Positions 1 to 64,000 of a stretch of 64,000 nt of DNA are shown one piece after another (the first letter of the stretch is position 1; each line of letters begins with the position of its first letter). Both the position numbers and the translations under genes were made by a program. The DNA lies in the IMG/VR virus record IMGVR_UViG_3300031853_000008, positions 1 through 64,000 of that record; one strand, 5' to 3'. The DNA comes from a virus. Taxonomy: Duplodnaviria > Heunggongvirae > Uroviricota > Caudoviricetes. A model generated the notes under the pieces. It saw only the letters and a list, made by a program, of their open reading frames with translations, had not been told where the DNA came from and did no database searches.

Positions 1-448
1 CCGTGCCGCCTGCATCGTAATAGTTTCGGTACGGTTTGTAATACGCCGTGCCGCCACGATGATAGATTTTCTTCCGGTCAAATCCTACGCAGTGTTCCAT
101 CTTTCGCACTTCGTTTTCAGACAACGCATTGACCGCTCTGGCGTGTAAATCATGATTCAGGTCGCTCATCTTCCCGCCTTTCCGCAAAACTGCAATATCC
201 GTTTTCGCTTGTCTTGCATCCATTGCCCCAGAAGTCGCACACCTCATGCCCGAGAACGGAACGCCTTGTATTACATACGGCATATCGTAGTGAAAGTGTC
301 CGCAATCTTTGCACCGTGTGATTTCTGGCTGTGCGGGTGGCAACTGCTTAAAGTGTTCAATAATCCGCTCTTTCGTCACGTTGTCATGCCATTCGTAGAT
401 TTCTTTAATCTCATCAATCGCCGTCTGTCTGCTGATTAGATCATCCAT
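1..448 (-). CDS. hypothetical protein, 5' partial in window; N-terminal module MDDLISRQTAIDEI..LPPAQPE shared with downstream DUF551 paralogs, followed by a Cys/His-rich segment
   Basis: ATG at 446-448 with GGAGGAAACAGG RBS. Open frame runs to window edge. N-terminal 40 aa paralogous to the gene at 851..1264. Confidence 0.5.
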   Translation of the reverse strand, partial: MDDLISRQTAIDEIKEIYEWHDNVTKERIIEHFKQLPPAQPEITRCKDCGHFHYDMPYVIQGVPFSGMRCATSGAMDARQAKTDIAVLRKGGKMSDLNHDLHARAVNALSENEVRKMEHCVGFDRKKIYHRGGTAYYKPYRNYYDAGGT

Positions 449-854
449 CCTGTTTCCTCCTCTCTTCAAACTTATCGCAATAATCGCCCCTGTGAACAAG
501 GCAGTTTTTGTTGAGATTGCACTTGCCATAATACAAGCTATTATCTTTCGGAGTCCATTCCACACAGTCTCGACAGTAATGACCAAAGCCGAACGAATCA
601 AATACCTCAGAAGTCATCTGACGAAGATACTTTTCGATGCGGTCTTTCCGTCCAAGTTCTGTAAACCATTTCGCCTTGAACTTATCTCTTGTCTCGCGCC
701 ATGATCCCACGCCCGTATCGCCCGAAAGATACCATTCACGATCATGGAAGAGTTCTACAAGGTCTTTAACAAGATCATCAAGTTCCTTGTCTCCGAAATC
801 TCCAATATGCTCCTCAAGACTGCTGTAAAAATAATTCAGCCTTCCACCACTCAT
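441..854 (-). CDS. hypothetical protein (137 aa)
   Basis: Six-frame ORF in a same-strand packed array. TGA stop overlaps the next gene's start. Confidence 0.5.
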   Translation of the reverse strand: MSGGRLNYFYSSLEEHIGDFGDKELDDLVKDLVELFHDREWYLSGDTGVGSWRETRDKFKAKWFTELGRKDRIEKYLRQMTSEVFDSFGFGHYCRDCVEWTPKDNSLYYGKCNLNKNCLVHRGDYCDKFEERRKQDG

Positions 855-1264
855 TCCTGTTCCTCCTTATACGGTTCTGGTAGTGGAATCCATGCGATGC
901 ACTCAATTGCTTCGTCAAATTCTTCGGAATCATACCGACCATATTCTGCAAGCATATCTTCCGTTGTGCTTGAGTACCAATACCACTTGCCGTTTTTGTA
1001 GCATGCTGTTCCAGTAAAATGTTTTCCGACAATGTACTGATAATAAGATGCAGGGTCAGTATTCTTCCATGTAACAATCACAGGTCTTATATTCTCTGGC
1101 AACCTCTCACTGCACGGAATCCACTGCTGTTCTGGCTGTGCGGATGGCAACGCTTTCAAATATTCAACTGGCACAACGTCATCGGAATATATCTCTACTC
1201 CATTGGCACGTTGTATTGATATTTTTCCATCAATCGCCGCCTGTCTGCTGATTGTATCGCTCAT
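851..1264 (-). CDS. DUF551-family phage protein (WIPxxERLPE ... AWIPLPEPYKE motifs)
   Basis: Internal ATG at 1262-1264 forms an ATGA overlap with the upstream stop. C-terminal AWIPLPEPY motif is typical of DUF551. Confidence 0.55.
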   Translation of the reverse strand: MSDTISRQAAIDGKISIQRANGVEIYSDDVVPVEYLKALPSAQPEQQWIPCSERLPENIRPVIVTWKNTDPASYYQYIVGKHFTGTACYKNGKWYWYSSTTEDMLAEYGRYDSEEFDEAIECIAWIPLPEPYKEEQE

Positions 1265-1662
1265 TCTTCTGTCCTTTCTTCCCTGTATGGCTTTGGAAAC
1301 GGCATCCATGCGATAATCTTGTAATCTGGGAATGCATACTTCATCTTCCAGTCCCATTCCCCGTCGTATGTACAAACAGTTACCGTCATCCTTTCGCCTT
1401 TCACTTCTACTGTGGCAAGAACATATTCTGACCGTTTGCTCGTCCCAAGTTTCTTTAGGATTCCTGCGTCTTTTTCCTCCGGAATCCTTTCCGCCACTGG
1501 AATCCATTCGGTGACGGTCGGCTTGCTGAGTGCCTCGATTGCCATCATGAGTGCTTCACCCTTTTGGTCACGGAGAGCATCGTCATACGCATCTGTTGCT
1601 GATCGCAAGATGCAATGTGAGTGCATCTCGTTCAGCAGTGCAATTGCTTTAGCCTTCGTCAT
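1261..1662 (-). CDS. DUF551-family phage protein
   Basis: Start MTKAK at 1662 with AAGGAGG RBS 6 nt upstream. Carries WIPVAERIPE and AWMPFPKPY motifs. Confidence 0.55.
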   Translation of the reverse strand: MTKAKAIALLNEMHSHCILRSATDAYDDALRDQKGEALMMAIEALSKPTVTEWIPVAERIPEEKDAGILKKLGTSKRSEYVLATVEVKGERMTVTVCTYDGEWDWKMKYAFPDYKIIAWMPFPKPYREERTEE

Positions 1663-1987
1663 GGCCATCCTCCTTATAGGCTTCGGGTAACGGCATCCAG
1701 GCGACAACCTTACTGTGCGACATATCGAAGAATCCATTCACCCAAATGTTGTCTGACTTGCGATACCTTGCAGAAAAAACCGTTCCATGCTCGAGACACA
1801 CAATCACTCTATGGGAATTCTCCGGTAACCTCTCCTTCACTGGGATCCATCCGCTGACGGTCGGTTCATACTGCATGACCTCGTCCATTGCGTCATTCCA
1901 TCCGACCTGATATGCCCTTGCCGGGTCATCGTCTGTTAATGTTGGGTATTTCCTCTCAGCTAGTGCGTCCGCATCTATCAATCTCAT
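1649..1987 (-). CDS. DUF551-family phage protein with MRLIDAD N-terminal module
   Basis: Carries WIPVKERLPE and AWMPLPEAYKE motifs. N-terminal MRLIDAD module shared with plus-strand paralogs at 50415 and 50783. Confidence 0.55.
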   Translation of the reverse strand: MRLIDADALAERKYPTLTDDDPARAYQVGWNDAMDEVMQYEPTVSGWIPVKERLPENSHRVIVCLEHGTVFSARYRKSDNIWVNGFFDMSHSKVVAWMPLPEAYKEDGHDEG

Positions 1988-2350
1988 TCCTGTTTCCTCT
2001 CTCCATCCGCACAGAACCAGTCATCCCGTGGGTAAAAGCCTTTTACCATCTTAGTGTTTTTACACATCCCCGATCTTCCACGCCATCGGCACTTACTACA
2101 TCTAACAATGGCTTCGGGCATATCCTGGGCAAAAAGAATCGCATGATCAAGAGTCGGGCAATCCTATAAATTGCTGGTCAGCTTATCTATGTACTCAAAC
2201 TCATCAATGTATCTCATTCACCGTTCCCCCGGCTAACTTTCTATTGATAACCTTGCTCTTTCATCTCGTCTGAATTGATATCACATTCTGTGATTTCACC
2301 AATCATCTCTGTTTCCCCATCATCTTTTACAATGTATAACGTATCCATTA

Positions 2351-2938
2351 TCAGTCACCCTCCCAAACACCATCTGGACACAGAATTGCCAACTCAATTA
2401 ACCCATCAATGGATTTAATTGCATTTGCCGCTGTAACTTCCCAATAATTATCAGTATCTCCTTCACTTACTGTGTATTTTTCTTCTTTCCTGACTCTTTC
2501 TTCAACTGGGAGATGCAACCAGTACCAGATATCATCTATCTCATTCCCTTTAGAATCAAAGTAATGAATCTTTGTTCTTTCTCCATCCTTCCACTTGCCA
2601 TTTACATAATATTTATCTTTAATTCTCTTTCTTAAATCACACAGCATAAGAAGAGAATCTCTTGCCGTTTTTCCATACAGACCACGGATTCCGTATATTG
2701 GGGTCGGGTCTTCCACATCTCCTCTTTCATCCGCGTAATGATAAACTCTATTGGGTTCTCTGAATCTTTCATCACCATCCGCAGCTTCACTAAAATACCC
2801 GGAATAATTGTATGTGATATTCAGCCAACACTCTCTGGTGCCGCCGAGAGCATATGTTCCGCCTTTAATGCCATGCGGTTCATCCAGATATAGGGTTTCT
2901 TTTGTGTCTTTATCTACAAGACTAATGTCGTAACTCAT
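2351..2938 (-). CDS. hypothetical protein (195 aa)
   Basis: Long ORF abutting the downstream gene. No recognisable motifs. Confidence 0.5.
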   Translation of the reverse strand: MSYDISLVDKDTKETLYLDEPHGIKGGTYALGGTRECWLNITYNYSGYFSEAADGDERFREPNRVYHYADERGDVEDPTPIYGIRGLYGKTARDSLLMLCDLRKRIKDKYYVNGKWKDGERTKIHYFDSKGNEIDDIWYWLHLPVEERVRKEEKYTVSEGDTDNYWEVTAANAIKSIDGLIELAILCPDGVWEGD

Positions 2939-3691
2939 TTATTCGATCCTTTCTATATTGTGATAAAAACCGTAGAACTTGCCAAGTAATGGCACAGTGT
3001 CGTTATGATAATGCCCAAAATACCATCTCGTAAAAGTCAGATTATAATCACTAATAAGACGCTCAAAGTAACTCGTCTCCTCATCTGACTCATATCCTCT
3101 TGACAATCTTTTAACAACTGAGCTGGGGGCGCAATGGGTTATCACATAGTCTACATTGAAATTCACTTTCTTTAGATTTTCTATCCCCCTGGCGTACTCT
3201 TCCTCATTAGGCATTTCCTCCGGCCACCAAGAGATATCCTTTACCCGGAACTGGCACCCCGCTTTGTTCCAATGATAATATTTGTTTTCAAAGTCCGGGT
3301 CCGCAGGATCAAGGATTCCGTCCTTTATGTCATGAGATCTCGCCCCGCCAAAAGTGAAAAACTTCTTGCCGTCAATATCGAAAACATATCCACGTTCTAG
3401 ATGAAGCACATTCTCACGGATCTTATGAACTTTCCCGCCGTGCCAGTCAACCTCTTTGAATTCCCTGTACAGGCGATTGTAGTTCTCGTGATTCCCATCC
3501 ACAAACAACAAAGTAAACGGCTTTTCCCCTAACCAGTTGAGCCACCATCGTTCCGTATTGGTGTTATGCCAGATGCCAAAGTCCCCGCAGACGATTACAT
3601 AATCATCTCTATTCATTAGTTTTCCGTCTGAGAAATTACCACTTGAAAATCGGCTCCAGTCACCATGTGTATCGCCTGTAATATAAATCAT
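2939..3691 (-). CDS. calcineurin-like metallophosphoesterase
   Basis: Motifs GDTHGD, GDFG and GNHE. ATG at 3691 with AAGGGG RBS. Confidence 0.65.
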   Translation of the reverse strand: MIYITGDTHGDWSRFSSGNFSDGKLMNRDDYVIVCGDFGIWHNTNTERWWLNWLGEKPFTLLFVDGNHENYNRLYREFKEVDWHGGKVHKIRENVLHLERGYVFDIDGKKFFTFGGARSHDIKDGILDPADPDFENKYYHWNKAGCQFRVKDISWWPEEMPNEEEYARGIENLKKVNFNVDYVITHCAPSSVVKRLSRGYESDEETSYFERLISDYNLTFTRWYFGHYHNDTVPLLGKFYGFYHNIERIE

Positions 3692-3692
3692 G

Positions 3693-4229
3693 TCACAACC
3701 CCTTATATTTCTGAAACTCTTTGTCCCACTGGTTCCAGTCGTTTTTCCATACCCATCTAACCGATTCATCCGCTGAATAGCCCACGTTGATCATTTCTTT
3801 AATCAGCGCATCCCGACACATATTCGCAAAATGTGTGTGGATTCCATCAATCGTAGCATTCTCTCCGCTCTCCTTGACCCGCTTGAAGATTTCTTCGCTA
3901 TTGGTAAATACTGGATCAGGGTTAACGAATTCGATTTTCTTACGTTTCGCCGCCCTGTAAGCCTTCTTCATTCTGTCTAGCATCCACGTAAGATGATCCC
4001 GCTCCTCTTCGTCAACAAAAGAGTCGGATGAAAGGATTACGATACCATGATTGTCTCTCCAGCCAGACATTGATATCAGATACGGATAGTACGGAACTAA
4101 ATCCTTTAATGAATTTACCCGTAGTGGAATGATTGCATTCTTACCGACGTAGTAATCATATTTCAAATATCTGTCATTATTGATTTCAATATGGTCTGCA
4201 AGATCACATTTCCCGCTATATATGCTCAT
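3693..4229 (-). CDS. hypothetical protein
   Basis: ATG at 4227-4229 preceded by AGGAGGGG. Ends next to the downstream gene. Confidence 0.5.
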   Translation of the reverse strand: MSIYSGKCDLADHIEINNDRYLKYDYYVGKNAIIPLRVNSLKDLVPYYPYLISMSGWRDNHGIVILSSDSFVDEEERDHLTWMLDRMKKAYRAAKRKKIEFVNPDPVFTNSEEIFKRVKESGENATIDGIHTHFANMCRDALIKEMINVGYSADESVRWVWKNDWNQWDKEFQKYKGL

Positions 4230-4247
4230 CAGCCCCTCCTTTGTTAT

Positions 4248-4338
4248 TAGGGATGCCCGGACTCGAACCGGGATCACACCTATCTTCAGACGACTAGTAG
4301 TGTTTCACGTCCATCTCTACCTGTTGAGCTACATCCCC
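4248..4338 (-). tRNA. tRNA-like gene, 91 nt; canonical acceptor stem (GGGGATG/CATCCCT), D arm and T arm (CCCGG-TTCGAGT-CCGGG), but the anticodon stem GGACG/CGTCT encloses a 15-nt loop; isotype undetermined
   Basis: Folded by hand from the reverse complement. Length is in the type II range. The loop contains CTACTAG. Confidence 0.4.
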
Positions 4339-4410
4339 TTTATGCATCTTCGTCCGCACTGATGCTTCGGCTCTTTCTGCCACCAGGTTTTATGTCCAAC
4401 GGCAGGACAA

Positions 4411-4611
4411 TCAACTCTCATCCAATATTTTTGCCCCAAACAAAGACATGATAAACGCTGAAATCCCCGCCAATATTAGATAGACCATCCCACCGTATCT
4501 TCCGACAAAGAACCACAAAATCATTGCAACTAGAAATGCCACTGTTTGTGACATATAGTATGTGAAATTGATTATTCGGTGACCGTATTTATCTAAATTC
4601 TCAAAGTTCAT
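4411..4611 (-). CDS. small hydrophobic membrane protein
   Basis: ORF with two predicted TM stretches. Lies between two tRNA genes. Confidence 0.45.
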   Translation of the reverse strand: MNFENLDKYGHRIINFTYYMSQTVAFLVAMILWFFVGRYGGMVYLILAGISAFIMSLFGAKILDES

Positions 4612-4626
4612 TTGTTCTCCTCTCCA

Positions 4627-4926
4627 TTAACGAATGTATTTAGCAGAATATTCCATGTATTTTTCCAGCGGAAAATTCTCCCATTGCATAAAATCGGAAA
4701 ACGCATATAGTGCTGATCCAGAAACACAGACTATAAGCGTAATCACTAATGCCATTAAAAGAATACTTACATCAGCATCGCCCACATTCTTCATTTCCCT
4801 ATAAGAAATGATTGTGAAAATAAGTATGACCGCAATAATTACCGTGCATCCAACCACGATAACGAAATCATTCCTCATATGCATTTTTGCCGTCCCAATA
4901 GCAATTTTAGATAATTCGTCACTCAT
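4627..4926 (-). CDS. membrane protein (99 aa)
   Basis: ATG at 4924-4926. Hydrophobic core. Confidence 0.5.
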   Translation of the reverse strand: MSDELSKIAIGTAKMHMRNDFVIVVGCTVIIAVILIFTIISYREMKNVGDADVSILLMALVITLIVCVSGSALYAFSDFMQWENFPLEKYMEYSAKYIR

Positions 4927-4944
4927 ATCCTTTCCCTCTTTTAA

Positions 4945-5018
4945 TGCGTCTAGCGGGACTCGAACCCACGACCGATCAGTTAAAAGCCGACTACTCTAGC
5001 CATCTGAGTTACAGACGC
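4945..5018 (-). tRNA. tRNA-Lys(UUU)
   Basis: 74-nt cloverleaf: acceptor GCGTCTG/TAGACGC, D arm ACTC..GAGT, anticodon stem GTCGG/CTGAT with loop CTTTTAA (anticodon TTT, A37), T arm GTGGG-TTCGAGT-CCCGC. CCA not encoded. Confidence 0.75.
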
Positions 5019-5090
5019 ATCTAGAAAATAGGGCAGCAACACGGGTGCCGCCGCCCCGAAAAGACTTAGTCTTTTGTTCATGAAGGCTGA

Positions 5091-5993
5091 TTAGCCTTCA
5101 GTTTCCTCAATTGATATAATGGGTGTCGCTCCCCCAGAAACTGTAGGGAGTTTGCCGTCCCACTTCTGGTACTTCTCATGCTCGATAAGTTCTGGGGTAA
5201 GGGACTTTGCAATCTCTTTGTTCGCCGCCGCCTGTGCATCAGCTTCGATCTTGATCGCATCCGCCTTACCCTGTGCCTCCGCCTTTGCCTTTTCAGCATT
5301 GATAGATGCAACAGATTTGTCTTTTTCAGCATTAACTTCAGCGGTCTTCTTCTCAACCTGGGCGGTTTCATAATCCTGCTGTGCAGAGATCTTCTTCTGA
5401 ATCGCTTCCTGTGTGGATTCATCAGCCGTGATATCAATGACGCTCGCAGATTCTATGATGATTCCATATGTTTCAAATTTCTTCTTAAGATAGTCAGTAA
5501 GCTCAGTATTAATATCCGCCCTCTTGTCTGCAAGAAGCTCAGTCACGTAATACTTCGCCGTGATTTCTTTTGTCCAGGAGACGATGTTGGGCTTAATAAA
5601 TGTTGTAAGGATTTCCTTGCCACTTCTGCCCCTGAATCGTGTAAAGGTACTGGGCACCTTGTCCGCATCGTATCTATAGGTAAAGGTGAGATCCACCTTC
5701 AGCCCCTTGCCGTCCTTACTGGGGACTTCAAAACTGTCATCATTCGGGGAATCCCCGGTATCCTTTGCCGTCAGATAAGACTGCTCGATTCCGATTGAGT
5801 ACAGGGTCACCTTCTTTGTTGGTGCAATCATGTGCCAACCCTGCCCAAGCGTCTCATCCTCGATGCCACCATTCATGTCATAAACGACCCCGACATATCC
5901 CGCCGGGACCCGCTCCGCACACAGAAAACCAAACACAACCAGTACCGCAATTACTATTCCAGCAATAATTCCACCAATTTTTCCACTACTCAT
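5091..5993 (-). CDS. SPFH/band-7 (flotillin/HflK-like) membrane protein
   Basis: N-terminal TM helix, SPFH-like core, C-terminal Ala/Glu/Lys-rich coiled coil. Confidence 0.65.
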   Translation of the reverse strand: MSSGKIGGIIAGIVIAVLVVFGFLCAERVPAGYVGVVYDMNGGIEDETLGQGWHMIAPTKKVTLYSIGIEQSYLTAKDTGDSPNDDSFEVPSKDGKGLKVDLTFTYRYDADKVPSTFTRFRGRSGKEILTTFIKPNIVSWTKEITAKYYVTELLADKRADINTELTDYLKKKFETYGIIIESASVIDITADESTQEAIQKKISAQQDYETAQVEKKTAEVNAEKDKSVASINAEKAKAEAQGKADAIKIEADAQAAANKEIAKSLTPELIEHEKYQKWDGKLPTVSGGATPIISIEETEG

Positions 5994-6181
5994 CCTTCTT
6001 TTCTCCTACCAGTTTCATATGTCTCATCTTCTTCGAAACTCTTGTCATCTGTGTCTATGTTCTTTTTTGTCTCTTTCATCGAGATTCGAAACAGCGCCCC
6101 GATTTTAGGAAAGAACTCACTCAGCAGAAACCAGAAGCCTACCGCAATCACAAGTACTAAAAAAACAAAAGTTGGACTCAC
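5990..6181 (-). CDS. small membrane protein
   Basis: Short ORF with a TM helix. Abuts the SPFH gene. Confidence 0.4.
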   Translation of the reverse strand: MSPTFVFLVLVIAVGFWFLLSEFFPKIGALFRISMKETKKNIDTDDKSFEEDETYETGRRKEG

Positions 6182-6447
6182 TCGAACGCTCCCCCTACTA
6201 AAGCATTAATCAGCATGATTCTGTCTTCCGGCTCTTTTGCCTGGATATTAATCTCCTTTACGAGGTCGTCTCCCTCATTGAACACTTTGGCAAGAGCGAA
6301 ATACTGTGCCAGTTTGCTCTTCAGATTAAGGCTCATATCTGGGGACAACAGATATACATCGCCTTTGCACTTGTCAATAAGTTCGAATAATTTATCAATG
6401 TTTTTTACGTTGTAAAGTGTCATAACGTACCTCCTTATGCCTTTCAC
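6178..6447 (-). CDS. hypothetical protein (89 aa)
   Basis: ORF in the packed array. Confidence 0.45.
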   Translation of the reverse strand: MKGIRRYVMTLYNVKNIDKLFELIDKCKGDVYLLSPDMSLNLKSKLAQYFALAKVFNEGDDLVKEINIQAKEPEDRIMLINALVGGAFE

Positions 6448-6860
6448 TTGTTGTATGGAAGATCAAGCTCTCCCATTGTGTAAATTTTTAATTCGTCAAG
6501 GGCAGCCACGGATGGATGCTCGTCTTTGTCAAAGCCCACATTAAGTTCTATCATTGACTCTGAGGAATCCACGATACACAGGGAATAACCGCTCCTTTTA
6601 TCTATAGTAATCTTTATTTGGGCATCATTGGTTGATATCCCAGCCATGTCGTATTTTGGGAAAAAGTAGGTGTTGATAAGTTGTGAGATCCATATCCTAT
6701 CATTTTCTAGAAGTAAGCTCTTTTTATAATCTTTATTTTCTTCCGCCGCCTTGATGATTCTGAGTAGCCATGTCTGAATATTACTGTATGTCTTTATCCC
6801 CGTATCGGTAGCAACTAACTGCATAACCTTGCGAAACATGACTTCGTTTTCTCTATTCAT
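6444..6860 (-). CDS. hypothetical protein
   Basis: ORF 6444..6986 trimmed to the internal ATG (MNRENEV) downstream of the upstream stop at 6883. Confidence 0.4.
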   Translation of the reverse strand: MNRENEVMFRKVMQLVATDTGIKTYSNIQTWLLRIIKAAEENKDYKKSLLLENDRIWISQLINTYFFPKYDMAGISTNDAQIKITIDKRSGYSLCIVDSSESMIELNVGFDKDEHPSVAALDELKIYTMGELDLPYNK

Positions 6861-6882
6861 TTTAATTTTCCCCTGTTCCTCG

Positions 6883-7281
6883 TCACTCCACAAAAATTCC
6901 CAACTCGTCAAGAGTATAGTTTCTGTTCCAATCAAGATTTCCAAGAGACGGATATAAAAGAATCGCCTTTGGAACAATAACTTCACAATCTTTGAATGTA
7001 ATTCTCAAGTTCCCAGTAGAGAAAGCTTGAATCCATTCAGCTGTACTAAGTTGTTTCTTACTGAAACTTTCGCTTAGAAACTTCTTTAATTTCTCTTTGT
7101 CTTCCTCAGACATCAATTCTTCTGAATGCTCATCCATGTATTGAGATGCTCTCTGGAACACCATCTTGACCGATTCACAGAAATGATTAATTTCATCAAC
7201 CGACTTTTCTGTATATGCCAACATCGTTCTTTTCACACAATTTTCTACATCGTCATATATTGTCTGAAGTTCAATTCTCAT
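6883..7281 (-). CDS. hypothetical protein (132 aa)
   Basis: ORF. Confidence 0.45.
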   Translation of the reverse strand: MRIELQTIYDDVENCVKRTMLAYTEKSVDEINHFCESVKMVFQRASQYMDEHSEELMSEEDKEKLKKFLSESFSKKQLSTAEWIQAFSTGNLRITFKDCEVIVPKAILLYPSLGNLDWNRNYTLDELGIFVE

Positions 7282-7461
7282 TTACAGGTTCCTCCACAAG
7301 TTCTGTAATTTCTGTTTCTGTTTGTGCAGTATTCGGTGTTTTATATTCACGGGCCAGAAATGCAATCAGAATCGCAAGACAAAACGCAATAAATATAGTG
7401 TATGCTCTTGCCATCTTCTCTAAATCCTCTCTCATGTTTGCCCCTCATTCTCGTCATAATT

Positions 7462-7659
7462 TCAATAACCATCATCCCAAGCGTCTATGTTGTATTCGCC
7501 GGATATACAATAACCACAGTCCTCGCATTCATACCAATACTCAGAGACGTTTGCTCCCCCAAAATTCCATTCTGGGAGTTCCGTGTGTACCTCTTCGTGA
7601 AATAGCATCGCCCCACCACATTTAGGGCACGTTCTTGTTTGCCCCATTACTTCCACCAT
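7462..7659 (-). CDS. small zinc-ribbon protein (CPKCGG ... CEDCGYC)
   Basis: Two CxxC pairs. Confidence 0.4.
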   Translation of the reverse strand: MVEVMGQTRTCPKCGGAMLFHEEVHTELPEWNFGGANVSEYWYECEDCGYCISGEYNIDAWDDGY

Positions 7660-7759
7660 CCGTCCGGGTTATGCCGTATATCGTAGATGAGGCTGTAGAC
7701 CGCCGCAGCTACCAGTGCCAGTAAAATTAATATCAGTGTCATGATTTCTCTCCTTATTA

Positions 7760-7984
7760 TCAGACTGTCTCCGATTTCTGTGACCCATTTCCCTCTTTGT
7801 TATAGGATTTAAGAAAATCCTTGGCTGCCATAGGCTTCCCAGTGAGATCATATACTTGCACCGTCGAGGTGTATTTATACCCTGTCGTATAAAAAACAAC
7901 GTTTAAGTTTTGGTCTACTGTGTAATATCCATAATCAGACGTATAGTATCTATCAACTAAATCGTTCATGCTTACCTCTAACAT
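7760..7984 (-). CDS. hypothetical protein (74 aa)
   Basis: ORF. Confidence 0.35.
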   Translation of the reverse strand: MLEVSMNDLVDRYYTSDYGYYTVDQNLNVVFYTTGYKYTSTVQVYDLTGKPMAAKDFLKSYNKEGNGSQKSETV

Positions 7985-8191
7985 TTATGTAGCAGCGGTG
8001 CCAGGTTATGCTCCCGGTCTGTGGACTTCAAAGGCCCCTTTGCTACTATTACAACACACCGCCGCATTAATTTGGCGTGACCTACGAAGGCTCTGAGCGC
8101 CCCGGCAGGACTGTTTAACTGGCTGTTATGACGCTGGCTCAGAACTACATCAAATTGGGAACTCTCATACTCCCCGCACCAGTACCAAATA

Positions 8192-8461
8192 TTATGCACA
8201 CTCTGCGTATTTCTTGAGCCTGTACCGAATATGTTTGTCCGCCGCCATCGCCTGTTTCGACGTGAGCGGGCTGAAGTTAATGTGTTTGTATCTTCCGCCC
8301 CACTTATCCAGAACGTGAATCGTAAAACAATCGCAGTTGTCTTTATGCCGGAAGGGGCAAGTTACACAGTTGTTTTTGTTCTCGCAAAAAGCAGCAACGC
8401 TTTCCATGTCTGTCATATCCTGTGGTGTAACTTTCAGATCAAACACTTCGTAAATGTTCAT
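8192..8461 (-). CDS. hypothetical Cys-rich protein (89 aa)
   Basis: ORF. Confidence 0.4.
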   Translation of the reverse strand: MNIYEVFDLKVTPQDMTDMESVAAFCENKNNCVTCPFRHKDNCDCFTIHVLDKWGGRYKHINFSPLTSKQAMAADKHIRYRLKKYAECA

Positions 8462-8470
8462 ATGGTCTCC

Positions 8471-8722
8471 TTATTCGACTGAAAATGTTATTGCATCTCT
8501 GCTATCAACCGAAACTAGTTCAAAACCGAGATAATCATCTGTGTAATCTTCTTTATAGACATCCGCTTCAACGACCCCAAGATCCTGCATCAGATCCTCA
8601 AGCATATTCTTTTTTGCATTGGCAATCTGTAAGTCATCGATATTTCCTTTTAATTTGTTAATGTCTGAAAGAATATCTGAATAATAACTACCGATAATCT
8701 GAAGTTCTTCTGTTTTCATCAC
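8471..8722 (-). CDS. hypothetical acidic protein (83 aa)
   Basis: ORF. Confidence 0.4.
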   Translation of the reverse strand: MMKTEELQIIGSYYSDILSDINKLKGNIDDLQIANAKKNMLEDLMQDLGVVEADVYKEDYTDDYLGFELVSVDSRDAITFSVE

Positions 8723-9474
8723 GCCACTCCTGTACTGCCGAACCCGCCCCTGGATTCGTTGTTAAGTGAGTCAACTGTCTCAAACTTGATCGTTGGCTGT
8801 CTTCTGACAATCTCAAACTGGCAAATCCTGTCGTTCTTGTGAATGACCGCATCTTTGAAGCAGTAAACGTGGGCGAACCACTGGTCATCGTCCCCACAGT
8901 AAGCACCATCAATCTGCCCGACTGAATTCACCAGAATGCAGTGATAATTCTTAAACATCGAAGACCTCGGATAAACGGCGGCCTTGTAACCTTCCGGCAG
9001 CTTCATTCCGACCCCAAGAGGAATCATATAGTCGTTCCCCGCAACCATATCGACTGTCTCTGCGGAACGGAGATCAATGAGGTCGCCCTTCGGATTAACA
9101 GTAAGCGGATCAATGTCGGCGAAGTACTTGACCTTGATTACTTCACTTCCCGGGGGGGTTGTATCATCAGCCACCCGGATGAACACCTTACCGACATATC
9201 GGTTCATCTCACGATTGTAGTTGCGGTACAGGTCTTCGATCACCTTGCTTGTCTCAGCCATTGAAGGATTGTAAAACCCCCAGTACAGAGATTCGGTGAA
9301 AGAATCATAAACATCCGAACGGATCATGTCGTCGTCCACGAACACCTTGCATCCGATGTTATGCCCAAGGTCGAACTTGTGCATATACCCTCTAGATGTT
9401 TTCTGAAACCCAAACCTTGAAAGAATCGTTGGCGTTACATTGTCCATCACCTTGTAGGTATTCAGCTTAACCAT
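8719..9474 (-). CDS. dut: dUTP diphosphatase with N-terminal extension
   Basis: C-terminal half carries dUTPase motifs (PRSS, GQIDGAYCGD, RGGFGSTG). Start trimmed to an internal Met after the upstream stop. Confidence 0.7.
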   Translation of the reverse strand: MVKLNTYKVMDNVTPTILSRFGFQKTSRGYMHKFDLGHNIGCKVFVDDDMIRSDVYDSFTESLYWGFYNPSMAETSKVIEDLYRNYNREMNRYVGKVFIRVADDTTPPGSEVIKVKYFADIDPLTVNPKGDLIDLRSAETVDMVAGNDYMIPLGVGMKLPEGYKAAVYPRSSMFKNYHCILVNSVGQIDGAYCGDDDQWFAHVYCFKDAVIHKNDRICQFEIVRRQPTIKFETVDSLNNESRGGFGSTGVA

Positions 9475-9925
9475 TTGAACCCTCCTTGCCGTCCCCACAG
9501 TATTTTCTATAATTCATACAATAATGTTTTGATTTATTAATTTCCTTCTGTGTCTTACCAAAGAGATCGCTAGATAAAGATGAGATATATGTCCCAATCT
9601 TCATCCAAAGACGACTAGACTGAAGATATTTTTTTGCCATTGCTTTATTATAAGCAATCTTCATACCAGTATCTTCATAATATGTATCTTCCGGCTGAAC
9701 TTGAGCAATTCCAATTACAGTTTTAGGGAAAGAATCATTCCCATACCTCTTCTGAAGTTCATGCATAATACTTCGCGCGACAAGTCTGTCGCACATCTTC
9801 ATTCCTAAATGGAACTTCGCTACGTCGAGATTCCATCCACTCGATGTCACAAAAACCGTTTTTCCTGTATCAGGAAAAATATGATAAGTTCCACCGTCTC
9901 TTTTAATAATCTTCACTTGATTCAT
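9467..9925 (-). CDS. hypothetical protein (152 aa)
   Basis: ORF. Confidence 0.45.
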   Translation of the reverse strand: MNQVKIIKRDGGTYHIFPDTGKTVFVTSSGWNLDVAKFHLGMKMCDRLVARSIMHELQKRYGNDSFPKTVIGIAQVQPEDTYYEDTGMKIAYNKAMAKKYLQSSRLWMKIGTYISSLSSDLFGKTQKEINKSKHYCMNYRKYCGDGKEGSNG

Positions 9926-10015
9926 TTGACTCCTGCCTTTCTGTGCTTGTCTTTCTTAACTGTCAAAAGAATAACACATTAATTTCCGCTTGTCAACCCC
10001 TCTTATGGAATCTTT

Positions 10016-11062
10016 TCAGAATTCCATAATAAATAAATCATCTGCATATTTGCTGAATTTGACCTTGCTTCTCTTATATCTCTTAAAATCGTCAAGAGTA
10101 ACAAATGCCTTGTCCGGCACCCCCATCCTACGACGCATCCACTTCCCTAGCAGGGCATTTGATTCTGCCGTCTGAATGCCTTTATTGTTTTGTTGGGCAA
10201 CTCTCATATACATCATCCCCATATCCGGGGTGAAAGCTTTAAATAGTTTACAGTTCTTATCTGATTCATGCATTCTTCCAGGGAAGAATCCATCTTTTCT
10301 ATCTTTACTATTATATGGAATATAAGCTTCATCACGATTTCTATTATATTTTTGCGACCTAAACCCCCAGTTGGGGCCAGATACTTCTCCTACCTTGCCG
10401 CTACTTTCAAGCCACGATACTTCGATGACATCTATTGGCGTTCTCTTCTTTAATTCTTCATAAGTAATATTCTCTAGTTTCCCCAACTCAAGTTCTTCGG
10501 CTGAGATGACCTTATTTGAGAATTTAATTTTGCTCAGTAAGTCTTTATCGAAACAATCAATTGTGTCTTCTAATAATGAGTCGTAATATTCTGATACGTC
10601 TTTAGCCGGGCAGTCTGTCATCACTTCTCGCCTATTTTGAAATGCATAGATGCTGTAATTTGCCGATCCAACAAACGCCTTTACAGGCTCATTCCCACGT
10701 AGCCACACATATGTTTTTGAATGGACATTTGCATTCCTATAGACATATCGTAAATTAATGTGGAGATTATTCGGTTTGATACTGTTCAGCTGATTAAGTG
10801 TCTTAATGATATTTGTGTGTTTATTTGCGTTAAGTCCGCTCCCTTTATACATACCTAATATGACATCGACATAGATATGACGATTGTATTTACCCTTGCG
10901 CCCCTGTTCCCCTTGTAGCTGAAGAATATGGGTGTTAATCATATCACAATCCGTGAAGCCTGTAACGATTTCAAGATGATCACAGTTATCTCCATCAATG
11001 ATTGCCGGGTCATACAATATCTGCTGCTCAAAGTCATGTGTCAAAAACATAAAAGCCCTCAC
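10016..11062 (-). CDS. PLD-family (HKD-like) nuclease, putative restriction endonuclease partner of the adjacent C5-MTase
   Basis: Two HxK...GSxN-like segments (RHIYVDV..GSGLNAN and VHSKTYVW..GSANYS). 4-nt overlap with the MTase gene. Confidence 0.35.
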   Translation of the reverse strand: MRAFMFLTHDFEQQILYDPAIIDGDNCDHLEIVTGFTDCDMINTHILQLQGEQGRKGKYNRHIYVDVILGMYKGSGLNANKHTNIIKTLNQLNSIKPNNLHINLRYVYRNANVHSKTYVWLRGNEPVKAFVGSANYSIYAFQNRREVMTDCPAKDVSEYYDSLLEDTIDCFDKDLLSKIKFSNKVISAEELELGKLENITYEELKKRTPIDVIEVSWLESSGKVGEVSGPNWGFRSQKYNRNRDEAYIPYNSKDRKDGFFPGRMHESDKNCKLFKAFTPDMGMMYMRVAQQNNKGIQTAESNALLGKWMRRRMGVPDKAFVTLDDFKRYKRSKVKFSKYADDLFIMEF

Positions 11063-12108
11063 TCTGATAAGTTAGGTTCTACAAAGGGATAATAGATTCC
11101 CGCAAAGCTATTTAATACCGCCGTTGTAACTATATTGCTTAATCTACAGGGGACCGCCATTCCTATCTGTCTGCGGACACTTGAATATTTTCCAACAAAC
11201 TCATAGTCATCTGGGAAGGTTTGGATTCTTGCCCTTTCCCTGTTGGTTAGTTCTCTGTCCGTCCAGTGGTAGCCGAACGTCCCGCCCCCACCTGAAGCAG
11301 TTATTGTATAGCTCGGTTTGTTGGGATCTAGCTTCCTGTATATCTGAGAAATTTTTGTTCTTGTTTTGATTCTAAGTTCTTCGGGCATCCGTTTCTCGGC
11401 TTGCCACACATTCTCACTAGGTTCTATGTAAGACAACCGCCTAACCACCTTATCACTCAATACTTTTATCTCATTATTTGGGGCATCCGCGGGAATACTA
11501 GATAATGCTGTTCTAGCAGAGATATCTCTCTTGTATTGGATAGGGGATGGCACCTTGAAATCCACATTTATATCATCTCTTACGCCTACTATTATAACTC
11601 TGTGGCGGGTCTGCGGGACCCCATACTCTTCTGCTTTGTATAGGTTTGTTGTGAGTTTGTATCCCGACTCACGAAGATCATTCAAGATGATTTGAAAATC
11701 ATTTCCTCCCGCCGACCTTATGCCGGATACATTTTCAGCTATGAACCAATCTGGCTGATAGATTCTGAGGGCTTCTACTCCATACCAGTAAAGCTGCCCG
11801 AATTTTTCGTTTGCGAGTCCTTTATGCTCCCCCACATTCGAAAAGCTATTGCATGGAAACCCATACGCAAAAGCATCTATTTTGCCAAGCGAAGATATGT
11901 CTAGGTTTCTGACATCTCCACAGATAACACTCTCTCTGTTATCAGGGCAAATGTTGTTCCTATAGGTTTCGCAAGTATCTGAGTCGTAATCATTTGCCCA
12001 AGCATGAGAGATTCGAAGGCTTCCGTCATCGCTCTGAGCATGTAACGCACCGTATGCAAGCCCACCCGGGCCGCAGTATAGTTCCCCTAGTTTATATACT
12101 TTTCCCAT
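11059..12108 (-). CDS. DNA (cytosine-5)-methyltransferase
   Basis: Motif I YCGPGG, motif IV GFPCNSFS, motif VI ENV. Confidence 0.75.
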   Translation of the reverse strand: MGKVYKLGELYCGPGGLAYGALHAQSDDGSLRISHAWANDYDSDTCETYRNNICPDNRESVICGDVRNLDISSLGKIDAFAYGFPCNSFSNVGEHKGLANEKFGQLYWYGVEALRIYQPDWFIAENVSGIRSAGGNDFQIILNDLRESGYKLTTNLYKAEEYGVPQTRHRVIIVGVRDDINVDFKVPSPIQYKRDISARTALSSIPADAPNNEIKVLSDKVVRRLSYIEPSENVWQAEKRMPEELRIKTRTKISQIYRKLDPNKPSYTITASGGGGTFGYHWTDRELTNRERARIQTFPDDYEFVGKYSSVRRQIGMAVPCRLSNIVTTAVLNSFAGIYYPFVEPNLSE

Positions 12109-12224
12109 TTATTCTCCTGGTTTTACGTCACCAACGAAACAGCGGATAATGCCGCAGCATTGTTACAGATACAATATATCATTCTCGAAAAAATGGGGCA
12201 AGACCTAAGTCCTACCCCATAATG

Positions 12225-12743
12225 TTAAATTGCTTCATCATAAGCGGATTCTTTTGAGACAAGATTTCCTTTATCGTCATGTTCATAAATGTGTTGGTTT
12301 CTGCTCCCCCGGAAAGCGATTAAAAGATCTCGCTTATCATACTCAAACCGCCCATCAACGATAGTATCCGCAAGATTCAGAACATCCTTGCGGGTTTGAT
12401 TATCCCCGCTAAGAATATCAGCGACATTGAACCCTGTATACACCCAGACTTTTTTATCGGGGTAAACATTTTTAATAGTTTTAATTAAATCTTTGACATC
12501 TTGAACATTCTGGTCTGCTAATGGCTCTCCCCCAAGAATAGAAACTCTTTTAATATAATCCTTCCCAGCGAGAGATAAAAATCTTTCTATTGTTTCTTTT
12601 GTCCAAGGTTTTCCACCGTTAAAATCCCACGTCTCACTATTAAAACACCCCTTGCAATGGAAGGGGCAACCCTGTACAAACAGGGAAACCCCAACATTAT
12701 TACCGTTTGAGATGTCGCACTTATACCAATTTGCATATCTCAT
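12225..12743 (-). CDS. nrdG: anaerobic ribonucleotide reductase activating protein (radical SAM)
   Basis: CPFHCKGC cluster. Starts MRYANWYKCD with AATGGAGG RBS. Confidence 0.7.
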   Translation of the reverse strand: MRYANWYKCDISNGNNVGVSLFVQGCPFHCKGCFNSETWDFNGGKPWTKETIERFLSLAGKDYIKRVSILGGEPLADQNVQDVKDLIKTIKNVYPDKKVWVYTGFNVADILSGDNQTRKDVLNLADTIVDGRFEYDKRDLLIAFRGSRNQHIYEHDDKGNLVSKESAYDEAI

Positions 12744-12754
12744 AACGGCCTCCA

Positions 12755-13717
12755 TTACTCACAGTGCTTAACTCTTTGTTCCGTTTCTTGTTGTTTCCCG
12801 GCATTAAATGCGGTTTTATAATCCCCCGTTAAGTAGCCTGTCACTCTACGAAGTCTCCGAATATTCGTACTTCCACAAACAGGACATGCGTCACCGATTT
12901 CATCTGTGTATCCACAATTCATGCACATATCATTTGGAAGATTAATTGCAAAATATGGAATATCATGATCCATAGCATAATTTACAATTTCCTCCATTGC
13001 ATCAATGTTATGTTTGGCTGTAGATTTCAGTTCTACATATGTAATGCATCCAGCATTTGAATATCCAGTAAGTTGTGATTCAATGTCTATCTTCTCGAAA
13101 GGATTCATATCTTCCCAAACACTGCAATGAATCGAATTCGTGAAATATTCACGGTCAGATACATCTTTAATCACGCCATACTTATCTCTGAATTTTTCAA
13201 GAGCAGTGTGGCACAGATTCTCTGCGGGCGTGTAATAAACTCCAAAATTCAATTTATATTGCTGCTTGAATTCTTTGCATCTCTTACTGAACAACTCTTC
13301 GATCCTCTTGGCAAGATCCATCCCAGTAGGAGTTGTTTGGTCACACCCAATCAAGATTCTAAGAGTTTCTGCAAGTCCAAGTTGCCCAAGAGCAAGAGTC
13401 CCATGTTTCAATGCAGATTGAATTCCCTCTTCGGGATGATATCCATACATCGTTCCGTTCTCATACATAAACTTTGCGGAGTCAGGTGACTGGGAACAAA
13501 TCCAGTTGTATCTTTCAATCAGCATATCTTTTCCTTCATGAATTTTCTTATCTAGAATTTCCATGAAATTCTCTACAATATCCCCATCCTTCTCTTTCGC
13601 TTCCATAGCGAGTGTTGGAAGAATGATTGTTACAGGGCAGATGTTGCCTCGCCCATCTTTCAACTGAGGGTTGACCCCAGGTTCAGCATTAATGTCATAT
13701 CCATTGTACGTCCTACA
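12755..13717 (-). CDS. nrdD: anaerobic ribonucleoside-triphosphate reductase NrdD, exon 2
   Basis: Carries the C-terminal glycyl radical motif RRVTGYL and a CxxC zinc site. Joins exon 1 as STMG|CRTYNG. Confidence 0.7.
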   Translation of the reverse strand, partial: CRTYNGYDINAEPGVNPQLKDGRGNICPVTIILPTLAMEAKEKDGDIVENFMEILDKKIHEGKDMLIERYNWICSQSPDSAKFMYENGTMYGYHPEEGIQSALKHGTLALGQLGLAETLRILIGCDQTTPTGMDLAKRIEELFSKRCKEFKQQYKLNFGVYYTPAENLCHTALEKFRDKYGVIKDVSDREYFTNSIHCSVWEDMNPFEKIDIESQLTGYSNAGCITYVELKSTAKHNIDAMEEIVNYAMDHDIPYFAINLPNDMCMNCGYTDEIGDACPVCGSTNIRRLRRVTGYLTGDYKTAFNAGKQQETEQRVKHCE

Positions 13718-14465
13718 CATTTTATCTTGTGTCGCCACAGGCACTGACTATATCTTCTACCTTCCAGTAGCCTTCCGCTTCGGGGCGGTGTCCATCTCCG
13801 CCCCTACTCCCTTACATTCATCAGGGATAGTCGATACACTTTACATATACTCAAAGTTGTAATTATAGTGATTAGTCTTTTTGTCACCCTTTAATATAGA
13901 AGTAATTGTTTTCCTGTTTAATCCAAGTTGATTCGCGCATTCTCTGATGCTAGAGAATTCTTTTATTTCATTTGTATCTTTTGAAGTTGCCCTAATTGGG
14001 CATTTTCTATGCTATGGGTACAATCCCATGTCGTAAGCTTCTTGCGTATTGTATGCGTTAGTACACCATTCCAAATTTTCAATTGAATTATTTAATTTAT
14101 TCCCATCTTTATGATTTATCATTGGCAGAACATCAGGATTCGGAATAAATGTTTCTGCTATTAATCGATGCAATCGTATGTATTTTTTCTTTTTATTTAT
14201 CCGAAAACTTGTCATGTAATAGCCTAGGGAATCAATCCACCTACTTAACTTATGGAAACTTCCGTTCTTTAGCTTTTTATATGCATACTAGCTATCAACA
14301 TAAATATTAGGATATTTAGTTTCTTTCATTGTGGTCTCCTTTTCCACAACATCTGAGTATATGTCTTAGCACGGTCTCATCTTATTTCAAAGACCTAACC
14401 GTTAGCCCTTTCGGACACCCTTGGACAAGGTTCAAAAGGTTTTAGATGAGCTGTAGTTTACGCTT
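13718..14465 (-). other. group I intron in nrdD carrying an HNH homing endonuclease ORF
   Basis: Exon 1 ends in U and the intron ends in G. 3' core has R-like CGACTAT, a GGGGCGG..CCGCCCC hairpin (P8-like) and S-like GAAGATATAGTC. Splicing restores the conserved NrdD sequence. Confidence 0.6.
13841..14215 (-). CDS. HNH homing endonuclease (intron-encoded) with one in-frame TAG at 14012..14014
   Basis: HRLIAETFIPNP..NHKDGNKLNN HNH motif. After the TAG the same frame continues into the conserved NUMOD-like C-terminus (IKEFSSIRECANQLGLNRKTI) and ends at TAA. Confidence 0.6.
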
Positions 14466-15695
14466 ACCCATCGTTGATACATAAGTTCTGGGGTCATTCC
14501 TGTCATACCCCGCATTAACACTCCAATCTACATTACAATAGTTTGGATATAACCGCTTTGCCGTTGATTTAAGTGCAAGCCTATAAAGATCATAGTTCGG
14601 ATCTCCCGGCTTGCGATTTACCCCTTTCATACACTGAAAAATCCCGCATGGAAAAATAGGAGTCCGATGAAGAGCGCCGATTCCTTCAATAGAAACATCA
14701 AGAAGGGCTTTCGTTACCATTCTCCCTTCTGGCAAGGTGCATGTTCCGTAATTTACAGATGTAAATGGTAATTGGTTTCCAGATCTACTTTGAAGGGTAT
14801 TTAAATTATGGTACATCCCTTCAACCGCCTGATATGTTTCCTTTCGCGTCATATCCATAGCGTATTTATACGCTTTGTCATGGCTTCGATAAAAAGCATC
14901 ATCTATTCTTTTATCAATATCAAAGAATGCGTCTTCTAATCGAACTCTTTGTTCAATATATTGTATTCCATCTTTGAAATGCTTCCAGAACGATTTACGA
15001 ACATATGGCACCATAGTCCAATCAATATGCGATGCCGAGCAACCCCCGAATTCTTGCAAACTTTGGAGCTGGAATAGAACTGCAACAAGCTGAAAAGCAG
15101 TGTTAATGCTTTGAGCTGGCCTTACATCAGTTTGTCTAGTGTTAAATCCTTTTGCGAGGAGATCATCAAAAGGAATAGTCAAACAATTGTGCATTCCCAC
15201 CGCGTAAGCATCAAGATCGTGTATATAAATCTCATTATTCAGATGATTATTACGAGACATCTCACTCATACAATAATCAAGAGCATACTGTTTCATTAAC
15301 GTAGAACTTGCCTCGCCTCTTCTCCCCCCAAAACTCTTTTCATCAACATTCGCATTTTGATTCTGCACATTGCTTGCATCAATCTTTTCTGCGATTGTTC
15401 TCATCATTCGACTGTTTTTTTCTCTGGCAAGCCTTCTGTTTTCTCTATAAATAACAAATGCTTTTGCTACATCTTTACGGTTGCTTGACATCAACTTATT
15501 TTCAATAATGTCTTGAATATCTTCAACAGACATATCTTTTCCGCTATCGGAAATTAGCTTGGATATTTCAGTGGCCTTATCCCTCGTATACTTCGTCGTT
15601 TCCCCATCAACTTCTGTAAAAGCCTTGATAATCGCGTCCTTCACTTTTTGTCGATCAAACTCAACTACTCTTCCGTCACGTTTCTTTACTTTCAT
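14466..15695 (-). CDS. nrdD: anaerobic ribonucleoside-triphosphate reductase NrdD, exon 1
   Basis: Starts MKVKKRDGRVVEFD (ATP-cone). RBS AGGAAG. Confidence 0.7.
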
Positions 15696-15753
15696 AACTT
15701 CCTCTCTTCCTTGTGTATTCCAACAGTTACTATAATGAACCGCAAAACGGTTA

Positions 15754-16605
15754 TTATGCCTTGTAAATAACGTCCATTCTGTGTATCTTCCCACCACCGT
15801 TTCTTCTTACGGTAGAAGCATCACGGTGCCAAATCGGCATGACAAAGTCATACATAGAAAAATACACGGGGAATCTCTGTTCTGTCGCCCAATGAACAAA
15901 ATCAAAAAAATCATCAAGATTATCCTTAGAAATGTCACAATAAACTATATCCCCAGGCTGATATTGATATTTGCGGTAGTCCATTGTTGTCATTTCAAGA
16001 TTGTTTCTTAAATCACCTATACCAGCTAAACTCTGTAGGGACTCGATTCTCTCAAGCCCCTCACATCTCATAGCAGACAAGTTTTTCAACTCTTTCTTAT
16101 GAACGGTTACGCAGTTATTAAACTCAGCCCGCCGCGACACCCAATCTTTTGCTTTTACATATTCGGCGATATCGGGGAGCGTTCCCTTGATAAAACTCTC
16201 ATATCGTCCATTGACAATATACTCGTGGATCGCCTTTTTCCAATCTTCTGTGTTGTAGCTGAAAGCATAATCCTCTCCGTTGCAACTAAAAGACCAATTC
16301 CATTTAATAAAGGCATCCTTGTCTCTTTTGTTGGCGAATTCTGTTCTTTCGATGAATGGCGGATCATAGATATCCGGCAGATATTTTCCATCCATTACGT
16401 CATTCAAATACGGAAGCCAAGTGCTATCCCTGTCGTTATATAAAACTTTCCCCCACTTTTTACTCAATAATGCACAGTGGGAGATTGCGAACCCCCCGCC
16501 ACAGATATCAACTAAGCGATTTCCATTTGGCAGAGCGTTCACAATATCTTCAGCTAATTTTGACTTGCTTCCTTTACAAGGAACTCCATACCTACTTGCC
16601 CTCAT
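15754..16605 (-). CDS. DNA N6-adenine methyltransferase (Dam-like)
   Basis: GGG motif (VDICGGGF) and DPPF catalytic motif. Confidence 0.55.
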   Translation of the reverse strand: MRASRYGVPCKGSKSKLAEDIVNALPNGNRLVDICGGGFAISHCALLSKKWGKVLYNDRDSTWLPYLNDVMDGKYLPDIYDPPFIERTEFANKRDKDAFIKWNWSFSCNGEDYAFSYNTEDWKKAIHEYIVNGRYESFIKGTLPDIAEYVKAKDWVSRRAEFNNCVTVHKKELKNLSAMRCEGLERIESLQSLAGIGDLRNNLEMTTMDYRKYQYQPGDIVYCDISKDNLDDFFDFVHWATEQRFPVYFSMYDFVMPIWHRDASTVRRNGGGKIHRMDVIYKA

Positions 16606-16850
16606 CCTGTTACCCCATGCGTCTTTAGTTTGTTCTTGAAATTATTGATAGCTTCGTTATCTGTGCTTATCGGGATTACATCAACTTCACTCCCTATAAA
16701 CATCATAAGCCCCAGGATTGAAGCCCCATCCACACAGTAGCGACCTTTACACACATCTACAGGGAACGGGGCCTTCCTGCAAATACTATTGATCTGCCCA
16801 ATATTGTCTTCAGTTAAAGTTATTTTCACGCTAGTCCTCCCACGCATCAA
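16602..16850 (-). CDS. HPr-like phosphocarrier-fold protein
   Basis: VDGASILGLMMFIGSEVDV resembles the HPr KSIMGVMSLG region. The canonical His15 context is absent. Confidence 0.35.
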   Translation of the reverse strand: MMRGRTSVKITLTEDNIGQINSICRKAPFPVDVCKGRYCVDGASILGLMMFIGSEVDVIPISTDNEAINNFKNKLKTHGVTG

Positions 16851-17000
16851 TCCAAGGGTTCATGTCTTGCTCGGAATCTTCCATATCCCCATCAACTCTG
16901 ATTCCGCAATAATCGCATTCCCAATGCCCGAATCTATAAGCCATTACAATTCCGCATTCCGGGCAATATACTTTGTTCTGCATAGACATCACCCCGCATT

Positions 17001-17366
17001 CTACTTACAGGATTTAGTCAGATAATCTTCTATATTGTCCCAAAGACCAGTACTACAATATCCTTTAATGCTTTGTGCATCTTCCAGTTCGATAACTGTC
17101 ATCAATGCGTAATTTGCCATGTCCATCAATGTATCCCGGATACTTTCATCCCCCGAATCAACCGAATCATTCTTTGCCAGATTTACAAGCCTGTTATATT
17201 TATCTGATATTCTTGTAACGGCGGACATAAGCCCCAATGATTTATAAGTCCTTGAAAAACTGTCACCGTATGCTTTGTTTTTTTGTATATATGTTTTGTG
17301 TAACTCGTCACACAATATTTTATGTTTCTCTGTTTTTGAAACCATTTCTATAATCCTCCGTTTCAT
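17001..17366 (-). CDS. hypothetical protein (121 aa)
   Basis: ORF. Confidence 0.4.
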   Translation of the reverse strand: MKRRIIEMVSKTEKHKILCDELHKTYIQKNKAYGDSFSRTYKSLGLMSAVTRISDKYNRLVNLAKNDSVDSGDESIRDTLMDMANYALMTVIELEDAQSIKGYCSTGLWDNIEDYLTKSCK

Positions 17367-17886
17367 TTTTATAGTTCTCAGATCCTATGAATCCGCAACA
17401 TCTCATTTCCGGGCAAAATCCTCTGTATTCACATTCCGGCACCATACAATCGGCAAGTTCAGGCTCGACCGTGCGGACAGCCTCTACAACCGCCCTCCAA
17501 GCCCCTCTCGTCTCGTTTGCGGCCTGACTGCATAACCTCTTCCTGCTTATATTAATAAGCGCCTGTGCGTTCGCTAGGAGTGTCAGACAGACGCTTGCGT
17601 TCTGTGGGAGGTTATTTCTATCTATTCCAGTTCTATCGGTTCTCTCTGTTGAGACGTATGGAGTCACCCCGATGTGGTGGCGCACTAGATGCATTGCCAC
17701 CCAGTAAGGAATATCATGGATTCTTATCGTCAACTCGATATACCTTATAGGAGAATGCTCTGCTCTAAGTATCTTACTCTTCCATGTAGAGGAAGGATAC
17801 TTTCCTGTTTCCTTCCCCACGGTATTCATGGCGGCGTTTTTCACTTCCTGCCAATGGTCTTGATAGTTCAAAATCTCTACGTTCAT
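17320..17886 (-). CDS. thyX: flavin-dependent thymidylate synthase ThyX-like (short)
   Basis: AEHSPIRYIELTIRI ... RHHIGVTPYVSTER resembles the ThyX signature. Confidence 0.5.
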   Translation of the reverse strand: MNVEILNYQDHWQEVKNAAMNTVGKETGKYPSSTWKSKILRAEHSPIRYIELTIRIHDIPYWVAMHLVRHHIGVTPYVSTERTDRTGIDRNNLPQNASVCLTLLANAQALINISRKRLCSQAANETRGAWRAVVEAVRTVEPELADCMVPECEYRGFCPEMRCCGFIGSENYKNETEDYRNGFKNRET

Positions 17887-19922
17887 GCCGTCTTATCCTT
17901 CCTTAAGTCCGACTTGTAAAGATACTGATAATCCAGTATCCAGAGTTCATTAGTGTGTGGAATCGGCACCCAATTACCATTTTCATTGGCTCTTCTCTTC
18001 GGTTTATTCATATAGTTCCCAAGTTTTATCACATCTCCTTCAACAAGAGAATGATTAATAAATTCCTTCTTTGGGACTTTGAATGAATAATACCCAGAGT
18101 TTTTCAGAGAATATGCACTTATGATAGGCGTTGATTTTTTATCATCAACATCTCCGATAACACAAACTCCTGCCGCTTCCGGGTCCGTAACTGTTACGCT
18201 GTGCAGGATCTGCTGCTGATACGATGCCTTGTGAATCGCATCGAAATCCGTCACTTTTATCTTTTCAAGACCAGTTAGCATCCCTAACATATCCATCATC
18301 ATGTATGTGGCGGGAGTTTCTTTACCACAATACTTCTTAATTATATTTTCCCCGACCAGAAGATTTTTTACGCTACTTTTCTTTATTTGTTTTTTGAAGC
18401 GCTTATTTGCGTTATCATAAAGTTGCTCAAATGCTTTCAGTATTCCTAAAAGCTTCCTCGATGTACCGAACTCTGAAAAATAATCAATCTTAACAAGCTG
18501 CTCGATTGTTTTAAGCCCGATCCCAGTATTACTCTTGATAAATAAAATTAACGATGTAAATGTATCCCCATCAAAATCCTTTATCTTATACAATTCATCA
18601 GCTACTGTTTTCCCAAGTCCTTTGATTGCTGACAGGCTGGGGTTGATACAATGTGATTCTTTATCAATCGTAAACTGCCTGTTATCAAGCCGGAACTTAT
18701 AAGCACCTTCGTTTATCCCAAATGCCTTTTTCATTTCTGTCTTAAAGGCTACTACTTTATCTTTATCCCCTTTATCGGTGTACATCTGAAGCATAGTACA
18801 ATAAAACTCATACGGATAATGAGCTTTTGTATAGGCCCCATACACAGAATCATACGCATATGATACAGAGTGTGAGGCGTTAAACGAATACCTTGCGGAG
18901 GCTTCTACAATCGCCCAGGTCTTTTCGAATCCTCTCATAGATCCGACTTGTTTCATCCAACCTTCTGCTAATTTGGACTTAAGCTCTTCAAGTGCCTCTA
19001 GGGTGAATTTCTTTTTCGAAATCTTTTTAATAATGGCATAGGTTTCAGTTTGTGGAATGCCAAGCCATCCAAGATAACCCATTATTGACTCTTGATAAAT
19101 CATAAATTTCATAGAATCTTGTAATAAGTTATCTAATTCTTTTACCCCAGTTGTGTAATATTTTCTCTGAAGAAAAGTACTTAGCTGAGTTTTAAAGCCA
19201 GGGCGGAGTGCAGCGACAAAGGCACTCATCTCTCGCATATTCTTTGGTTTATACTCCATACAGGAATTTCTGCCAAAATCCGACTCACATTGATTAACGC
19301 CGCATGTGTAGCCTTTAGCGTAGATGTCCCAAGTTGCTTGATCACTCTCAACTAGTTCGTTCATCTCGTTAATAGAAGGTGTTGGAATTCCAACTTTCTT
19401 GAATATTTCATTAATGGCTAGCCACACATCAACCTTAAGTAAATCGTTCTTAAGATACTTGTATTTTTCGGCAACCATTCCATCTACAACGGTTGTTAAT
19501 ACATAATTTCCGTCACTGGTGGAACATCTAATAAGACCAATTTCGCTTTTAATATCACCGCCATAAATAAGATATCCACACGGGGCCTGTGACTTCGCGT
19601 TGATAATCTTCTGGTATTTTTTAGATTCGTCCAACATCTTATGATATTGTGGAGAAACATAATCATAGACGCTGATTGAATCCTTATCATCCGCACTAGC
19701 ATGTTTTAATGCTTTTTCATACTTAGCAAGCTGTTTTGTTACATTATTCGATGTTTCAAAATCAAGCCCCTGAGACTTCGCATACAACTTAAAGGCTGAT
19801 GATGCCTGTAACGGTTTATATGAAATCATCGGGTATGAATGCCCAGGAGTTCCATAAGCTTCTGTTAAGATATCATCCTGCGCTTTCGCAAATGGCTCAA
19901 CTGTCCCAAGGTTCATATCAAT
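17883..19922 (-). CDS. dnaE: DNA polymerase III alpha (DnaE-like), exon 2 (palm, fingers and C-terminal region)
   Basis: FNASHSVSYAYDSVYGAYTKAHYP matches the DnaE fingers motif. Begins IDMN.., completing the PDxDxD catalytic motif with exon 1. Confidence 0.7.
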   Translation of the reverse strand: MDMNLGTVEPFAKAQDDILTEAYGTPGHSYPMISYKPLQASSAFKLYAKSQGLDFETSNNVTKQLAKYEKALKHASADDKDSISVYDYVSPQYHKMLDESKKYQKIINAKSQAPCGYLIYGGDIKSEIGLIRCSTSDGNYVLTTVVDGMVAEKYKYLKNDLLKVDVWLAINEIFKKVGIPTPSINEMNELVESDQATWDIYAKGYTCGVNQCESDFGRNSCMEYKPKNMREMSAFVAALRPGFKTQLSTFLQRKYYTTGVKELDNLLQDSMKFMIYQESIMGYLGWLGIPQTETYAIIKKISKKKFTLEALEELKSKLAEGWMKQVGSMRGFEKTWAIVEASARYSFNASHSVSYAYDSVYGAYTKAHYPYEFYCTMLQMYTDKGDKDKVVAFKTEMKKAFGINEGAYKFRLDNRQFTIDKESHCINPSLSAIKGLGKTVADELYKIKDFDGDTFTSLILFIKSNTGIGLKTIEQLVKIDYFSEFGTSRKLLGILKAFEQLYDNANKRFKKQIKKSSVKNLLVGENIIKKYCGKETPATYMMMDMLGMLTGLEKIKVTDFDAIHKASYQQQILHSVTVTDPEAAGVCVIGDVDDKKSTPIISAYSLKNSGYYSFKVPKKEFINHSLVEGDVIKLGNYMNKPKRRANENGNWVPIPHTNELWILDYQYLYKSDLRKDKTA

Positions 19923-20187
19923 CCTTGCTACCCTCGGTTTCCCGATATTTATTAGGGGAGTAGACTATACCATTATCTCAATGAGATACCCATTGGTAGT
20001 CGTTGCAAGCTTTCCATTTAAGGACTATCTCTCAGGATTATCAAATCCTCAATCTTGTTACCATACTGTGGTGATTAGCCACACCGCGCTTCAGTTTCCT
20101 TTGCGTTTGGTAATTGAGGCTCTAATGACTTCCCCTGATATTCTGGGTTATTCAATACGGATCGCTCCGTAAGGCGACTATAAGTTA
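19923..20187 (-). other. group I intron (265 nt, no ORF) in dnaE
   Basis: Begins with TAA directly after exon 1 ...SLPD (last nt U) and ends in G. Contains GACTAC / P8 hairpin / TATAGTCTAC (P7-like). Removal restores SLPD-IDMN. Confidence 0.5.
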
Positions 20188-21498
20188 ATCGGGCAATGAT
20201 CTTGTTTTTAATATACGAACTTCGCTAAGAAAACGATCTGGGTAGAGTTTTACAGGAGATGTAAAACGGTCAACACTAGAAAATCCTAACAAAGAATTAA
20301 TGTAATACGATACCGCACTTCCTCTTCCTGTCTTCGTAATAACCCCGCCGTATTCTTTGCCGCGCTTAACCAACTCATAATCCAATAAGAAATAATCTGA
20401 CATATGAGTATTTATTACAGCGTTTAACTCATACTGAATGCCATCCTCGTATTCCTTCCATCTTGATGGATCAACGTGCTGCTTTTCTTTATCCCATGCA
20501 TCATAAATAATCGACTTTAACTTATTATCTTTCCATTCCTGTGACTTCCCTGGATACAGAGTTGGCAGCTTGATATCTTTCCCAAATGTGATATCATCAA
20601 AAGTTAAGATGATATCCGATGCATCAAGCATTTCATCTATCTCAGCTTCATTAAAAACACCCTGTTCGATTAATCTCTGCTTCGCCGTCTCTCGGTCGGG
20701 GTAATCCATGTACCACCCGACTTCATCCTCGTCATAAGTAAATCCGCGCCCCTCAAGATAATTATCTCTCTCAACGCTATCGGATTCATATATGTAGTGG
20801 CTGTCTAATCCGACAATCCATTTAATTCCATACTTATAATGTAACTCTTTTATGTGTTTATTAATATCTTTCTGTCTGTCTGTATTATGGCACTGGGTTT
20901 CCAAATAGAAACTGTCCCCAAAGTGTTTCCACAGCTTCATCGTAATATCATCAATGTCTTCGTACTGCCAGTACTTCACACAGGCCGTGGTTACCATCAC
21001 ATCTTCCGGCTTCAGTTGCTCTAACAACTCAAGATCAACTCTTGCCTGTCCGTAATATCCAGTGATATTTGCTTCGGAGAGGATACTATTTATCTCTCGC
21101 CGCCCCTGTTCATTCCGGGCCAGTAAGATAATGTGGCAGTTCGCCCTGTCTTTGCGGTACTTGGTTTCCGTGTTCCCCTTCTTATCGGTAACAGTATAAG
21201 GATATTCCTTTTGTCTGTCTTTTACCCAATAAGCTTCTGCTCCAAATACAAATTTTTGTTTTTGTTTATTATATTGTTCTTCCGTAATGTCGCCAATATC
21301 TAATCGAGCCTTAAGCTTTTGATTGAAATCGACGACGCTGTCATAATAAACATAATAGTTTGATTGAAAACCATGCTCTACAGTGCTAACTACTTGGCTT
21401 CCGACCTCAACATTTCTCTGGATGTACTTTTCAGGGGCAGTAGCGCAATCAATTACACAGCAGTTAGAAAACCAACTGTGTTTATGATAATTCTGCAT
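20188..21498 (-). CDS. dnaE: DNA polymerase III alpha (DnaE-like), exon 1 (PHP domain and first palm segment)
   Basis: HKHSWFSNCCVID..VEHG PHP motifs and GRGSAVSYYINS palm segment. Start 21498 with GGAGG RBS. Confidence 0.65.
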
Positions 21499-22261
21499 CC
21501 TCGTCCTCCATCTCTTTGTATAGGCAATCATTTCTAAAAGAACACAACCTATTACACCATAGGAACGATTTCTTAGCGGCAAATTCCTGGTCATTCTCGA
21601 TAAGATTTATTGTTTCAAGCACCCAGTTTTTGGTTTCTTCGCATTCATCTTCTCTATAGGGGATCTCTGTAATTGCTCCCTTATCAAGAAAATGATTCCA
21701 CGCAAGAGATTGTGCAGAAATACCGAATTTCTGTTTGACCCCCATAGCGTAAATGTAAAGTTGCTTTTTGTAATCGTTAAACTGATCAAGTTTACTCTTC
21801 AGCGGGGTGCCGTCTTTCTTTAGAAAATGACCACTACTCTTATGATCCACTATAATAGTCTCACCATTATTTTTATCCTCGATAATTAAATCAACACGCC
21901 CAATTATTTCATTTCCGTTCAGTTCAAACTCAACTGGGATCTCCGTCCCTAAAACTTTAAAATTTGCAAAAAACTTATCGATATCAAGAGTATCCAGGTA
22001 ATCGATAAATTGATCCTGTTTCGCAAGTACTTTTTCGATATCCGTATCTTCCGGGACTTCGGCTAAGAGATTATCAAGAGTATTCTGTTTTGCTTGCTCT
22101 ATTGTTTCTTTCCCAGAAAAAAGCATCTATAATTCATTATGGCAAAAGCTCCCGACAGCAGCCTGAAAGTTCTTTTCCTCGTACTGTTGTTCAACCTTAT
22201 GTAAATAATAGGCATATGGGCATTGTCTGTATTGGCTTAAACTACTGAAAGAATACTGCAT
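21482..22261 (-). CDS. PD-(D/E)XK Cas4/RecB-like exonuclease with in-frame TAG at 22127..22129
   Basis: N-terminus MQYSFSSLSQYRQCPYAY (44 aa, strong AAGGAGG RBS), then TAG followed immediately by ATG, then the D..EDK nuclease core and C-terminal CxxCxxxxxC. The N- and C-terminal Cys form the expected 4-Cys cluster only if TAG is read through. Confidence 0.55.
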
Positions 22262-22283
22262 CTATACCACCTCCTTGTTTTGT

Positions 22284-22312
22284 ATTATACTATATTAATA
22301 TATTCCTGTCAA
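22284..22312 (-). promoter_or_regulatory. sigma70-type promoter TTGACA-N17-TATAAT
   Basis: Exact consensus hexamers on the minus strand, upstream of the Cas4-like gene. Confidence 0.45.
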
Positions 22313-22320
22313 TATAATAT

Positions 22321-22351
22321 AAAAAAAGAGTGAGGATAATTCCCCACTCTT
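22321..22351 (-). terminator. rho-independent terminator after primase-helicase
   Basis: AAGAGTGGGGAATTATCCTCACTCTT hairpin followed by T7. Confidence 0.5.
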
Positions 22352-22462
22352 ATCACCACTATCTTACTGTGTAATATTTCTTCTTTTTCTTAACTCCATA
22401 CTTTATGAACACCCACAAGATAGCAATCTGAAATAAGAAAATTATCCAATCTATTATCTTTC

Positions 22463-24412
22463 TCATGAGAACGGTGTACTCCCCCCTGTACCGGTACTAT
22501 GCTCCGGCATTTTTAATCTGTCTGAATACTGATTCGTATCCCAAGAATAGTTCTTATTGAACTCCGCTTCGTTTGAGTAGAACCTTCTTGATGCTTTGTC
22601 ATAATAAATTCCAAAGTCTAATCCGCTCTCCCCTGTCAAACGGTCTTTGGAAATCTCACAAACAACATTGTATTGTGCCCATTTTGTTTGTTTTTCTTTC
22701 TCGTCATCTGTGACTCTTCTCATCCCGATTACCCTGTGCGCCAAGTTAACGAGATCGCTACTGCCAGATATCCCATACATCCCGATATCAGCACTCATAT
22801 CACCCTGTAAAGGCTTTTTAGGGTGAGTCACCAGTACAATAGCCACGTCATATTTTTTAGCCATAGCCCGGAGAGAGTTCATGAATTTCTTTTGGTTGGA
22901 GTACTTCTCATCTTCTCCTCCACCAAGGTCAATCGTCATAAGAGAATCGAGAATAAGAAGTTTCACTCCAAACTTTCGAATACTCTCTTCCATACTCTCA
23001 AGAACGTCTTTGGCATCAACACTGGCATCATCCCTGTAAAGGTGAATCAAACCTTTGTATTTTGCTCTGATCTGTGACTTAATAAAAGAAGGTACAACAT
23101 AATATGAATTTCCGTCCGCATTCTGTCTTTTCGTAACATTTCGCGGCCCCGCAAAGATATAATTGATCCACCCACTCAAAAATCTCACAGGCAGCTCTTG
23201 CGACATACACCAAGTCTGGATTCCCTCTTCTGCGGCATTGCACAGGAGTTGCGTAAGCAAAGATGATTTACCAGATCCAGGATAGCCAGTAAGTAATGTT
23301 ACCGTCGAATAGAACACCTTTAGAATGACTTTATCTAGTGATGCAATCCCGCTCTTGATTCCATCCATCTTTGAAAGGTCAATGTCATCAATATCAGAAT
23401 AATCCTGTACACTCTTGACAGGAACATCCTTTGCTGTCGTGATAAGATTAAGTACTGCCGTTGGTCCCTGTACTTGGAGAATATCATTCAAATCCTTTGT
23501 CTTATAAGTCTTGCCGTCATTCCCCACGACGCTTGTAGGAACTTCCACATAACGTGTCCGCCATGAGCCAAGCCTATAAATCGTATTTTCCCTTGCTTCG
23601 ATTCCTGGTTTGTCAGAATCAAAACAGATAATGATTTCAGAGAATTCGTTCAAGAAGTCATAATTCTCTTCTATCCACTTCGTGTCCTTGCATCCCATAG
23701 GGATCGAGACGGCATTGTAATACCCCGCTTCGATAGCGGTCATTACCTCGCCTTCCCCCTCCTGTACAAGCAAAGGTTTTTCCGGGTTAACGCGATTCAT
23801 ATTGAAAAGAAGATGGCAAGTGTCCGCCCCCTTCTGGAACCAACACTTCGCTTCTCCCTTTTGTATCGGTCTGGCTGGGCGATACTTCACTACGGAAAGG
23901 ACATCATTCAAATCGTAATATTTCCAAACAGTGTTCCCTCTTCCATCAGACACAATATCGAGATATTCAAGAGTCTCGTCAGAAATCCCTCTGCGATTCC
24001 AGTATTTATGGATACCCTCTATAGAACCATTCTCGTCGTGTGGATACTTATACTGTGTCTTATCTTTAACCCCGCTATAGGAAAACTCGTAAGGAATACC
24101 AGCTTTCTCAAAAAGGAATTTGCATGCGTCTGTGAATGTATGACCCTGTTCAATATAAGCATCTATGATATCTGTATCTCTATCTCCCCCAAAATCTTTA
24201 AAACGATATCTCTTGCGGTCGTATACATATGACGGTGTATCTTCTGTTCTGTAAGGGGAAAGGGCTTTCAGAGATCTCTCATCAAACTTTTCCAAACTCT
24301 GTAACTCAGCAATAACGAATGCATTTTTATCCCCAAGAAGTTCCTTTGCTTCCTTAATCTTATCTGAAAGCTCTTTCCTATCTTCTCCCACTTTACGCTC
24401 CTCATATTGCAT
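22463..24412 (-). CDS. primase-helicase (TOPRIM primase domain + DnaB-like helicase)
   Basis: TOPRIM acidic motifs (EGEGEV..DSDKPG) and Walker A GYPGSGKSS. RBS GGAGG before MQYEERK. Confidence 0.75.
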   Translation of the reverse strand: MQYEERKVGEDRKELSDKIKEAKELLGDKNAFVIAELQSLEKFDERSLKALSPYRTEDTPSYVYDRKRYRFKDFGGDRDTDIIDAYIEQGHTFTDACKFLFEKAGIPYEFSYSGVKDKTQYKYPHDENGSIEGIHKYWNRRGISDETLEYLDIVSDGRGNTVWKYYDLNDVLSVVKYRPARPIQKGEAKCWFQKGADTCHLLFNMNRVNPEKPLLVQEGEGEVMTAIEAGYYNAVSIPMGCKDTKWIEENYDFLNEFSEIIICFDSDKPGIEARENTIYRLGSWRTRYVEVPTSVVGNDGKTYKTKDLNDILQVQGPTAVLNLITTAKDVPVKSVQDYSDIDDIDLSKMDGIKSGIASLDKVILKVFYSTVTLLTGYPGSGKSSLLTQLLCNAAEEGIQTWCMSQELPVRFLSGWINYIFAGPRNVTKRQNADGNSYYVVPSFIKSQIRAKYKGLIHLYRDDASVDAKDVLESMEESIRKFGVKLLILDSLMTIDLGGGEDEKYSNQKKFMNSLRAMAKKYDVAIVLVTHPKKPLQGDMSADIGMYGISGSSDLVNLAHRVIGMRRVTDDEKEKQTKWAQYNVVCEISKDRLTGESGLDFGIYYDKASRRFYSNEAEFNKNYSWDTNQYSDRLKMPEHSTGTGGSTPFS

Positions 24413-24485
24413 TATTTCCTCCACGAAGTACACACAAAATATACTTAGTGGAGGAAATAGATAAGTTACAAAAAACTGTTATTTA

Positions 24486-24923
24486 TTAAGAAAACGGAAG
24501 GTTCTCGTCTGATCCATCCAGCACAGTAAACTCGGATAGGTCAGGTTTGACCGCTTTCTGCTTAGTAGTGGGTCTTGTGGAAGAGTTATCTCCGCTACCC
24601 CCACCATTGCTGCTCTTGCTTTCCACGAATTCCTGTGAATCAACTACCACATCCGTAGTATAGACGGTCTTTCCTTCCTTGTTCTGGTAAGATCCAGTCT
24701 GGATTCTCCCTGTAATGGCAATCTTCATTCCCTTGTGAAGATACTTTTCGGCGAACTCTGCACCTTTACCAAAGACAATACAATTCGGGAAGTCTGCGGT
24801 CGGCTGACCATCCTTCTTGAACTGTCTATCACAGGCAAGCGTATATCTTGCCCAAGTTGCCTGTCCCGTCTGCGGAACTTCCGGATCTCTAGTTAAGCGG
24901 CCGATTAAGATTACTCGATTCAT
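24486..24923 (-). CDS. ssb: single-stranded DNA-binding protein
   Basis: MNRVILIGRLTRDPE OB-fold start and acidic tail ending DENLPFS. Confidence 0.8.
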   Translation of the reverse strand: MNRVILIGRLTRDPEVPQTGQATWARYTLACDRQFKKDGQPTADFPNCIVFGKGAEFAEKYLHKGMKIAITGRIQTGSYQNKEGKTVYTTDVVVDSQEFVESKSSNGGGSGDNSSTRPTTKQKAVKPDLSEFTVLDGSDENLPFS

Positions 24924-24926
24924 AAA

Positions 24927-25568
24927 TTATCCTTTCTTTGCGGGGATTTTTCTAAGCCCCATAAGTTTGGTCTTGACGGATTTAAGCTGGTCTTCATTAT
25001 CACATGACCTATAATTTCCGCCTGTCTCTGCACCAATAATTTCCTCGATGACTTTAAGAAGATCATCATCGGTAAATCCTGATTTTTTCTTTGCGATATA
25101 AATTTTGTCAATTTCCTGGATGTACTTCTGTACATTTGCTGTCGCTTCTGGAATATCTTCGCCTTCGTAAAGATAAAGCCCGATGCCACCACAGCATGCA
25201 CATGCTTTTGCAAGGCAACGCTTAAAAGATTTATTTGCATCGCTTGACGTAATAGCTTCCGCCGCAATCGGTTTGTTCTTATAATCAAGGATAGGCAACG
25301 ATTCTGTCTGTGATACATCATTAATCGTGACCTTAACCTTTACCCAACCAGTGCGGCCGTCATCAAACCAAGGTCTGCTCCGAATCGTATTTCCTTCTGT
25401 ATCGGTCTGAATTACTTGCTCAAGCAATTCATACTTCGCATTTGGAAATCTCTTTTTGACTTCAGCCCAGGAAGCAGCCCACGGGGCATAAGATAGTCCG
25501 TTCTTCTGCTTCACCTTGGCAGACATATCAACGCTGTATAAATCTTTGAAAAAATTTGTTTCTGCCAT
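24927..25568 (-). CDS. Rad52-like single-strand annealing protein (Sak/DUF1071-type)
   Basis: LSYAPWAASWAE ... KACACCGGIGLYLYEGEDIP resembles the Rad52/Sak family. Confidence 0.4.
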   Translation of the reverse strand: MAETNFFKDLYSVDMSAKVKQKNGLSYAPWAASWAEVKKRFPNAKYELLEQVIQTDTEGNTIRSRPWFDDGRTGWVKVKVTINDVSQTESLPILDYKNKPIAAEAITSSDANKSFKRCLAKACACCGGIGLYLYEGEDIPEATANVQKYIQEIDKIYIAKKKSGFTDDDLLKVIEEIIGAETGGNYRSCDNEDQLKSVKTKLMGLRKIPAKKG

Positions 25569-25587
25569 ATATTCACCTCCGAGTATT

Positions 25588-25616
25588 AATATATCTCTTT
25601 AATATACGTTTGTCAA
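25588..25616 (-). promoter_or_regulatory. sigma70-type promoter TTGACA-N17-TATATT
   Basis: Sequence match upstream of the SSAP gene. Confidence 0.4.
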
Positions 25617-25816
25617 TAGTCATCCTCAATAATTATTTCTATGTCACACAAGTTTGATAAATCTTTGTCTTTTCTGTGATCAATCACTTCATAATATGGA
25701 GATATATTTTCATCTTCCCACATAGAGTATAATCTATCGAATAGCTGTGGAATGGAATTAGTGGTAATATACTTGAATTTATTTCCGCTGCTTTCTTTTC
25801 GCACAAGAATCGTCAT
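25613..25816 (-). CDS. hypothetical protein (67 aa)
   Basis: ORF. Confidence 0.4.
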   Translation of the reverse strand: MTILVRKESSGNKFKYITTNSIPQLFDRLYSMWEDENISPYYEVIDHRKDKDLSNLCDIEIIIEDDY

Positions 25817-26043
25817 GTTTCATCATCCTTCATTGAATAGTCACTCCATTTTACGGAAGATGTATTTTCATTCCCCGCATCAGGAGTTGTTGTTTTCAAA
25901 ATACTGATAATCTCACCCTTCATATCTTCGCCACCGATAAAGTATGCCAGATTTAGAATTTCCCGCTCTCTTGCCGCCCTGTCGTTCTTCTGTGCGATTC
26001 CAGCAAGTTTAATAGCTATCTTCAGTTTCTTGAATTTTGTCAT
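25813..26043 (-). CDS. hypothetical protein (76 aa)
   Basis: ORF. Confidence 0.4.
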   Translation of the reverse strand: MTKFKKLKIAIKLAGIAQKNDRAAREREILNLAYFIGGEDMKGEIISILKTTTPDAGNENTSSVKWSDYSMKDDET

Positions 26044-26061
26044 GAGATTCTCCTTATATAG

Positions 26062-26133
26062 TCACCCGGTGGGGATTCGAACCCCAGTCTTGAGGGTTAG
26101 GGCCTCTCGTCTTGACCACTCGACTACCGGGCG
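26062..26133 (-). tRNA. amber suppressor tRNA, anticodon CUA (reads UAG); charged amino acid unknown
   Basis: 72-nt cloverleaf: acceptor CGCCCGG/CCGGGTG, U8A9, D arm GTCG..GAC, T arm TGGGG-TTCGAAT-CCCCA, discriminator A. Anticodon arm GAGG/CCTC with loop CCCTAAC puts CTA at positions 34-36. Position 33 is C rather than U. Confidence 0.6.
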
Positions 26134-26202
26134 CTCTGTCTTTCCAGAGTGTCAAGTTGATTTGTATTTCCAGTTACTGGTTACATATTTGCGTCACAAA
26201 AA

Positions 26203-26463
26203 TTAGAAACGAAGGAAGTCTGTCAGAAGGGCTGGAATAATGCTTAAACTGCTATATCCACCATAATCTGCTTCGTACTTTTCCTTCAGCTTCAAATACT
26301 CGCGTTCCGCATCTTGAACTCTGTCATATGCCTTACGGAGTTCTTCTGCTCGTTCCTTCTTCTTGCTCTTGATTGTGAGAGCATCGGCTTCAGCCACTTT
26401 CGCTTCGTCTTCTGTTCCGTAAAACTTCTGCGTTACATCGCTATAGTATCTCAATGGAATCAC
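26203..26463 (-). CDS. hypothetical protein (86 aa; non-ATG start)
   Basis: ORF with an AGGGG RBS and an ATT/alternative start. Lies between a conserved leader element and the suppressor tRNA. Confidence 0.35.
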   Translation of the reverse strand: MIPLRYYSDVTQKFYGTEDEAKVAEADALTIKSKKKERAEELRKAYDRVQDAEREYLKLKEKYEADYGGYSSLSIIPALLTDFLRF

Positions 26464-26480
26464 CCCTTTCTTTTAGATTT

Positions 26481-26545
26481 CAAGACCCGAAAATGGTTGC
26501 AGATTAACAGTCTGTTCATATTTGTGTTGCTGTTAGGGTCTTAAT
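26481..26545 (-). promoter_or_regulatory. conserved leader element copy L3 (AAGACCC-AACAGCAA..CAGACT..GCAACCATTT..GGGTCTTG)
   Basis: About 65 nt that aligns with L2 (28841..28908) and partly with L1 (58879..58974). Its ends are complementary (AAGACCC / GGGTCTT). Confidence 0.4.
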
Positions 26546-26639
26546 AATTTTTATTATTATTTACAAGGCGCTCATTACTAGATCGGTTACAAGTCGATTG
26601 TAAAGTTGTTTGCTGTATGCGCCTTAATTTCAAGACTCG

Positions 26640-26712
26640 GCTTTGACTTTGAGCTGGGGCCAGATTAGAACTGGCAATCTCTCCGGGGCCACCGAAGCGC
26701 TTTAACCTTTGA
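26640..26712 (-). ncRNA. tRNA-like fragment (D-arm-like GGCTCAAAGGTTAAAGC and T-arm-like CCAG-TTCTAAT-CTGG hairpins) just downstream of rsr
   Basis: GC-rich structured segment. No canonical acceptor pairing could be found. Confidence 0.25.
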
Positions 26713-26750
26713 GCCACCCGGCTAATCATTGCTGTACGGAGTCTTATAGC

Positions 26751-28274
26751 TTACACAATATCCTTTACGGCATCTTCTATTGGCTTATATCTATCTGTAT
26801 TCAACTCATTAAGAAGAGCTTCATACGGATCAATCTTTGCCGTCATAAACATCTTCAGCAGATTCACAGAGAACCCAGAACAGAGAACCATGCCGAGATC
26901 ATTCTCCTGCATCGGAATCGTCTTATCCATGTTAAGCGACAGATTCCAGAAAACAATCTTTGGCAGCTTATAGCCATGACTCTGATATTCGTCGCTGATT
27001 TCTTCGAATAGAGTCTTGTTATATCCAAAACTTGTCCAATGGCTTCTTCCATCCCACTGCATATCACTGCAAATCACAATCATCTTCGGCATATCGTCCT
27101 GCGTCATATGATTCTCGATTGCGGTGTTCAGAATCAGTTTCATTGTCTTATAGATGTCTGTATTGGAACATTCATCTTCTGCATAAGTCTTAGCAACTTT
27201 ATCTGCCAGGGTCTTACAATTGCGGAGATCGATAAACTTCGGATTGGCGGAAAATGTAATGAATCTCCCCCGCCAAGCCTTAGAGTTATGATCCGCCATG
27301 TAAATAGCGAGTGCTGTGGCAACATCAATAGGCCTGTAGCTTCCACAGTTAGATTCCATTGACCCGCTACCATCTCTGACGACAAGAGCATCGGAGAGCA
27401 TAATATTCTTCTGGCTCTTCCATAATTCTTCCAGTACTGGATCTTCTTTCACATTATCGCGCTCCCAGTAACAACGACCACCAATATACTGCTTGACAAT
27501 CTCATGCGGCTGAAGAGCCTTTGCGTTAATCTTTGTATCGCCTTTAACAAGAGAGTCAATATATTCCTGTCTTCTTGCTTGATCGTGACGTGCGAACGCA
27601 TCTTTGTAATTGAGATTTGCCTTGGACGGAACCTTTGCGTAATCAATATCGCTCCAGTTCCCGCAAGACATCTTCTGCTCCACTACATCAAGGTACGTTC
27701 TCAGCCCTGTAAGAAGTTTTCTGTACTGGCGGGGCTGAATCCCCCACTCATCCATCGTCTTTCTCGCAAGTCTTCTTGTGTTCTTTGACGAAGTGTTTTC
27801 TGATGGAAGCCATTTGCTCAAAAGGGATACAGACTTTCCTTCTTTTGCATTTCTCACATCTTCAAGAGCCTGGTTGAGCATGAGCCTTGCCGTATCTTTC
27901 CAGACTGGAGTATTCTCTAGTGTATAAAGGCTATCCCATCTGTTATATTCTGAGACGAACTTAATCAGCTTTTTCACAACGTCTGGCTTCTGATCCGCCA
28001 GCCACGCAAGACAAGCCCGGAAGACTTTACGCTCTCCCACCCCCTCACGGATATCTCCAACATAGAAGAGATACTTTACCGCAATAAGTGGGTTCTCGAA
28101 ATAAACCTTTGCAAATTCATCCTTGATATCACTCTCGTCCATACTCCTCATAGAAGAAAGCGCGAAGTTGAAATCAAGAAGGTTCTTTCCTGATGTTTTG
28201 TATGCAACGGCACCGTTCGTGGTAAGCGTTTTCTCGTTGTTAAGTTCTTTCTTCATTCCATCATAAAAATTCAT
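26751..28274 (-). CDS. rsr: Ro60/Rsr-like ribonucleoprotein (TROVE + von Willebrand A domains)
   Basis: N-terminal TTNGAVAYKTSGKNLLDFNF TROVE-like region. vWA MIDAS VVRDGSGSM. Start MNFYDG with AAAGGA RBS. Confidence 0.6.
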   Translation of the reverse strand: MNFYDGMKKELNNEKTLTTNGAVAYKTSGKNLLDFNFALSSMRSMDESDIKDEFAKVYFENPLIAVKYLFYVGDIREGVGERKVFRACLAWLADQKPDVVKKLIKFVSEYNRWDSLYTLENTPVWKDTARLMLNQALEDVRNAKEGKSVSLLSKWLPSENTSSKNTRRLARKTMDEWGIQPRQYRKLLTGLRTYLDVVEQKMSCGNWSDIDYAKVPSKANLNYKDAFARHDQARRQEYIDSLVKGDTKINAKALQPHEIVKQYIGGRCYWERDNVKEDPVLEELWKSQKNIMLSDALVVRDGSGSMESNCGSYRPIDVATALAIYMADHNSKAWRGRFITFSANPKFIDLRNCKTLADKVAKTYAEDECSNTDIYKTMKLILNTAIENHMTQDDMPKMIVICSDMQWDGRSHWTSFGYNKTLFEEISDEYQSHGYKLPKIVFWNLSLNMDKTIPMQENDLGMVLCSGFSVNLLKMFMTAKIDPYEALLNELNTDRYKPIEDAVKDIV

Positions 28275-28297
28275 AATCAGTATCCTTTCATTGTAAG

Positions 28298-28410
28298 GAG
28301 GGCAGTGTGGGTTCGAACCACAAACATCGCCTTTCAAGAGGAAAATGTTTTGCTGTTAGCACCTATACAAGATGCGTATTTTCGTGCTCTACCATTGAGC
28401 TACTGCCCTC
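28298..28410 (-). ncRNA. Y-RNA-like tRNA mimic
   Basis: Perfect acceptor stem with G-1 (gAGGGCAG/CTGCCCT), U8A9, D arm GCTC-AATGGTA-GAGC, T arm TGTGG-TTCGAAC-CCACA. In place of an anticodon arm there is about 63 nt of extra helices. Lies 23 nt upstream of rsr. Confidence 0.5.
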
Positions 28411-28505
28411 ATAGAAACAAGACCCTTAACCCATTGATTGCCGCTAGAAGGAGATCCATTTATCATTTTCATGTGATTTGCTGCGTGGGTCTTAATATGT
28501 TACTG

Positions 28506-28811
28506 TTATTTATTTAGTTTTTCTTCTTCTTTCTTTTTGATTTCCGCTTGCTCGTCCAACCAGTTCTGAAGCTTTCTGAATACGGAAATCTCTTTCTGTA
28601 AAGGAGTCTTACCGTTATCAATCCGTTTATCGGAATTTCTGGCAAGCTCATTTATTTTCTTGTACTGGTATCCCTTTCCATTCTCAATCCTAATTCTGAA
28701 ATGGGAGATTCTTTTTTTATCTCTCTCCTGCTTAATCGCCTTATTCTTTTCACGAGTTCCAGCCGCTTCGTACTTCTTGCACCAGTCTTTATTTCTTCCA
28801 ATCTTAGACAT
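28506..28811 (-). CDS. hypothetical basic protein (101 aa)
   Basis: Lys/Arg-rich ORF, first gene after leader L2. Confidence 0.45.
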   Translation of the reverse strand: MSKIGRNKDWCKKYEAAGTREKNKAIKQERDKKRISHFRIRIENGKGYQYKKINELARNSDKRIDNGKTPLQKEISVFRKLQNWLDEQAEIKKKEEEKLNK

Positions 28812-28840
28812 ACATAAGTCCTTTCTGTAATATCATAATC

Positions 28841-28908
28841 GCAAGACCCTAATTAAATGGTTGCGGATTTCAAGTCTGCTCATTATTGGTTTTGCTGTTC
28901 GGGTCTTT
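28841..28908 (-). promoter_or_regulatory. conserved leader element copy L2
   Basis: AAAGACCCGAACAGCAAAACCAATAATGAGCAGACTTGAAATCCGCAACCATTTAATTAGGGTCTTGC. A 16-mer (AGACCCGAACAGCAAA) is identical to L1. Confidence 0.4.
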
Positions 28909-28917
28909 CTATTGTTG

Positions 28918-28946
28918 ATATTACCACATTAATTTACGCATGTCAA
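28918..28946 (-). promoter_or_regulatory. sigma70-type promoter TTGACA-N17-TAATAT upstream of L2
   Basis: Sequence match. Confidence 0.35.
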
Positions 28947-31346
28947 CCCTCTTCGGATAAAATTCTTTTTATATTTTTCAAGGGTTCAATGAGAGTATTC
29001 AGTGCTATGCCGTTTCCCCACAACTTATATTCAGCTGAGTCGGAGTGTGGCACGTCGGCACACCAGTCATCTGGAAATCCCTGCAACCTAGCACATTCTG
29101 TCGGGGTCAATCTTCTCACAATATATTCATCTTCCATTACAAAATTCCTTCCATTATTTGTCATTACATAATGTTGTCCGTGACAATGGCTCGACCCCCC
29201 CCCACAAATACAGGGTGCCAACCCATCATCGCTACATATCTGCCTTGATTCGTGTTCCCACTGGTTCAATATCATTTCCGTTCCTCTTTACGAGAACATA
29301 ACATTCCGACCCACCCCATCTGCAATCGCCGCTATATAAAGCCCCACAGATTCCATCGGGCAAGAATATTGCCTTACTTTCTACGTCCCCTCTGTTTAGA
29401 TTTATTATCTTCAACATCGCTGTTCTCTACTCTATAGGCTACTGCGTGTACCTCTGTAATATTTAAGGTGTACATTACTTTGGATTCTTTATACCCTATG
29501 CCCTGATGGGATGGGCGGCAGCCATTTCCCTCAATTGCTACAGTCTCATCAGATATCATTTTCATATCATTTCCTTTGAAGCACCATCATCCCGCCTTGA
29601 TTACACGCAGGATTTCCACCGTTAAGATCAAGGGTCCTCGATGTTTCAATCTTCTGAATCCCGCTATAAGGGTTACTCGATTTCATGCAGTTGGAGCAAT
29701 ATGAAGATATATTATAAACAAGAAATTTTTGACTCTTGCTCTTTTCTAATACTATCGGAAGGTGTTGGTGCGTCTGCGCCCTCAATGTGCCTACTACATC
29801 TTCATATACTGTCATCTGACTCCCGCCTTGGTCATCTAACACAATCATTTTTCTTCCTCGTTATCAGTACCTGATCTTGAGAAACCCCAAGTGTGGCGGA
29901 AATATCTGTCTGAATCAAAAGCCCTTTCCCGGCAGTCCCCGTCTTTCCGTTCCACATGGTATATGTATTTGCCCCCCCTCTTATCTTAAGAGTATAGGCA
30001 TCTGCTCCCTAAATATATGGCATATCATTTTTCCTTCTTTAATAGTATAGCTGGCGGATCTTTATAATCATTCCAATGAAGAGTATACGCAACATTAATG
30101 TTCCGCCATCTGCACATCTGCCCACCCTGGTCGGTCATCCAGTACTTTTTATTACTGTCTTTTTTTATAAGCACGAGTGGAGTATTGTTCCCCCCAGTGC
30201 CATATCGAGCGGATACTGTGCATGCGATATCATATGGCCCAGTAACCCTAGAATCTCCTGGGTGGCTTTCGTAATATTGTGGCTTCATGATGATTCCTTT
30301 TTATTAACAATTACTATAGGAGTCCTATTCTCAGAATTATCAAATACATTTAATGTATCTGACACTTTTGTTTCTTCCCAAAGCTGTGGCTATCCTTTGT
30401 AATGGGAATGCGCTTTCTTATGAAAAGCGTAAACCACAGACATCTGATTGTCCCCGGGGTTACTCCTTAATGTTCCGCTCACTTTTTCATAGTAGTGGCC
30501 ACCACACCTTGACATAACCCCAGGTTCGAATGACATAGGTTCTGTTAATTTTTTTTTACATCATCCTCTGTTGATAATCCGGCTTGTTTCATTAATGCGT
30601 TCTTCAAGACTTCTGGAAGTTCCTTCCCACGACTTTCTGATCTCCTCAGTATTCCAAGACACGCTTTCGGGCTTAAATAATACTTCGGCTGCTCTTCTTC
30701 CATCAAGATCTGCGACAAGGTACACTCTCCGCCTTCTTTGGGCGGTACCGCCTCCGACGTGGCAAGCGTCCAAGGTACGCCAAGCGATTTGCCAGTCATC
30801 TCCGTCCAGAACTCCTGCGTAGTGCCATTTCCCTTCTGGAGGGAGAGGTACATTGGCACATCTCTCTTTAATTTGCGCCACTGTTTCGAGTACTGTTCTA
30901 AAGTCTGATCCTTTGTTGCTTGAGAATATCCCGGGGACATTTTCAAAACACCAGAATCTCGGATATCTTCCATTTGTTACCTCCCTCATTTCTTTTGCAA
31001 TTCGAACTGATTCATAAAATAGTCCACTCTGCTTTCCGGCCAGCCCTTCCCTATTTCCTGCAACGGAAATATTTGTGCATGGGCTTGAATTCGTAAACAC
31101 ATCAACTGGCGGGATTTTTGCCCCATCAATCTTTGTTACATCTCCAAGCTGAATACACTCAGGAAATCGTTTTGCTTCAAGTGCTACAGGGAACGGTTCA
31201 ATCTCTGATTCCCATAATGGCTTTATCCCGACCATCTTCCCAGCCAACTCCCATGTTCCAGCCCCTGAGAAAAGATTGCCTAATGTAATTTCCTTTTTGC
31301 TCATATTCTTACCTCCTGAACCATACATTATCATATTAATATCCAT
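28943..31346 (-). pseudogene. fragmented multi-TRD DNA (cytosine-5)-methyltransferase, split over at least 6 frames
   Basis: ORF 30561..31346 has motifs I (LFSGAGT), IV (SPCTNISVAG), VI (ENVPG) and VIII (QRRRRVYLVA). Downstream fragments carry repeated TRD-like T..R..G.GGN segments and a terminal IX/X (RLTPTECARLQGFPDDW, WGNGIA) in frames 0/1/2, with at least one TAG. Confidence 0.45.
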
Positions 31347-31353
31347 CTGTCAA
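31325..31353 (-). promoter_or_regulatory. sigma70-type promoter TTGACA-N17-TAATGT
   Basis: Sequence match upstream of the MTase remnant. Confidence 0.35.
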
Positions 31354-31370
31354 GAGGTTGGAATGATAAA

Positions 31371-31673
31371 TTACCACGGAAATCCTATTTCATGTTCGAT
31401 ATTGTCTTCACCGACCCAATCAAATGTATGCTCTACATCATCATAGATATCGCATTCGCTATTCTCATCTGGCAATGCAAATAAAACCAGATTGTTAAAC
31501 TGGTCAATAACTACAAGATTATCTTCTTCGATCCTATATTCCCTAACAACCAAATTATTGAAATACGAGTCGGCATCATCGTATGTCATTGCAGTTAACC
31601 CACATTGGGTTTTCTTAGCGTCAGCCAGAGCGTTATCAAGAGCAACAATGAACTCGGTTTTCCTCATAATCAT
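31371..31673 (-). CDS. hypothetical acidic protein (100 aa)
   Basis: ORF. Confidence 0.4.
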   Translation of the reverse strand: MIMRKTEFIVALDNALADAKKTQCGLTAMTYDDADSYFNNLVVREYRIEEDNLVVIDQFNNLVLFALPDENSECDIYDDVEHTFDWVGEDNIEHEIGFPW

Positions 31674-31816
31674 TTACCTCCCCGGAAAAAGCAAACATCT
31701 GTTCGATTTCTTATTCATACTGTACTACTTCTTAACCCCTTTTTCAAGTGTCATTTGATATTTTATTAATAATAATTTTGGCTTGTCTTTTGCAGAGGAT
31801 CGCTCCCCTTTAATTC

Positions 31817-32767
31817 TCAAAAAAATACTCCGTATTTTGTCAGATATCTTTTCACTAATCCTATAGGTGCATACTGATTGTCAACCTCCTTTATATGCTC
31901 AGACATAATAAATTCCCTTACATTAGTGATTCCATATTTTTGCATTAGATTTCTCATCATATCAATGCGCCCGGACTCCCATATGTCTTTCGCCAGGATT
32001 CCTTTATAAAGCCCCGCATTATGTGAAACCCTTTTCACCCTTTTTCGGATAGATACGTGCATATGCTGAATATCGCTGTTCTTCGAATTCACAAAAGGCT
32101 TAATTATTCGTTCAGGGTCACTGTTGATAAGTGTCGCTTCCCTTGCACCAGCCCCGCCTATGCCTGTATAGACAGTCTCTTCAGCAGCTTCAAACGCCAC
32201 TGTAACCAACTTTTTTGTAGCGGCTATGGTACGTCCTTCCAACTTAAAATAATAAGAATCTCCATCCTTATAGATATCACTTGTCCTTGCATTTATCAGA
32301 TCTTTCGTCTGCTCTCCCATAAAACCTTCATAGAGGGCTAATATGATAAACTTGTCACTTGGGTTCTTCTGTTCATCCACCAAAGCATATAGTTTATCTT
32401 TCGGGATAAATTTCGATTGGATGGCATTCGGATTTAGAAATCCAGACAGATCATCCATAGATATCTCGTTAAAATGATTCTGGTTATCTTTGACTAAAGT
32501 ATTTGACAGACACCAATCTGTATATATCTTTAGTGCAGAATTCATAACGACCAAGCTATCATAAGTTGGGGTATTACAATACAAATAAAAATCCTGTATA
32601 TTCGCAACACTCCAATCACATACGTCACGCTGTTCTTTTTCTTCTAGCGGACGAGTCTTCCTAAATAGGTTTTCCAAGAAATATCCGGGGAGAGTCACTA
32701 TATTTTTTCTGTATTGGATGAACTGGCTCTTTCTGTCTTCATTATAGTAATCTGACATTGTCTTCAC
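31817..32767 (-). CDS. hypothetical protein (316 aa)
   Basis: Long ORF. No recognised motifs. Confidence 0.45.
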   Translation of the reverse strand: MKTMSDYYNEDRKSQFIQYRKNIVTLPGYFLENLFRKTRPLEEKEQRDVCDWSVANIQDFYLYCNTPTYDSLVVMNSALKIYTDWCLSNTLVKDNQNHFNEISMDDLSGFLNPNAIQSKFIPKDKLYALVDEQKNPSDKFIILALYEGFMGEQTKDLINARTSDIYKDGDSYYFKLEGRTIAATKKLVTVAFEAAEETVYTGIGGAGAREATLINSDPERIIKPFVNSKNSDIQHMHVSIRKRVKRVSHNAGLYKGILAKDIWESGRIDMMRNLMQKYGITNVREFIMSEHIKEVDNQYAPIGLVKRYLTKYGVFF

Positions 32768-32773
32768 TTCCCC

Positions 32774-33997
32774 TCATATTAATGTATTCAACTGATTTAT
32801 TACCGCTCTTCTGGGCGGTCTTGAATTAACTATCTTCTCATCAAAATCTTTTAGAATATTTATTGCATTAAGAAAAATTGTATTGTTTTCCTTACTACTT
32901 TCCTGTTCTTCATTAGCAATGACAAACATCATCGCCAGTAAAGAAGAATAAGGAATCTTTGTCTGAATCAACTCTGGGTTCGCTTCGATGATTCCGTTAA
33001 TTCCATTCCGTAATTTCGGGACCAACCCCAATACTTTCGATTTCTCTTCATTCTTAGACATTCTGTTTCTAAAATAGAAGTAATGAATCAACCCACTAAG
33101 ATCAGCAAAATCGATGATGCCGTTATTCCGGCTGACCAATCCCTGGATATCACTCAAAGGATCCTCGTTCAACCTATTCACTATAATATTTGATGAATCA
33201 TATTGATTCATTGTATCGGAAGAAACCTTTGACATCTTAGTCTTCTGGTCTTCCTGCCAAATAAACTGCTGTGCTTTGTTTATTGGGTAGATAGCAAGCC
33301 GGAGTTCCATTACAAGATCTATGTTTGGATTTTCTCTATAAGCTTTTGACATTGCCACCCATCGGTGATATCCGTCATAGATATCAAAGCACCCGGAAGC
33401 CCCAAGATTTTTAATAGAGAACTCCCCATCTGAATAGCTGTATTCCGCATCGAGAGGTAGCCCAAGTGTGATAGTATCCGGGATATACGTTCCACTCAAC
33501 ATAGCGTTTGTGATATCCTTTACGCTCCGCTTATTAAGGGTGATCCGGTATTCTTCTCTGTTCCCTTTAATGACTCTGGTGAGCGTTCTCTGTGCATTCT
33601 TATTGTAATTGACTATCCCCGCATTTTTTAATAGCATCGCCTTTTCTACAGGGATTACTGTTAAGTACTGATCATCCGCCACCTTCGCCACATTGTCGAA
33701 TATGATAGGAAATTTCAGTTTCGGAACTTTATATTTCGTGGCACGGAATGTTTCAATTTCTATATCTGTAAAATATGTATGAACCTTATCAGAATCAATT
33801 ACATCAAGTACACAGAACAATTCGTAAGAAGTGAATTCTTCTAACGATTTTCTATTATTAATGATGTCATTTGAAAGTTTTACTGGGAAGTTATATTTTT
33901 CATTCAGTTTAGAGAATACTTCTTGAGAGTTCGTTAAGCTTACTTGAACACATTCTTTTTCTAATAGCTTAATTAACTCTTCTAACGATTTTTTCAT
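32774..33997 (-). CDS. hypothetical protein with ParB/DGQHR-like motif (YDGYHRW)
   Basis: Long ORF. The single motif resembles the DndB/ParB-like DGQHR family. Confidence 0.35.
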   Translation of the reverse strand: MKKSLEELIKLLEKECVQVSLTNSQEVFSKLNEKYNFPVKLSNDIINNRKSLEEFTSYELFCVLDVIDSDKVHTYFTDIEIETFRATKYKVPKLKFPIIFDNVAKVADDQYLTVIPVEKAMLLKNAGIVNYNKNAQRTLTRVIKGNREEYRITLNKRSVKDITNAMLSGTYIPDTITLGLPLDAEYSYSDGEFSIKNLGASGCFDIYDGYHRWVAMSKAYRENPNIDLVMELRLAIYPINKAQQFIWQEDQKTKMSKVSSDTMNQYDSSNIIVNRLNEDPLSDIQGLVSRNNGIIDFADLSGLIHYFYFRNRMSKNEEKSKVLGLVPKLRNGINGIIEANPELIQTKIPYSSLLAMMFVIANEEQESSKENNTIFLNAINILKDFDEKIVNSRPPRRAVINQLNTLI

Positions 33998-34034
33998 AGA
34001 AGAACTCCTTTCTTTAAGATATTATAGCACTAAA

Positions 34035-34586
34035 TTAATATAACATTCCATATAAATCTTTATATTCTTCTCTCGTTATTTCATTATAACTCCTTGCCAG
34101 TTCATTACTAACCTTGGGACCAACATATCCTTCTATATATATTTTAGTATACGATCCATCGCTACTGCATACTTTGTATGGATACCCAGTGCTGTCCTCA
34201 ATTTGTAAAATCGCCCCATTCTCCCAATCATTATATCCAGCACACTGCCGATATTCCCAATGATATTTCTTGTTCTTGCAATCCCATTTTTCATTTAATT
34301 CATCAAGTTTTCGCTGGAGATAATTTTCAACGATTTCTCCTGTTTTAGAATCGATATAAACAGGTAACCTTGTATTCGCACTTCCAGGATACATACACGG
34401 TTTAAGTACACGCACTTCATTTTGGGTTCTGATGTTTCTTGCGATTCCTCTTCCGTCGTAATAGATTCTTGACCCACTGTTGTATGCGTCTTCCTGTTTT
34501 TTAATATCATAAGCATTATCCATTATCTTTTCTTTAGCAAGGAATCCCATGCCGATAGCTGTACAGATTGCCGTAAAAAACCACAT
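34035..34586 (-). CDS. membrane-anchored/secreted hypothetical protein (183 aa)
   Basis: N-terminal hydrophobic anchor. Confidence 0.45.
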   Translation of the reverse strand: MWFFTAICTAIGMGFLAKEKIMDNAYDIKKQEDAYNSGSRIYYDGRGIARNIRTQNEVRVLKPCMYPGSANTRLPVYIDSKTGEIVENYLQRKLDELNEKWDCKNKKYHWEYRQCAGYNDWENGAILQIEDSTGYPYKVCSSDGSYTKIYIEGYVGPKVSNELARSYNEITREEYKDLYGMLY

Positions 34587-34602
34587 TTTATTTTTCCTCC
34601 TA

Positions 34603-35565
34603 TTAAAACAGATCGTTCATAATCTTTGCTGCATTTGTCCGCTTCGTTTTATCGACTTGAGCATATCTCTTAGTACTGGCAATATTGTTATGTCCAAGCA
34701 CTTGAGCCACAAGATAGATATCTCCTGTCTTCTGGTAAAGATTTGTTCCACATGTGCTTCTCATTTTATGTGGGGTAATTTTTTTCCCAATACACTTAGT
34801 TGATTCTTTAAGCATATTTGTAACAGTAAACGTAGTAATCCTCTTCTTTGTTACTGGCGTTAAAAACAATGCGTCTGTATCCTCTTTTTCCATCTTATCA
34901 CGAACTTCAAGCCATTTTCTTATATAATTTATGGTTTTCCTTCCAAGATATACAGTTCTTTCTTTATTTCCTTTTTCGACTACCGTAATTGACCCATGCT
35001 CAAGGTCAAGATCCGCAACATTTATCTCGACAATTGACTCAACTCTCAGCCCAGTAGTGCAGCCAAGACTGAAGATAGCCAAATTTCTAGCAACAAGATT
35101 CCGTCTTGAATTCTGTGCGATAACACTCTCAACTTGACGCACTTCATCTGGAGTCATGAAAACTACTTCCTTCTTATTATTTGGATGAGGAGTGTCGGCA
35201 TCATCACATGGGTTTTCCGTGATGCATCTCATTTTCTTCTTGAGAAATGTATAAAAACTTTTTACCGCATAGAACTTCTGATGGGCGGACCCATTTCCGC
35301 TTCCGTTATCTTTTAAGTAACTAATATAATCATCAATGTCACTCGGAAGAATATCTTTATATGTATCAATAGAATTGATATCATATCCGTTCTCTTCAAG
35401 ATATTCTAGATAATGCCATACAAAAAACAGATAGCGGTACTTAGTGCTTTTCGTTTTGCTATTGAAAGATGAATTAGCGTATCTGATTAGCACATCTGGC
35501 TTGCCATCGAGAAGATTGTTTATCATCTCATCAAATTTTGCATCATGTTCTTCTCTTCCTGTCAT
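34603..35565 (-). CDS. int: tyrosine recombinase/integrase
   Basis: R..HxxR..Y catalytic signature (TGLRVES, HKMRST, LGHNNIASTKRYAQV). Confidence 0.75.
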   Translation of the reverse strand: MTGREEHDAKFDEMINNLLDGKPDVLIRYANSSFNSKTKSTKYRYLFFVWHYLEYLEENGYDINSIDTYKDILPSDIDDYISYLKDNGSGNGSAHQKFYAVKSFYTFLKKKMRCITENPCDDADTPHPNNKKEVVFMTPDEVRQVESVIAQNSRRNLVARNLAIFSLGCTTGLRVESIVEINVADLDLEHGSITVVEKGNKERTVYLGRKTINYIRKWLEVRDKMEKEDTDALFLTPVTKKRITTFTVTNMLKESTKCIGKKITPHKMRSTCGTNLYQKTGDIYLVAQVLGHNNIASTKRYAQVDKTKRTNAAKIMNDLF

Positions 35566-35598
35566 AATAATGTCCTTTCTTTAAGCATATTTTCTTCT

Positions 35599-35925
35599 TC
35601 AGATATTGATTGCATTCCCTCTTTTGTCAAGCTTGCGACCCATTCTTAAATCATTATAAATTCTCTTTATCTTTCTTTTCCCAGCTATGATATATACCAC
35701 ATTCGGGTCCTCCCCTTCAGGATGATAGATTTCTCTAAACTGTCTGCCATTAAATCGATTGAATGCCCTCTTATTACTTTCATCTATCGTGTGGTTGCTT
35801 ACCCTGTACTTCTGACCATTGAGTTTGAAGTAATAGCTATTATGATTCTTGTCTGTAATAATATGATGTTTCTTACAGAAAACCTGGATATCATGCATTT
35901 CCTCATCATATAACATTATAATCAC
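35599..35925 (-). CDS. hypothetical protein (108 aa)
   Basis: ORF. Confidence 0.4.
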   Translation of the reverse strand: MIIMLYDEEMHDIQVFCKKHHIITDKNHNSYYFKLNGQKYRVSNHTIDESNKRAFNRFNGRQFREIYHPEGEDPNVVYIIAGKRKIKRIYNDLRMGRKLDKRGNAINI

Positions 35926-36335
35926 CCCTCTTCCTTTTCGTCATCGTCTTTATGGGTTCCATAAATCTTGCCGTCTTTACCAAAGACAAGTGGAGCTTCG
36001 TTATGAACCAGTGCCCAATAATTATCATCATCCAGTAACGGATGATATGTATCACTGTAACAAGCAAAGTTCTCTTCCGTTTCTTTTGTAGCGGGGTCAT
36101 ACCGATCAATCATCCAGTTATATCCACGGAAACTGTCCTCATAATTATTAAACTCATTAATAACACTTTCAATTCTCCCCTGTAAATCGCCGTAATCAGT
36201 TCCATAAATCCTCGCCTCGTTGTCTTCAAGAGCATTGTCTTCCGCCATCTCTCTATCAGAGGTCGGGATTCTAATATCTCTCTCTTCAAGGAAATCTTCA
36301 AACGCTTCAATAATCATATCAGAAAGATTCATCAT
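35922..36335 (-). CDS. hypothetical acidic protein
   Basis: ORF trimmed to MMNLSD, downstream of the promoter at 36352..36380. Confidence 0.4.
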   Translation of the reverse strand: MMNLSDMIIEAFEDFLEERDIRIPTSDREMAEDNALEDNEARIYGTDYGDLQGRIESVINEFNNYEDSFRGYNWMIDRYDPATKETEENFACYSDTYHPLLDDDNYWALVHNEAPLVFGKDGKIYGTHKDDDEKEEG

Positions 36336-36351
36336 GTCTTTTCTCCTTTTT

Positions 36352-36380
36352 AATATACACTTCTTAAATACGATTGTCAA
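36352..36380 (-). promoter_or_regulatory. sigma70-type promoter TTGACA-N17-TATATT
   Basis: Sequence match. Confidence 0.35.
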
Positions 36381-36384
36381 TTGT

Positions 36385-36639
36385 TTACTTGCGGTTCATA
36401 AAATCAATGAACTCTGCATTTACTTTGTCTGCTTCGCCGGATTTGAAGCTTCCAAACACTACCATCAAATCAGACATATTGGGGTTTACATAATGCTCAT
36501 AAAAAGCAGCCACTCCTCTGTCCGTTACAACTGTGAAGTTGTCCTGAAGCACCCCTTCTACATAAGCTCCTGTGAAGTCAGCATTGTTCTGGTGCATCCA
36601 CTTGAAAAAGTTCATCGGGTCAAGATAGAATTTTGTCAT
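36385..36639 (-). CDS. hypothetical protein (84 aa)
   Basis: ORF. Confidence 0.4.
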   Translation of the reverse strand: MTKFYLDPMNFFKWMHQNNADFTGAYVEGVLQDNFTVVTDRGVAAFYEHYVNPNMSDLMVVFGSFKSGEADKVNAEFIDFMNRK

Positions 36640-36653
36640 AATGTACTCCTTTC

Positions 36654-37052
36654 TTAGCGGGCCATTCGGCTGGGCATCATAATTCCAAGTTCATTCATAA
36701 TGCTACGCATCTCTTCCCATTTAGTCCTTACATTGTCATATGCATCTTCCTTTTCTTCACAATATGTATCGGCATAATCTTCTGTAAAGAATGCCGATAC
36801 ATTCATGTCGGCGAAAACCCCAAATGATCCGTTATCATCAAGTTCTGTGTACGGGTAATCAAGACAGTATTTCCAACCAACAACCTCATCAATCACTTCT
36901 TTCCAGATGTCTTCGTGAAGCCTGGGATCAAGTCCAAATACATCTTTAATCTCTTCGACATCAACACACCAGTTCCCATACGTTGTTTTATAGGCGGCCT
37001 CAGTGATACAATAATCTGCAATTGCTTTTACAAGAAGTCCTCTTTTATTCAT
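36654..37052 (-). CDS. hypothetical protein (132 aa)
   Basis: ORF. Confidence 0.4.
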   Translation of the reverse strand: MNKRGLLVKAIADYCITEAAYKTTYGNWCVDVEEIKDVFGLDPRLHEDIWKEVIDEVVGWKYCLDYPYTELDDNGSFGVFADMNVSAFFTEDYADTYCEEKEDAYDNVRTKWEEMRSIMNELGIMMPSRMAR

Positions 37053-37089
37053 CTTAATTTTCCCCTTTCTATCAATCGGAATGTACTGA

Positions 37090-37308
37090 TCACTTCCCTT
37101 GAAGCCCCCAGTGAATCAAGTTCTCAAGATCCCATACATCCAGACGACCAATTCCTTTGTTTTCAGGGATAGAAATTCTTCTTTTTTCAGGGGACATCTC
37201 TGCGTACTGAGAAAGAGCATCAAGAATCATGCACAGCTGTTCCCTTGAAATCTTGATGTTCTCATTTGTATCGGTTCTCGTAATAATGAATTCCATTTCC
37301 ATAATCAT
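37090..37308 (-). CDS. hypothetical protein (72 aa)
   Basis: ORF. Confidence 0.35.
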   Translation of the reverse strand: MIMEMEFIITRTDTNENIKISREQLCMILDALSQYAEMSPEKRRISIPENKGIGRLDVWDLENLIHWGLQGK

Positions 37309-37462
37309 CTGTTCCTTTCTTCAATCGATTCCTCGCCACGCATCATCCAATCGAGCATATCCCAATTGTCCGGGTTTTCCATCAACTCGTTGTATTCTGT
37401 GTAATCGTCTTCCTCTTCAGCCTTTCTGATTGCTTCAATTGCCGCACGTTCCATATAACTAC

Positions 37463-37729
37463 TCATTTTAATATCTCCTTTCTTTTCTTATTCAATTTTT
37501 CTGCGATTAACGTAATTTCATGGTCTGGAAGAGACTCATCGATGATAGTGATTTCCGATCCGCTATCATCAATACACTGCCAGCCGGAATACCACATATT
37601 CAAGTTCATCAAAGCCTGTTCAAGTGCATCGCTCTCGTTCATCGCCTTGTACTGGCCTTCAATTGTAAGATTATCATCCTCAGTTACTCCAACTACAGTA
37701 ATCTTATAATTATTCATTTTAACTTCCAT
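37463..37729 (-). CDS. hypothetical protein (88 aa)
   Basis: ORF. Confidence 0.35.
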   Translation of the reverse strand: MEVKMNNYKITVVGVTEDDNLTIEGQYKAMNESDALEQALMNLNMWYSGWQCIDDSGSEITIIDESLPDHEITLIAEKLNKKRKEILK

Positions 37730-37924
37730 TCAAAAATCCTCCGGCTTAATCTCTTCCAGGCAGACAATCCCAAGCCCATTCTCATCTTCTTCGATGACAG
37801 CTATCTGAACCCCCTCTTCTCCGTCCTCGATATACTTTTTTGCCATCCTGACTGCTTCGTTGTAATCGGGGGAACCATCGTCCCATTCCATGTAATCTGC
37901 CGTCTGTACTGCATACCACTTCAT
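37730..37924 (-). CDS. hypothetical protein (64 aa)
   Basis: ORF. Confidence 0.35.
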   Translation of the reverse strand: MKWYAVQTADYMEWDDGSPDYNEAVRMAKKYIEDGEEGVQIAVIEEDENGLGIVCLEEIKPEDF

Positions 37925-38157
37925 GCCCTTTTTCTCCTTTTCTCATTTCGGACTTCTTCTTCCATTTTATTGATTAAATAATCTGGATCAACATCCGTCA
38001 GCATTTCAAACCAATCGGAATAAAAGAATTCTTTCAATTCTTCCATCTCTTTTCGCCTAAGTTTCCCGCACCTCAAACAACTCATGTAGTCTTGGGCGGC
38101 CTGTCCGATGATTCCAATCTTTAGATTCTCTAATCCTTCCTGTGTCATAATTACCAC
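37921..38157 (-). CDS. hypothetical protein (78 aa)
   Basis: ORF. Confidence 0.35.
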   Translation of the reverse strand: MVIMTQEGLENLKIGIIGQAAQDYMSCLRCGKLRRKEMEELKEFFYSDWFEMLTDVDPDYLINKMEEEVRNEKRRKRA

Positions 38158-38298
38158 CTCTCTTAAATACTCGGTTCATGAACCACACCATTCCTATCAA
38201 TATATCCAAGTGGGTTCGGCCCATCGATATATTCAATACAATCATATGGTGCTTCCTCAAGTTCATCGTCTGGGTCAGCGATTCCATATAAAATTGTT

Positions 38299-38481
38299 TT
38301 ATCTCCTTCCCGACATTGTCACGAAATACAGACCACCGTTCTTTTTCTCAAGCTTCCCAGCTTCACGGACAGCATCCTCAAAGCTCGTATAAGCCCCTCT
38401 AACAGCTTCTCCGTACATATTGGATATCTTATACATATATCTTCTTTCAATCGAATTATGACTATAATTTGCGTTTCTCAT
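38299..38481 (-). CDS. hypothetical protein (60 aa)
   Basis: ORF. Confidence 0.3.
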   Translation of the reverse strand: MRNANYSHNSIERRYMYKISNMYGEAVRGAYTSFEDAVREAGKLEKKNGGLYFVTMSGRR

Positions 38482-38499
38482 GGGTATCTCCTTCCCCTT

Positions 38500-39150
38500 T
38501 CATATTGCTACCGACCACTGCTCTGCCATCGCTTTGGCAATTCCGTAGAATGTCTTTGATCTGTTCTTCTGCCGTTCCTTCCCTCCTTTGTTGAACCAAT
38601 TCCCTACGACTTTTGTACTCTGCCGATTCTCTTTCGGCACGATGTCGGTCGGGGTCAGTGTGGGCAGCCCTTTCAGCCAAAGGCACGTTCTTTTCTGTAC
38701 AGGATGTCCGAACTCCCACGGCTGGATGACTTCGCTACATTTCGGAAGACCATATACTTTCGAAGGTGTCGGGTTTTCTACTGCGATGTGATCGCAATCC
38801 GCATTCAACATTTTAAGGAAGAACTCCGCGCCTTTCTTCCCTTTCTCATATCTCTCTTCATTGAGAACTCCGTGAGGATAAAGGTGTCTTGCCCCTGCAT
38901 TGCTCAAATAAGTGCAGGGCGGATGAGCAACGATCAGATCCCACTTCCCATCAATCCTATGTTTCTTCCCGTCACAAGTTATGAACTCACACCTTCCATT
39001 AACGAGATGTGTAGCGTCTCCCTTGATGTGCCATTCGGGGTGACCGCCGGAACAATCCTGAAGGTCTGCGGAATATGCTTCCGCCCCAACCTTTCTAAAA
39101 GCTTCACATACACGCTGACTCTCTTCACAAGCAACTAATACTTTTACCAT
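38500..39150 (-). CDS. C5-methyltransferase-fold protein (paralog A) with catalytic PPC and ENP motifs but no glycine-rich SAM loop
   Basis: MVKVLVACEESQRVCEAF..., AHPPCTYLSNAG (motif IV-like), AVENPTP (motif VI-like). Paralogous to 40610..41344. Confidence 0.45.
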   Translation of the reverse strand: MVKVLVACEESQRVCEAFRKVGAEAYSADLQDCSGGHPEWHIKGDATHLVNGRCEFITCDGKKHRIDGKWDLIVAHPPCTYLSNAGARHLYPHGVLNEERYEKGKKGAEFFLKMLNADCDHIAVENPTPSKVYGLPKCSEVIQPWEFGHPVQKRTCLWLKGLPTLTPTDIVPKENRQSTKVVGNWFNKGGKERQKNRSKTFYGIAKAMAEQWSVAI

Positions 39151-39259
39151 AATTTACTCTCCTATCTTAAATACTGAATACGTTGCGTCCTTGCACCAAC
39201 CAAATCTGGTTTCAAGTACTTCCCATGCTGTTTCGTCGGCTTCAAACTCTGTTTTGTAC

Positions 39260-39520
39260 CTATGCCCTCTGTAAACAACATCTCCGTTCCAATCCATTTT
39301 CTGTGAGCGTACAATTATATGCTTCGAAGTACATCAGTTTCTTCTCAAATGATTCCCCATCACCGTTATCGATATCTGCCGACATATTGTAATATCTGTC
39401 ATGTGGTCGCATCTTGCTCGGACACAGTGTTACTGGAAGTCCTGCATCATACAGCATCTTCGCTTCGCTTTTTTGCACCCGGTACATACAATTCACTCTA
39501 ATTCTATTCATTTCTCCCAC
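39260..39520 (-). CDS. hypothetical protein
   Basis: ORF. Confidence 0.35.
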   Translation of the reverse strand: MGEMNRIRVNCMYRVQKSEAKMLYDAGLPVTLCPSKMRPHDRYYNMSADIDNGDGESFEKKLMYFEAYNCTLTENGLERRCCLQRA

Positions 39521-39846
39521 TCCTCATAATTATTTTTATCAATGTCAATATAACAACCGAAAAACCAACTGGATGCTTCTCTTGCCATTTTTTCTTTTGA
39601 CCAGTTTCCAGCAAGGCTGTCGAACTTTTTCTGGCTGAATCTTTTTCCTTTAGAGATACAAAATCTTTGTGTCTCATTTAAGAAAAATATCTGCGATTCG
39701 AATCCATCCTTCTTTCTTACTGGAATAATCGATACCAAATATTCTCCCTTGTAATACTTCAACGCCACCTCGATTCGGTTAAACTCTTCACCGTGAAGTT
39801 TATATGTTCTGTCCAGTATGAAGGTTCTTCCTAATTCTCTCATCAT
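39508..39846 (-). CDS. hypothetical protein
   Basis: ORF with ATGA overlap to the upstream gene. Confidence 0.4.
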   Translation of the reverse strand: MMRELGRTFILDRTYKLHGEEFNRIEVALKYYKGEYLVSIIPVRKKDGFESQIFFLNETQRFCISKGKRFSQKKFDSLAGNWSKEKMAREASSWFFGCYIDIDKNNYEEWEK

Positions 39847-40376
39847 GCCACTTCCTTTCTGTATACTGGAAGGGGAACAAGCCCCTTCTCTCTGCACAGC
39901 CTGTCTACCTCATCCCACGGAACTTCGCGGATAAGTTTCATCCATCCGCAAATGACCCACCACCCTCTCATATTAGACGATGTCTTGTATTTATAATATC
40001 CATCTGTCGGAACATGATCAAGTTGTGCCCTCTTGGGTGCCCACCGCCCATTCAGCCATCCGTTCTCTCTTGCTTCGTTCTGGTAGTTGATGTTGCTTGA
40101 GTACTCGACCTCTACCCATACACACCCATCTTTCATGTACTTGACCCCATTGTGCATCGAATAGATGTGTTCAACGTGCGGAGCATCATAGTTGAGGTGA
40201 AGTCCCGGACGATATGCAAGATCCCCAAGCTTTGACTTTACATGAACTCCATCTTCTGCCTTGTCCCCTTCCTTTGCAAATACCTTATCGCCGATTCTCC
40301 ATCTGTCATCGGTCCCCACATAGAGGGGTCCGTAGACCCCATTACTATACTTTCTCATCAGTTTCCATCCTATCAT
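39843..40376 (-). CDS. hypothetical protein (178 aa)
   Basis: ATG at 40376 with AAAGGAG RBS. Confidence 0.45.
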   Translation of the reverse strand: MIGWKLMRKYSNGVYGPLYVGTDDRWRIGDKVFAKEGDKAEDGVHVKSKLGDLAYRPGLHLNYDAPHVEHIYSMHNGVKYMKDGCVWVEVEYSSNINYQNEARENGWLNGRWAPKRAQLDHVPTDGYYKYKTSSNMRGWWVICGWMKLIREVPWDEVDRLCREKGLVPLPVYRKEVA

Positions 40377-40389
40377 AATATACGCTCCT

Positions 40390-40617
40390 TTACAAGATAT
40401 TTTCGATTGTGTCAATCATGTCCTCAATAGCATCTACCGCGTCATCCAATGTGTCGGCGGCTTCTTCCATTGCATAGGCTTTATCACTGTCCTGCAAGTT
40501 ATCCGGCAGATTGTCATATGAGTCTCTCTCATCTGTCCCGGTTTCCTCAAAGATGTCCTTCGCTTCCTCAAGCAGCTTCAGTCCTTTACGAATCTCTTTT
40601 CTTCTCTGATTATTCAT
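40390..40617 (-). CDS. hypothetical acidic protein (75 aa)
   Basis: ORF trimmed to MNNQRRK after the upstream stop. Confidence 0.4.
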   Translation of the reverse strand: MNNQRRKEIRKGLKLLEEAKDIFEETGTDERDSYDNLPDNLQDSDKAYAMEEAADTLDDAVDAIEDMIDTIENIL

Positions 40618-41344
40618 TGTTAGTTCTCCTTTCTGAGGAAACAAAGTCTCCCCACTGTTCTGCCATTGCTTCAGCGATACCGGGATAAGTCTTGCTCCTT
40701 GCCCTCGATACCCTCGGGTCCCTGTAGGAAAGAGCCTTGCCATTTTCATCGTAGACATTCCATGCGGGTCCCGAAAACGTGTAGTTCTTCTTCTTGCCTT
40801 TACAAGGAATGATATTCGGCTCGACTACGTTTGTCGGTTTGAGTTCCGGCAGACCTTTCAGCCACAGGCAAGTTGCTTTCCTTACTGGGTCACCGAACAT
40901 ATATGGCTGAATAATCTGGTCGGGTTTGCGATACCTCGTACTCATCACTCCTATCGGATTTTCAATTGCGATGTAGTCGCAGTTCGCAACTGTGAATCTT
41001 TTGAAGAACTTAATTGCGGCTTCTCTATCGGCAAGTCTCTTCACAGCTTTATCTCCGTACCTCTCTACGTTGTACAGCTTGTTTGCCGCCACTGTGAGGT
41101 AAGTGCAGGGCGGATGAGCCACAATAATGTCCCAATGTCCAATCATGTGTTTCTCTCCGTCCAATGTCATGAACTCACAGTTCCCATCAATCAGAGGAAG
41201 CACGTTCTGCTGAATCGCCCATTCTGGATGTCCGCCTGACGGCTCAAGAATGTCACAGCTATATGCTTCATGCCCCCTCTTTCTGAAAGCTTCACAAACC
41301 CTTTGACTCTCTTCGCACGCTACAAGTACCTTTAATTTCTTCAT
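40610..41344 (-). CDS. C5-methyltransferase-fold protein (paralog B), same atypical motif set
   Basis: MKKLKVLVACEESQRVCEAF, AHPPCTYLTVAAN, IAIENPIG. RBS AAAGGAAAGGATGG. Confidence 0.45.
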   Translation of the reverse strand: MKKLKVLVACEESQRVCEAFRKRGHEAYSCDILEPSGGHPEWAIQQNVLPLIDGNCEFMTLDGEKHMIGHWDIIVAHPPCTYLTVAANKLYNVERYGDKAVKRLADREAAIKFFKRFTVANCDYIAIENPIGVMSTRYRKPDQIIQPYMFGDPVRKATCLWLKGLPELKPTNVVEPNIIPCKGKKKNYTFSGPAWNVYDENGKALSYRDPRVSRARSKTYPGIAEAMAEQWGDFVSSERRTNNE

Positions 41345-41505
41345 GTCAATACCATCCTTTCCTTTACCAAACAATTCAGAGTGATCTTATCCATACCCAG
41401 CTTCGCAAGATCCCGTTCAATCTTTTTCTGAGCCTTTGCATCATGTTCTTTCAATGCCTTTTCATATGCCACAATGTAATCTTCCAACATTCCACACACT
41501 CTCCT

Positions 41506-41736
41506 TTAGAATGAAATCGCCTTGCCTGGTTCAATCTCAAAGTAATTGATTTCATCGGGGTTGAATGGGTCTGCATAATCCGCCCCACACCACCACAACT
41601 CATCATCTGCATTGCCTTTCCATATATTCTTACGAATTTTCTTCACTTCTTTAATTGCTAAGTTCTTTGCTTCCTCTTCGTCATGCCCCAACGCATAACC
41701 ATTCATTCCGTATGCATAGAATTCTGCCAGTACCAT
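41506..41736 (-). CDS. hypothetical protein (76 aa)
   Basis: ORF. Confidence 0.4.
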   Translation of the reverse strand: MVLAEFYAYGMNGYALGHDEEEAKNLAIKEVKKIRKNIWKGNADDELWWCGADYADPFNPDEINYFEIEPGKAISF

Positions 41737-41740
41737 ATCA

Positions 41741-42280
41741 TCACCCCATTATCTGAATATAATCATTGCCGTCCTGCACGAATTCCCCTTCAAGTTCCAT
41801 GTCTCTTCCGTACTTCTCATAATCGAAGTAATTTCGATACGATTCAGGAATCTGTTCAAGTATTCCGCACTCATCAATATACTGCTCTGCGACATCCCCC
41901 ATGTCATCGCAATCATGCCATATTATGTAATCTCTGTTTTCCACGATTGAGACCGCATTGTCGAAGTCATACCCTTCATCCATCGCCACGTTGAACACCC
42001 TCATCATGTCATCATCGAAGTCATCAATCTGTTCAGCCATTTCATTTACATCGTCAATGCTCTCATACTCTCCAAGATTCATCCCATCGGGCAACTCCCA
42101 ATCCGTGAAGAAGTACTCCTCATAGATGTTTCCATCTTCATCGGGTTCGTCTGAGATTCCGATACGCTCAAACACCTCTTCCAACTCATCCTCATCGATC
42201 GGGAATTCAATCCACTCGCCGACCAAGTCACCTTCGTTGTACTTGCCTAGATTTGTGATAAATCCTCTGATATCAGCCAT
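41741..42280 (-). CDS. ardA: antirestriction protein ArdA (DNA mimic)
   Basis: Highly acidic. MADIRGFITNLGKYNEGDLVGEWIEFP matches the ArdA N-terminus. Confidence 0.6.
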   Translation of the reverse strand: MADIRGFITNLGKYNEGDLVGEWIEFPIDEDELEEVFERIGISDEPDEDGNIYEEYFFTDWELPDGMNLGEYESIDDVNEMAEQIDDFDDDMMRVFNVAMDEGYDFDNAVSIVENRDYIIWHDCDDMGDVAEQYIDECGILEQIPESYRNYFDYEKYGRDMELEGEFVQDGNDYIQIMG

Positions 42281-42297
42281 GATCATTCTCCCTTCTT

Positions 42298-42540
42298 TTA
42301 CCAATTTGCCCTAGTCCACTTGCCTTCAGAACCGAACTTCTGCACATCATTGATATGCTCCACCGCATCTTCAAAATCTCTGTAGTAATGCCCCTGCCCC
42401 CAATGAATGTCATTCGGGTCATCGACTTCCGGTGCCCAAGCAGCCACGAACTCCCACGCTTTCTTTGTTTCGGGGTCAACCCTTGCAATAAGGGCATAGT
42501 CAATATCCTTGTAAACGGCCAGTACTACAACATTCTTCAT
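42298..42540 (-). CDS. hypothetical protein (80 aa)
   Basis: ORF. Confidence 0.4.
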   Translation of the reverse strand: MKNVVVLAVYKDIDYALIARVDPETKKAWEFVAAWAPEVDDPNDIHWGQGHYYRDFEDAVEHINDVQKFGSEGKWTRANW

Positions 42541-42543
42541 AAT

Positions 42544-42870
42544 TTACTCTCCCTTCACTTCGTACTCACGAGCCTTGTTCAAGTTGATTTTCATAAGTGG
42601 GTAGTGAGCATACCCACTATACCCAAACTTGCCAGTTCTGGAAGCAATTCCGTACTTCTCCAACAAATCCACGCCATACGGAGCGGAAATGTATGTCTCA
42701 TCAGGCAAGGATGAAGGTCTGTGATCGTTAAGGCAGACCGTCAAGTCTGAGAATGATTCACCGTCCTCATCAATAAGCCCCAAGTAAATCCGCCCATCTG
42801 ATTCGTAATTAGCAATTATCAGGCCAAGCTCGAAATCCTCTCCATAGAAGTTCAATTTCAGTTTCTTCAT
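42544..42870 (-). CDS. hypothetical protein (108 aa)
   Basis: ORF. Confidence 0.4.
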   Translation of the reverse strand: MKKLKLNFYGEDFELGLIIANYESDGRIYLGLIDEDGESFSDLTVCLNDHRPSSLPDETYISAPYGVDLLEKYGIASRTGKFGYSGYAHYPLMKINLNKAREYEVKGE

Positions 42871-42938
42871 GATTCTTCCCCTCTCCCCGAACTCGCTTGT
42901 AGGTCAGTTATAATTCCTTAATTTGCTCTTGTCAATCT

Positions 42939-43736
42939 TTATTTTACGATCTCACGGACAACCTTGACTCTGCTCACCTTGTGATAACAGCAGTTCTCGC
43001 AAGTCTGACAATGCCGACCCCCACAGTTGATGAAGTGGTCGATGTCCATGCAGTTTTCCTTAAGCCACGACTTCTCATAGCAAGCGAAGATCGCATCAAC
43101 GAATGGAAACTGTCTCTGTACTCTGCGGAGCGTTTCCTCATCCACAACCAGGTTCTTCTTCGCCACGCTGTAAATCATCCACATGTTGCTAGGCTTATCT
43201 CCGTATAGATGAAGTGCGTCACGGATAAACCACGGATTCTTCGACCACCACCCAAACGATGTAGCCGGATTCTTCTCAATCGTGTACAAAGTGTTCAAAC
43301 TCTGTACCTCACTTCTCTGATCCCCTAAAGGCTCAATTCTGCCTTCCTTGTCCCCCTTGAAGTCGGGCAGCCATTCCATAGGAAGAATGGCATAGTTCAG
43401 CACGAAGCTGTTCCACAAAGCCCACAACATGGCGAAGAAGTAGCGGGCAAGAGTATTATCCGCAAAGCACTCATGGCAGATGAGTGACTCGCACTTCATC
43501 CGCTTTTCACATAATTTGTTGCCCTTGCAGGATGTGGTCATTCCGCGGATTCCCTTCATCTTGCCTGTAAGGTCAGACAGATGTACAGGAGACCCTGTCA
43601 TCTCAAAGTTGTCAGCAATCATCAGCCAGAATGGGCGATACGTTCTTTTCTGCGTCTTCTCCCATTCCCTCTGCATCTCAGTAAGTTCCATTGCATAGTC
43701 CCGAAATGCCTTCGGGAGGATATCAAATTTCCTCAT
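42939..43736 (-). CDS. hypothetical Cys-rich protein (265 aa)
   Basis: ORF. Cys clusters CHEC and CGGRHCQTCENCC. Confidence 0.45.
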   Translation of the reverse strand: MRKFDILPKAFRDYAMELTEMQREWEKTQKRTYRPFWLMIADNFEMTGSPVHLSDLTGKMKGIRGMTTSCKGNKLCEKRMKCESLICHECFADNTLARYFFAMLWALWNSFVLNYAILPMEWLPDFKGDKEGRIEPLGDQRSEVQSLNTLYTIEKNPATSFGWWSKNPWFIRDALHLYGDKPSNMWMIYSVAKKNLVVDEETLRRVQRQFPFVDAIFACYEKSWLKENCMDIDHFINCGGRHCQTCENCCYHKVSRVKVVREIVK

Positions 43737-43823
43737 ATTAATTCTCCTTTCTTATAACCGCCAGGTTTTCACTCACTCAACAGGACGATGCCCATCCTCG
43801 ATTCTCTCCAATTGAACATATTC

Positions 43824-44105
43824 TCACCTCTCCATAAACTTTCGGGTGTAGTCATACACCGCCACCCATGACTTTGTGATCTCAGGAGCATACTCGCAGA
43901 ACGTCATGAACGTGTACGCATTCGACCACGCTTTATGAATCATTTCTTTGTCTTCTCCCGACAATTCCCCACTCAGACAGAATGCTGTACCGTTGAATTT
44001 ACGCCCCTCGGCGTTACGTCTCTGAACTGGGCAAGTCTGCACAATCGACAACCCTTTCAATGTTACAAAATCATAGACATCGCTTACACTTGCTTTACCC
44101 TTCAT
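43824..44105 (-). CDS. hypothetical protein (93 aa)
   Basis: ORF. Confidence 0.4.
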   Translation of the reverse strand: MKGKASVSDVYDFVTLKGLSIVQTCPVQRRNAEGRKFNGTAFCLSGELSGEDKEMIHKAWSNAYTFMTFCEYAPEITKSWVAVYDYTRKFMER

Positions 44106-44139
44106 AATCGTCCCCCCTCTCTATGTGCGATAACATAGC

Positions 44140-44355
44140 TCATGACAAAACCCCCTTCCCGAAATATTCCATGACATCCTCGACTACCCACTGAAACAGG
44201 AATGCCATAAGTCCGATACCAAGGGAATCAATGATCCCCAAACCAAAAGCACAACCTACAAAAGCAGCCACGCACACGGACACGCAGATGGCTTCAGCCA
44301 TCCACACCCAAAACTCACGGTCGTTATTACTCATAATCGTCCTCCTGTCGCCCAT
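44140..44355 (-). CDS. small membrane protein (71 aa)
   Basis: Hydrophobic ORF. Confidence 0.4.
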   Translation of the reverse strand: MGDRRTIMSNNDREFWVWMAEAICVSVCVAAFVGCAFGLGIIDSLGIGLMAFLFQWVVEDVMEYFGKGVLS

Positions 44356-44480
44356 GCGACATAAAAAAAGAACGTCATGTGACGTTCACACTGGGTTTTT
44401 CCCACACACGCTACATCCACTAGGGTTTTTCCCTTACGCGTAACGGTCATAGGGTTTTCGTGTGTTATATATGCGCGCAC

Positions 44481-44518
44481 GAAAAAAAAAATAAAAAGAG
44501 AAGAGCGGATCTCTCCGC
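44481..44518 (-). terminator. rho-independent terminator/attenuator after the first leftward gene
   Basis: GCGGAGAGATCCGC hairpin followed by a T-rich run (TCTTCTCTTTTTATTTTTTTTTT). Confidence 0.45.
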
Positions 44519-44537
44519 CCTTCCCTTTAGGAATCGG

Positions 44538-45059
44538 TCATCGGATGTCAAACATTCCGTTTCTCTTACGGCGATACTGTAACCAGTTATCGCCCGCTAG
44601 AGACATCAATGTTTGAAGAATCAATTTATAAAGTGTGTCCTTGCTTTTCGTGCTTACGAATTCATTTGAAAGATACTTCTTTCCATTCGTTTTGTTGATT
44701 CCTACTGATTTTGCTACGATGGATAATGTCTGATAGCCGATATTGTTAACACCGTACATCTTGAGAAACTTTCCTATGGAAGCTTTAAAATCTGAATACT
44801 TAATATCACTTTCCATATCATTAAAGGAGTCTGTATAAGATTCATAAACCGAAGTCGGGAAAGTTTCACACAAAAACTTGTGCATGTTCTTGTTCAACCT
44901 TTTCTGTCTGTCGGCAATAGTTACAAGCTGCTCTGTAGTTGCTTCTTTCTTCTGTATAGTAAGGTGAATCCCCGCTACTACCATTTTGTCGTATCTGTTC
45001 AGAATCTCAAAAAATGCTACATTTTCGTTATTCGGTGTAAAATCTGTTTTCTTATTCAT
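44538..45059 (-). CDS. hypothetical protein, first gene of the leftward operon (173 aa)
   Basis: ORF directly downstream of the divergent control region. RBS GGAAGGAAAAC. Confidence 0.45.
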   Translation of the reverse strand: MNKKTDFTPNNENVAFFEILNRYDKMVVAGIHLTIQKKEATTEQLVTIADRQKRLNKNMHKFLCETFPTSVYESYTDSFNDMESDIKYSDFKASIGKFLKMYGVNNIGYQTLSIVAKSVGINKTNGKKYLSNEFVSTKSKDTLYKLILQTLMSLAGDNWLQYRRKRNGMFDIR

Positions 45060-45943
45060 AGTTGTTTTCCTTCCTTTAAAATACCGTGTAGGTAAGTTTG
45101 CTACAGCAAGCCTTGCTTTTTATCTCTAGTAAAAGTATCCCTTGCTAGTACATCGACCACAATGATTAAGTCATTACAATCGACATTTTGAACTACTTCG
45201 GGGAGGTTTCTGAACTGTCGGGACGAGTTGCATTAACTCTTCTTCTTAGGGCTGTATTATTCAGTTCACTCAACTTGTTCATGGTACTTGTTCAAGTTGT
45301 AAGGATCAACTTTTGTTGACAATGCTATATTAATATACCTAAAAATTATATGCAAGTATACAAAGGTTTACATAGGGATAGTTCTAACTCCCATGATGAC
45401 TCAAGGGCAGTGATCCGGCTTAAGTGCTATTTCCACACACCACCCATGTAAATTCTATTCATTCCCCCTTCCCCCCTTCTCTCGCCTTCCCCTCAGTTGC
45501 TCCTTTACGAAGATAAGATAAGTTTTTTAGATCCTTGATATAACCTAAAACAGAGTATTTCAGTTTGTTATAGGTTTTGCCTGTACGAAAAAATCTTTTT
45601 AGTTATAGGTTCAGCCTATATCAGGAAAAATGTAGCTATTGAAAATGTAGCTGTTATATTAACTTACTGGAGTTCACTAGTTTGCTTTAGACATATATTA
45701 GACAAGATATTAATTTCTACCTATAACAAGAAAAGAAGTAAATGTGAACGACAGTAAGTTAATTCCCCATTCTGTTGCTCACCAATATATGAACTAAAAG
45801 CAGTGGGGGGCTAGATATGAAGTAAGAAATTAATTTCATCTACACAGAAAACAGAGATATGTGGATGCGAAGAAATATCTATAGAGATTTAGCCTGTACC
45901 AAAAAAATGATAGGAATGGAATTTTAGGTATTACATAAAATTA

Positions 45944-45993
45944 AGACCCCGGAGAGACCCCGGTGGTCTCGAAGGGGGTCGTCCATTTTTTTC
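45944..45993 (+). terminator. long GC hairpin followed by T7 inside the control region (terminator-like)
   Basis: AAGACCCCGGAGAGACCCCGGTGGTCTCGAAGGGGGTCGTCC followed by ATTTTTTT. Confidence 0.3.
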
Positions 45994-46204
45994 TGTACAG
46001 GCTATACCCGAAGGGTATTCTACTACGGGGACTAAATACAGATAATTCGGTAGATTTTTAGTTCAGCCACTATATTCAGGTATATATTGTGATCTCCTGC
46101 GTTGCTTCCCTTGTGCCTTCGCTGGGGGCTACGGCACGGTCAGCAACTTAGTATAATATATATATTTAGAGGGATCACTCCGTATCTTGGCTGTCACTTT
46201 TTTG

Positions 46205-46290
46205 TCACCAAAGTGGTGACAACTTTTAGAGCAAGCCTGGAGCGGGGTTTCAGAGAATTTTGTCACCGTTTTTCTCCATTTTGGTGACAA
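46205..46290. promoter_or_regulatory. GTCACC..GGTGAC inverted repeats (operator- or origin-like)
   Basis: Perfect palindrome GTCACCAAAGTGGTGAC at 46205-46222, and a second GTCACC-N15-GGTGAC at 46262-46290. Confidence 0.3.
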
Positions 46291-46502
46291 AATGGATTCA
46301 AGATTGGCTTAAATAGAGAGGTTTTCGCACCCATCTCTTATAATATATAGAAGAGAAAAGTCGGTAAGAAGAGCCTGAACGAATTGCTAGTTTTGGGGAC
46401 CTATCGGAGGTAAAACACCCCCCAATCCCCCACGCCGTTATTTTTTCGAAGTTTCGTGGATATTTTCGTAATTATTTTTGCTCACTTTTCAAAACATAGC
46501 TA

Positions 46503-46531
46503 TTGACAGGCATATATTAATGTGCTACTAT
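46503..46531 (+). promoter_or_regulatory. sigma70-type promoter TTGACA-N17-TACTAT for the rightward operon
   Basis: Shares the spacer motif GG.ATATATTAAT with the minus-strand promoter at 22284. Confidence 0.4.
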
Positions 46532-46578
46532 ACAGATAGTTACGAAAACTAACGAAACTGAAGGAAGGGGGCGAGTTC

Positions 46579-47793
46579 GTGGAAATCTGGGTGGCGGATC
46601 TTCCTATGGGGTCCGGCAAGACAACGGCAGCGATCAACTACATGAATGAACACGAAGAATGTAAGATCATTTACATTACTCCTTTTCTGGATGAAATAAA
46701 CAATAGAATCATACCTCAATGTCGAAAACGCAGTTTTCGCACTCCTGACCCGAAGGACGGGGGAAGTAAGTTAGCTTCTCTAAAGCGGTTGATTGCTAAC
46801 GGTGATAACGTAGCTTCGACCCATGCTCTCTTCGAGCGTTTTGATGACGAGGTCATGGGTTTGCTTCGCAAACATCATTATACTCTCATTATGGATGAAG
46901 TGAGTAATGTTGTCCAGGGCGTGACGCTTAACAGGGCAGATATCAACGTGATGATGGATAGTCTTGTAGGAGTTGACAGATCTACTCGTATGTGCAAGTG
47001 GAGGTCTGACAAGTCAGACTACCCGGATTCCGGGGGATACTTCAGCGAAGTAAAGCAGCTCATAGATAGTGGGCAGATAGCATATGTTGGGGACGGCACC
47101 CTTGTTAAGATTTTTCCTGTACAGGTCTTTCAGACGTTTGATAAGGTCGTTATATTAACATACTTATTCAAATATTCTGTACAAGCATACTATTTTAAGT
47201 ATTACAATTTGTCATATCGCAACTTATATGTAACGGATGATTACCATTTTGTTATTACTCCTTATCGGAGTAATAAGAAGTATGATTATTCCAAGTTAAT
47301 ACATATTTGTGACAAGCCTAAATTAAACAGTGTTGGGGCTGATATGTTTGATCTCAGTATGGGCGGGTATGAAAGGAAACACCCTGAGGACACATTAAGA
47401 AAAAACGTGATTACGTTTTTCAAGCATGAGTGTTTAAAGGTCCCCGATAAGAAGGTGTTGTGGACAACTTACATTCGGTACAGGGAAAAGATAGCCGATA
47501 AAGGATTTAAGGGGGCATTCCTAGAGTGTAATAGTCGCGCCACTAATGCTTACCGGGATCGGAACTGTTTAGCATATCTTGTGAACCGATACTTGAGTGC
47601 GCCAGTCCGGATCTTCTTTAACCAGAATGGAATTCAAATAGACGAGGATGGGTTTGCTCTTTCAGAGATGCTGCAGTGGGTGTGGCGGTCTGCTATACGA
47701 GACGGGAAGGAAATATGGTTATATATTCCTTCTTACAGGATGCGGGAGCTGCTGAAAGAATGGATACGGGGAGAAGGCACAAATGAAAATTAA
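46579..47793 (+). CDS. P-loop NTPase, helicase-like (Walker A PMGSGKT, Walker B LIMDEV)
   Basis: GTG start with GAAGGAAGGGGG RBS. Confidence 0.5.
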   Translation: MEIWVADLPMGSGKTTAAINYMNEHEECKIIYITPFLDEINNRIIPQCRKRSFRTPDPKDGGSKLASLKRLIANGDNVASTHALFERFDDEVMGLLRKHHYTLIMDEVSNVVQGVTLNRADINVMMDSLVGVDRSTRMCKWRSDKSDYPDSGGYFSEVKQLIDSGQIAYVGDGTLVKIFPVQVFQTFDKVVILTYLFKYSVQAYYFKYYNLSYRNLYVTDDYHFVITPYRSNKKYDYSKLIHICDKPKLNSVGADMFDLSMGGYERKHPEDTLRKNVITFFKHECLKVPDKKVLWTTYIRYREKIADKGFKGAFLECNSRATNAYRDRNCLAYLVNRYLSAPVRIFFNQNGIQIDEDGFALSEMLQWVWRSAIRDGKEIWLYIPSYRMRELLKEWIRGEGTNEN

Positions 47794-48169
47794 TATAGAT
47801 GAAGTTGTATATAAAACAAAAGAAGAAATTTCTAAGCTGCTCTCTCCTATCAGGCAGACAGAGAGAGATGTGGTCGATTCGTTCAGTGATGACTATCTGT
47901 TTTTGGCGAGAAACAGGGATGGTACACTGATGTTTTTCAAGCACTGGCCTAGGAAGGTGTATGGGTGGTGGGAGGATGATATCGGTTATGGGACGATTGT
48001 CTCTCATAATGAAGGAGATTTCAGAGATATAAAGTGGGCGGACGAAGATCCAACGATTGCAACTTGCTATCTTCCCCCTGTAAAGGCCGTGCAGGATGGA
48101 GTGCCTGTTCTTTTATATACGATACATAAGGATGGGATAAATTTATTTGCGTGTGTAGAGGGGAGATGA
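47783..48169 (+). CDS. hypothetical protein (128 aa)
   Basis: ORF. Confidence 0.45.
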   Translation: MKINIDEVVYKTKEEISKLLSPIRQTERDVVDSFSDDYLFLARNRDGTLMFFKHWPRKVYGWWEDDIGYGTIVSHNEGDFRDIKWADEDPTIATCYLPPVKAVQDGVPVLLYTIHKDGINLFACVEGR

Positions 48170-48181
48170 TGAAATTGACTT

Positions 48182-48631
48182 ATGACAAGGAGTCTATCAC
48201 AACTGTCCCGGCATCTGCGTCAAAGTCCGGCAAAAGGAAATGCACTGATGGAGAATGAAACGAACTGTCTGATGCTCTTCCCGCCGTTTTATACAGATGA
48301 TGTTGCAGAATGTTTTTTTAATTTACGCGGTAAGGGGTTAATGGAAAAATTATCAAATAAGCATAAAGAAGAGACAATACATTTCCATGTGTACGATTGG
48401 AAATTTATGAAAGGAAAAGCTATTCATGAAGGTGAATTGTCTCAATTAGCAAATATATGTCTGTGGCTATCGGTGTCAAAGTGTGTAGCGTTGTTTAATC
48501 CAATGCACTGGGACCCGTGGAAAGATCTATATGACGAAATCATTCATTTATGTGATGTGTATGGGATTGAAGTTGTGAATCCTCATGTTTATAGGTCACT
48601 ACGGTTTGGATGTAAGGGAGGTTTGTTATGA
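48182..48631 (+). CDS. hypothetical protein (149 aa)
   Basis: ORF. Confidence 0.4.
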   Translation: MTRSLSQLSRHLRQSPAKGNALMENETNCLMLFPPFYTDDVAECFFNLRGKGLMEKLSNKHKEETIHFHVYDWKFMKGKAIHEGELSQLANICLWLSVSKCVALFNPMHWDPWKDLYDEIIHLCDVYGIEVVNPHVYRSLRFGCKGGLL

Positions 48632-49302
48632 GTCATTACAGAGTAGCTGTTTTTCATAGGCCGGAGCAAAAGGTCGAGGATCTTCTCGCCCCGTATGATG
48701 AGAATATCGAGGTTGAAAAGTATCTGAAATATACCCGGCAGGAAGCCATTGACATGGCTCGGAAAAATTACGATGGGTATAGTGAAAAGTCTGACGATGA
48801 GTGTTGGGAATGCGTGGCGGATGGTTATGAACATGACGAGAAAGGTAATATCTATTCCACATATAATCTAAAATCAAAGTGGGACTGGTGGAGTTTTTCA
48901 GAGCCGTATATCCCTATTTATAATAAAAAGGGCGAATCTGTTAATGGCGGGGTTATGAAAGATCTTGATTTTCCGCTGGATAAAGATGAGTACAAAGCAG
49001 CACTCGATTTCTGGGATTCATATGTTGTCGGAAACGATAAGACATTAAGTTGGTACAAGCCGGAATATTACATTGATACATATGGGACAAGAGAAAAATA
49101 TGCGAAGATTCAAGCGGAATTTTCAACTTATGCGGTGATTACGCCGGATGGGGAATGGCATGCCCCTGGGAAGGTCGGATGGTTCGGGTGGTCGAGCGAG
49201 ACCCCTGATGAGAAGATCGATTGGTATGACCATTACAGGGAAAGGTTTATTGATGCCGCCGACCCGGAATGGGTTTTGGATATCGTTGATTGCCATATTT
49301 GA
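48628..49302 (+). CDS. hypothetical protein (224 aa)
   Basis: ORF. Confidence 0.45.
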   Translation: MSHYRVAVFHRPEQKVEDLLAPYDENIEVEKYLKYTRQEAIDMARKNYDGYSEKSDDECWECVADGYEHDEKGNIYSTYNLKSKWDWWSFSEPYIPIYNKKGESVNGGVMKDLDFPLDKDEYKAALDFWDSYVVGNDKTLSWYKPEYYIDTYGTREKYAKIQAEFSTYAVITPDGEWHAPGKVGWFGWSSETPDEKIDWYDHYRERFIDAADPEWVLDIVDCHI

Positions 49303-49511
49303 GGAGGGGCATATGGAACTTTAGGATTTAATGAAGCTGGATAATGAGTTTTTCGCCCTACAGGGAGATATTATGCGGGTATTGCGAGATGTTTAGTAGG
49401 ATGAAGCAATACGTGGCTATGCAAGAATGATTATATAGGAAATGGAGAAGACTTGCGCCATTGACATGACTGGGTGGATGAATCATGAAGAAATCTTGAA
49501 ATGGAAGGGAG

Positions 49512-49700
49512 ATGTTCCAGGTGAAACTGTTCTGCATGCACAAGGATCTACATAGAATAGCGGTGAATAAGATGGACTTTGGGGAAATCCTCTGCCACTG
49601 CCCCGATTGTGGGAGATACTACGTATATGATAAGCGGTTGGATGAGTTCTATCGGCTTCCGAAGAAAAAGCTGAATGTTTCAGAATGGGATTATGATTAA
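49512..49700 (+). CDS. small zinc-ribbon protein
   Basis: CHCPDCG motif. Confidence 0.35.
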   Translation: MFQVKLFCMHKDLHRIAVNKMDFGEILCHCPDCGRYYVYDKRLDEFYRLPKKKLNVSEWDYD

Positions 49701-49712
49701 GAGGTTCATATT

Positions 49713-49955
49713 ATGGAAGAATACACAAACGATGACATAAAAGCTTTACTTATTATGTTGGCAGAAACTGATCCCTCTAATGCAAAGGAAAGAGACACGA
49801 TAAGTAAAGCTATGGATGCGGTGCGGAGGCTTGTCCCGCCTACAGGACAGGAATACACAGGTCGCTGTCCTGTCTGTGGAACGCCAGTAACTATAGTGGC
49901 GAACTTCTGTTATAAGTGTGGGCAGAAACTCCCGGAGTGGAAACTTGGGTGGTGA
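49713..49955 (+). CDS. small zinc-ribbon protein (CPVCG ... CYKCG)
   Basis: ORF with two CxxC pairs. Confidence 0.4.
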   Translation: MEEYTNDDIKALLIMLAETDPSNAKERDTISKAMDAVRRLVPPTGQEYTGRCPVCGTPVTIVANFCYKCGQKLPEWKLGW

Positions 49956-49971
49956 TTCCCACAAATAACTG

Positions 49972-50412
49972 TTGGGTTTGGGGGAATATGGGGGATTTGA
50001 CATGTCAGTAGAGAGGATAACCATGACGATTGACGAAATCCGTGCAGAAATGTGCAACCATTTTTGTTGGAATGCGCCGTATGCGTCAGATGACAACTTG
50101 TTCTGCAAGACCTGCCAAATGGATGACCTGCCGCGATGGATTCCTGTAACGGTGAAAGTTCCAGAAGATCAAGGTGACCAAGTTTTATTTATTGAGATGG
50201 AATATTTTGATGGTGTTCCTAATCCTAAATACCATATTGGGCAACGATACAATGGTCATTGGTATGCAACTGACGACGAGGACAAAGTGAAAGATGTTGT
50301 CGCTTGGATGCCTCTCCCGCCCTATCAAAATGATACTATGGGTGAAATGATTAAGGAATCATGGGACGATTATCATGATTCGAGAAGTGCTTACAGATAT
50401 ACTGGAGATTAA
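49972..50412 (+). CDS. DUF551-family phage protein
   Basis: WIPVTVKVPED and VVAWMPLPPY motifs. Confidence 0.5.
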   Translation: MGLGEYGGFDMSVERITMTIDEIRAEMCNHFCWNAPYASDDNLFCKTCQMDDLPRWIPVTVKVPEDQGDQVLFIEMEYFDGVPNPKYHIGQRYNGHWYATDDEDKVKDVVAWMPLPPYQNDTMGEMIKESWDDYHDSRSAYRYTGD

Positions 50413-50414
50413 AA

Positions 50415-50786
50415 ATGAGACTGATAGATGCTGATTCGTTTAATCGGAAAATTGAAGACGAATATCATGGGGCTTTGTCGGATTCCATCATTCATCCTTA
50501 TGAAGTGTTACGAATGATTGATCAGATGCCGATTGTTAATCAGTGGATTTCGTTAGATGAAAGATTTCCAGATTGTGCCGATGACGTACTGATTTCTTAC
50601 TATATTGAGAAGAATGGAAAACGATGTAGGGGAAATTTCGTAGATATTGCAAGTTGGCACAGCGGAGATGTTTATGGCGAAGGATATTGGATTTTTTATT
50701 CTGACGAATATCTTATTCCCGGAATAAAGGTGCATCGGACTGCTTGGATGCCTCTGCCCACCCCTTATAAGGAGAATAAAAAATGA
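50415..50786 (+). CDS. DUF551-family phage protein with MRLIDAD N-terminal module
   Basis: WISLDERFPD and TAWMPLPTPYKE motifs. Confidence 0.5.
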   Translation: MRLIDADSFNRKIEDEYHGALSDSIIHPYEVLRMIDQMPIVNQWISLDERFPDCADDVLISYYIEKNGKRCRGNFVDIASWHSGDVYGEGYWIFYSDEYLIPGIKVHRTAWMPLPTPYKENKK

Positions 50787-51121
50787 GACTCATTGATGCG
50801 AACAAGATTCCACATGAAATAGCCTCTAATTCCGATTTTGTTGATGATATCTCTGATGCTGTCTTTATGGTGATTAGAAAAGCAATCGACAAGATTCCAA
50901 CAATTAATGCCGTACCTGTAAAATATGCGGCATGGGTTGGCAGTGATGATGGCGAAGAGCATATGGGGAGATACGAAACCTATGAATGCTCCAATTGCGG
51001 GTATCAAATTTCCTGGAGAGATTATGACAGAATCATGAATCAGGAGAAAGATGGGGCTGTTCCTGAGAATTCGTTTAAAGAATATTATTGTCCGCATTGT
51101 GGGGCGAGGATGGTTTTGTGA
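50783..51121 (+). CDS. MRLIDAN-module protein with C-terminal zinc ribbon
   Basis: CSNCGYQ..CPHCGARM. Confidence 0.45.
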   Translation: MRLIDANKIPHEIASNSDFVDDISDAVFMVIRKAIDKIPTINAVPVKYAAWVGSDDGEEHMGRYETYECSNCGYQISWRDYDRIMNQEKDGAVPENSFKEYYCPHCGARMVL

Positions 51122-51206
51122 GATTAATCGAAAAAGATAGTTATTGGAGGTATTACCATGACTGTGGGATCTAAAAACTATTATGATCGGGAAAAGAGGT
51201 GACAGT

Positions 51207-51404
51207 ATGAGAATCAGAATTTATCCACTACATCATTACAATGATGACCTTTATGATGAGTGGTCGGAGAAAGCCGATGGAATCACTGACTACACAATCA
51301 ACAAGAATAATTTTGTTGTGCGTAGAGGCGACCAGTGGATGGGGATTTACAACCTTGATGACATTTCAAAGATTATTGTATCGGATGAAAAGGTGAATGA
51401 ATGA
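51207..51404 (+). CDS. hypothetical protein (66 aa)
   Basis: ORF trimmed to MRIRIYPL. Confidence 0.35.
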   Translation: MRIRIYPLHHYNDDLYDEWSEKADGITDYTINKNNFVVRRGDQWMGIYNLDDISKIIVSDEKVNE

Positions 51405-51496
51405 GTGAATACGGACTAAAGATACGAAACTACTCTGCTGCTCCGCTGTATATGTACAATCAGGGGGTGCGGGATCATTGTGACTACAAATAGGCG

Positions 51497-53158
51497 ATGT
51501 TGTGTAATTCTTTATTTCTTACGTTTCTGAAGAACAATGGACTTAAAAATTATAAGGATATTTCTACCAGGGACGTGATATGTATTGATTTCGGGTTTGG
51601 GACGAGATCGTACGATGAAGAGTACTCTCATATCAAAAAAATGCTTCAAAGTGCCGAAGAATCTGGGAATGATGAAAAAATCACAAAAATGAAGGATTTA
51701 TTGGCAAAAACAATCAAAAATAAGTCGAAATTTAAGAAAATTTCGAAAGAAAACCTTAGAATTTTGATGTATGAAAACGGCATTGATGTGACCTATAAGG
51801 GGTTTGGGGATGACTCAGATGAAAAGATTCACTATAAGATGTTGGAGAGAAATGCTTCCCATGCCAAAGTTGGGACTGTAATCTTCATCAATTCTGAACT
51901 TTATGATAAAGCCTATAACTGGTTAAGTATGGGAATCAAGTTGCCGAAGAAAAAGGCTAAAATCGTTGAGATGTCGGCATATATGCCATTGACAACTTCG
52001 ACGATAGTCGGCACCGTTCACATTCCTGTACAGGATATTTTAATCTTAAAGGATTATGATTCGTTCTATAAAACAGTTGCGGATGTGATTAAACCTAAAA
52101 AAGGCGATAACGGCAAGATGATGTGCTACGTGTCAAGAGAGGATACGGAAGTAAAGAATACTCTGTGGGACGGGATGGCACTTATTGAGTCCTCGATTCT
52201 GCCCGGATACTGTAATGGAATGGCGTTGCTGAGAAACCATTTTTTCAAGGCTTGTGCGTTTAAGACTAATATCCAGCTGTTCTTCCATGATTACTGCGAC
52301 AAACACGGAATTGACTATGAAACTTATCAGATTACCGATATGTTTGGATACAGGCATTATTTAAAAGATATCAAAATGATAACGACAGATAATGCTATTA
52401 AGTGGAAGAAATTTATCTCTCTTATGGGGAACAGCCCTACTGAGGCGTATGGCTACTGGTGCGAAAAAGTTAGAGCGGATGGGGAAGAATGGGGAATCGT
52501 AAAGACAGACCACCCAAGCAAACTTAGTTATATAGGGAACTATAACAGAATGAGTTACCAGATGCTCAATACTCTCCCGACCACTTATGAAGATGTAGGC
52601 AAAATAGCTTCTACAAGCATTAAATATGTAGAAGATATGAAAAACAACAATGATATTTACGAGAAGTTTCTGCGAGAGAATGCCACGGCAGTCAATCATT
52701 ATGAGATGTTGGCTGACCTATACAAACAGAATAAAGAGTTCGCAAGAAGCGTTATGTGGAAACGAGACAAAGCGGATATCATCCGGCATTATGTCAACAA
52801 TCTTCGCAAAGGGAAGATATTCGTTAGAGGCGATAATCTGACGCTTTGTGGAAATCCATATGCTCTACTGCTTTACAGCATGGGGGAAGCTCCTGAGAAT
52901 GACAAAACGCTGTTACATGAGGATGGAACTATACAGTGTTACACGAAACAGTTTGAAGATGGTGAGTATTTGTGTGCTTTTAGATCCCCACAGAATTCAG
53001 CAAACAATATAGCATATTTTCATAACCACTACTCTCCCGAAATGGAGAAGTATTTTGATTTTAGTAAAAATATAATTGCTGTTAATTGTATTGGGACTGA
53101 TATTCAGCCTCGGATGAACGGCTCAACAATCGGGGCCAGTTGTGCGGAAACGCACTTC
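51497..53158 (+). CDS. large protein of unknown function, exon 1 (554 aa)
   Basis: ORF ends at TAA, the first codon of a group I intron (the same arrangement as in dnaE). Confidence 0.5.
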
Positions 53159-53436
53159 TAAAAATATTCGGTGAAAATTGGAAAGCTGACAATGCCAGCC
53201 AATCAATTACCAAGCCAGTGAATATCAGAAAGTAGCTGGAAGGTTTAGAGACTAGGGGTTGAGGAGATACCCAATAACACCCCCACGAGTGCCGAATACC
53301 TTAACACATAATGGTGAAGGTAATGAGATAGTCCGATACTCTTAGGAAACTGAGAGCTGCCGTGGATAAAGAGCCACGGACATAACAATATGGCGATTTT
53401 GACAGCGATTTTGTTTTTGCAACTAACCAACAAGAA
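53159..53436 (+). other. group I intron A (3' boundary approximate)
   Basis: R element GGTTTAGAGACTA at 53243-53255, S element GAGATAGTCCGA at 53325-53336, P9-like hairpin CCGTGG..CCACGG. Confidence 0.55.
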
Positions 53437-53700
53437 ATGGTAAAGGGTTCAAAGATTGCATATAGAGATTTCCCAACGGTAGTGAATGCTATCCCTGAAA
53501 GTGGGTTGACATATGACAATACTCCAGATTCGTATGCACTTATGGATAATCGCTTTGCCAAGAGCCAACGTGCGATAGGGGAATCATCGAATTTGGCGAT
53601 GTTGGCAGTAACATATTATTTAACAAACATTGCGAATAATATAAACAATGAACAAACCAAACAATTGTATGATATTTCAGTAATTCTAGCAGTATTGGCT
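53437..53700 (+). CDS. large protein of unknown function, exon 2 (about 88 aa; 5' boundary lies between 53386 and 53440)
   Basis: ORF bracketed by two group I introns. Ends at TAA, which begins intron B. Confidence 0.4.
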
Positions 53701-54061
53701 TAATTAACTGGGCCGGTCGCATAGAAATATGCCCCATAAAATATCCTGTGAATTTCTGGAAAGCTAAGAGTAAATGACTATGAATAAAGAACCTATGAAG
53801 ATGCCATTAGTAAACCGATATGAAAAATATAAATTGTAGTTATTTACTTATGCTAATCAGAAGCCAAGCCACTAAATCCTGTAGAAGTAAGTGGAAGGTT
53901 CAGAGACTAATCGGTGAGAAGGGGATCAATATCCGAACACGAGTGCAGGACACCTAAAAGATATTCTCAAGGTGATGATATAGTCCGATCTATAGGGAAA
54001 CCTATTGAAGCAACAGATAAATAGCTGTTGATGTAACGACAAGCAGTGCAGCATAGATAGT
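53701..54061 (+). other. group I intron B (3' boundary approximate)
   Basis: Q-like AATCCTGTAG, exact R element GGTTCAGAGACTAA at 53898-53910, S element GATATAGTCCGA at 53976-53988. Confidence 0.55.
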
Positions 54062-54730
54062 GTGAAAAGGGTCTATTCTGTAGATACTATGGACGAGATT
54101 GCAAGAATCAAGTCTCTTCCATGTATGGCTAGAACTACTGTAATTGATGGTAAGGAAGAACGCAGTGATTTTCCACTCTTCTTTCGATACACAAGAGATG
54201 TGCCTGTAACGAAGAATGGGAAAGAACTTCCATATGAAGACATCAAAACTGGTCGGCAAAAAGTTACGAATCGTATTAATGAAGACCTTGTTTGCCCGAT
54301 GAATTATCTTGAATCGTGGCTTGATAAAATTCAAGGCGCTTCCAAGACAAAAGATATACCAAATGAGAAGTTTCTGCGGAAAATTCCAGCCAATAGGAGA
54401 AATTCCGATTCTAAAAAGGTTGGTGAAATCCGAAAGATGATAGAGACATACGCATATTATCTTTATGATCACAGAGAACTTTTCAGTACATCTGAGGGAT
54501 TCGAAAAAGTTGTGGAGAAAACGGACGAACTTACAAATGCGATTAGAGGAATGAAGATTAATCTCGCAACCACACATAGACTTATACAGATTGCATTTGG
54601 AATCAATATAAATGATGATTCAAGGGATGTAACTGTAAAGTCTAATAAAATAGGGCGGAAAATCCTTATTATCCTTTATCATAGTAATCCAAAAGCTTTC
54701 TTAAGTTGCTTTGTAAAGGGTGAATGCTGA
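54062..54730 (+). CDS. large protein of unknown function, exon 3 (about 222 aa; 5' boundary lies between 54032 and 54090)
   Basis: Open frame continues from within the intron's 3' end. Confidence 0.4.
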   Translation: MKRVYSVDTMDEIARIKSLPCMARTTVIDGKEERSDFPLFFRYTRDVPVTKNGKELPYEDIKTGRQKVTNRINEDLVCPMNYLESWLDKIQGASKTKDIPNEKFLRKIPANRRNSDSKKVGEIRKMIETYAYYLYDHRELFSTSEGFEKVVEKTDELTNAIRGMKINLATTHRLIQIAFGININDDSRDVTVKSNKIGRKILIILYHSNPKAFLSCFVKGEC

Positions 54731-54867
54731 AAACGCCTCTGTTACAGGCAACTTTTCAGAAAGTCCGCTATAGGAGCGGAGTTTTGCGATTTTCAATAAT
54801 GTTTATCGTGGAGAGAACGAATCTCCGTGAGACAAAACCAAATTTTTATACAAAAGGAGAACAGAAA

Positions 54868-55143
54868 ATGACTAGAGTAGAAATTGTTGATGAAATTAAT
54901 GCAAAGACTGGAATTCACAAGAAGGATATCAGAGATATGCTTCAGAGCCTCGATGCTATCTTCGAGGATTGCATGGCAAGACATGACGAGGTTAAGCTTC
55001 TTAAGGGGCTGAGAGTCGATTGCCATGAGTCCGCCGCCCGGAATGGCGTGAATCCGCTCACTGGCGAGAAGGTCAAGTATCCGGCTACATTCAGACCGAA
55101 GGCTCATTTCACTCCACACATTAAAGAAGTTGTGAAGGGCTGA
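54868..55143 (+). CDS. HU/IHF-family DNA-binding protein
   Basis: MTRVEIVDEINAKTGI..GEKVKYPATFRPKAHF beta-arm motif. RBS AAAAGGAGAA. Confidence 0.7.
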   Translation: MTRVEIVDEINAKTGIHKKDIRDMLQSLDAIFEDCMARHDEVKLLKGLRVDCHESAARNGVNPLTGEKVKYPATFRPKAHFTPHIKEVVKG

Positions 55144-55212
55144 AACTAATTTGCTTGTGACAGGAAGTGTTGAAATATGCGCTTCCTGTTTCTTTTGAAG
55201 AGAGGTACTCAG

Positions 55213-55398
55213 ATGGTTCATATTACAAAAGATGAAGCATTTTATCTTAGAAAATGCGGTCGTGGAAAGGATATTCATATGTCTTCGAGAACCCACCAGA
55301 ATAGAAAAAGATATTGGGCAACCGAGTCGTATAAGACAATGAAATATCTTGACGGATACAGGGAAGAACAGCTTCGGGCAGGACAGACAAATGATTAA
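55213..55398 (+). CDS. hypothetical basic protein (62 aa)
   Basis: ORF. Confidence 0.3.
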   Translation: MVHITKDEAFYLRKCGRGKDIHMSSRTHQNRKRYWATESYKTMKYLDGYREEQLRAGQTND

Positions 55399-55522
55399 AT
55401 TCTATGACACGAATGCCATACTGAAGTTACAGGAAAAGATATTCGATGAAGAATTCTGGATTTCTACTGTAACACTTGAAGAGCTTTAGAATATAAAGAC
55501 CCAGAAAAATAAATCAGAGGAC

Positions 55523-56569
55523 GTGAAGTATGCCGCTAGAAAGATGGTAAGACTTCTTAATTTGAATTATGGAAAATACTGGAAAATCGTAAATAATGAT
55601 AGTCATTATGAGTTCGGTGCGGACGAGAGGATATGTAAAGATGCGGATCGTGTGAATAAAACGAACGGCCCCATCCAGTTTGTGACATATGATCTTTGTT
55701 GCCGAGTAATTGCGGATGGCAAATACGATTTGAATCCATATTATCCTGATAATAGTGGGGAGTCTATTTATAAAGGTTATAAAGAATTTGTCGGGTCTAC
55801 GAATGATATTAACACTGCTATCGAGAATATTAATCTTGATGATTGGTATATGAATGAATATCTGATTGCAGTGCCGACAGATGGTGGAAAGCCGTTTGAA
55901 CTCCGATATAATGGAGAGGAATTTGTTCCACTTCGCCTCCCATCATCGAAATTTATTAAAGGGAAAAATGCTCTTCAGAGATGTGCGTTGGATATGCTTG
56001 CAAACCCGAACATCACGATATGCGGTGTGCTTGGAAATTATGGTTCGGGTAAATCTTATCTTACGATGAGAATGGGGCTTTACTCTGTTAGAGAAAAAGG
56101 ATACCAGTCTAAAATCGTTGGAGTAAGAGAATACCGCGGAGAAGGCGAAGAAATTGGGTTTCTTCCTGGAGAAAAGGAAGCGAAGTTGAATGACTTCTTT
56201 CTGCCACTAGCACAGCAGCTTGATGGCGGGGAATTCGAACTCGAAAGCATGAAGCAACGCGGGGAGATTGAAATCAATACCCCATTTTTTATGAAAGGTA
56301 CTACATATGATAATTCTATCATACTTGTAGATGAAGCCGAAGATTTGAAAGAGAAACAGATAAAACTTATTGGAACGAGAGTTGGTCAGAATGGGCGGAT
56401 CTTCTTTAGCGGAGATTATAAACAGTCCTTGATCTGCGATAATGAGAATAATGCATTGGTGCGGACTTGCAACACCCTTAAGGGCAAGCCTGAATTCGCA
56501 TGCATTTATCTCGATGACGATGTTCGTTCCGATACAAGCAAGATTTTTGCGACATTATTTGAGGATTAA
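55523..56569 (+). CDS. phoH: PhoH-like ATPase with N-terminal extension
   Basis: Walker A GNYGSGKSY. Conserved GFLPGEKEAKL..FLPL PhoH segment. Confidence 0.7.
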   Translation: MKYAARKMVRLLNLNYGKYWKIVNNDSHYEFGADERICKDADRVNKTNGPIQFVTYDLCCRVIADGKYDLNPYYPDNSGESIYKGYKEFVGSTNDINTAIENINLDDWYMNEYLIAVPTDGGKPFELRYNGEEFVPLRLPSSKFIKGKNALQRCALDMLANPNITICGVLGNYGSGKSYLTMRMGLYSVREKGYQSKIVGVREYRGEGEEIGFLPGEKEAKLNDFFLPLAQQLDGGEFELESMKQRGEIEINTPFFMKGTTYDNSIILVDEAEDLKEKQIKLIGTRVGQNGRIFFSGDYKQSLICDNENNALVRTCNTLKGKPEFACIYLDDDVRSDTSKIFATLFED

Positions 56570-56573
56570 AACA

Positions 56574-56786
56574 ATGGAAGAAAAAACAAAAATTATTTTT
56601 AAGAGTTATATCGCAAGGAGACTTCTTAAGTCCGGGTGCAGAATAGTCGATATTAAGCCGGACAAAAATGATCCTGATAAGAAGCGTACTATTTTTGTGT
56701 TCGAGGATAATGAGAAGTTCCAGAAGGATCTGACGGATATCCTTGAGGATGAAAAGAAGGAACGTGCCAAGACAGATAAGCAGTAA
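56574..56786 (+). CDS. hypothetical protein (70 aa)
   Basis: ORF with GAGGA RBS. Confidence 0.4.
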   Translation: MEEKTKIIFKSYIARRLLKSGCRIVDIKPDKNDPDKKRTIFVFEDNEKFQKDLTDILEDEKKERAKTDKQ

Positions 56787-56817
56787 TTAAATACAAATAA
56801 AAAAGGGGGAATCAACC

Positions 56818-57471
56818 TTGGATATTGAAACTTTTACACTTCCTCTTATTGGAAATACAAAGTAGAGTGAAATTCCGTCTCCTGAGGAGTATACATATTG
56901 GAAACTTCGTAGCAACCGGGTATTCACAATTGATTATGAAATTGATCAAGATTACAGTCTTATTGAACTCAGTAAAGCTATCATGCAACTGAATTTTGAG
57001 GAAAGGGATATTCCGAAGGAAGAATTAAAACCGATTTATATTCTTATCCATACTTATGGGGGTGATATTGATCAGGCTTTCTATTTTGCGGATATGCTTA
57101 TTAGTTCTAGAATCCCTATCGTGACGGTAGGTCTTGGAGCTGTAATGTCGGCTGGGTTTATCATTTTTCTTGGTGGGCAGAGACGTTATGCCTTTAAGCA
57201 TTGTCAGATGCTTGTCCATAAAGGAAGTGCAGGATTTTCCGGCACCGCTCAGGAAATGGAAGACTTTCAAGCAAATTATAAGAAACAGCTGAATGACATG
57301 AGAACGTATATTCTTGAGAGAACAGATATCGATGAAAAGGTCTTTAACAGGAACAGGAACAAAGATTGGTATCTGCGGCCTAATCAACTGACTGAATATC
57401 ATATTGTTGATAAGATTATTGACAATTTTGATGACATCACTGATGACAAGGAGGGAAAAGAAGATGCTTAA
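56818..57471 (+). CDS. ClpP-family serine protease (likely prohead protease) with in-frame TAG at 56863..56865
   Basis: TTG start with AAAGGGGGA RBS. After the TAG the frame encodes the ClpP N-terminal strand region (RVFTIDYEIDQDYSLIELSKAI) before the conserved LIHTYGG..GLGAVMSAG..HKGSAG core. Confidence 0.55.
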
Positions 57472-57655
57472 GGTTAAAGACTCACAGCCGAAACCATCGA
57501 CCCCGACTAGAACGATTACGGTTAATACAGTGAACCTTAATAATGGGGTTCTTGAAGATGAAGACGGTCCCATTATTGACAGGATTATTGATTCTCTCCC
57601 TGAGAACGCCACGGATTTTACTGTAAAGGTAATGATTCCGCTTAATGAGACATAA
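57464..57655 (+). CDS. hypothetical protein (63 aa)
   Basis: ATG overlaps the end of the ClpP-like gene. Confidence 0.4.
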   Translation: MLKVKDSQPKPSTPTRTITVNTVNLNNGVLEDEDGPIIDRIIDSLPENATDFTVKVMIPLNET

Positions 57656-57758
57656 GGGGGATAAACCATTGGGCTATTCATATGATAAGAGAGACGATTA
57701 GAATGAACTCCAGTACATTTGGCGGCTCTGCCATTCAAAGGATGACGGATTAATTGAC

Positions 57759-58874
57759 ATGACGTGGGTCGAACTTGCGGATGTCATGAACCGTAATCTC
57801 CGGGAAGACGGTCAGTATTGGTCGGAGTCAGCTTATCGGAAGAAATATCAAGAAGCGAAAGCTTTTTATGATGAAGTATTTTCTAAGCAGACGAGTGATG
57901 ATGAGTCCTCTTCTCTCATAAACGAGAGACATGAACTTGAAAAGGAAACCGTGCGAGTTCGTGACGAGAGGAATGAGCTTCGCCGACTGCTTAGAGAACA
58001 AGCCCGGAATGAATCCTTTATAGATCAGCTGGTAAGGATGATTAAAGAGCATACCACTCCAGAAATGGATACAGGAGATATTCCTGTAATAAAAGATGAA
58101 GGGATTAATGCTATGCTCGTCCCTATCACAGATATCCATACTGGGATGAATTCCGATAATTACTGGAATTATTTTGATGACGATGTGCTTGAAGCGAGAT
58201 TGAGTGATTATCTTACAAAGGTTGTAGAAATAGGGAAAAGGCATAATGTGTCTTACGTTCATGTAGTAATTTCTGAAGTTATTTCTGGATATATCCACCC
58301 GACTCTTCGCATCGAATCGAATAAAGATGTTATAGAACAGTTTCTAACTATCATGGATTATCTTACTCAGTTTCTGATCAAACTGAATAAAGAATTCCCC
58401 CATATTTATGTATATTGCGTTCCGGGCAATCACAGTCGGATGACTCCAAACAAGAAGGAAAGCGTTGAACATGAGAATATTGATATTCTTGCTATTCCTA
58501 TGTTGTCTGCGAGATTACAGAATTATCATGGAATCGAGTTTGCAACGAAAGATAATGAGATCGATTCTTCAATAATCAAGTTCTGGGTCAACGACAGACT
58601 TGTATTGGCCGTGCATGGAGATAAAGATAATCCTGATAACATGGTAGAAAAGCTTACTATGATGGTAGGTATTCAGCCGGATATTATCCTTTGTGGGCAT
58701 AGACACACAAATGGGGTAAAAACGGTTTATGATACAAAGATTATTCAATCTGGGTCATTATCGGGTACAGACCAGTATTGTGTTGATCACAGATTGAAGA
58801 ATCGTCCAGAGCAATTCGTTGCCGTCGTTGGAAGCGATGGCGTGGATTGTCTTTATGATGTCAAGTTTGATTAA
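57759..58874 (+). CDS. SbcD/Mre11-like metallophosphoesterase with N-terminal coiled coil
   Basis: ITDIHTG, CVPGNHS and GHRH phosphoesterase motifs. Confidence 0.6.
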   Translation: MTWVELADVMNRNLREDGQYWSESAYRKKYQEAKAFYDEVFSKQTSDDESSSLINERHELEKETVRVRDERNELRRLLREQARNESFIDQLVRMIKEHTTPEMDTGDIPVIKDEGINAMLVPITDIHTGMNSDNYWNYFDDDVLEARLSDYLTKVVEIGKRHNVSYVHVVISEVISGYIHPTLRIESNKDVIEQFLTIMDYLTQFLIKLNKEFPHIYVYCVPGNHSRMTPNKKESVEHENIDILAIPMLSARLQNYHGIEFATKDNEIDSSIIKFWVNDRLVLAVHGDKDNPDNMVEKLTMMVGIQPDIILCGHRHTNGVKTVYDTKIIQSGSLSGTDQYCVDHRLKNRPEQFVAVVGSDGVDCLYDVKFD

Positions 58875-58878
58875 CATT

Positions 58879-58974
58879 AAGACCCGAACAGCAAATTTAC
58901 AGGATAAATTATGATGACATTGAACGGATATGAACTTGGTTCGTCCCCGTTCTTTCCCTTTTTTGGGTCTTGCG
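58879..58974 (+). promoter_or_regulatory. conserved leader element copy L1 upstream of the late operon
   Basis: TTAAGACCCGAACAGCAAA ... TTTTTTGGGTCTTGCG. The termini match L2 and L3 and are mutually complementary. Confidence 0.4.
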
Positions 58975-58997
58975 CCATGATTAAGGAGGGAAGCTAT

Positions 58998-60052
58998 ATG
59001 GCTTTTTTGAAAAAAGTCCTGCCATAGCAGGAAATGAAAAGGCTTACCCTCAAGCCCCTAAGAGAACAATATACTGCTTTGGGGTAGGCTTATAACAAAA
59101 TTATGAATTATGAACTTCCTTATTGTGTCAAATGTGGGACATTTGGAAGTGCTACTCTCTTCTATCAAGATAGCAGATTTGCGAATGGGTATTTCCCTAT
59201 TTGCAAAAAATGTATTATGAAAATGGTATAGAACAGATAGAAGGATGATGATGAACCACACGAAACGAAGGAATCCGTTGCTAAAGTATTGAAAATGATG
59301 GATCTTCCGTTCTTGGAAGACCTTTATGATTCTTGTGTAAAGGCTATTGAGGACGGAACTGAAAAGCGAGGGTCTAAATCTTCGTTTATTAATTATGTGT
59401 CCGCTATCCGTTCTCTCCCACAGTATCATCGTTTAACGTGGAAAGATTCTGATTATATTTCCCAAGAGAAGGAAATTGAGAACGACGCTGATAATGAGGA
59501 TATTCTTGAAAAAGCGAGAGAACATTTTGGAACAACTTATACTAATCAAGATTTGAAATTCCTTTAGACTCAATATGAAGACTGGACTGCCAGATATGCC
59601 TGTGAAAGTAAAGCACAGTAGATTTTGTTCCAGAGGGTATGCTTTATCCAATTAGCACTGGACAAGGCTCAAAAATCTGGGAAAGAAACGAAAGATCTTG
59701 ATAAACAGCTTCAGGATGTGTTGACATCGCTTCAGATTAAACCTAATCAGAGTAACTCTAATGCTCTTACGGAAGCAAAGACGTTTAGCCAGCTTATTGA
59801 GAAGTGGGAAGCTTAGAAACCTCTCCCTGAAATATAGGATGATTTTAAGGATGTTGATCATGTTGGGAGATATATTGATGTGTTCTTTAAAGGACATCTA
59901 TCCAAAATGATGGGGCTTAAGAATGCGTTTTCTTCTATGTATGATAAATTCATGAAAAAATATACTGTTAAGAAGCCGGAATATGATGAGGATACCGACT
60001 CTGAAGAATTGTTTGATAAAATATTTGGCAATCCTGTGGAGAATAGGTCATG
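58998..60052 (+). CDS. late protein with N-terminal zinc ribbon (candidate small terminase subunit); 8 in-frame TAG codons
   Basis: ATG with TTAAGGAGGG RBS. A single frame runs 58998 to 60052. Every interruption is TAG and the final stop is TGA. Confidence 0.45.
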
Positions 60053-60115
60053 AGTGACGCTAAGAAATCTGTTAAATAGATAGAGAAAACCAAATAGCGT
60101 AAAATAATGTAGACG

Positions 60116-61813
60116 GTGGCTTGGAGAGCAAGCTACTATCGTGAAAATCCTCATCGATTCGTTTCTGAAGTATTATTCCCAGATGGAACTTTTAAGTTGA
60201 AATTGTTTCAAAAGATTCTTCTTTGGGCAATGATGCACTACAACTTTATTATGTACTTGGCGGCGCGCGGCCAGGGGAAAACGATGATAACTGCGTTGTT
60301 TTGTGTCGTGAGATGTATCTTATATCCGGGGACAAAGATAATTGTAGTAAGCGGTACGTTGAAACAAGCGAATGAATTGCTGTTAAAGATACAAGATGAA
60401 TTTATGCCGAAATCACCATTCCTATGTAATGAAATATAGTCTTGTAAAATTGGGCAGAATGACGCATCAATTTATTTTCGAGGAAATTCATGGATTAAAA
60501 CTCGCACAAGCACTTAGAACTCTCGTTCCGCAAGAGCAAATATTCTTATAGCGGATGAGTTTCGCATGATAGATTAGAAGATATTGAACACAGTTCTTCG
60601 AAAGTTTCTGACAAGCCCTCGTGAACCTGGATATTTGAATAACCCAGAATATACTCATTTAAAGGAACGCAATAAGGAAATTTATATGAGTTCTGCGTGG
60701 TTTAAGTCATCTTGGGCATATGAAAAGGCTATTGGATATACTAAGAATTTTTTCGATGATACAAAGAAATATTTTATCTGCGGGCTTCCATATCAGTTAT
60801 CTATTATGGAGGGCTTGCTTATGAAAGAACAAGTGCAGGATGAGATGAGCTAGCCGGATTGGAATGATTTATTGCAGTCGATGTAGATGGAATGCACCTG
60901 GATAGGTGATGTTGGAGATAATTTATTTCATTTTGATGATTTCAATAATAGACGGGTATTGAAGAGTTCTTTTCTTCCATTGAAATATTATAATGATAAT
61001 AGAAAAGTGCCATAGCCTCATTCAAAAGGGAAAAGGGTATTATCTCTTGATGTAGCTTTAATGAAATCATCAAAGTCTAAAAAAAATGATGCCTCAGCAT
61101 TATTCATTAACGATCTTACACCATCTACTAATACGAGTTATCATTCAAATATCGTTTATGCTGATACATTCGAGGGGTTAACAACTGACTAGCTTGGCTT
61201 AATTGTGATGAGATATTTTTATAAATATAAATGTACTGATTTAGTTATAGATACCAACGGTATCGGTTTAGGTGTCTATGACTTTTTATGTCGTGATCAA
61301 TATGACCCATCGACTGGGGAAACCTATCAAGCTATGACTTGTGCTAATGATCCAGATATGGCTGAGAGATGTCGTGTATAGGGGGCTAACAAGGTTATTT
61401 GGAGTGTAAAAGCAACCGCTTCATTTAACAATGATATTACTATTTTGCTCCGTAATGCTATATTAAATGGACGGATTAGCTTTCTTATATCTTAGGATGA
61501 TGCGGATGAGCCACTCAAAGATAAGCTTAAAGGATATGCAAAGCTGACCCCAACGGAACAAGCATTGTTAAAGAAACCTTACGCTCAGACAACTATGACA
61601 GAGTATGAACTCATAAAACTCAACCACTAGGTAAAGAATGGCAATATTAAAGTTTATTAGAGTTCTGGAATGCGCAAGGATCGCTACAGTTCATTATCGT
61701 ATAATTATTGGTGTGCGACTCAGCTTGAACTTAAGCTACGACCTAAAGAGTCACACGACAAACTTATCAGTTACTTTCCGATAAGGAAAGCAAGAGTTTA
61801 TAAATCATTTTAA
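60116..61813 (+). CDS. terL: terminase large subunit; 11 in-frame TAG codons
   Basis: GTG start. Walker A AARGQGKT, Walker B ILIADEF, nuclease-domain motif VIDTNGIGLGVYD, C-terminal KDRYSSL. One frame throughout, with interrupting stops only TAG (60437, 60515, 60575, 60851, 60884, 61013, 61184, 61379, 61493, 61628, 61658). Terminates at TAA. Confidence 0.75.
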
Positions 61814-61825
61814 GGAGGTGCATGA

Positions 61826-63376
61826 ATGCCACAAAATAGTGATAAGGTGTCAACTGCACCTACTAAGAAACAGCCTACTTCTGCGGAACTTCGCAAATGG
61901 TATGCGAATTATTCAAAGAAACAATAGAATTTTGATTCTATGAAAAATGCTTTGAAACGGCTTACTGATATTACGAAAAGTAGAAAAGAAAGAACTATTA
62001 ATACATTCTCAAAAGAGGATCTCAGAACTTATCTGAGAAATATAAGTTCCAGTGAAAAGCAGTTAAGAAATCTTTCGAGATATCTGTACTACCGTTCTCA
62101 TAGTTATTATAGAATCATTAACTATTATGCCAATATGTTTGACCTAAAAGCAAGGTCGGTTATTCCTACATATGATTTCACAAAAAATAAACAGGATGCG
62201 AAGAAGGTCACAAAACAGTTCTATACGACTTTGACTTATCTAGATCAAATGAACCTTCAGTATGAGTTCCTTAAAATATATCTCACTTGTTATAGGTAGG
62301 ATGTATTCTATGGTTGCCTGTACTGGGATGATACCGACTTCTTTATTCTCCCGTTGGACCCGGATTTTTGTAAAATTTCTGGCGTTTATGGGACAGGAGA
62401 CTTTTCATTCGCTTTCGACTTCTCCTATTTCAGAAATAGACAGGACGTTCTCGAATACTGGGGTGAGCCATTCCAATCTATGTATAACACATATGAGAAT
62501 GATACCACCAACAATAGGTGGCAGGACTTCCCGGAAGAATACTCTGTTTGCTTGAAAGCAAGGGCATAGGATTGGCAGACCGTAGTGCCCCCGTTCTCAG
62601 GGCTTTTTAATGAGATTATCAATCTTGAGGATCTGAAAGATATTCAGGCGGTGGCAGATGAGTCGCAGATTTACAAGCTTCTCTGGTTCGAACTTAAAAC
62701 CATCACAGGGTCGAAAGATGTTAATGATTGGGCGGTTGATCCAGACCTTGCTTTGGATTATTACGATAAACTTCAGAATGAGATTCCTGAGTGGGCTGAT
62801 GTTGCGATGGTTCCTGGGGAACTCAAGTCTATCGAGTTCAATCAAGACCAGGCGGATGATACAAACAAGGTATAGAAAGCTACTGAAAGTGTATTCAATA
62901 CTTCCGGCGGAGCGCAGATTCTTAATGCTGCTTCTATCTCTGGGACAACAGCTTTTACTGCCGCGATTGCGTCTGATACTGAATTTGCCGTTTCTCTCCT
63001 GTTGCCACAGACTTAGGCTTGGGTGAATCGTATGCTTTCGTATAAGATGAATAACCCCGCAAAGGTGAAATTCTTTGAGATAAGCATCTATACGAGAGAT
63101 AAGTTAAGAGATGCTCTTCTCAAGTCGAGTCAGTTCGGGCTTCCAAATAAACTTGCCATTAATACCCTGTTTGGATATTCCGAGAAAGATACAATGGCGA
63201 TGAATTTCCTTGAAGAGAATTGCTTGCAAGTCAGCACTAAATTTACTCCACTCCAGTCTTCCTATACAAGGAGTGCGGATGTTGACACAGATTCTATTAC
63301 AGGGGGAAGACCATCTAGCACATAGATAACAGATGACGGTGAAGCAAGCAAAGATAAGAGGGATAATGCGAAATGA
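61826..63376 (+). CDS. portal/connector-like late protein; 6 in-frame TAG codons
   Basis: AAGGAGG RBS. Four listed ORFs (61940, 62354, 62585, 63023) plus flanks are all in frame 2, joined by TAG only. Terminates at TGA. Confidence 0.5.
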
Positions 63377-63549
63377 CGAAAAAGAATCTTTTTATCGTAA
63401 CAGATAATGCGGATACTGCTAATGAACTTCTCAATGAAGACCTTAAGCTTATTACATTTGAAGACGGTTATTGGTATTTTATTAACAATAATAAATTAAA
63501 TTTTGACGGGATGCAAGATGTCTCCTATACGGATATTTTGAGATTCTGA
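63373..63549 (+). CDS. small hypothetical protein (58 aa)
   Basis: ATGA overlap with the portal-like gene stop. Confidence 0.3.
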   Translation: MTKKNLFIVTDNADTANELLNEDLKLITFEDGYWYFINNNKLNFDGMQDVSYTDILRF

Positions 63550-63574
63550 TTCCGTCAGGAAGGAGAATGTCACC

Positions 63575-64000
63575 GTGAAGAGGATTCTTACTCTCTAGGA
63601 TTTAGTGGCTCTTTGTAGCTAGAATAAATTTTCTACATTTGATTCTGAAAAAGCTGGATTTCAGCTTTGTGTTCATGTCCCCGCGGTTTTCGAAAATACA
63701 GAATCTGACGAGCATACTCTGTATGGATATGTCAAACTTATGCATACGGGAAAAAACCGAAATGGTTCTAATCTAACAGAGGAGGCGGCAAAAAACTGCC
63801 TTTCTTCTATTGCATATAAGCCACTTCTTGCAGATTTTTGTGAAATTGATGGCGTAGAGGACTTTACTTCTCACGCTTTTCATGAAGATTAGGATGGAAA
63901 TATCGTATATGATGAGCGTCAAGTCGGAGCATTTACTGCTGACCCACCGGAATTAAAGGAAGATGGCGAGCATCCAGATCGCAAATATGTTTTTGCGAAA
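63575..64000 (+). CDS. late protein, 3' partial, at least 3 in-frame TAG codons
   Basis: GTG start with AGGAGA RBS. The frame continues to the window end through TAG codons only. Confidence 0.4.

Follow-up and report, generated by a model that had tools for sequence, protein, structure and literature searches.

A putative mobile group I intron in nrdD of an SPbeta-like phage and its probably TAG-recoded HNH endonuclease gene

Introduction

Among the ribonucleotide reductase genes, nrdD is the one most often split in phages (PMC3653736), and of 104 Jug phage genomes, 95 have it split, with metatranscriptomic data in favour of its splicing (PMC12880540). The nrdD (sunY) intron of T4 resides in the same host gene as the element described here, is likewise of group I, and likewise bears the hairpins P7.1 and P7.2. 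Over 88 nt of the 3′ core both are 76% identical—with an identical run of 31 nt spanning P7 and P7.1, the latter being the same in sequence in both—and both do without a P2 between P1 and P3 and show similar J1/3 segments (GUAAAA/UAAAA). However, the T4 intron is located about 230 codons upstream in nrdD (after AYE-), carries the GIY-YIG endonuclease I-TevII near its 3′ end (P9 region) instead of an HNH endonuclease in the P6 loop, lacks the two hairpins found here between P3 and P4, and belongs to a phage that uses the standard code.

The closest nrdD of a cultured phage is that of Thomasclavelia phages TR-TP1 and TR-TP2 (PQ571309, PQ571310; 70% nucleotide identity), in which the MGCR motif is also interrupted by an HNH-encoding group I-like element with an Rfam score of 27.9 bits. 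Its insertion point, however, lies 4 nt upstream of the one described here (between ACCAT and GGGTTGT), no stop interrupts the frame of its HNH gene, and over most of its length the intron cannot be aligned with ours. On the side of the endonuclease, the only solved structure that was matched (E=1.6e-12, HNH residues 22–161) is that of I-HmuI (PDB 1U3E, where the entry calls it just an HNH homing endonuclease). I-HmuI nicks one strand and stems from an intron in the DNA polymerase gene of Bacillus phage SPO1. In both enzymes, the HNH domain is followed by a linker and, at the C-terminus, by a helix-turn-helix domain, whereas I-HmuI has a different target gene, low sequence identity, and no in-frame stops.

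For TGA-recoded phages, an early gene with a recoded endonuclease in its intron has already been published: in the Agate phages of the gut, an endonuclease of an early-gene group I intron favours the recoded stop (p=1.3e-3), and Borges et al. argue that these stops hold the endonuclease back until late infection (bioRxiv 10.1101/2021.08.26.457843). TAG to Gln and TGA to Trp were the sole recodings seen in that preprint. The early-gene intron endonuclease with in-frame recoded stops is thus a feature which the Agate phages share with the phage described here. There, however, TGA is read as Trp and the claim is a statistical one over a gene family, whereas here TAG apparently stands for Glu in an SPbeta-like phage, and intron, structure, and insertion site are defined. 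The Agate preprint later appeared in Nature Microbiology (2022).

A second point of reference are the code 15 phages (crAss-like, Lak, and phAss-1), in which, as here, only late or structural genes contain in-frame TAG, the phage encodes a tRNA(CUA), and the standard code suffices for the early genes. In these phages, TAG aligns with Gln, as validated by proteomics (PMC9523058). In contrast, most late-gene TAG codons of the phage described here are located at conserved Glu positions, and none at a conserved Gln.

Here, we describe a locus within a window—the entire analysed stretch of 64,000 nucleotides of the viral contig IMGVR_UViG_3300031853_000008—whose large terminase has its nearest cultured relatives in SPbeta-like and other Bacillota phages. 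Our main reading, to which we assign a probability of roughly 80%, is that nrdD of this SPbeta-like Bacillota phage bears a mobile group I intron with a TAG-recoded HNH endonuclease that is tied to the switch of code. Table 1 lists the features.

Table 1. Coordinates of the described features, ordered by position in the 64,000-nt window
Feature	Position	Strand	Remarks
nrdG-like radical-SAM activase	12225..12755	minus	immediately downstream of nrdD
nrdD exon 2	12755..13717	minus	starts with Cys codon of MGCR, ends with glycyl-radical motif RRVTGYL and stop codon
Group I intron (predicted), 748 nt	13718..14465	minus	related to T4 sunY; P7.1 and P7.2 present; omega-G at 13718
P9 hairpin CCUGUGGCGACACAAG	13726..13741	minus	
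3′ catalytic core	13746..13832	minus	P7, P7.1, P7.2, P3 3′ strand, P8
HNH homing endonuclease gene (putative)	13841..14329	minus	162 codons plus TAA; I-HmuI-like; in P6 loop
In-frame TAG number 2	14012..14014	minus	HNH codon 106; linker between HNH and DNA-binding domains
In-frame TAG number 1	14288..14290	minus	HNH codon 14
P6a 5′ strand ACAUAUACUC	14355..14364	minus	perfect 10-bp helix with GAGUAUAUGU (13843–13852)
P4 (ACGGU/ACCGU) around P5 (GUCUU/AAGAU)	14371..14402	minus	
Two extra hairpins between P3 and J3/4	14405..14430	minus	CCUUGUCCAAGG (14419–14430) and GUCCGAAAGGGC (14405–14416)
P3 5′ strand CCUUUUG	14433..14439	minus	pairs with CGGAAGG (13771–13777); pseudoknot with P7
Internal guide sequence, CUACA followed by GCUCAUC	14445..14456	minus	pairs with both exon ends
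nrdD exon 1	14466..15695	minus	ATP-cone and N-terminal part of class III ribonucleotide reductase
Suppressor tRNA, anticodon CUA	26061..26133	minus	ARAGORN and Rfam; in replication-gene block
Three TAG-recoded late genes	58911..63376	plus	consecutive; 28 in-frame TAGs

The split nrdD gene

The first-pass annotation of this DNA, made from the sequence alone, had placed an intron at 13718–14465, and an insert of 748 nt is indeed found there on the minus strand, splitting nrdD exactly between 14466 and 14465 on one side and between 13718 and 13717 on the other. Exon 1 ends with TCA ACG ATG GGT (STMG; final base T at 14466), while exon 2 starts from 13717 with TGT AGG ACG TAC AAT GGA (CRTYNG), so that the insert separates the Gly codon of the catalytic MGCR loop from the Cys codon that follows it. 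That joining these two ends rebuilds the loop, as had been proposed, is borne out by the 730-residue protein encoded by the joined exons: it matches the Pfam family NRDD (PF13597) in a single unbroken stretch over profile positions 2–562 of 562 (E=2.5e-148) and bears an N-terminal ATP-cone (PF03477, E=1.4e-18) as well as a C-terminal glycyl-radical region (PF01228, E=9.8e-6). The full-length domain set of a class III ribonucleotide reductase NrdD is, hence, present after exon joining.

By reasoning on the sequence, this junction appears to be unique, as no alternative would restore MGCR together with a U at position −1 and a terminal G of the intron. The predicted exon junction reads ACGATGGGT followed by TGTAGGACG. 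An intein was also considered and rejected, as reading on in the nrdD frame meets stops within the insert, which bears its own Shine–Dalgarno sequence and ATG.

Secondary structure of the intron

The insert is preceded by U, ends in G (13718), and includes GAAGATATAGTC. A P1–P10 structure was drawn by hand on the window and tested on an alignment of 37 distinct family members, in which the distal part of P6 was swapped for a linker. In this structure, the guide GCUCAUC (14445–14451) forms P1 with GAUGGGU of exon 1 (14466–14472), with a U·G pair at the splice site, and CUACA (14452–14456), directly 5′ of the P1 guide, forms P10 with UGUAG of exon 2 (13713–13717). All 37 relatives keep the U·G pair, and P10 is paired in 90.6% of cells across the intron family. 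In the distal pair of P1, the guide base changes along with the third, synonymous position of the Thr codon in the exon (CG 14, GC 12, AU 6)—hence, the guide tracks its exon.

The further helices follow the arrangement of a group I core. P3 shows compensatory changes in five of its seven pairs. The 3′ strand of P6a coincides with the last codons of the HNH open reading frame (ORF), which places the entire ORF within the P6 loop. In the 3′ core, P7, the helix of the R and S elements, is formed by GACUAU (13827–13832) and AUAGUC (13746–13751), and P7.1 (CCCU..AGGG, 13809–13826), P7.2 (GGGGCGG..CCGCCCC, 13782–13804), the 3′ strand of P3 (13771–13777), and P8 (13757–13770) are located in between. 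Hairpins P7.1 and P7.2 are taken to mark subgroup IA, the subgroup of the T4-like phage introns, and here both are found at the expected place between P7 and the 3′ strand of P3. In P9 of the window, one pair is a C·A mismatch.

Across the 37 relatives, standard pairs are found in 96.4% of cells versus 36–46% if the partners are slid by one to three columns, compensatory changes on both sides are present in 31 of 64 pairs, and none of 500 shuffles reached the observed values. One distant intron at the same site (L083) has a poorly aligned 3′ half and adds noise to alignment A1.

Two covariance models of the family, each built from 24 relatives with the window left out, yield a single match each in the window: the 5′-half model at 14365–14474 (113.5 bits, E=2e-20) and the 3′-half model at 13709–13842 (148.3 bits, E=4e-34), with no further window match below E=0.1. 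Together with the covariation from P1 to P10, these matches uphold the earlier proposal of an intron ending in G with a group I core, and the element is supported as a group I intron at the level of predicted structure. The Rfam model Intron_gpI (RF00028), which the first-pass annotation had named as a check, stays below threshold where the family models succeed: the window scores 16 bits (E=0.54; gathering score 50) versus 105 bits for the T4 nrdD intron, and its alignment is confined to the 3′ part, including GAAGAUAUAGUC. The same model gives no match for L137 and 17.9 bits for L121—both family members without an ORF—and hence the failure is that of the model and not of the window sequence. 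The low Rfam score is a weakness of the model for this intron family and no refutation; we suspect the two extra hairpins between P3 and J3/4 to be the reason. A blastn search of the 5′ half of the intron against phage records returned a 22-nt chance match only.

The HNH endonuclease gene

The endonuclease ORF starts with ATG at 14329–14327, six bases after AAGGAG (AAAGGAG), and ends with TAA at 13841–13843. The Shine–Dalgarno sequence AAGGAG is located in the loop of a predicted 7-bp hairpin at 14327–14349 (minimum free energy; six Watson–Crick pairs and a closing G·U). The first-pass annotation had described an HNH ORF with a single TAG at 14012–14014, continuing in frame into a C-terminal module. 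This TAG, codon 106, stands: a NUMOD-like domain follows it in the same frame (residues 121–154, E=1.5e-9). The extent and the count, on the other hand, needed revision, as the gene starts further upstream and includes a second TAG at codon 14.

Both domains exceed their Pfam cut-offs: HNH_3 (PF13392) covers residues 53–95 with 37.5 bits (cut-off 24.8) and an intact NHKDGN...N...N motif, and the I-HmuI NUMOD-like domain (PF22083), located after TAG 106, reaches 37.7 bits (cut-off 27). More than 100 database homologues of 161–165 amino acids and 55–69% identity cover the query from end to end and hence support the HNH length of 162 codons; a 65%-identical homologue resides in the same nrdD intron in phage contigs of roughly 100 kb. 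No TAA, TGA, or frameshift is found inside the ORF. Under the standard code, the TAGs at codons 14 and 106 interrupt the frame, and ORF analysis yields just a peptide of 13 residues or a fragment of 67 residues that lacks the DNA-binding domain.

The columns of both TAGs are poorly conserved among homologues—column 14 is variable, and column 106 is mostly Ser, with Lys in some close relatives—and hence neither confirm the inserted amino acid nor prove a requirement for read-through. For the distinction between Glu and Gln, these uninformative columns were dropped.

TAG decoding in the phage

The 28 late-gene TAGs are distributed over a phrog_3314 protein (8), the large terminase (14), and a gene at the portal position (6), for which no Pfam family was matched. 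The minus-strand block below 45 kb, on the other side, comprises the nrdD and nrdG genes, a DNA polymerase, and a primase-helicase, and among its 9,762 codons only three are TAG, each at the edge of an ORF. Per 1000 codons, this corresponds to 18.9 TAGs in the late genes versus 0.3 in the minus-strand block, with the HNH gene at 12.3 (2/162) and thus at a density distinct from that of the block (Fisher p=0.0026). As in code 15, in-frame TAGs in conserved late genes coincide with a phage tRNA(CUA). The first-pass annotation had suggested that even the selfish element is adapted to a recoded code, and this is supported by the tRNA(CUA), the TAG-rich late genes, the TAG density of the HNH gene, and the pattern across the intron family described below. 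The gain in ORF length with TAG as sense was also compared with that for the other stops and found to be non-discriminating in AT-rich sequence.

Which amino acid is inserted was assessed column-wise in alignments of the three late proteins, since whole-protein counts of Glu and Gln are ambiguous for the terminase, the query being low in both. Glu is the commonest residue in 21 of the 28 TAG columns, and Gln in none. For the large terminase (119 homologues), Glu leads 12 of 14 TAG columns, five of which have it in 116–119 of 120 sequences; TAG fills 10 of the 28 Glu-consensus columns of this protein and 0 of its 20 Gln-consensus columns. For the phrog_3314 protein, Glu leads seven of eight columns—with 119/119 in two of them—and for the portal-position gene two of six, with Asp/Glu in two more. 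The alignment of TAG with Gln that characterizes code 15 is hence not found. At strictly conserved TAG positions, Gln is present only in public copies of the same proteins (P0001, P0121, and P0391), in which a pipeline had translated every TAG to Gln, in keeping with code 15.

The suppressor tRNA points weakly in the same direction. Its variable loop is 4 nt long and its D-stem, GUC/GAC, has U11–A24, as in E. coli tRNA-Glu, which ranks first in a small tRNA panel in which all identities are just 39–49 of 72. Its anticodon loop, CCCUAAC, has C33, and a similar tRNA is found in L062. A blastn search of the tRNA against phage records gave no match, and scanning the genomes of bacteria and archaea for exact copies of its D-arm gave one irrelevant archaeal match.

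Taken at the level of alignments and tRNA features, TAG most likely stands for Glu in this phage. Many Bacillota lack GlnRS; according to textbook tRNA identity rules, a CUA suppressor would be charged by GluRS there and, without a U1–A72 pair, would escape transamidation to Gln. A GluRS-charged suppressor without U1–A72 that escapes GatCAB is, hence, a plausible cause of the Glu reading. TAG encodes Glu in the nuclear code of peritrich ciliates (table 30), and to our knowledge this assignment is confined to ciliates; a full-text literature search returned no report of TAG to Glu in phages. We consider it probable that this gut phage uses a code unreported in the retrieved literature—with TAG read as Glu by a tRNA-Glu-like suppressor, possibly charged by GluRS—and that the intron endonuclease has adopted this code and is under a code-switch timer, while other members of the intron family follow TGA/Trp, TAG/Gln, or TAG/Glu depending on the resident phage.

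The intron family at the same nrdD site

Relatives of the intron were found by a degenerate pattern for the P7–P7.1 segment in 68 IMG/VR contigs. In 48 of the 50 loci with parsable flanks, the insertion site is identical (exon 1 ATGGGT, intron-final G, exon 2 TGY AGR), and a homologous intron at an identical site in about 48 independent contigs excludes chance. Members are either 238–330 nt long and without an ORF or 577–1135 nt long with an ORF or its remnant. Even in the distant nrdD genes of L083–L085, at 25–33% protein identity, a related intron with an HNH gene separates the same two codons.

In another 75 relatives, nrdD is uninterrupted. The Gly codon is GGT in all intron-bearing alleles, in line with the U that group I introns require at position −1, while in the 75 intron-less alleles GGA, GGC, GGG, and GGT are found 31, 20, 14, and 10 times. 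With their conserved ACN ATG GGN TGY, these intron-less alleles are candidate targets of the endonuclease, judged by sequence.

The endonucleases encoded in the P6 loop are mostly of the GIY-YIG type with about 186 amino acids, while some are 250–280 amino acids long and two are HNH enzymes like the one of the window. In eight contigs (L101, L105, L114, L117, L122, L123, L148, and L151), the ORF is broken by TAG alone, and reading TAG as sense restores lengths within the family range—exactly 186 amino acids in L101 and L114, and 156 in L117. In L162, the ORF is broken by TGA alone, with all three TGAs in Trp columns, and TGA as sense again gives exactly 186 amino acids. The TAGs of L105/L148 and L123 are located in Gln columns, including the Q of YIGQT, and the TAG of L122 in a Glu column. 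Endonuclease genes of the same family thus appear to be interrupted only by the stop that fits the code of the resident phage, which is a strong argument for read-through and against decay to simple pseudogenes.

Proposed mechanism and alternatives

After transcription, the guide would pair with both exon ends—P1 with its U·G wobble, and P10—and the ribozyme core would remove the 748 nt and ligate the exons to a message for full-length NrdD; we infer this splicing from the predicted structure. The I-HmuI-like HNH enzyme from the P6 loop would then cut the intron-less nrdD of co-infecting relatives, upon which the intron would be copied in. With the standard code of the host, translation would yield only the short peptide or the fragment without the DNA-binding domain described above, and the full 162-residue enzyme would require the phage tRNA(CUA), most likely inserting glutamate. 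Hence, synthesis of the enzyme would be tied to the code switch, i.e., to the period of late-gene translation. As the tRNA(CUA) gene is part of the same strand block as the early or replication genes, the imposed delay may be short. Read-through, homing activity, and a role in timing are all inferred here.

A possible, if somewhat doubtful, alternative is that the TAGs are read through without any regulatory role: a change from GAG to TAG would be neutral, and the gene in the intron would drift into the resident code like the late-expressed genes do. This fits with the location of both TAGs in weakly conserved columns, with an HNH density of 12 per 1000 that is near the 19 per 1000 of the late genes, and with family endonuclease genes adopting whichever code the resident phage uses. 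However, TAG is nearly absent from the genes surrounding the intron, roughly 9,800 codons in all, hence something excludes it from early-translated genes but not from the HNH gene, and the preferential use of the recoded stop in the Agate endonuclease family (p=1.3e-3) speaks against mere drift as well.

Homing-endonuclease genes commonly degenerate after fixation. The HNH gene might accordingly be a decaying pseudogene, with TAGs that terminate translation and an intron that persists just as a splicing element, which we regard as unlikely. Two in-frame stops could signal the onset of such decay, TAG 106 replaces a mostly conserved Ser, and some relatives do carry ORF-less introns (238–330 nt) or remnants (e.g., L157). 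Yet, both interruptions are TAG—unaccompanied by TAA, TGA, or a frameshift—in a gene that is exactly as long as its intact homologues at 68–69% identity and whose two Pfam domains exceed the cut-offs, in a phage that decodes TAG in its late genes, and with the same pattern of recoded stops only in at least eight other introns.

Very improbable is an nrdD that is not spliced at all and makes two polypeptides, as in Aeh1, where mobE splits nrdA; the HNH gene between the two halves would then be free-standing, and the ATG at the intron end would start the C-terminal half. An ATG is indeed in frame directly before the Cys codon, and TR-TP1 is annotated with two NrdD coding sequences and an HNH gene, but the full set of group I helices covaries, including P1 and P10 to both exons, U at −1 and the terminal G do not vary, most relatives have ACG in place of the terminal ATG, and the break would fall within the catalytic MGCR loop.

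Implications

The mobile intron with an endonuclease gene tied to the code switch remains our preferred reading. With splice sites, guide, helices, ORF position, and target site defined, the locus is a dissected case of a recoded homing endonuclease in a group I intron, and its intron belongs to a family of about 50 that share this nrdD site. Such a defined example together with its family makes the published idea that stops delay the endonuclease directly testable. As the Rfam group I model misses a widespread family of phage introns, split nrdD genes are annotated as two genes.

An unexpected collateral result is the alignment of TAG with conserved Glu in 21 of 28 columns and never with Gln. 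If TAG is indeed read as Glu, amber recoding in phages would extend beyond Gln, and automated translation with code 15 would be wrong at about 2% of late-protein positions in such phages. The choice of the amino acid may then reflect which host synthetase can be hijacked.

Endonuclease exchange in the nrdD intron family

The nrdD MG|CR site is occupied in related IMG/VR contigs (L097-L164) by a single intron family, whose P6 loop hosts endonuclease genes that are mutually unrelated: GIY-YIG genes with products of ~186 aa, HNH genes, and larger forms (250-280 aa). This is a case of endonuclease swapping. Introns of the family without an ORF measure 238-330 nt. Even in the absence of an ORF, the Rfam group I intron model RF00028 fails on this family, giving no match or 17.9 bits (L137, L121, L102, L129, L134, L150, L152, and L159). 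Compared with the T4 sunY intron, the main difference is the presence of two hairpins inserted between the P3 5' strand and J3/4, which may be what makes RF00028 fail.

Eight relatives carry more insertions at other sites, dividing nrdD into four to six pieces (L097, L124, L134, L140, L143, L146, L147, and L159); in such multiply cut genes, tblastn segments break near residues 162/170, 217, 299/308, 521, and 575. In Thomasclavelia phage TR-TP1 (L001 3930-4820)—the closest cultured relative—nrdD is also interrupted, but at a point 4 nt upstream of the window's insertion site. Its intron carries CUCAUCUAAACAUGGG, which resembles the guide sequence of the window's family folded onto exon-like AUGGG.

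Two further group I introns, both apparently without an ORF, interrupt one large plus-strand gene (phrog_8308), whose exon 1 spans 51401-53161.

Further features of the window. For the two group I introns, coordinates are those of the Rfam matches.
Feature	Position	Strand	Remarks
Group I intron	53114-53356	+	Rfam 76 bits, above gathering score
Group I intron	53691-54007	+	Rfam 91 bits, above gathering score
tRNA-like gene, 91 nt	4248-4338	-	Rfam tRNA 37 bits; ARAGORN call with 2-base 'anticodon'
tRNA-like gene, 112 nt	28298-28409	-	Rfam tRNA 42 bits; missed by ARAGORN
Suppressor tRNA(CUA)	26061-26133	-	
ORF, 696 aa	17883-19973	-	Matches positions 461-1044 of the 1190 in the phrog_405 profile (a DNA polymerase family)
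ORF, 469 aa	20185-21594	-	~210 nt upstream of the 696-aa ORF

tRNAs and the reading of TAG

The suppressor tRNA(CUA) has an anticodon loop CCCUAAC, with C at position 33 instead of the near-universal U, and a variable loop of 4 nt. A similar tRNA with an identical anticodon loop is found on a second phage contig (L062 7449-7521). In three late genes (58911-63376, +), in-frame TAGs align with conserved Glu: of the 28 TAG columns, Glu leads in 21 and Gln in none; TAG hence appears to be read as glutamate in this phage, as judged from these alignments. The public copies of the late proteins (P0001, P0121, and P0391) show Gln at the TAG positions.

tRNAs with inserts have been reported from other recoded phages, and the two over-long tRNA-like genes may, by analogy, be of this kind.

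Other minus-strand ORFs

The 696-aa polymerase ORF lacks the N-terminal part of the phrog_405 profile; the gene may be naturally split, or a further intervening sequence may interrupt it. Two ORFs (16989-17366 and 39242-39511, both on the minus strand) reach a TAG that is followed 3-5 codons later by TAA or TGA. Early in infection, TAG may serve as the stop of both ORFs, and the nearby TAA or TGA may act as a back-up stop once TAG is decoded.

Follow-up and report, generated by a model that had tools for sequence, protein, structure and literature searches.

The classical cases of introns in phages of Gram-positive bacteria are SPO1 and Twort, and phage introns of the IA type carry P7.1 and P7.2 between P7 and the 3' strand of P3. 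In the Tetrahymena-type (IC1) introns, the GAAA loop of the P5abc extension docks on an 11-nt receptor in P6. Phage introns of the Herelleviridae type are mostly classed as IA2 or IA3, and a 2025 survey found that phage introns fit the old subgroups badly and that the Rfam and GISSD models may miss phage variants (PMC11878797). The closest described element is annotated as Intron_gpI in the Clostridioides difficile phage phiCD211 (LN681537.2, 28891-29156), has copies in phiCDIF1296T and pCD1602_4, and belongs to the same family as the insert analyzed here. Our full-text literature searches gave no paper on a group I intron in a phage dnaE gene.

The insert lies in a 64,000-nt stretch of DNA from an uncultivated gut phage (IMG/VR record IMGVR_UViG_3300031853_000008, positions 1 to 64,000; hereafter the window), where the gene for a DnaE-type replicative polymerase is read as two open reading frames (ORFs) on the minus strand. 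The 265 nt that separate these ORFs (19923..20187, minus strand) are very probably a group I intron without an ORF of its own, whose splicing we infer from exon continuity, a sub-threshold match to the Rfam model RF00028, a family alignment, and covariation within that family.

Exon 1 (20188..21594, minus strand), delimited from the ORF list, Pfam, and homologue comparison, encodes the PHP domain and the beginning of the palm and ends in SLPD. Exon 2 (17883..19922, minus strand), delimited from the ORF list, Pfam, and an alignment with the Thermus aquaticus (Taq) Pol III alpha structure 2HPI, starts with IDMNLGTVEPF and encodes the remaining palm, the fingers, the HhH motif, and the C-terminal region. 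The ORF of exon 1 (20185..21594, minus strand) has the C-terminus RILKTRSLPD, with the last codons TTG CCC GAT (the aspartate codon being 20190-20188), and is closed by TAA at 20187-20185; its true start is likely the ATG at 21498 (MQNYHKH...), judged against the homologue at locus L001. From 19922, the exon 2 frame is open as ATT GAT ATG AAC, and the listed ORF (17883..19916, minus strand) starts at the internal ATG. Pfam assigns to exon 1 the PHP domain together with DNA_pol3_alpha from profile position 8 to 99, and to exon 2 the same profile from 120 to 259, the finger domain, and HHH_6; the domains are divided between both ORFs, which therefore represent a single Pol III alpha-type polymerase gene cut in two.

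Joined, the exons encode a protein of 1116 aa. When this spliced protein is compared with 2HPI, the junction is aligned (slpdIDmn opposite SMPDIDTDF, that is, SMPD|IDTDF) and the aspartates at the junction of 2HPI are residues 463 and 465, counted by hand on the printed alignment. We take these two residues to be two of the catalytic aspartates, corresponding to D401 and D403 of E. coli. The nearest relative in GenBank, the unannotated human-gut phage scaffold MT835469.1, encodes a continuous DnaE homologue of 1106 aa that reads ...KTKSLPDLDLNLGTPE... across the junction (KTKSLPD|LDLNLGT) and aligns there with the spliced protein without a gap, with 0 residues gained or lost; its intron-less DNA site is TTACCGGAT|TTAGACTTG. 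The sequence-only reading, which had described dnaE as two ORFs around a 265-nt insert that follows a U, ends in G, and yields SLPD-IDMN on joining, was thus correct to the base.

Several features elsewhere in the window are recorded here as observations in their own right. A PD-(D/E)XK nuclease gene that adjoins dnaE contains two in-frame TAG codons. Three long ORFs on the plus strand (58908-63373) exist only with TAG read as sense, with 8, 15, and 6 TAG codons, respectively, and a tRNA with the anticodon CUA is found at 26061-26133 (minus strand); together, the tRNA and the TAG-containing ORFs suggest amber recoding in this phage. At 28298-28409 there is a tRNA-like sequence that carries an insert of 53 nt.

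Curated Rfam models give little help at this locus. A search of the whole window at the gathering threshold returned no match at 19923..20187, and the Infernal check with Intron_gpI that had been proposed from the sequence alone did not reach the threshold either: on the 500 bases from 19800 to 20300, RF00028 aligns model positions 1-253 to 19941-20197 of the minus strand with 28.7 bits (E = 1.9e-5), against a gathering score of 50. The aligned region covers P1, P2, P3, P4, P7, and P8, and the dnaE intron has its elements in the same order as RF00028. Taken alone, this match is weak evidence for a group I intron. The same model found nothing at E <= 0.01 or at E <= 1 among the relatives searched (11 loci and five short loci, the phiCD211 element included); since it misses relatives, even one that is annotated as Intron_gpI, it is a poor test for this family.

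The relatives themselves came to light by sequence comparison. Sensitive blastn against GenBank phages gave 75-79% identity over ~230 nt to the phiCD211 Intron_gpI element and to pCD1602_4, while the last ~55 nt are 86-96% identical to more than 200 sequences of Staphylococcus, Bacillus, Listeria, and Enterococcus phages. A core search pattern taken from the conserved P7 region (GCAACGACTAYCAA-N14-44-GGTATAGTCTA) matched 60 loci in IMG/VR viral contigs and 10 in Bacillota genome contigs, including those of Eubacterium, Lachnospiraceae, C. difficile, Peptacetobacter, and Faecalibacillus. For the phage, locus L147 offers a Faecalibacillus-like host as a lead. Sequences that align well, of which there are at least 44 distinct ones, define the family. 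A leave-one-out HMM, from which the window sequence was excluded, scores the window copy at 225.6 bits (E = 1.8e-68) over its full length, and no other member exceeds 79% identity to this copy.

The boundaries of the insert are tightly constrained. It is preceded by U20188, its first three bases form an in-frame UAA, and its last base is G19923; a shift of both boundaries by one base, in either direction, violates the U...G rule, and an end at the adjacent G (19924) loses the reading frame. At the 5' splice site, U20188 stands opposite G10 of the guide sequence as a U-G wobble in P1. The guide changes along with the 5' exon across three contexts (exon CGAU, guide GUCG; exon GGAU, guide GUCC; exon GGU or GGGU, guide GCC or GCCC), and the terminal (omega) G is constant in 44 of 44 aligned family members despite their differing 3' exons. 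All ORF-less members with a visible 5' exon begin with an in-frame stop, which is UAA in every case except for one UGA. No convincing P10 pairing could be drawn for the dnaE intron.

The path from these boundaries to a functional polymerase would follow well-established group I intron chemistry. In this scheme, dnaE would be transcribed as a single pre-mRNA in which P1 forms between the guide GUCG and the CGAU at the end of the exon, placing a U-G wobble at the splice site. Free guanosine, held in P7, would attack after U20188, and the released 5' exon would then attack after G19923, joining ...CCC GAU to AUU GAU AUG... and restoring the catalytic SLPD-IDMN of the 1116-aa Pol III alpha-type enzyme. 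Ribosomes that load on unspliced RNA would halt at the UAA formed by the first three intron bases.

The predicted fold can be followed from end to end along the minus strand. P1 (20175..20191, minus strand) is formed by exon CGAU (20191-20188) and intron UA (20187-20186) with UAGUCG (intron positions 8-13, 20180-20175) and closes a loop, L1, of 5 nt (ACUUA). P2 (20156..20171, minus strand; intron 17-32) is the hairpin UACGGA-GCGA-UCCGUA, capped by a GNRA loop, which has compensatory changes in all six of its pairs and is also returned by RNAalifold. The 5' strand of P3, CCCA (20144..20147, minus strand; intron 41-44), pairs with UGGG (19989..19992, minus strand; intron 196-199), as pair counts on the family alignment indicate; its four pairs are 100% paired, with exchanges among CG, UA, GC, and AU. 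P4 (intron 50-55 with 151-156; 20032..20138, minus strand) encloses P5 and a branched P5 extension (59-148), which consists of P5a (CCUCAAU/AUUGAGG), a UACC/GGUA helix, a GAAA-capped hairpin (88-95), and a hairpin of 5 bp whose loop is CUAAUCA (105-121). The helices of P4, P5, and the extension are 93-100% paired, the majority of their pairs are compensatory, and RNAalifold independently gives the same helices.

P6 (intron 157-159 with 179-181) and a short P6a (164-166 with 173-175) occupy 20007..20031 (minus strand), as read from pair counts on the family alignment. Most relatives have a distal P6 hairpin bearing CCUAAG/UAUGG, which is missing from the dnaE intron; the short form of P6 is found in 12 of the 44 family members, the dnaE intron among them. 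P7 is assigned from the RF00028 match and the family alignment, with its 5' strand GACUA at 19997..20001 (minus strand; intron 187-191) and its 3' strand UAGUC at 19963..19967 (minus strand; intron 221-225), the latter following the J8/7 segment AAUGGUA; GACUA/UAGUC agrees with the RF00028 consensus AGACUA...AUAGUC. J7/3 is 4 nt long (CCAA) in 44 of 44 members, with no P7.1 or P7.2. P8 (19974..19988, minus strand; intron 200-214) is the hairpin UAUCUC-AUU-GAGAUA, in which alignment columns 227 and 249 are UA in 20 sequences, AU in 12, and CG in 12. P9 (19931..19958, minus strand) pairs CCC with GGG (intron 230-232 with 255-257) and encloses a UCGG-GAAA-CCGA hairpin (243-254). The motifs singled out in the sequence-only reading as a core resembling P7-P8-P7' (GACUAC at 187-192, UAUCUC-AUU-GAGAUA at 200-214, and the longer P7 3' segment UAUAGUCUAC at 219-228) are all present and fall where this fold has P7 and P8.

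The case for this fold is made by comparison. The alignment was built with MAFFT from the 44 distinct family sequences (327 columns) with no structure imposed; on the window sequence, we drew a standard group I model of 15 helices, and pairs were then counted on the alignment. Standard pairs fill 96.0% of cells in the model, versus 28-41% when the 3' partners are slid by 1-3 columns; pairs changed on both sides number 47 of 65, versus 16-22 of 65 in the slid controls; the covariation score is 0.524, versus 0.05-0.07; and none of 500 shuffles matched the observed values. Every helix of the model except P7 has compensatory changes. P7 is invariant in the family partly because the pattern used to collect the sequences fixed P7 and its flanks, and its covariation is therefore uninformative. 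RNAalifold, run independently on the same alignment, recovers P2, P4, P5 and its extension, P6, P6a, P8, and P9 with its hairpin, with 40 compensatory pairs. Single-sequence minimum-free-energy folding returned some of the hairpins only and cannot represent the pseudoknot, and it was not used as evidence. An initial model of P3 that included A40-U200 was rejected, as that pair forms in just 20 of 43 sequences; RNAalifold pairs U200 with A214 within P8, and P3 was therefore shortened to 4 bp.

In the window copy, all helices of the family model are made of standard pairs and every family-invariant position is kept. It also carries private compensations relative to the family consensus: A62-U145 replaces the C-G of the others, and P5a has CCUC/GAGG against CUUU/AAAG in the consensus. 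The predicted RNA thus would contain the P3-P9 core that characterizes group I introns, with the P4-P6 and P3-P8 domains and the P3/P7 pseudoknot. The group I reading of the insert is strongly supported by this comparative evidence, mainly, and not by Rfam. The earlier proposal of an ORF-less group I intron splitting the PD|xD motif of DnaE is borne out by covariation across 44 homologues, by the co-variation of guide and exon, and by the invariant terminal G.

How readily such an intron would splice is a separate matter. The predicted fold has its weak points in P1, with four exon and two intron pairs, and in P3, with 4 bp; there is no clear P10, and since the distal CCUAAG/UAUGG hairpin of P6 is missing, this copy might fold less well or need a protein helper. 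One could therefore propose a group I intron that depends on a phage or host protein, or one whose inefficient splicing would hold back polymerase expression, and an ORF-less intron encodes no maturase that might assist it. We consider this unlikely, given that the dnaE intron keeps three stable GNRA-capped hairpins (L2 GCGA, the GAAA of the P5 extension, and the GAAA of L9) together with the full P4-P6 and P3-P8 core, and that the recurrence of the short P6 form in 12 of the 44 members argues that this form works. In vitro, many of the small introns of bacteria and phages need no protein to splice.

A second alternative dispenses with splicing altogether. The gene may be truly split or broken, with the insert a dead intron remnant or an unrelated spacer, and its halves would then yield separate products, with translation of the second starting at the ATG at 19916, or form a pseudogene. 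The standard code does give two separate ORFs, no Rfam intron reaches the curated threshold, and the distal P6 hairpin of most relatives is missing; moreover, an AAGGA lies 5 nt upstream of the ATG at 19916, which makes separate translation of exon 2 physically possible. We judge this reading very improbable nonetheless. It would place the catalytic aspartates on different polypeptides, and both exons are intact and ~70% identical in protein sequence to uninterrupted homologues. The ATG at 19916 is merely the methionine of IDMN, and the 3' exons of most relatives are without it (IDLN, VDID...). A split gene would also leave unexplained a conserved ribozyme whose helices are all standard-paired and whose family-invariant positions are retained, and the shortened P6 is common to more than a quarter of the family (12/44).

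Handling of the insert during or after translation, as an intein, a bypass of the T4 gene 60 type, a programmed frameshift, or stop recoding, is hardly credible: the window does encode a CUA-anticodon tRNA and long ORFs that require TAG as sense, and the take-off GAU directly before the stop and the GAU just past the insert bear a superficial likeness to gene 60, but the stop here is TAA rather than TAG and the frames stay unjoined even with TAG as sense, landing on the downstream GAU would lose Ile-Asp, including the second catalytic aspartate, where splicing is gap-free, the T4 gene 60 gap is 50 nt and 265 nt is far longer, and none of these routes accounts for RNA covariation in 47 pairs. 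Bypass, frameshifting, and TAG recoding are thus rejected on sequence grounds. An intein, which like the programmed frameshift had been named as an alternative in the sequence-only reading, is excluded because the insert opens with a UAA codon and exons 1 and 2 are linked by no ORF. The ORF-less group I intron remains the reading that we adopt below.

The distribution of the intron is that of a mobile element. Across 74 related dnaE loci in IMG/VR, most are uninterrupted and six, against none of the rest, have an insertion at exactly the D|I codon boundary (L073 and L074 with 297 nt, L077, and the ~1.2-kb insertions of L045, L053, and L055); among GenBank phages, 57 of 57 DnaE homologues show no interruption in the junction region. 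Such scattered occupancy of a single conserved site, in genes that are otherwise collinear, is what a mobile intron should produce. Relatives of the gene are also interrupted at other conserved motifs: near GRGS (L062, L067, and L077), at query residue 188 (L072), and before a 3' exon that reads ...FNKSHSFSYA (L082, L121, and L127), by eye the NKSH motif of DnaE. Many members of the intron family occupy the PD|xD boundary of far more distant DnaE genes, with 3' exons such as VDIDISG..., IDTDIEG..., and IDLNVATQEPF..., and others are located in tape-measure and other genes. The family as a whole is common among phages of gut Bacillota and has settled at the catalytic PD|xD site of DnaE more than once.

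In the longer relatives, an ORF of 240-296 aa lies between the P1 strands, with matches to PHROG 314 "homing endonuclease" and NUMOD3, the two matches on which the endonuclease assignment of these P1-loop ORFs is based, and one type of ORF in the P1 loop matches PHROG 4645 "endonuclease". Pfam gives no GIY-YIG match for the ORF of the L045 intron, in which ...FYVGKGKNNRY... resembles GIY-YIG by eye only. The dnaE intron of the window has no ORF of at least 40 aa on its own strand, that is, no candidate for an intron-encoded homing endonuclease, and therefore cannot home on its own. Its most likely ancestors are relatives with an endonuclease ORF in the P1 loop that targets this highly conserved stretch of dnaE.

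A further claim made from the sequence alone, that the intron would be among the smallest group I introns known, does not stand. The short P6 and the short P8 account for its length of only 265 nt, but family cores of 249-264 nt, counted from guide to terminal G, exist, and the same window holds a 243-nt intron that passes the Rfam threshold. Small natural introns are well known, including those of Azoarcus tRNA-Ile (~205 nt) and Anabaena tRNA-Leu (249 nt). Our literature searches yielded no usable, citable "smallest group I intron", and the comparison of sizes is made with the 243-nt intron of the window and with these natural introns. The dnaE intron is compact yet not unusually small, and is an ordinary kind of phage element.

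The practical consequences lie in annotation and in the cataloguing of intron diversity. Gene callers will present the replicative polymerase of this phage as two ORFs or as a pseudogene while curated Rfam stays silent, and the same failure recurs in dozens of related contigs, which a family-specific covariance model would fix. No concept of how group I introns function is altered. Introns are already familiar from the replicative polymerases of phages. What is added is a site: the dnaE-type Pol III alpha gene, between its catalytic aspartate codons, joins the essential conserved sites that group I introns and homing endonucleases target.

The nearest comparison is with the phiCD211 element, which has the same helices as the dnaE intron, including the GNRA-capped P2, the P5 extension, the P7/P8 core, and the P9 GAAA hairpin, and likewise starts with UAA and ends in G. 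It differs in location, lying just upstream of and overlapping the start of the annotated tail tape measure CDS rather than in dnaE, in its guide and exon (GCC and GGU, versus GUCG and CGAU), and in its longer P6 with CCUAAG/UAUGG.

The two other group I introns of the window, at 53114-53356 (243 nt) and 53691-54007 (317 nt) on the plus strand, are of similar size and also split a protein-coding gene of the same phage genome. As a side observation, the gene that these two IA-like introns split is phrog_8308, of unknown function, at 51497-54730. Unlike the dnaE intron, both pass the Rfam gathering threshold (76 and 91 bits), and both have an insert of 28-32 nt between P7 and the 3' strand of P3 in the Rfam alignment, consistent with P7.1/P7.2. 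The profile of the dnaE-intron family does not find either of them.

Group I introns of Herelleviridae and of other phages of Gram-positive bacteria, for which we compared Bacillus phage Jayan, Staphylococcus virus vB_SurM-PSU6, and Enterococcus phage EH93P1, interrupt essential conserved genes (DNA polymerase and terminase large subunit), as the dnaE intron does, and are associated with endonuclease ORFs, as are its relatives. They share with it a 3' module made of the P7 3' strand, P9, the GAAA hairpin, and the tail, at 86-96% identity over ~55 nt. Only the last 55-70 nt align, whereas the 5' three quarters do not. In place of the P7.1/P7.2 of IA introns, the dnaE intron has 4 nt between P7 and the P3 3' strand, together with a branched P5 extension, and by this measure its predicted fold would fall outside subgroup IA.

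These differences leave room for a tentative proposal, which we regard as possible rather than expected: the family may be a structurally distinct, uncatalogued class of phage introns that has repeatedly colonized the PD|xD site of Pol III alpha genes. Such a class may be characterized by the absence of P7.1/P7.2, the branched P5 extension with its GAAA loop, in most members an 11-nt receptor in P6, endonuclease ORFs in the P1 loop, a 3' module shared with Herelleviridae, and near-invisibility to Rfam, and its hosts may include at least two deeply diverged DnaE lineages of gut-Bacillota phages, tape-measure genes, and a gene whose product has a CPNCG motif. If this were true, catalogues of gut phages would contain many dnaE genes wrongly called "split" or "pseudogene", and the subgroup scheme for phage introns would need extension. 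The near-blindness of Rfam to the dnaE-intron family agrees with the 2025 survey, and the dnaE intron supports its argument for a diversity of phage group I introns beyond what current models and the IA2 label suggest (PMC11878797).

Outside phages, there are two instructive parallels. Like Tetrahymena, most family members combine a GAAA hairpin in the branched P5 extension with CCUAAG...UAUGG in P6, which we take to be the canonical 11-nt GAAA receptor. This arrangement suggests, by analogy, that most members may use the same kind of peripheral clamp as P5abc and P6 of Tetrahymena, with predicted docking of loop and receptor; there is no detectable sequence relationship between the two, and the window copy has lost the receptor hairpin. 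Finally, the inteins and split inteins of bacterial DnaE (for example, that of Synechocystis; PMC2677866, PMC4760082) are likewise selfish elements that sit in a replicative polymerase gene and whose removal is required for an active enzyme. The inteins are removed at the level of the protein, from a continuous ORF or from two intein halves, whereas the dnaE insert is non-coding, opens with a stop codon, and would be removed from the RNA.

Among related dnaE genes of phages, insertions of ~1-1.3 kb are found at conserved motifs other than PD|xD, the codon boundary at which the 265-nt dnaE intron of the window lies. Counted along the window DnaE protein, these fall close to the GRGS motif at query residues 29-33 (loci L062, L067 and L077), and at query residue 188 (locus L072). 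Members of the dnaE-intron family also stand before the 3' exon DLFNKSHSFSYA (...FNKSHSFSYA) at loci L082, L121 and L127, an exon that, by eye, corresponds to the DnaE NKSH motif. Because insertions occur at GRGS, at residue 188 and at the FNKSHSFSYA exon, DnaE of these related phages is, on sequence comparison, an intron target at several sites. The window's own dnaE site is occupied by a same-family intron in a 116-kb Faecalibacillus sp. contig (CAVAGP010000002.1, locus L147), where the 3' exon, IDFNLGTIEPFAQAQREIMGEIHAYPMIAY, is similar to the window's IDMNLGTVEPFAKAQDDILTEAYGTPGHSYPMISY, and this contig may point to the lineage that hosts the window phage.

Two further group I introns lie on the plus strand of the window, at 53114-53356 (Rfam, 76.2 bits) and 53691-54007 (90.8 bits), both above the gathering score and both inside a single gene, 51497..54730 (+), which they cut into three ORFs (51497-53161, 53437-53703 and 54062-54730). 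In each, 28-32 nt are inserted between P7 and P3', as would fit P7.1/P7.2 of the IA type. The first ORF, 51497-53161, matches phrog_8308, a family of unknown function (E = 3e-74), and had no match in Pfam.

We also find signs of an altered genetic code. A tRNA with the amber-suppressor anticodon CUA is encoded at 26061-26133 (-) (Rfam, 56.9 bits; labelled 'Pyl' by ARAGORN), and three long plus-strand ORFs are open only when TAG counts as a sense codon: 58908-60050 (381 aa, 8 in-frame TAGs), 60020-61810 (597 aa, 15 TAGs) and 61826-63373 (516 aa, 6 TAGs). The PD-(D/E)XK nuclease gene that adjoins dnaE, 21485-22294 (-), requires readthrough of two TAGs in order to match its homologue in the human-gut phage scaffold MT835469.1, which is continuous. 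The CUA tRNA, the TAG-dependent ORFs and the two TAGs of the nuclease gene together suggest that TAG is recoded in the window phage.

Two other minus-strand sequences resemble tRNAs. The one at 28298-28409 (Rfam tRNA, 42 bits; no ARAGORN tRNA call) has good acceptor, D and T arms, but its anticodon region is enlarged by an insert of 53 nt. An open frame of 534 aa, 26754-28355, begins within this sequence, which may be either a tRNA that is interrupted or an element that only resembles one. The 91-nt gene at 4248-4338 (Rfam tRNA, 37.3 bits) was given a two-base anticodon, '(ga)', by ARAGORN, which reported its identity as undetermined.

Returning to the dnaE intron, its ~55-nt 3' module, AUAGUCUA-UCCCCUAAUAAAUAUCGGGAAACCGAGGGUA (window 19925-19985), is near-identical in many phages of Gram-positive bacteria whose introns cannot otherwise be aligned, among them Bacillus phage Jayan (L148, DNA polymerase), Staphylococcus virus vB_SurM-PSU6 (L149, terminase) and Enterococcus phage EH93P1 (L150, terminase), which suggests modular exchange or strong constraint at the P9 end. 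The family alignment also bears on the C. difficile phage phiCD211, whose misc_RNA 'Intron_gpI' is annotated at 1454-1719 of locus L002, as against 1464-1738 when bounded by P1 and the terminal G; the feature thus starts ~10 nt early and ends ~19 nt early, and the start annotated for the tape measure CDS falls within the intron or at its end.

Follow-up and report, generated by a model that had tools for sequence, protein, structure and literature searches.

A phage Cas4/AddB-type nuclease gene with an in-frame TAG is probably one intact gene, and the TAG most likely encodes glutamate

On the minus strand of a 64,000-nucleotide stretch of Caudoviricetes phage DNA (the whole of which is called the window here), two open reading frames of a Cas4-like nuclease are separated by a TAG codon that is directly followed by ATG. 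This arrangement raises the question of whether the locus holds a decaying gene, two genes, a stop-restart device or one intact gene written in a code of the phage's own. A preliminary description of the DNA had proposed a suppression-dependent switch, in which a 44-aa peptide ending at TAG would precede a nuclease core that could be started at the ATG. The elements of the locus are as follows:

21482..22261, minus strand: Cas4/AddB-type PD-(D/E)XK nuclease, a single gene of 259 aa with a PF12705 match in one stretch
22127..22129, minus strand: nuclease codon 45, a sense TAG, most likely Glu, 4 residues past the conserved His41 and within a long alpha-helix
22124..22126, minus strand: nuclease codon 46, ATG (Met46), directly 3' of the TAG and lacking a Shine-Dalgarno (SD) sequence
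22268..22276, minus strand: SD of the true nuclease start, 9 nt, AAGGAGGTG
22284..22312, minus strand: sigma-70-type promoter, TTGACA-17-TATAAT, heading the transcription unit of the nuclease and PolIII alpha
22326..22351, minus strand: intrinsic-terminator-like hairpin (11-bp stem and T-run) closing the upstream primase-helicase unit
20185..21498, minus strand: downstream gene, N-terminal part of PolIII alpha (PHP domain), with its own GGAGG

The frame runs from the ATG at 22261 to a TAA at 21484-21482, i.e., 260 codons with only one internal stop. Codons 1-44 (MQYSF...CHNEL) are followed by TAG (codon 45) and by ATG (codon 46) with 213 further codons, all in one frame and with no frameshift, confirming the in-frame relation noted earlier; standard-code gene calling gave only the 214-aa fragment (P0001). 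The same TAG is found in an independent assembly (L001, ENA ERZ27291693; 99.985% identical) and in a 112.8-kb contig from a different sample (ERZ27256883), and an identical 214-aa core ORF is read in three contigs, the contigs known to carry the TAG being nearly clonal (99.985-100% identical).

Domain searches bear out the initial view that the two ORFs make up one Cas4/AddB-like nuclease gene. When fused, residues 3-246 match positions 2-246 of the 247-position PF12705 profile in one stretch that crosses the junction (E=1.4e-24; 87.9 bits, cutoff 22), whereas the 44-aa piece by itself matches positions 2-43 (25.8 bits, cutoff 22) and the core by itself positions 59-246. Since the two pieces match adjoining parts of the profile, the split lies inside one domain and the ORFs are no chance pair. 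The fused protein additionally matches PF01930 (Cas_Cas4; 26.9 bits, cutoff 22.7), PHROGs 69 and 1218 (annotated 'exonuclease') and PHROG 1706 ('CRISPR/Cas system associated'), and its homologs in GenBank phages are annotated 'Cas4 exonuclease', a family of which the mycobacteriophage Bxb1-type genes are an example.

The key residues of the protein are C14, G37, H41, D124, D139-x-K141, Q167, Y171, C236, C240 and C246. In an alignment of 150 sequences the RecB motifs are kept (D124; D139 and K141, both invariant; Q167 and Y171, at least 90% conserved), G37 and H41 likewise reach at least 90% conservation, and so does each of the four cysteines, one N-terminal and three C-terminal. C14 is thus one of four nearly invariant cysteines, as had been anticipated for the N-terminal one. 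The C-terminal motif had been given as CxxCxxxxxC; it actually reads C236-x3-C240-x5-C246, i.e., Cx3Cx5C versus the CX2CX5C of the Cas4 family. One N-terminal and three C-terminal metal-ligand cysteines have been described for Cas4/AddB, with Zn as the metal in 3L0A (PMC3466216), and by analogy the metal of the phage nuclease could be Zn instead of an Fe-S cluster. The fold was assessed on an AlphaFold2 model of a homolog (P0247, 38% identical to the phage nuclease; pLDDT 96.2), for which Foldseek against the PDB returned AdnA (7sjr) as the best match (E=7e-11), followed by RecE, ACE1, Exo5, AddB, Dna2 and Cas4 (4ic1); the TAG site falls within helix H42-58 of this model. The phage protein is therefore a predicted 'iron-staple' PD-(D/E)XK enzyme with a 1+3 Cys metal staple, resembling the Cas4, AddB, AdnAB, Exo5 and Dna2 nucleases in its RecB motifs, its cysteines and its above-cutoff scores to both PF12705 and PF01930. 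It differs from the Cas4 family in being a solo enzyme of a mobile genetic element, paired with a Sak single-strand annealing protein (SSAP), and in carrying an in-frame TAG. No cas genes were seen among the annotated proteins, and the locus is not that of a CRISPR-associated Cas4 proper.

Decoding of the TAG is provided for by the phage itself:

26061..26133, minus strand: tRNA with anticodon CUA (amber suppressor), called by ARAGORN and matching Rfam RF00005 with 56.9 bits

This gene lies 3.8 kb upstream of the nuclease on the same strand. As the phage reads TAG as an amino acid with its own tRNA, the nuclease is one intact gene and is not split, and the complete enzyme requires the phage tRNA(CUA), in line with the original claim that it exists only if TAG is decoded. 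The survey for suppressor tRNAs covered ~74 kb of the 112.8-kb contig, and another suppressor could exist on the remaining ~39 kb. The 16-nt D-arm of tRNA(CUA) is identical to that of bacterial tRNA-Glu(CUC): an exact search of this 16-mer in 185,579 genomes gave 81 matches, two of them within tRNA genes, both tRNA-Glu(CUC), while the other 79 are chance matches outside tRNAs. The tRNA has a C1-G72 pair, A73 and an atypical C33. A blastn search against GenBank phages returned no match to it, and a degenerate pattern of D-arm and anticodon run against IMG/VR gave two chance matches, neither with a tRNA.

Which amino acid TAG encodes can be read from the late end of the window, where it is frequent:

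58911..63376, plus strand: packaging genes for a YonG-like protein, the terminase large subunit and the portal, with 8, 14 and 6 in-frame TAGs, respectively

Across the 14 TAG columns of the terminase, homologs carry 70% E and 3% Q; as controls from the same alignment, columns with GAA/GAG show 64% E, and columns with CAA/CAG show 83% Q and 4% E. The terminase has 28 E-consensus columns, nine of which carry TAG in the phage, and the count of Q at these columns is at most one in any homolog. In the portal four of the six TAG columns are E-majority, giving for terminase and portal together a Glu majority in 15 of 20 TAG columns and a Gln majority in one. The distribution is not that of genetic code 15 (TAG = Gln). 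The exceptions are one portal TAG column that aligns with Gln (36/42) and two terminase TAG columns with a Lys majority, with Arg or Asp next. At the codon-45 column of the nuclease, which is covered by 138 of 149 representative homologs, E occurs in 92, A in 22 and Q in 11. The alignments thus indicate that TAG is most likely Glu in this phage, not Gln, an assignment that is statistical rather than absolute. The YonG-like protein would have offered 8 further TAG columns, for which no related loci were found; by tblastn against phages, its SPbeta-type homologs are only 25-33% identical, too distant for per-column inference. The phage is SPbeta-like, and its host probably belongs to the Firmicutes.

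That TAG would stand for Glu, the family-consensus residue at codon 45, was not foreseen in the preliminary description.

The use of TAG varies strongly along the phage. Expressed as TAG/(GAA+GAG+TAG), it rises from 0.003 (3/881) in the minus-strand 45-kb replication block to 0.255 (28/110) in the packaging genes at 58.9-63.5 kb, with a value of 0.020 for the plus strand between 46.5 and 58.9 kb; the structural genes beyond the window (L102) have 1-9 TAGs apiece. TAG apparently terminates about seven early ORFs, all of which have a second stop 2-17 codons further on as a back-up. The phage thus seems to use TAG in two ways, to end ORFs of the early block and to encode an amino acid in late genes, and in-frame recoded stops are enriched in late and structural genes and depleted in early ones, as in the mosaic coding of Borges et al. 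The nuclease had been singled out as the only early-type gene with a TAG; it shares this property with an HNH/NUMOD homing endonuclease (14347..13841), in which TAG occurs twice in frame, once in the stretch that separates the two Pfam domains.

The nuclease is part of a recombination/replication module in the order Sak SSAP, SSB, primase-helicase, nuclease and PolIII alpha, the start of the last overlapping the 3' end of the nuclease by 17 nt. The strong ribosome binding site and consensus sigma70 promoter initially ascribed to it were recovered as the 9-nt SD and a 12/12 promoter. This promoter is the sole 12/12 sigma-70 consensus match on both strands of the window, and an SD match this long is seen at only 2 of 78 annotated gene starts in the window, the nuclease included. 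The presence of the sole perfect promoter and of one of the two longest SDs at this gene is compatible with a more specific regulatory design. A 9-mer common to the true start and the internal ATG, TATAGATGC, was considered as a motif and discarded: TAGATG shows no enrichment (23 and 17 occurrences, most of them ATA-GAT out of frame), and the third copy of the 9-mer is not at a gene start.

Taken together, these observations are likely to be explained by one intact nuclease gene whose codon 45 is a sense TAG (Glu) decoded by the phage tRNA(CUA), with expression tied to the code switch. A very strong host-type promoter would drive transcription of the nuclease, and a very strong RBS its translation. 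While host RF1 wins the presumed competition at UAG, ribosomes would release the 44-aa peptide; they would make the 259-aa enzyme after the suppressor tRNA has been expressed and charged, presumably by host GluRS. Nuclease output would thereby be tied in time to the phage code switch, following the general recoding model with no custom-made stop-restart device, and the ATG next to the TAG is plain Met46. Readthrough at codon 45, its timing and the fate of the truncated products are what we infer from sequence. The dependence of the nuclease on suppression appears real and is consistent with temporal gating, and suppressor-dependent, late-biased expression of the nuclease is plausible as one case of the recoding model already known. 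Of the proposed switch, the dependence on suppression thus stands, whereas a site-specific device is not supported, as the stops of homologs in other recoded phages sit elsewhere.

A wider version of this explanation, on balance somewhat better supported than its negation, is that TAG would be read as Glu by an amber suppressor derived from tRNA-Glu, charged by host GluRS and ignored by the Gln amidotransferase pathway. TAG would then be a stop early and Glu late, and the nuclease (together with the Sak SSAP in a related phage) would be deliberately placed under the code switch, so that recombination-dependent replication would start only once late translation is enabled.

The alternative that survives best, though unlikely, regards TAG-ATG as a purpose-built switch, i.e., a selected stop-restart at which ribosomes, before the code switch, would reinitiate to yield a 214-aa product or to keep the mRNA translated and so protect the downstream PolIII alpha, the full nuclease being made after the switch. 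Adjacent stop/start geometry can allow termination-reinitiation, and here the two codons are directly adjacent, Met is rare at the codon-46 column (3/138), the promoter and SD are the exceptional ones described above, and the next gene, with its 17-nt overlap, encodes a polymerase. Related phages add to this case: in the L098 phage, an N-terminal in-frame TAG is confined, among sizeable early genes, to those of the nuclease (codon 43) and the Sak SSAP (codon 50), DnaB, DnaG and PolIII alpha having none, and in L099 the nuclease alone carries an internal TGA. However, the ATG, once thought to be placed to start a truncated core, is preceded by no SD or other restart element, PolIII alpha has its own GGAGG, and the same TAG-ATG occurs in the terminase (M-TAG-M-E), where it is plainly Glu-Met. 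These are the only two of 34 supported sense TAGs followed by ATG, a proportion that fits the frequency of Met and is not beyond chance, so the arrangement need not be deliberate as had been suggested.

Comparison with homologs points the same way. Close homologs (P0002-P0005, L002-L010) are uninterrupted, uninterrupted homologs read E-K or E-M at the junction, and Met at the codon-46 position is also found in P0004 and L011/L012. A search of 5.8 billion proteins gave no match with an identity between 41% and 100%, and the best match in IMG/VR was 39%. In-frame stops occur elsewhere in homologous genes of other recoded phages, namely in L011/L012 (TAG), L095/L098 (TAG, codon 43) and L013/L099 (TGA, codon 67); those of L095/L098 and L099 are at different columns from codon 45 and have no ATG after them, and these truncated homologs are a biased sample, having been found because they are truncated. 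With no SD, and with homolog stops elsewhere and lacking an ATG, the locus does not have the makeup of a programmed termination-reinitiation pair. The truncated core originally envisaged would be without C14, G37 and H41, each at least 90% conserved, and in the Cas4 protein Sso0001 every Cys-to-Ala change led to insoluble protein (PMC3466216); that such a core would be functional is not supported.

Somewhat less probable still is that GAG drifted to TAG in a nuclease gene that is dispensable or decaying, the nonsense mutation being masked late by the suppressor and of no regulatory meaning. TAG is one substitution from GAG, Glu is the consensus of the column and a suppressor is present; moreover, the near-clonality of the known carriers means that long-term retention is not demonstrated. 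Against this, the catalytic and metal-ligand residues are all intact, the gene has no further stop or frameshift, and the other 62 genes of the replication block strongly avoid TAG although they offer 321 GAG codons, so in this block a TAG would be costly except in a gene required only late. In addition, a suppressor inserting Glu restores the consensus residue, which argues against decay.

A true two-subunit nuclease, in which the 44-aa peptide and the 214-aa core would be made apart and assembled non-covalently around the metal cluster, is highly improbable. The iron-staple fold brings the N-terminal Cys and the C-terminal Cys triad together in space, so that complementation is conceivable, but the break would fall mid-helix, the second piece has no RBS and the phage demonstrably decodes TAG. 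Furthermore, the 138 homologs covering the codon-45 column are single polypeptides, and upstream DNA, read for three truncated family calls, encodes no separate N-terminal peptide in any of them, the finding that had been named as a refutation of the proposed switch: one has a recoded TAG, and the other two (P0287 and P0280), considered as further split genes, proved to be mis-called starts with no stop upstream. Finally, a sequencing or assembly error at the TAG, for which nothing specific speaks, is so very unlikely, given the agreement of independent assemblies from different samples and of three contigs with the identical core ORF, that it can practically be dismissed.

The preferred reading, an intact gene with a sense TAG, places this phage beside the recoded phages (crAss-like, Lak, Garnet/Topaz and phAss-1), in which packaging and structural genes likewise hold most of the in-frame TAGs, the standard code suffices for replication genes, a tRNA(CUA) is present and some genes have a single in-frame stop (Borges et al., bioRxiv 10.1101/2021.08.26.457843; PMC9523058; PMC10607447). 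Recoding is proposed to hold translation back in them until the code switch. Borges et al. (10.1101/2021.08.26.457843) state that in phages with a code unlike that of the host they observed no changes other than TAG to Gln and TGA to Trp, and the TAG of phAss-1 was assigned to Gln. The phage studied here differs in that its TAG columns align with Glu, in being SPbeta-like with a probable Firmicutes host, and in that TAG still appears to end about seven early ORFs, each with a back-up stop. The Glu assignment is the novel element; the literature searched for TAG read as Glu in phages gave nothing relevant, an absence that is no proof of novelty.

Reassignment of stop codons to glutamate is known from the peritrich ciliate nuclear code (NCBI table 30), where TAA and TAG are read as Glu genome-wide; in the phage, by contrast with this eukaryotic nuclear code, only TAG and only some genes are affected, through a phage tRNA acting in trans. 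The locus also resembles Q-beta A1, MuLV gag-pol and classical amber mutants on suppressor hosts, in that the full-length product needs decoding of the stop and the ratio of short to long product reflects suppressor versus release factor. In those cases, however, host near-cognate tRNAs are used and the short products are functional, whereas in the phage a dedicated tRNA of its own does the decoding and the short product, 44 aa long, is only part of a domain.

For annotation, these results mean that an apparently 'broken' nuclease is an intact gene in a phage-specific code. Published surveys and tools assume that TAG is Gln (code 15); if Glu holds, code-15 translation misplaces a residue at every TAG in the lineage, and the tryptic peptide spanning codon 45, NFQAAVGSFCHNEL[E/Q]MLFSGK, would carry E, which differs from Q by 0.984 Da. 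If true, phages would have a kind of stop-codon reassignment that has not been reported from them, and a rule restricting their code changes to the use of GlnRS and TrpRS would need extending. A route through GluRS could then be put to the test; it may be connected with hosts whose Gln-tRNA is made by the indirect pathway. The nuclease, a strongly expressed gene of the replication module with just one TAG, would serve as a natural one-codon reporter of the timing of the code switch.

The Cas4/AddB-type nuclease gene (22261-21482, minus strand) starts with an ATG at 22261 and runs for 44 codons (MQYSFSSLSQYRQCPYAYYLHKVEQQYEEKNFQAAVGSFCHNEL) to a TAG at codon 45 (22129-22127), which is followed by an ATG (Met46; 22126-22124), 213 more codons and a TAA (21484-21482). 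The 44-codon piece, the TAG and the core share a single frame throughout, as the preliminary description had proposed, and the strong expression signals it reported are present. The only perfect sigma-70 consensus in the 64-kb window (TTGACA-17-TATAAT, 22312-22284, minus strand) precedes the gene, directly behind a terminator with an 11-bp stem that ends the primase-helicase unit, and the Shine-Dalgarno (SD) sequence comprises 9 nt (AAGGAGGTG), an equally long match being found at only 2 of 78 annotated gene starts.

Judged by its sequence, the nuclease is one domain rather than two genes. The fused protein aligns in one stretch with the PD-(D/E)XK nuclease profile PF12705 (residues 3-246 with profile positions 2-246 of 247, E=1.4e-24) and also exceeds the PF01930 (Cas4) cutoff; the 44-aa piece by itself covers PF12705 positions 2-43, and the core 59-246. 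A full HMMER search returned 2,900 relatives, and in an alignment of the best 149 representatives C14, G37, H41, E107, G121, D124, D139, K141, Q167, Y169, Y171, W213, C236, C240 and C246 are near-invariant. These residues make up the RecB motifs together with the 1+3 cysteine 'staple' known from Cas4 and AddB (PMC3466216). The conservation of C14 alongside the three C-terminal cysteines supports the earlier suggestion that the N-terminal Cys belongs to the cluster, although the C-terminal spacing is Cx3Cx5C and not CxxCxxxxxC. In a model of the homologous protein P0247 (pLDDT 96), whose best PDB matches are AdnA, RecE, ACE1 (Cas4 family), Exo5, AddB, Dna2 and Cas4, the TAG site falls within a long helix. 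At the corresponding column, within the motif G-x3-H-x-[ILV]-L-E, 138 homologs carry Glu in 92 cases, Ala in 22 and Gln in 11. Since Glu is the commonest residue there, reading TAG as Glu gives the consensus protein, and the gene is intact. Unlike CRISPR-associated Cas4, the nuclease has no CRISPR context around it and is set among Sak SSAP, SSB, primase-helicase and PolIII alpha; it therefore looks like a solo, phage-type Cas4-family exonuclease, and is probably a partner of the Sak SSAP.

The phage, which is SPbeta-like (homologs of YonG, YonF, YonJ, YonD, YonB and YomU), decodes TAG. Among the packaging genes, in-frame TAGs number 8 in the YonG-like gene, 14 in terminase and 6 in portal, and structural genes beyond the window contain 1-9 apiece. 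Expressed as TAG/(GAA+GAG+TAG), the TAG share climbs steeply from block to block:
Minus-strand (early) block, 64 genes: 0.3% (3/881)
46.5-58.9 kb, plus strand: 2.0%
58.9-63.5 kb, plus strand, packaging block: 25.5%

Of the 34 supported sense TAGs, 26 are followed by a purine (next base A 17, G 9, C 6, T 2), against 58% after GAA/GAG in late genes, an excess that may reflect a context bias favoring suppression over termination. In seven further ORFs of the early block, a TAG lies 2-17 codons ahead of the next TAA/TGA:
7972-8199, 16810-16992, 16989-17366, 29226-29417, 38006-38287, 39242-39520 and 40416-40571, minus strand: ORFs with a late TAG

In these ORFs TAG is probably still a real terminator with a back-up stop behind it, which may limit their extension once the suppressor is active. 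If so, TAG has a dual meaning within one genome.

The TAG-ATG junction had been interpreted as a deliberate, suppression-dependent switch. Part of this interpretation stands: the full enzyme does need suppression, which probably weights its production toward the period after the code switch. Regulation is further favored by the near-absence of TAG from the 45-kb early block despite its 321 GAG codons, which points to selection against it, and by the nuclease having the window's only perfect promoter and an SD match among the two longest there. It is also the sole non-mobile gene in that block with an internal TAG; the broader claim that no other early gene has one fails on an HNH/NUMOD homing endonuclease. 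In the related phage L098 (Logan contig SRR28623932), laid out like the window (integrase / MrpR / Sak / DnaB / DnaG / nuclease / PolIII), N-terminal TAGs occur in the nuclease and Sak SSAP, both opposite Lys in the window orthologs, and not in DnaB, DnaG or PolIII alpha, a pattern prone to ascertainment bias because the loci were located via truncated ORF calls:
L098 6352-7041 and 9845-10636: Sak SSAP (TAG at codon 50) and nuclease (TAG at codon 43)

The evidence is, however, mostly against a purpose-built stop-restart arrangement. No SD precedes the internal ATG, where the SD score is at background level. C14, G37 and H41 would all be missing from a core initiated at Met46; in the Cas4 protein Sso0001, all Cys-to-Ala variants were insoluble (PMC3466216). 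ATG follows 2 of the 34 supported sense TAGs, the second case being M-TAG-M-E in terminase, obviously Glu-Met. Few family members (3/138) have Met at this position, yet it is also present in uninterrupted homologs (LEMLFS in P0004, LEMTFK in loci L011/L012). Moreover, nuclease genes of other phages have in-frame stops elsewhere, without an adjoining ATG:
L011/L012: in-frame TAGs, one aligned with the Q of QxxxY
L095/L098: in-frame TAG at codon 43
L013/L099: in-frame TGA at codon 67

Two more 'truncated' family members were rejected as split genes, their starts having been mis-called. The nuclease TAG is thus one case of the recoding model already known. A sequencing error is very unlikely, given that an independent assembly (99.985% identical) carries the same TAG and that a 112.8-kb contig (ENA assembly ERZ27256883) includes a segment identical to the window.

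Elsewhere in the window, anaerobic ribonucleotide reductase (NrdD; 12755-15797, minus strand) is split, with no intron detected there by Rfam:
15797-14442, minus strand: NrdD N-terminal part (profile 2-265)
14347-13841, minus strand: HNH_3 + NUMOD homing-endonuclease gene between the NrdD parts, with two in-frame TAGs
About 13720-12755, minus strand: NrdD C-terminal part (profile 263-562)

PolIII alpha (17883-21498, minus strand) consists of two ORFs that abut when placed on the single-chain L098 enzyme (residues 6-392 and 386-1049); the spacer of about 245 nt (about 19944-20187) shows no homology and no Rfam match, so that the gene is either split or interrupted by an unrecognized intervening element. 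Two group I introns (RF00028; 53114-53356 and 53691-54007, plus strand; 76 and 91 bits) directly follow a 586-aa ORF (51401-53161, phrog_8308) and lie on either side of a small ORF (53437-53703), the region probably being a multi-exon late gene. Two further gene pairs, one of an NgoFVII-type restriction endonuclease and a C5 cytosine methyltransferase (10016-12108, minus strand), the other of a tyrosine integrase and an MrpR-like recombinase (31817-35565, minus strand), fit a temperate SPbeta-like phage with its own R-M system.

As for the amino acid, the window terminase was aligned with 39 homologs sharing 64-69% identity with it. Across its 14 TAG columns, 70% of cells are Glu and 3% are Gln, and four of the columns have Glu in 38-39 of the 39 homologs. 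Internal controls from this alignment gave the expected picture: columns at GAA/GAG codons are 64% E, and those at CAA/CAG codons are 83% Q with 4% E. Glu reaches 70% or more of the homologs in 28 columns, of which the phage writes 9 as TAG, and Gln occurs there at most once in any homolog. The six portal TAG columns comprise four with a Glu majority, one with a Gln majority and one of Ala/Ser/Glu, so that over both genes (window 58911-63376, plus strand; structural-gene contig L102, 13691-21098) 15 of 20 columns are Glu-majority and one is Gln-majority. These alignments indicate that TAG most likely encodes Glu here, not Gln (code 15).

An amber-suppressor tRNA with anticodon CUA (26061-26133, minus strand) lies on the same strand as the nuclease, 3.8 kb upstream. 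Its 16-nt D-arm has 81 exact matches in 185,579 species genomes, of which two fall inside tRNA genes, both Selenomonadaceae tRNA-Glu(CUC) (53/72 positions identical overall). It has C33 instead of the near-universal U33, together with C1-G72, G2-U71, A73 and a 3-bp D stem. The tRNA body agrees with the Glu assignment; host GluRS would charge it, and GatCAB would leave the product unconverted. Two odd tRNA-like genes were also observed:
4248-4338, minus strand: 91 nt, 2-nt 'anticodon' by ARAGORN, Rfam tRNA 37 bits
28298-28409, minus strand: 112-nt Rfam tRNA match (42 bits), no ARAGORN call; may contain an intron

Among phages with a code unlike their host's, Borges et al. (bioRxiv 10.1101/2021.08.26.457843) report having seen only TAG->Gln and TGA->Trp, and Gln was likewise assigned in the phAss-1 study, whereas TAG looks like Glu in the present phage. 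Literature searches found no report of a phage reading TAG as Glu. The new element of this analysis is therefore that, in this phage, TAG most likely specifies Glu.

Follow-up and report, generated by a model that had tools for sequence, protein, structure and literature searches.

The stop recodings described in phages so far turn TAG into Gln, and TGA into Trp or, where the host reads it so, Gly. Phages that read TAG as Gln (code 15) and carry their own tRNA-Sup(CUA) are known among crAss-like, Lak, Garnet/Topaz and similar clades (Borges et al., 10.1101/2021.08.26.457843), and the phAss-1 group, which also uses code 15, has 2-3 CUA tRNAs per genome (PMC10607447). A study of 180 phage tRNA-Sup genes found the isotypes Gln, Trp, Ile and Tyr and no Glu (Kienbeck et al.). 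Some phage suppressor tRNAs are associated with a theta (HDV-like) ribozyme (PMC10879173). UAG is read as glutamate in some ciliates: peritrichs use both UAA and UAG for Glu, and Oligohymenophorea sp. PL0344 uses UAA for Lys and UAG for Glu (10.1101/2022.12.16.520718). In the literature we found no phage reported to read TAG as Glu.

We analyzed a window of 64,000 nucleotides from a large SPbeta-like rumen phage. In this phage, as in the code-15 phages, a CUA suppressor is phage-encoded, TAG is absent as a terminator, no phage aminoacyl-tRNA synthetase was found and TAG is concentrated in late structural genes, early genes being almost compatible with the standard code. It differs from those phages in that its TAG sites align with Glu and its suppressor has a Glu-type body. 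We consider it likely that the gene encodes a functional amber-suppressor tRNA on a tRNA-Glu scaffold and that the phage decodes UAG as glutamate; expression, charging and the inserted residue are inferred from sequence. Features of the locus are listed in Table 1.

Table 1. Features of the suppressor tRNA region, the leader copies and the late genes
Feature	Position	Strand	Remarks
orf76	25813..26043	-	AAGGAG ribosome-binding site and ATG begin 18 nt past the tRNA 3' end
tRNA-Sup(CUA)	26062..26133	-	72 nt, Glu-type body by covariance-model scores; ARAGORN; Rfam 56.9 bits; identical in 4 assemblies
orf86, unknown function	26203..26463	-	no TAG; between leader and tRNA
Leader copy L3, AAGACCCTAACAGCAA … GGGTCTT	26482..26542	-	5' of orf86 and suppressor tRNA
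Divergent leader copy, AAGACCCACGCAGCAA…GGGTCTT	28419..28493	-	directly upstream of tRNA-like gene 28298-28409
Leader copy	28843..28907	-	upstream of orf 28506-28811
Leader copy L1	58879..58971	+	directly upstream of late structural operon; folds at -27 kcal/mol, z = -2.8
YonG-like late gene	58911..60053	+	8 in-frame TAG
Large terminase (TerL)	60050..61813	+	14 in-frame TAG, 11-12 of them on Glu-consensus columns
Portal protein (phrog_2739)	61826..63376	+	6 in-frame TAG
YonD_N-like late gene, start only	63740..64000	+	leaves window; full gene has 5 TAG, seen in L001

The 53 called genes terminate in TAA (28) or TGA (25), never in TAG. Late structural genes contain 56 in-frame TAGs in 4002 codons (1.4%), spread over 14 genes in which TAG makes up 18% of TAG, GAG and GAA codons taken together. 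This density is about 11 times that found elsewhere, where TAG accounts for 8 of 6139 and 3 of 2435 codons (0.12-0.13%; 11 in 8574 early/middle codons together). Conserved genes that contain TAG, including those for TerL, portal and the YonG-like protein, are full-length only with readthrough, the full-length homologs measuring 580-590 aa. The preliminary description had noted TAG as sense in terL, portal, HNH, Cas4-like and ClpP-like genes. The first four stand, the HNH gene with two in-frame TAGs and the Cas4-like gene with one; in the ClpP-like gene TAG occurs only in a longer frame, upstream of the called start. Pfam annotations of the 72 kb examined include neither an aminoacyl-tRNA synthetase nor a release factor; the unseen ~40 kb, which could hold either of these or another suppressor, is a point against our reading. 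A scan for TerL in 185,579 species genomes returned a single match, an 'uncultured bacterium' RUG contig, and gave no host assignment.

The CUA tRNA itself is real. ARAGORN calls a tRNA with anticodon CTA at position 34 in 26061..26133 (minus strand), and the Rfam tRNA family RF00005 matches the interval of Table 1 over its full length, at nearly twice the gathering score of 29 bits (E=1.3e-9 for the whole window; posterior probabilities all '*'). In RNA sense, the sequence reads CGCCCGG UA GUCG AGUGGUCA AGAC G AGAGG CCCUAAC CCUCA AGAC UGGGG UUCGAAU CCCCA CCGGGUG A, with a 5-bp anticodon stem, an 8-nt D loop with G18G19 and an anticodon loop comprising C32, C33, C34-U35-A36, A37 and C38. The cloverleaf of the preliminary description, with CUA at 34-36 followed by A37, is thus recovered, as are the two anomalies that it pointed out, C33 and the A27·A43 mismatch, the latter being the single non-canonical pair marked by Infernal. 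Features that it did not mention are G13·A22, a 4-nt variable loop (AGAC) without residue 47, G2·U71 in an acceptor stem that also has C1-G72 and A73, and the absence of an encoded CCA. An alternative fold presenting a sense anticodon after U33 would have refuted the suppressor; no alternative register yields a 7-nt anticodon loop with U33. The tRNA is 100% identical across four independent assemblies (ENA ERZ27256883, ENA ERZ27291693, Logan SRR9036512 and JGI 3300031867), so that C33 is no assembly error; these are strains with 99.9% identity and therefore provide no covariation evidence. Folded by itself, the tRNA does not take the cloverleaf as its minimum free energy structure, which is usual for tRNAs and was not counted as evidence.

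Two special classes of suppressor could be set aside. ARAGORN's 'Pyl' label merely reflects the CUA anticodon: tRNA-Pyl has a 6-bp anticodon stem, a 3-nt variable loop and a small D loop without GG, and is ruled out by the standard anticodon stem, D loop and variable loop seen here; Pfam scans of the 72 kb revealed no PylS-like gene. Like the theta-ribozyme-associated tRNA-Sup, our tRNA is a phage suppressor implicated in a code switch, but no HDV-like ribozyme lies within ±5 nt of its 3' end: Rfam gave no match to this ribozyme at E<=1 in 26000-29000, and the next ORF starts 18 nt downstream.

The anomalies of the anticodon arm leave some room for the idea that TAG means Glu without this tRNA decoding it, or decoding it alone. 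The decoding would then fall to a host tRNA or to a further suppressor encoded in the unseen ~40 kb, and the gene would be auxiliary or decaying. Only 72 of 112.8 kb are readable, genomes of the phAss-1 group have more than one CUA tRNA, C33 is rare (an estimated background of 1-4% of phage tRNAs) and the 27:43 pair is mismatched. Against this, the 72 kb examined contain no CUA tRNA besides this gene, it scores much like the phage's own tRNA-Lys (56.9 vs 59.8 bits), it is conserved base for base in the four assemblies, C33 is also present in six or more further phage CUA tRNAs, all distinct, and, as described below, its inferred isotype matches the independently inferred meaning of the codon. 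We regard a different or additional decoder as unlikely.

The preliminary description had proposed isotype-specific covariance scoring. We used anticodon-masked, structure-aware covariance models trained on phage tRNAs that had not been chosen for likeness to the suppressor. Glu is the best model, in agreement with the codon alignments: the suppressor scores 64.1 bits with the Glu model, 49.4 with Asp and 48.3 with Gln. A bona fide tRNA-Glu(UUC) has the same profile (61.7, 49.3 and 46.3 bits, in the same order), and two Gln-like CUA tRNAs used as controls score higher with the Gln model than with the Glu model. Furthermore, 92 of 94 IMG/VR matches to the skeleton formed by the D arm, 4-nt variable loop and T arm have a TTC (Glu) anticodon. 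Judged by these models, the tRNA body is Glu-type. A Gln-isotype suppressor as expected under code 15, with U1-A72, G73 and a Gln-type body, is not what we find, consistent with the earlier remark that C1-G72 and A73 do not resemble tRNA-Gln.

Cruder comparisons discriminate less well. A profile-HMM test gave Glu a 12-bit margin with a Glu training set that was biased by our own pattern search; with an unbiased set, Glu came first in four of five splits with margins of 0.3-7.5 bits, and these small margins led us to build the structure-aware models. BLASTN of the suppressor against 50,697 phage records was uninformative, matching Asp, Met and Gln tRNAs in the T arm alone. Nearest neighbors by raw identity, with the anticodon masked, are non-discriminating (Asp 52/69, a CUA tRNA 51, Glu 51), the closest single tRNA being a phage tRNA-Asp with the same D arm. 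Leu, Glu and Asp tRNAs all include examples with the exact D-arm 16-mer, and the isotype can therefore not be assigned from the D arm by itself.

Bacterial tRNA-Glu of the Firmicutes type, for example GGCCCGUUGGUCAAGCGGUUAAGAC…ACGGGUCA, was recovered at prophage borders and offers a direct comparison. The suppressor shares with it a length of 72 nt, the D arm GUCNAGNGGUNAAGAC with U11-A24 and a mismatched 13·22, a 4-nt variable loop ending in AC, the T arm GGGUUCGAAUCCC, and G2·U71, A73, C32, A37 and C38. It differs in having CUA instead of UUC/CUC, C33 instead of U33, C1-G72 instead of G1-C72, and an unrelated anticodon stem with A27·A43. The same C1-G72/G2·U71/A73 end exists in a phage tRNA-Glu(CUC), and a C33 loop, CCCUCAA, that differs from the suppressor loop by a single substitution is seen in tRNA-Glu(CUC) genes. 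The search of IMG/VR uncovered no CUA tRNA on the Glu skeleton. Two JGI contigs carry a different Glu-like suppressor. A homologous CUA tRNA with the same acceptor stem is present in phage L379.

Not all of these characters favor charging with Glu. E. coli GluRS relies on an 'augmented D helix', made of U11-A24, a non-Watson-Crick 13·22 with A46 and no residue 47, and on the acceptor pairs G1-C72 and U2-A71. The D-helix set is complete in the suppressor, with G13·A22 and A46 in the AGAC loop. The acceptor set is unmet, C1-G72 and G2·U71 taking its place, which argues against Glu charging; G2·U71 and A73 are the Firmicutes tRNA-Glu state. The Glu anticodon, U/C34-U35-C36, is a major GluRS determinant in E. 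coli, and C34 and A36 also argue against, position 36 alone differing from CUC. It further counts against Glu charging that amber suppressors derived from E. coli tRNA-Glu are largely glutaminylated.

The amino acid was left open in the preliminary description, which suggested aligning the TAG positions of terL with homologs. When this is done the answer is Glu, not Gln. Against 120 TerL homologs, 12 of the 14 TAG sites fall on Glu columns (chance P = 8e-13), five of them with Glu in 116-119 of the 120 sequences, and BLOSUM log-odds in nats are 17.7 for E, 7.5 for Q and 7.2 for D. We extended the test to 60 TAG sites in 14 genes, comparing them with up to 84 relatives for which translations were made straight from the DNA. 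The majority residue was Glu in 32 cases, Asp in 6 and Gln in 5. Per-site log-odds (E.657, D.306, Q.293) resemble those at the phage's true GAA/GAG sites, which served as a control (E.616, D.282, Q.262). Glu exceeds Gln by 21.9 nats here, and an empirical majority-residue likelihood gives E -116.5, Q -148.1 and D -151.5, so that the two tests together place the margin of Glu over Gln at 22-32 nats.

We may therefore ask how ordinary code 15 fares, in which the tRNA would be charged with Gln, by GlnRS via the CUA anticodon or by GluRS plus GatCAB, and TAG would mean Gln. A public protein for the same TerL (P0001) has Q at all 14 sites, this being the result of applying code 15. Precedent is on its side, all described TAG-recoded phages and eight relatives in the same clade using TAG = Gln, and there are the five sites with a Gln majority. 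These five, however, amount to 8% of sites, as expected of true Glu codons (5%) and not of true Gln codons (45%). None of the 14 TerL TAGs lies on an invariant Gln column; the phage writes conserved Gln columns as CAA/CAG and places TAG on near-invariant Glu columns. The expectation of code 15 that TAG occupy conserved Gln positions is hence not met in these alignments, the likelihoods speak for Glu, and the tRNA has neither U1-A72 nor G73, its score being 16 bits lower with the Gln model than with the Glu model. We find code 15 very improbable for this phage. The idea of deliberately ambiguous Glu/Gln decoding, or of Asp as the residue, can appeal to Asp as second most common aligned residue, to the raw-identity match with tRNA-Asp and to the relative L002, whose TAGs lie on both Gln and Glu columns, but it is scarcely tenable, given D and Q shares at TAG equal to those at true Glu codons, 21 nats in favor of Glu over Asp, A73 in place of the G73 of tRNA-Asp, and an Asp covariance model 15 bits below Glu.

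The eight TAG-recoded relatives (L002, L003, L005, L426, L428, L429, L431 and L463) belong to the same SPbeta-like clade. They share with our phage the TerL family (64-70% identity) and the order of late genes, and have 5-16 TAGs in TerL. The difference lies in placement: their TAGs are on Gln-consensus columns, exactly on the Gln columns that our phage writes CAA/CAG, whereas the TAGs of our phage are on Glu columns. Our phage is on its own long branch, and the origin of its code, whether independent or by a switch from Gln to Glu, is therefore unresolved. In L379, the single testable gene has TAG on two Gln-type, two Glu-type and one Lys-type columns; this mixture, like the weaker HMM test, is a point against the Glu reading. 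The ciliates named above also read UAG as Glu through tRNA-Sup(CUA) genes most similar to tRNA-Glu(CUC/UUC). Their codes, however, are eukaryotic, genome-wide and permanent, with UAA reassigned too, whereas ours is a virus of a presumably standard-code bacterium, with UAA still a stop and TAG concentrated in late genes.

The genomic setting of the tRNA agrees with the preliminary description, which had placed it just downstream of an ORF (orf86) that is itself behind a leader copy, and had found the same leader before the late operon. The leader is a bipartite AAGACCC…GGGTCTT element present in four copies in the window. Its 16-nt motif occurs three times against 0.06 expected, and the bipartite pattern 3+1 times against 0.01 expected. 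A closing helix is predicted in every copy; folding z-scores are unremarkable in two. The leader motif is not conserved in sequence in the relatives, and the leader has no Rfam match. With orf76 starting so close behind, the tRNA is embedded in a polycistronic block running to the SSAP, SSB and primase-helicase genes. The sequence upstream of the tRNA showed no convincing sigma-70 promoter, and the ORFs are not separated from the tRNA by a terminator. That the tRNA and the late operon are co-regulated is still hypothetical; we observe a shared element, not its function.

The interpretation given earlier, a phage CUA suppressor in a genome with TAG as sense, is supported, and a mechanism may be proposed. 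The tRNA would be transcribed within the minus-strand replication-gene block (leader, orf86, tRNA, orf76, SSAP, SSB, primase), excised by host RNase P and a 3' processing enzyme, and completed with CCA by the host nucleotidyltransferase. Host glutamyl-tRNA synthetase would charge it with Glu, the likely determinants being the augmented D helix and U35. The part of a host GlnRS or a non-discriminating GluRS is an inference, the host being unknown. GatCAB picks tRNA-Gln by the U1-A72 pair; in a host with the indirect Gln-tRNA route, Glu on the suppressor would remain Glu because C1-G72 replaces this pair. The charged tRNA would then compete with RF1 at UAG, and full-length terminase, portal and capsid/tail proteins may appear only after the tRNA has accumulated, providing a gate on late-gene translation. 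The bipartite leader before both the tRNA operon and the late operon may couple the two, a suggestion with weak support.

In our judgment, a phage code with UAG = Glu, served by a tRNA-Glu-derived CUA suppressor, has probably arisen within a clade in which the remaining recoded phages use UAG for Gln. Automatic 'code 15' annotation would then mistranslate this phage, with a wrong residue at 60 or more positions; Glu and Gln differ in mass by 0.984 Da. A natural Glu-inserting amber suppressor is also a candidate part for genetic-code engineering, possibly along with other Glu-type CUA tRNAs, which are carried by contigs Ga0247609_10000070, JAEIGA010000262.1, IMGVR_UViG_3300021256_001812 and IMGVR_UViG_3300021431_000004. 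Phages with TAG = Gln and TAG = Glu whose terminases are ~68% identical offer a natural comparison, which could show how the 1:72 pair, the D helix and the anticodon loop set codon meaning. From the earlier pattern it was inferred that GlnRS and TrpRS are the only synthetases open to hijacking; a phage with TAG→Glu would overturn this rule and extend the list to GluRS. If our reading is true, phages are not limited to Gln or Trp in what a recoded stop means, and related phages can differ in this meaning, which is set by the synthetase, plus the amidotransferase in indirect-pathway hosts, that accepts the suppressor.

Four tRNA genes were called in the window by ARAGORN, one of them at positions 26061-26133 (minus strand) with anticodon CTA; its label, "Pyl", is no more than the program's name for CUA. 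The Rfam tRNA model spans 26062-26133 on the same strand over its full length, scoring 56.9 bits against a gathering threshold of 29 (E=1.3e-9, whole window). Written as RNA, the sequence is CGCCCGG-UA-GUCG-AGUGGUCA-AGAC-G-AGAGG-CCCUAAC-CCUCA-AGAC-UGGGG-UUCGAAU-CCCCA-CCGGGUG-A. The preliminary description, which placed CUA at positions 34-36 followed by A37 and noted C at position 33, an A27·A43 mismatch and a C1-G72 acceptor end with A73, is correct on these points, the mismatch being the sole pair flagged by Infernal. Further features are G2·U71, G13·A22 and a variable loop of 4 nt that lacks residue 47; CCA is not encoded, and no alternative register of this tRNA gives a 7-nt loop with U33. 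The window belongs to a contig of 112,828 bp, and four assemblies made independently from different samples agree at every base of the tRNA, so that C33 is not an error. These assemblies are strains 99.9% identical and therefore provide no covariation evidence. This is almost certainly a real amber-suppressor tRNA gene; the original observation is confirmed, and its interpretation is supported and extended.

The samples, like the relatives, suggest an origin in rumen or gut metagenomes. Pfam families in the late genes are named for proteins of the Bacillus prophage SPbeta (YonJ, YonG, YonD, YonB, YomW, YomU), the portal matches phrog_2739, and the large terminase (TerL) matches terminase PHROGs and three "unknown" PHROGs resembling TerL fragments of recoded phages. 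Among isolated phages the closest are large siphoviruses of Bacillus and Lactococcus, with a portal identity of only 26-32%. The proposal that TAG serves as a sense codon is borne out by the 53 called genes of the contig, of which 28 end in TAA, 25 in TGA and none in TAG. In-frame TAGs are concentrated in the late genes: 56 in 4002 codons of 14 genes (58.9-71.4 kb, in the window and its continuation), 8 in 6139 codons of the replication block and 3 in 2435 codons of the pre-late block. TAG accounts for 18% of TAG+GAG+GAA codons in late genes. The same late-gene pattern is seen in the recoded phages of Borges et al. (10.1101/2021.08.26.457843). No aminoacyl-tRNA synthetase or release factor was found in the 72 kb examined.

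The amino acid had been left undetermined, with the TAG positions of terL suggested as a guide. We translated TAG as X and aligned TerL with 120 database homologs (64-68% identity). Glu columns receive 12 of the 14 TAG sites, five of them being Glu in 116-119 of the 120 homologs, and Lys/Arg columns receive the other two. None falls on the invariant Gln columns (at least 8), which this phage encodes as CAA/CAG. The chance of at least 12 of 14 sites falling on Glu-consensus columns is 8e-13, and BLOSUM log-odds at these sites are 17.7 nats for E, 7.5 for Q and 7.2 for D. A public protein 98% identical to this TerL (P0001) reads Q at each of the 14 sites; since the DNA has TAG there, this reflects only the gene caller's code 15. 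So as not to rely on database Qs whose origin is doubtful, the loci of 84 relatives were translated from DNA. Compared with these, 60 TAG sites across 14 genes have E as the majority residue in 32 cases, D in 6, Q in 5 and T in 4. Per-site log-odds for E, D and Q are.657,.306 and.293 at TAG sites and.616,.282 and.262 at true GAA/GAG sites; at true Gln sites they are.266 for E and.541 for Q. Summed over TAG sites, Glu is ahead of Gln by 21.9 nats and of Asp by 21.1. A purely empirical comparison, in which the TAG sites are set against the range of majority residues found for every true amino acid in those genes, yields lnL values of -116.5 for E, -148.1 for Q and -151.5 for D. As far as such codon comparisons can tell, a pure-Glu reading accounts for the TAG data with no need of Gln admixture, and we consider it very likely that TAG means Glu in this phage.

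Simple similarity measures gave no decisive isotype for the tRNA body. A skeleton pattern representing the D arm, 4-nt variable loop and T arm with the anticodon left free, GTCNAGNGGTNAAGAC-N20-AC-NNGGGTTCGAATCCC, retrieved 94 tRNAs in IMG/VR, 92 with anticodon TTC (Glu) and 2 with TCC. By this search no other isotype has the same architecture, with the reservation that the test is partly circular, the pattern having been designed from overlap with a Bacillus tRNA-Glu. Isotype covariance scoring, another suggested check, used Glu, Gln and Asp models trained on phage tRNAs from loci unselected for likeness to the window tRNA; anticodon positions were set to N, and the cloverleaf was given as the structure. 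The window tRNA scores best with Glu (64.1 bits; Asp 49.4, Gln 48.3). A bona fide tRNA-Glu(UUC) from phage locus L379 obtains 61.7 (Glu), 49.3 (Asp) and 46.3 (Gln), and two CUA tRNAs with a UGGGG-type acceptor obtain Glu 44.9, Asp 32.1 and Gln 55.2 (locus L033) and Glu 35.7 and Gln 52.9 (L031). The E. coli GluRS identity set comprises U11-A24, a non-Watson-Crick 13·22 with A46, absence of residue 47, U35 and A37, all present here, and G1-C72 and U2-A71, which are missing. G2·U71 and A73 are shared with Firmicutes-type tRNA-Glu genes among the skeleton matches, and the whole C1-G72/G2·U71/A73 end with a phage tRNA-Glu(CUC) in L279. On sequence grounds, we class the tRNA as Glu-type.

CUA tRNAs scoring Glu-type also occur in unrelated phage contigs (L145/L146, L279 and L379), with Glu versus Gln scores of 76 vs 61, 59.5 vs 48 and 55 vs 51 bits. 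That of L379 has U33 and the C1-G72/G2·U71/A73 acceptor stem of the window tRNA with one compensatory pair change; in the single L379 gene open to comparison, TAG falls on a mixture of columns (2 Gln-type, 2 Glu-type and 1 Lys-type). The L146 tRNA array includes a tmRNA. Elsewhere in the window, a tRNA-like sequence at 7990-8063 matched only our own Glu covariance model; neither Rfam nor ARAGORN reports anything there.

C33 has a frequency of 1-4% among phage-contig tRNAs. At least six further distinct CUA tRNAs have it (L031, L033, L211, L240 and two in L267); as the searches demanded C33, this list shows recurrence, not frequency. Two of these have Gln-like bodies and the exact anticodon arm GGAGG-CCCUAAC-CCUC in common. 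The loop CCCUCAA is found in phage tRNA-Glu(CUC) genes, and a single substitution, C36A, separates the window loop CCCUAAC from it in the anticodon. As conjectures, C33 might be tolerated or favoured because it tunes suppression efficiency, or because it evades host anticodon nucleases; only the latter idea stems from work on phage tRNAs with altered anticodon loops.

TAG-recoded TerL genes make up 8 of 84 in the clade, with 5-16 TAGs each, and in all eight relatives the TAGs lie mostly on Gln-consensus columns. Only in the window phage do they lie chiefly on Glu columns (11 of 14 in the 84-TerL alignment). One TAG=Gln relative (L428) shares its JGI sample with one window-phage assembly. The TerL of locus L002 (ena:ERZ27291663:k119_221847) has 10 TAGs on Gln columns and 3 on Glu columns, two of the latter coinciding with window-phage sites (TerL residues 21 and 156); its TAG usage could be mixed or transitional. 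Neighbour joining places the window TerL alone on a long branch, ~68-70% identical to standard-code and recoded relatives alike; an independent origin of its code and a switch from Gln to Glu are both possible. The CUA tRNA of another TAG=Gln relative (L005) resembles neither the window tRNA nor ordinary tRNA-Gln.

As initially described, the tRNA lies just downstream of an ORF that is itself behind a leader. Neither a convincing sigma-70 promoter nor a convincing terminator was seen around it, and there is no HDV-like ribozyme nearby. The leader is a real repeated element, present, as had been claimed, before both the tRNA's operon and the late operon: the 16-mer AAGACCCKAACAGCAA occurs 3 times against 0.06 expected, each time co-oriented with downstream genes and forming the first (5') half of a two-part element whose closing GGGTCTT follows 40-85 nt later. 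In folding energy only the copy before the late operon stands out (-27 kcal/mol, z = -2.8); the closing helix is invariant and thus offers no covariation, and relatives lack the motif. The late operon, the operon of the tRNA and a further tRNA-like gene are linked by this element, which could serve as a phage-polymerase promoter, a processing site or an antitermination signal.

Features of the window and of other phage loci (locus handle given where not the window)
Feature	Position	Strand	Remarks
Leader	26542-26482	-	first in the tRNA's block
orf86	26463-26203	-	after leader
CUA tRNA	26133-26062	-	after orf86
18-nt stretch with AAGGAG	between tRNA and orf76	-	
orf76	26043-25813	-	then orf67, SSAP, SSB, primase-helicase
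AAGACCCKAACAGCAA copy	26527-26542	-	
AAGACCCKAACAGCAA copy	28892-28907	-	
AAGACCCKAACAGCAA copy	58879-58894	+	
Fourth leader copy, divergent	28419-28493	-	immediately upstream of tRNA-like gene
tRNA-like gene	28298-28409	-	Rfam tRNA 42 bits; 53-nt insertion in place of anticodon arm; leader copy directly upstream
DUF2828/DUF7788 gene	26751-28274	-	tRNA-like genes on either side
tRNA-like gene	26651-26723	-	Rfam tRNA 38 bits; ARAGORN "Ala GGC"; odd T loop UUCUAAU
tRNA	4248-4338	-	Rfam 37 bits; no ARAGORN anticodon; 37-nt insertion in anticodon region
tRNA-Lys(UUU), normal	4945-5018		adjoins 4248-4338 tRNA
tRNA-like sequence	7990-8063	-	34.9 bits; good acceptor stem; anticodon-loop-like CUUUGAA (UUG, Gln); non-canonical T loop
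Intact C5 methyltransferase and NgoFVII-type restriction enzyme	10016-12108		
nrdD (anaerobic ribonucleotide reductase)	12755-15695	-	split by HNH gene
HNH endonuclease gene	13841-14329		two TAG codons
C5 cytosine methyltransferase frame	28943-30288	-	five or six short ORFs
Integrase-family gene	31817-32758		
Integrase-family gene	34603-35565		
~880-aa gene	51401-54730	+	ORFs 51401-53161, 53437-53703, 54089-54730; just upstream of HU-like gene
Group I intron	53114-53356		Rfam, 76 bits
Group I intron	53691-54007		Rfam, 91 bits
L002 TerL	10001-11794		
L005 CUA tRNA	6458-6549		92 nt; long extra arm or insertion; A1-U72/G73
L145 CUA tRNA	2500-2571		Glu-type
L146 CUA tRNA	6677-6748		Glu-type
L279 CUA tRNA	1810-1885		Glu-type
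L379 CUA tRNA	4139-4212		Glu-type

Several other features were observed. The ~880-aa gene split by the two introns has an unsplit 874-aa counterpart at the same position in locus L003; by synteny only, it may correspond to SPbeta yonO (single-subunit RNA polymerase), which also precedes an HU-like gene. The DUF2828/DUF7788 gene with its flanking tRNA-like genes recalls, by analogy, Ro60-like (TROVE/vWA) genes with tRNA-like Y RNAs; its protein has no sequence match in PDB. The broken methyltransferase frame may mark a pseudogene, or elements or frameshifts may interrupt it. Two integrase-family genes suggest a temperate lifestyle.

The assignment of TAG to Glu rests on the codon-level comparisons; we regard it as probable that the window tRNA does the decoding and that host GluRS charges it. 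Charging by this enzyme is inferred, the host's synthetase complement being unknown. In a host with indirect Gln-tRNA synthesis, GluRS would already accept C or G at position 36, and GatCAB would pick tRNA-Gln via U1-A72; as the window tRNA lacks this pair, its Glu would presumably escape amidation. The suppressor would compete with RF1 at UAG, so that late proteins may be completed only after it accumulates. Charging is the weakest link, because the host synthetases are unknown and amber suppressors derived from tRNA-Glu of E. coli are for the most part charged with Gln.

Recoded phages with a CUA suppressor are well documented, and in the literature searched TAG is always Gln. Borges et al. 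(10.1101/2021.08.26.457843) report TAG→Gln and TGA→Trp as the sole changes observed, in the Lak study alignment with E was seen occasionally but Q was assigned, and the 180 phage tRNA-Sup genes of Kienbeck et al. have predicted isotypes Gln, Trp, Ile and Tyr, with no Glu. Ciliates are known to read UAG as Glu by means of tRNA-Glu-derived CUA suppressors. Since phage CUA suppressors and ciliate UAG=Glu are both known, the device is a known one with a different meaning, and this meaning of TAG is, in the literature searched, previously unreported for a prokaryotic virus.
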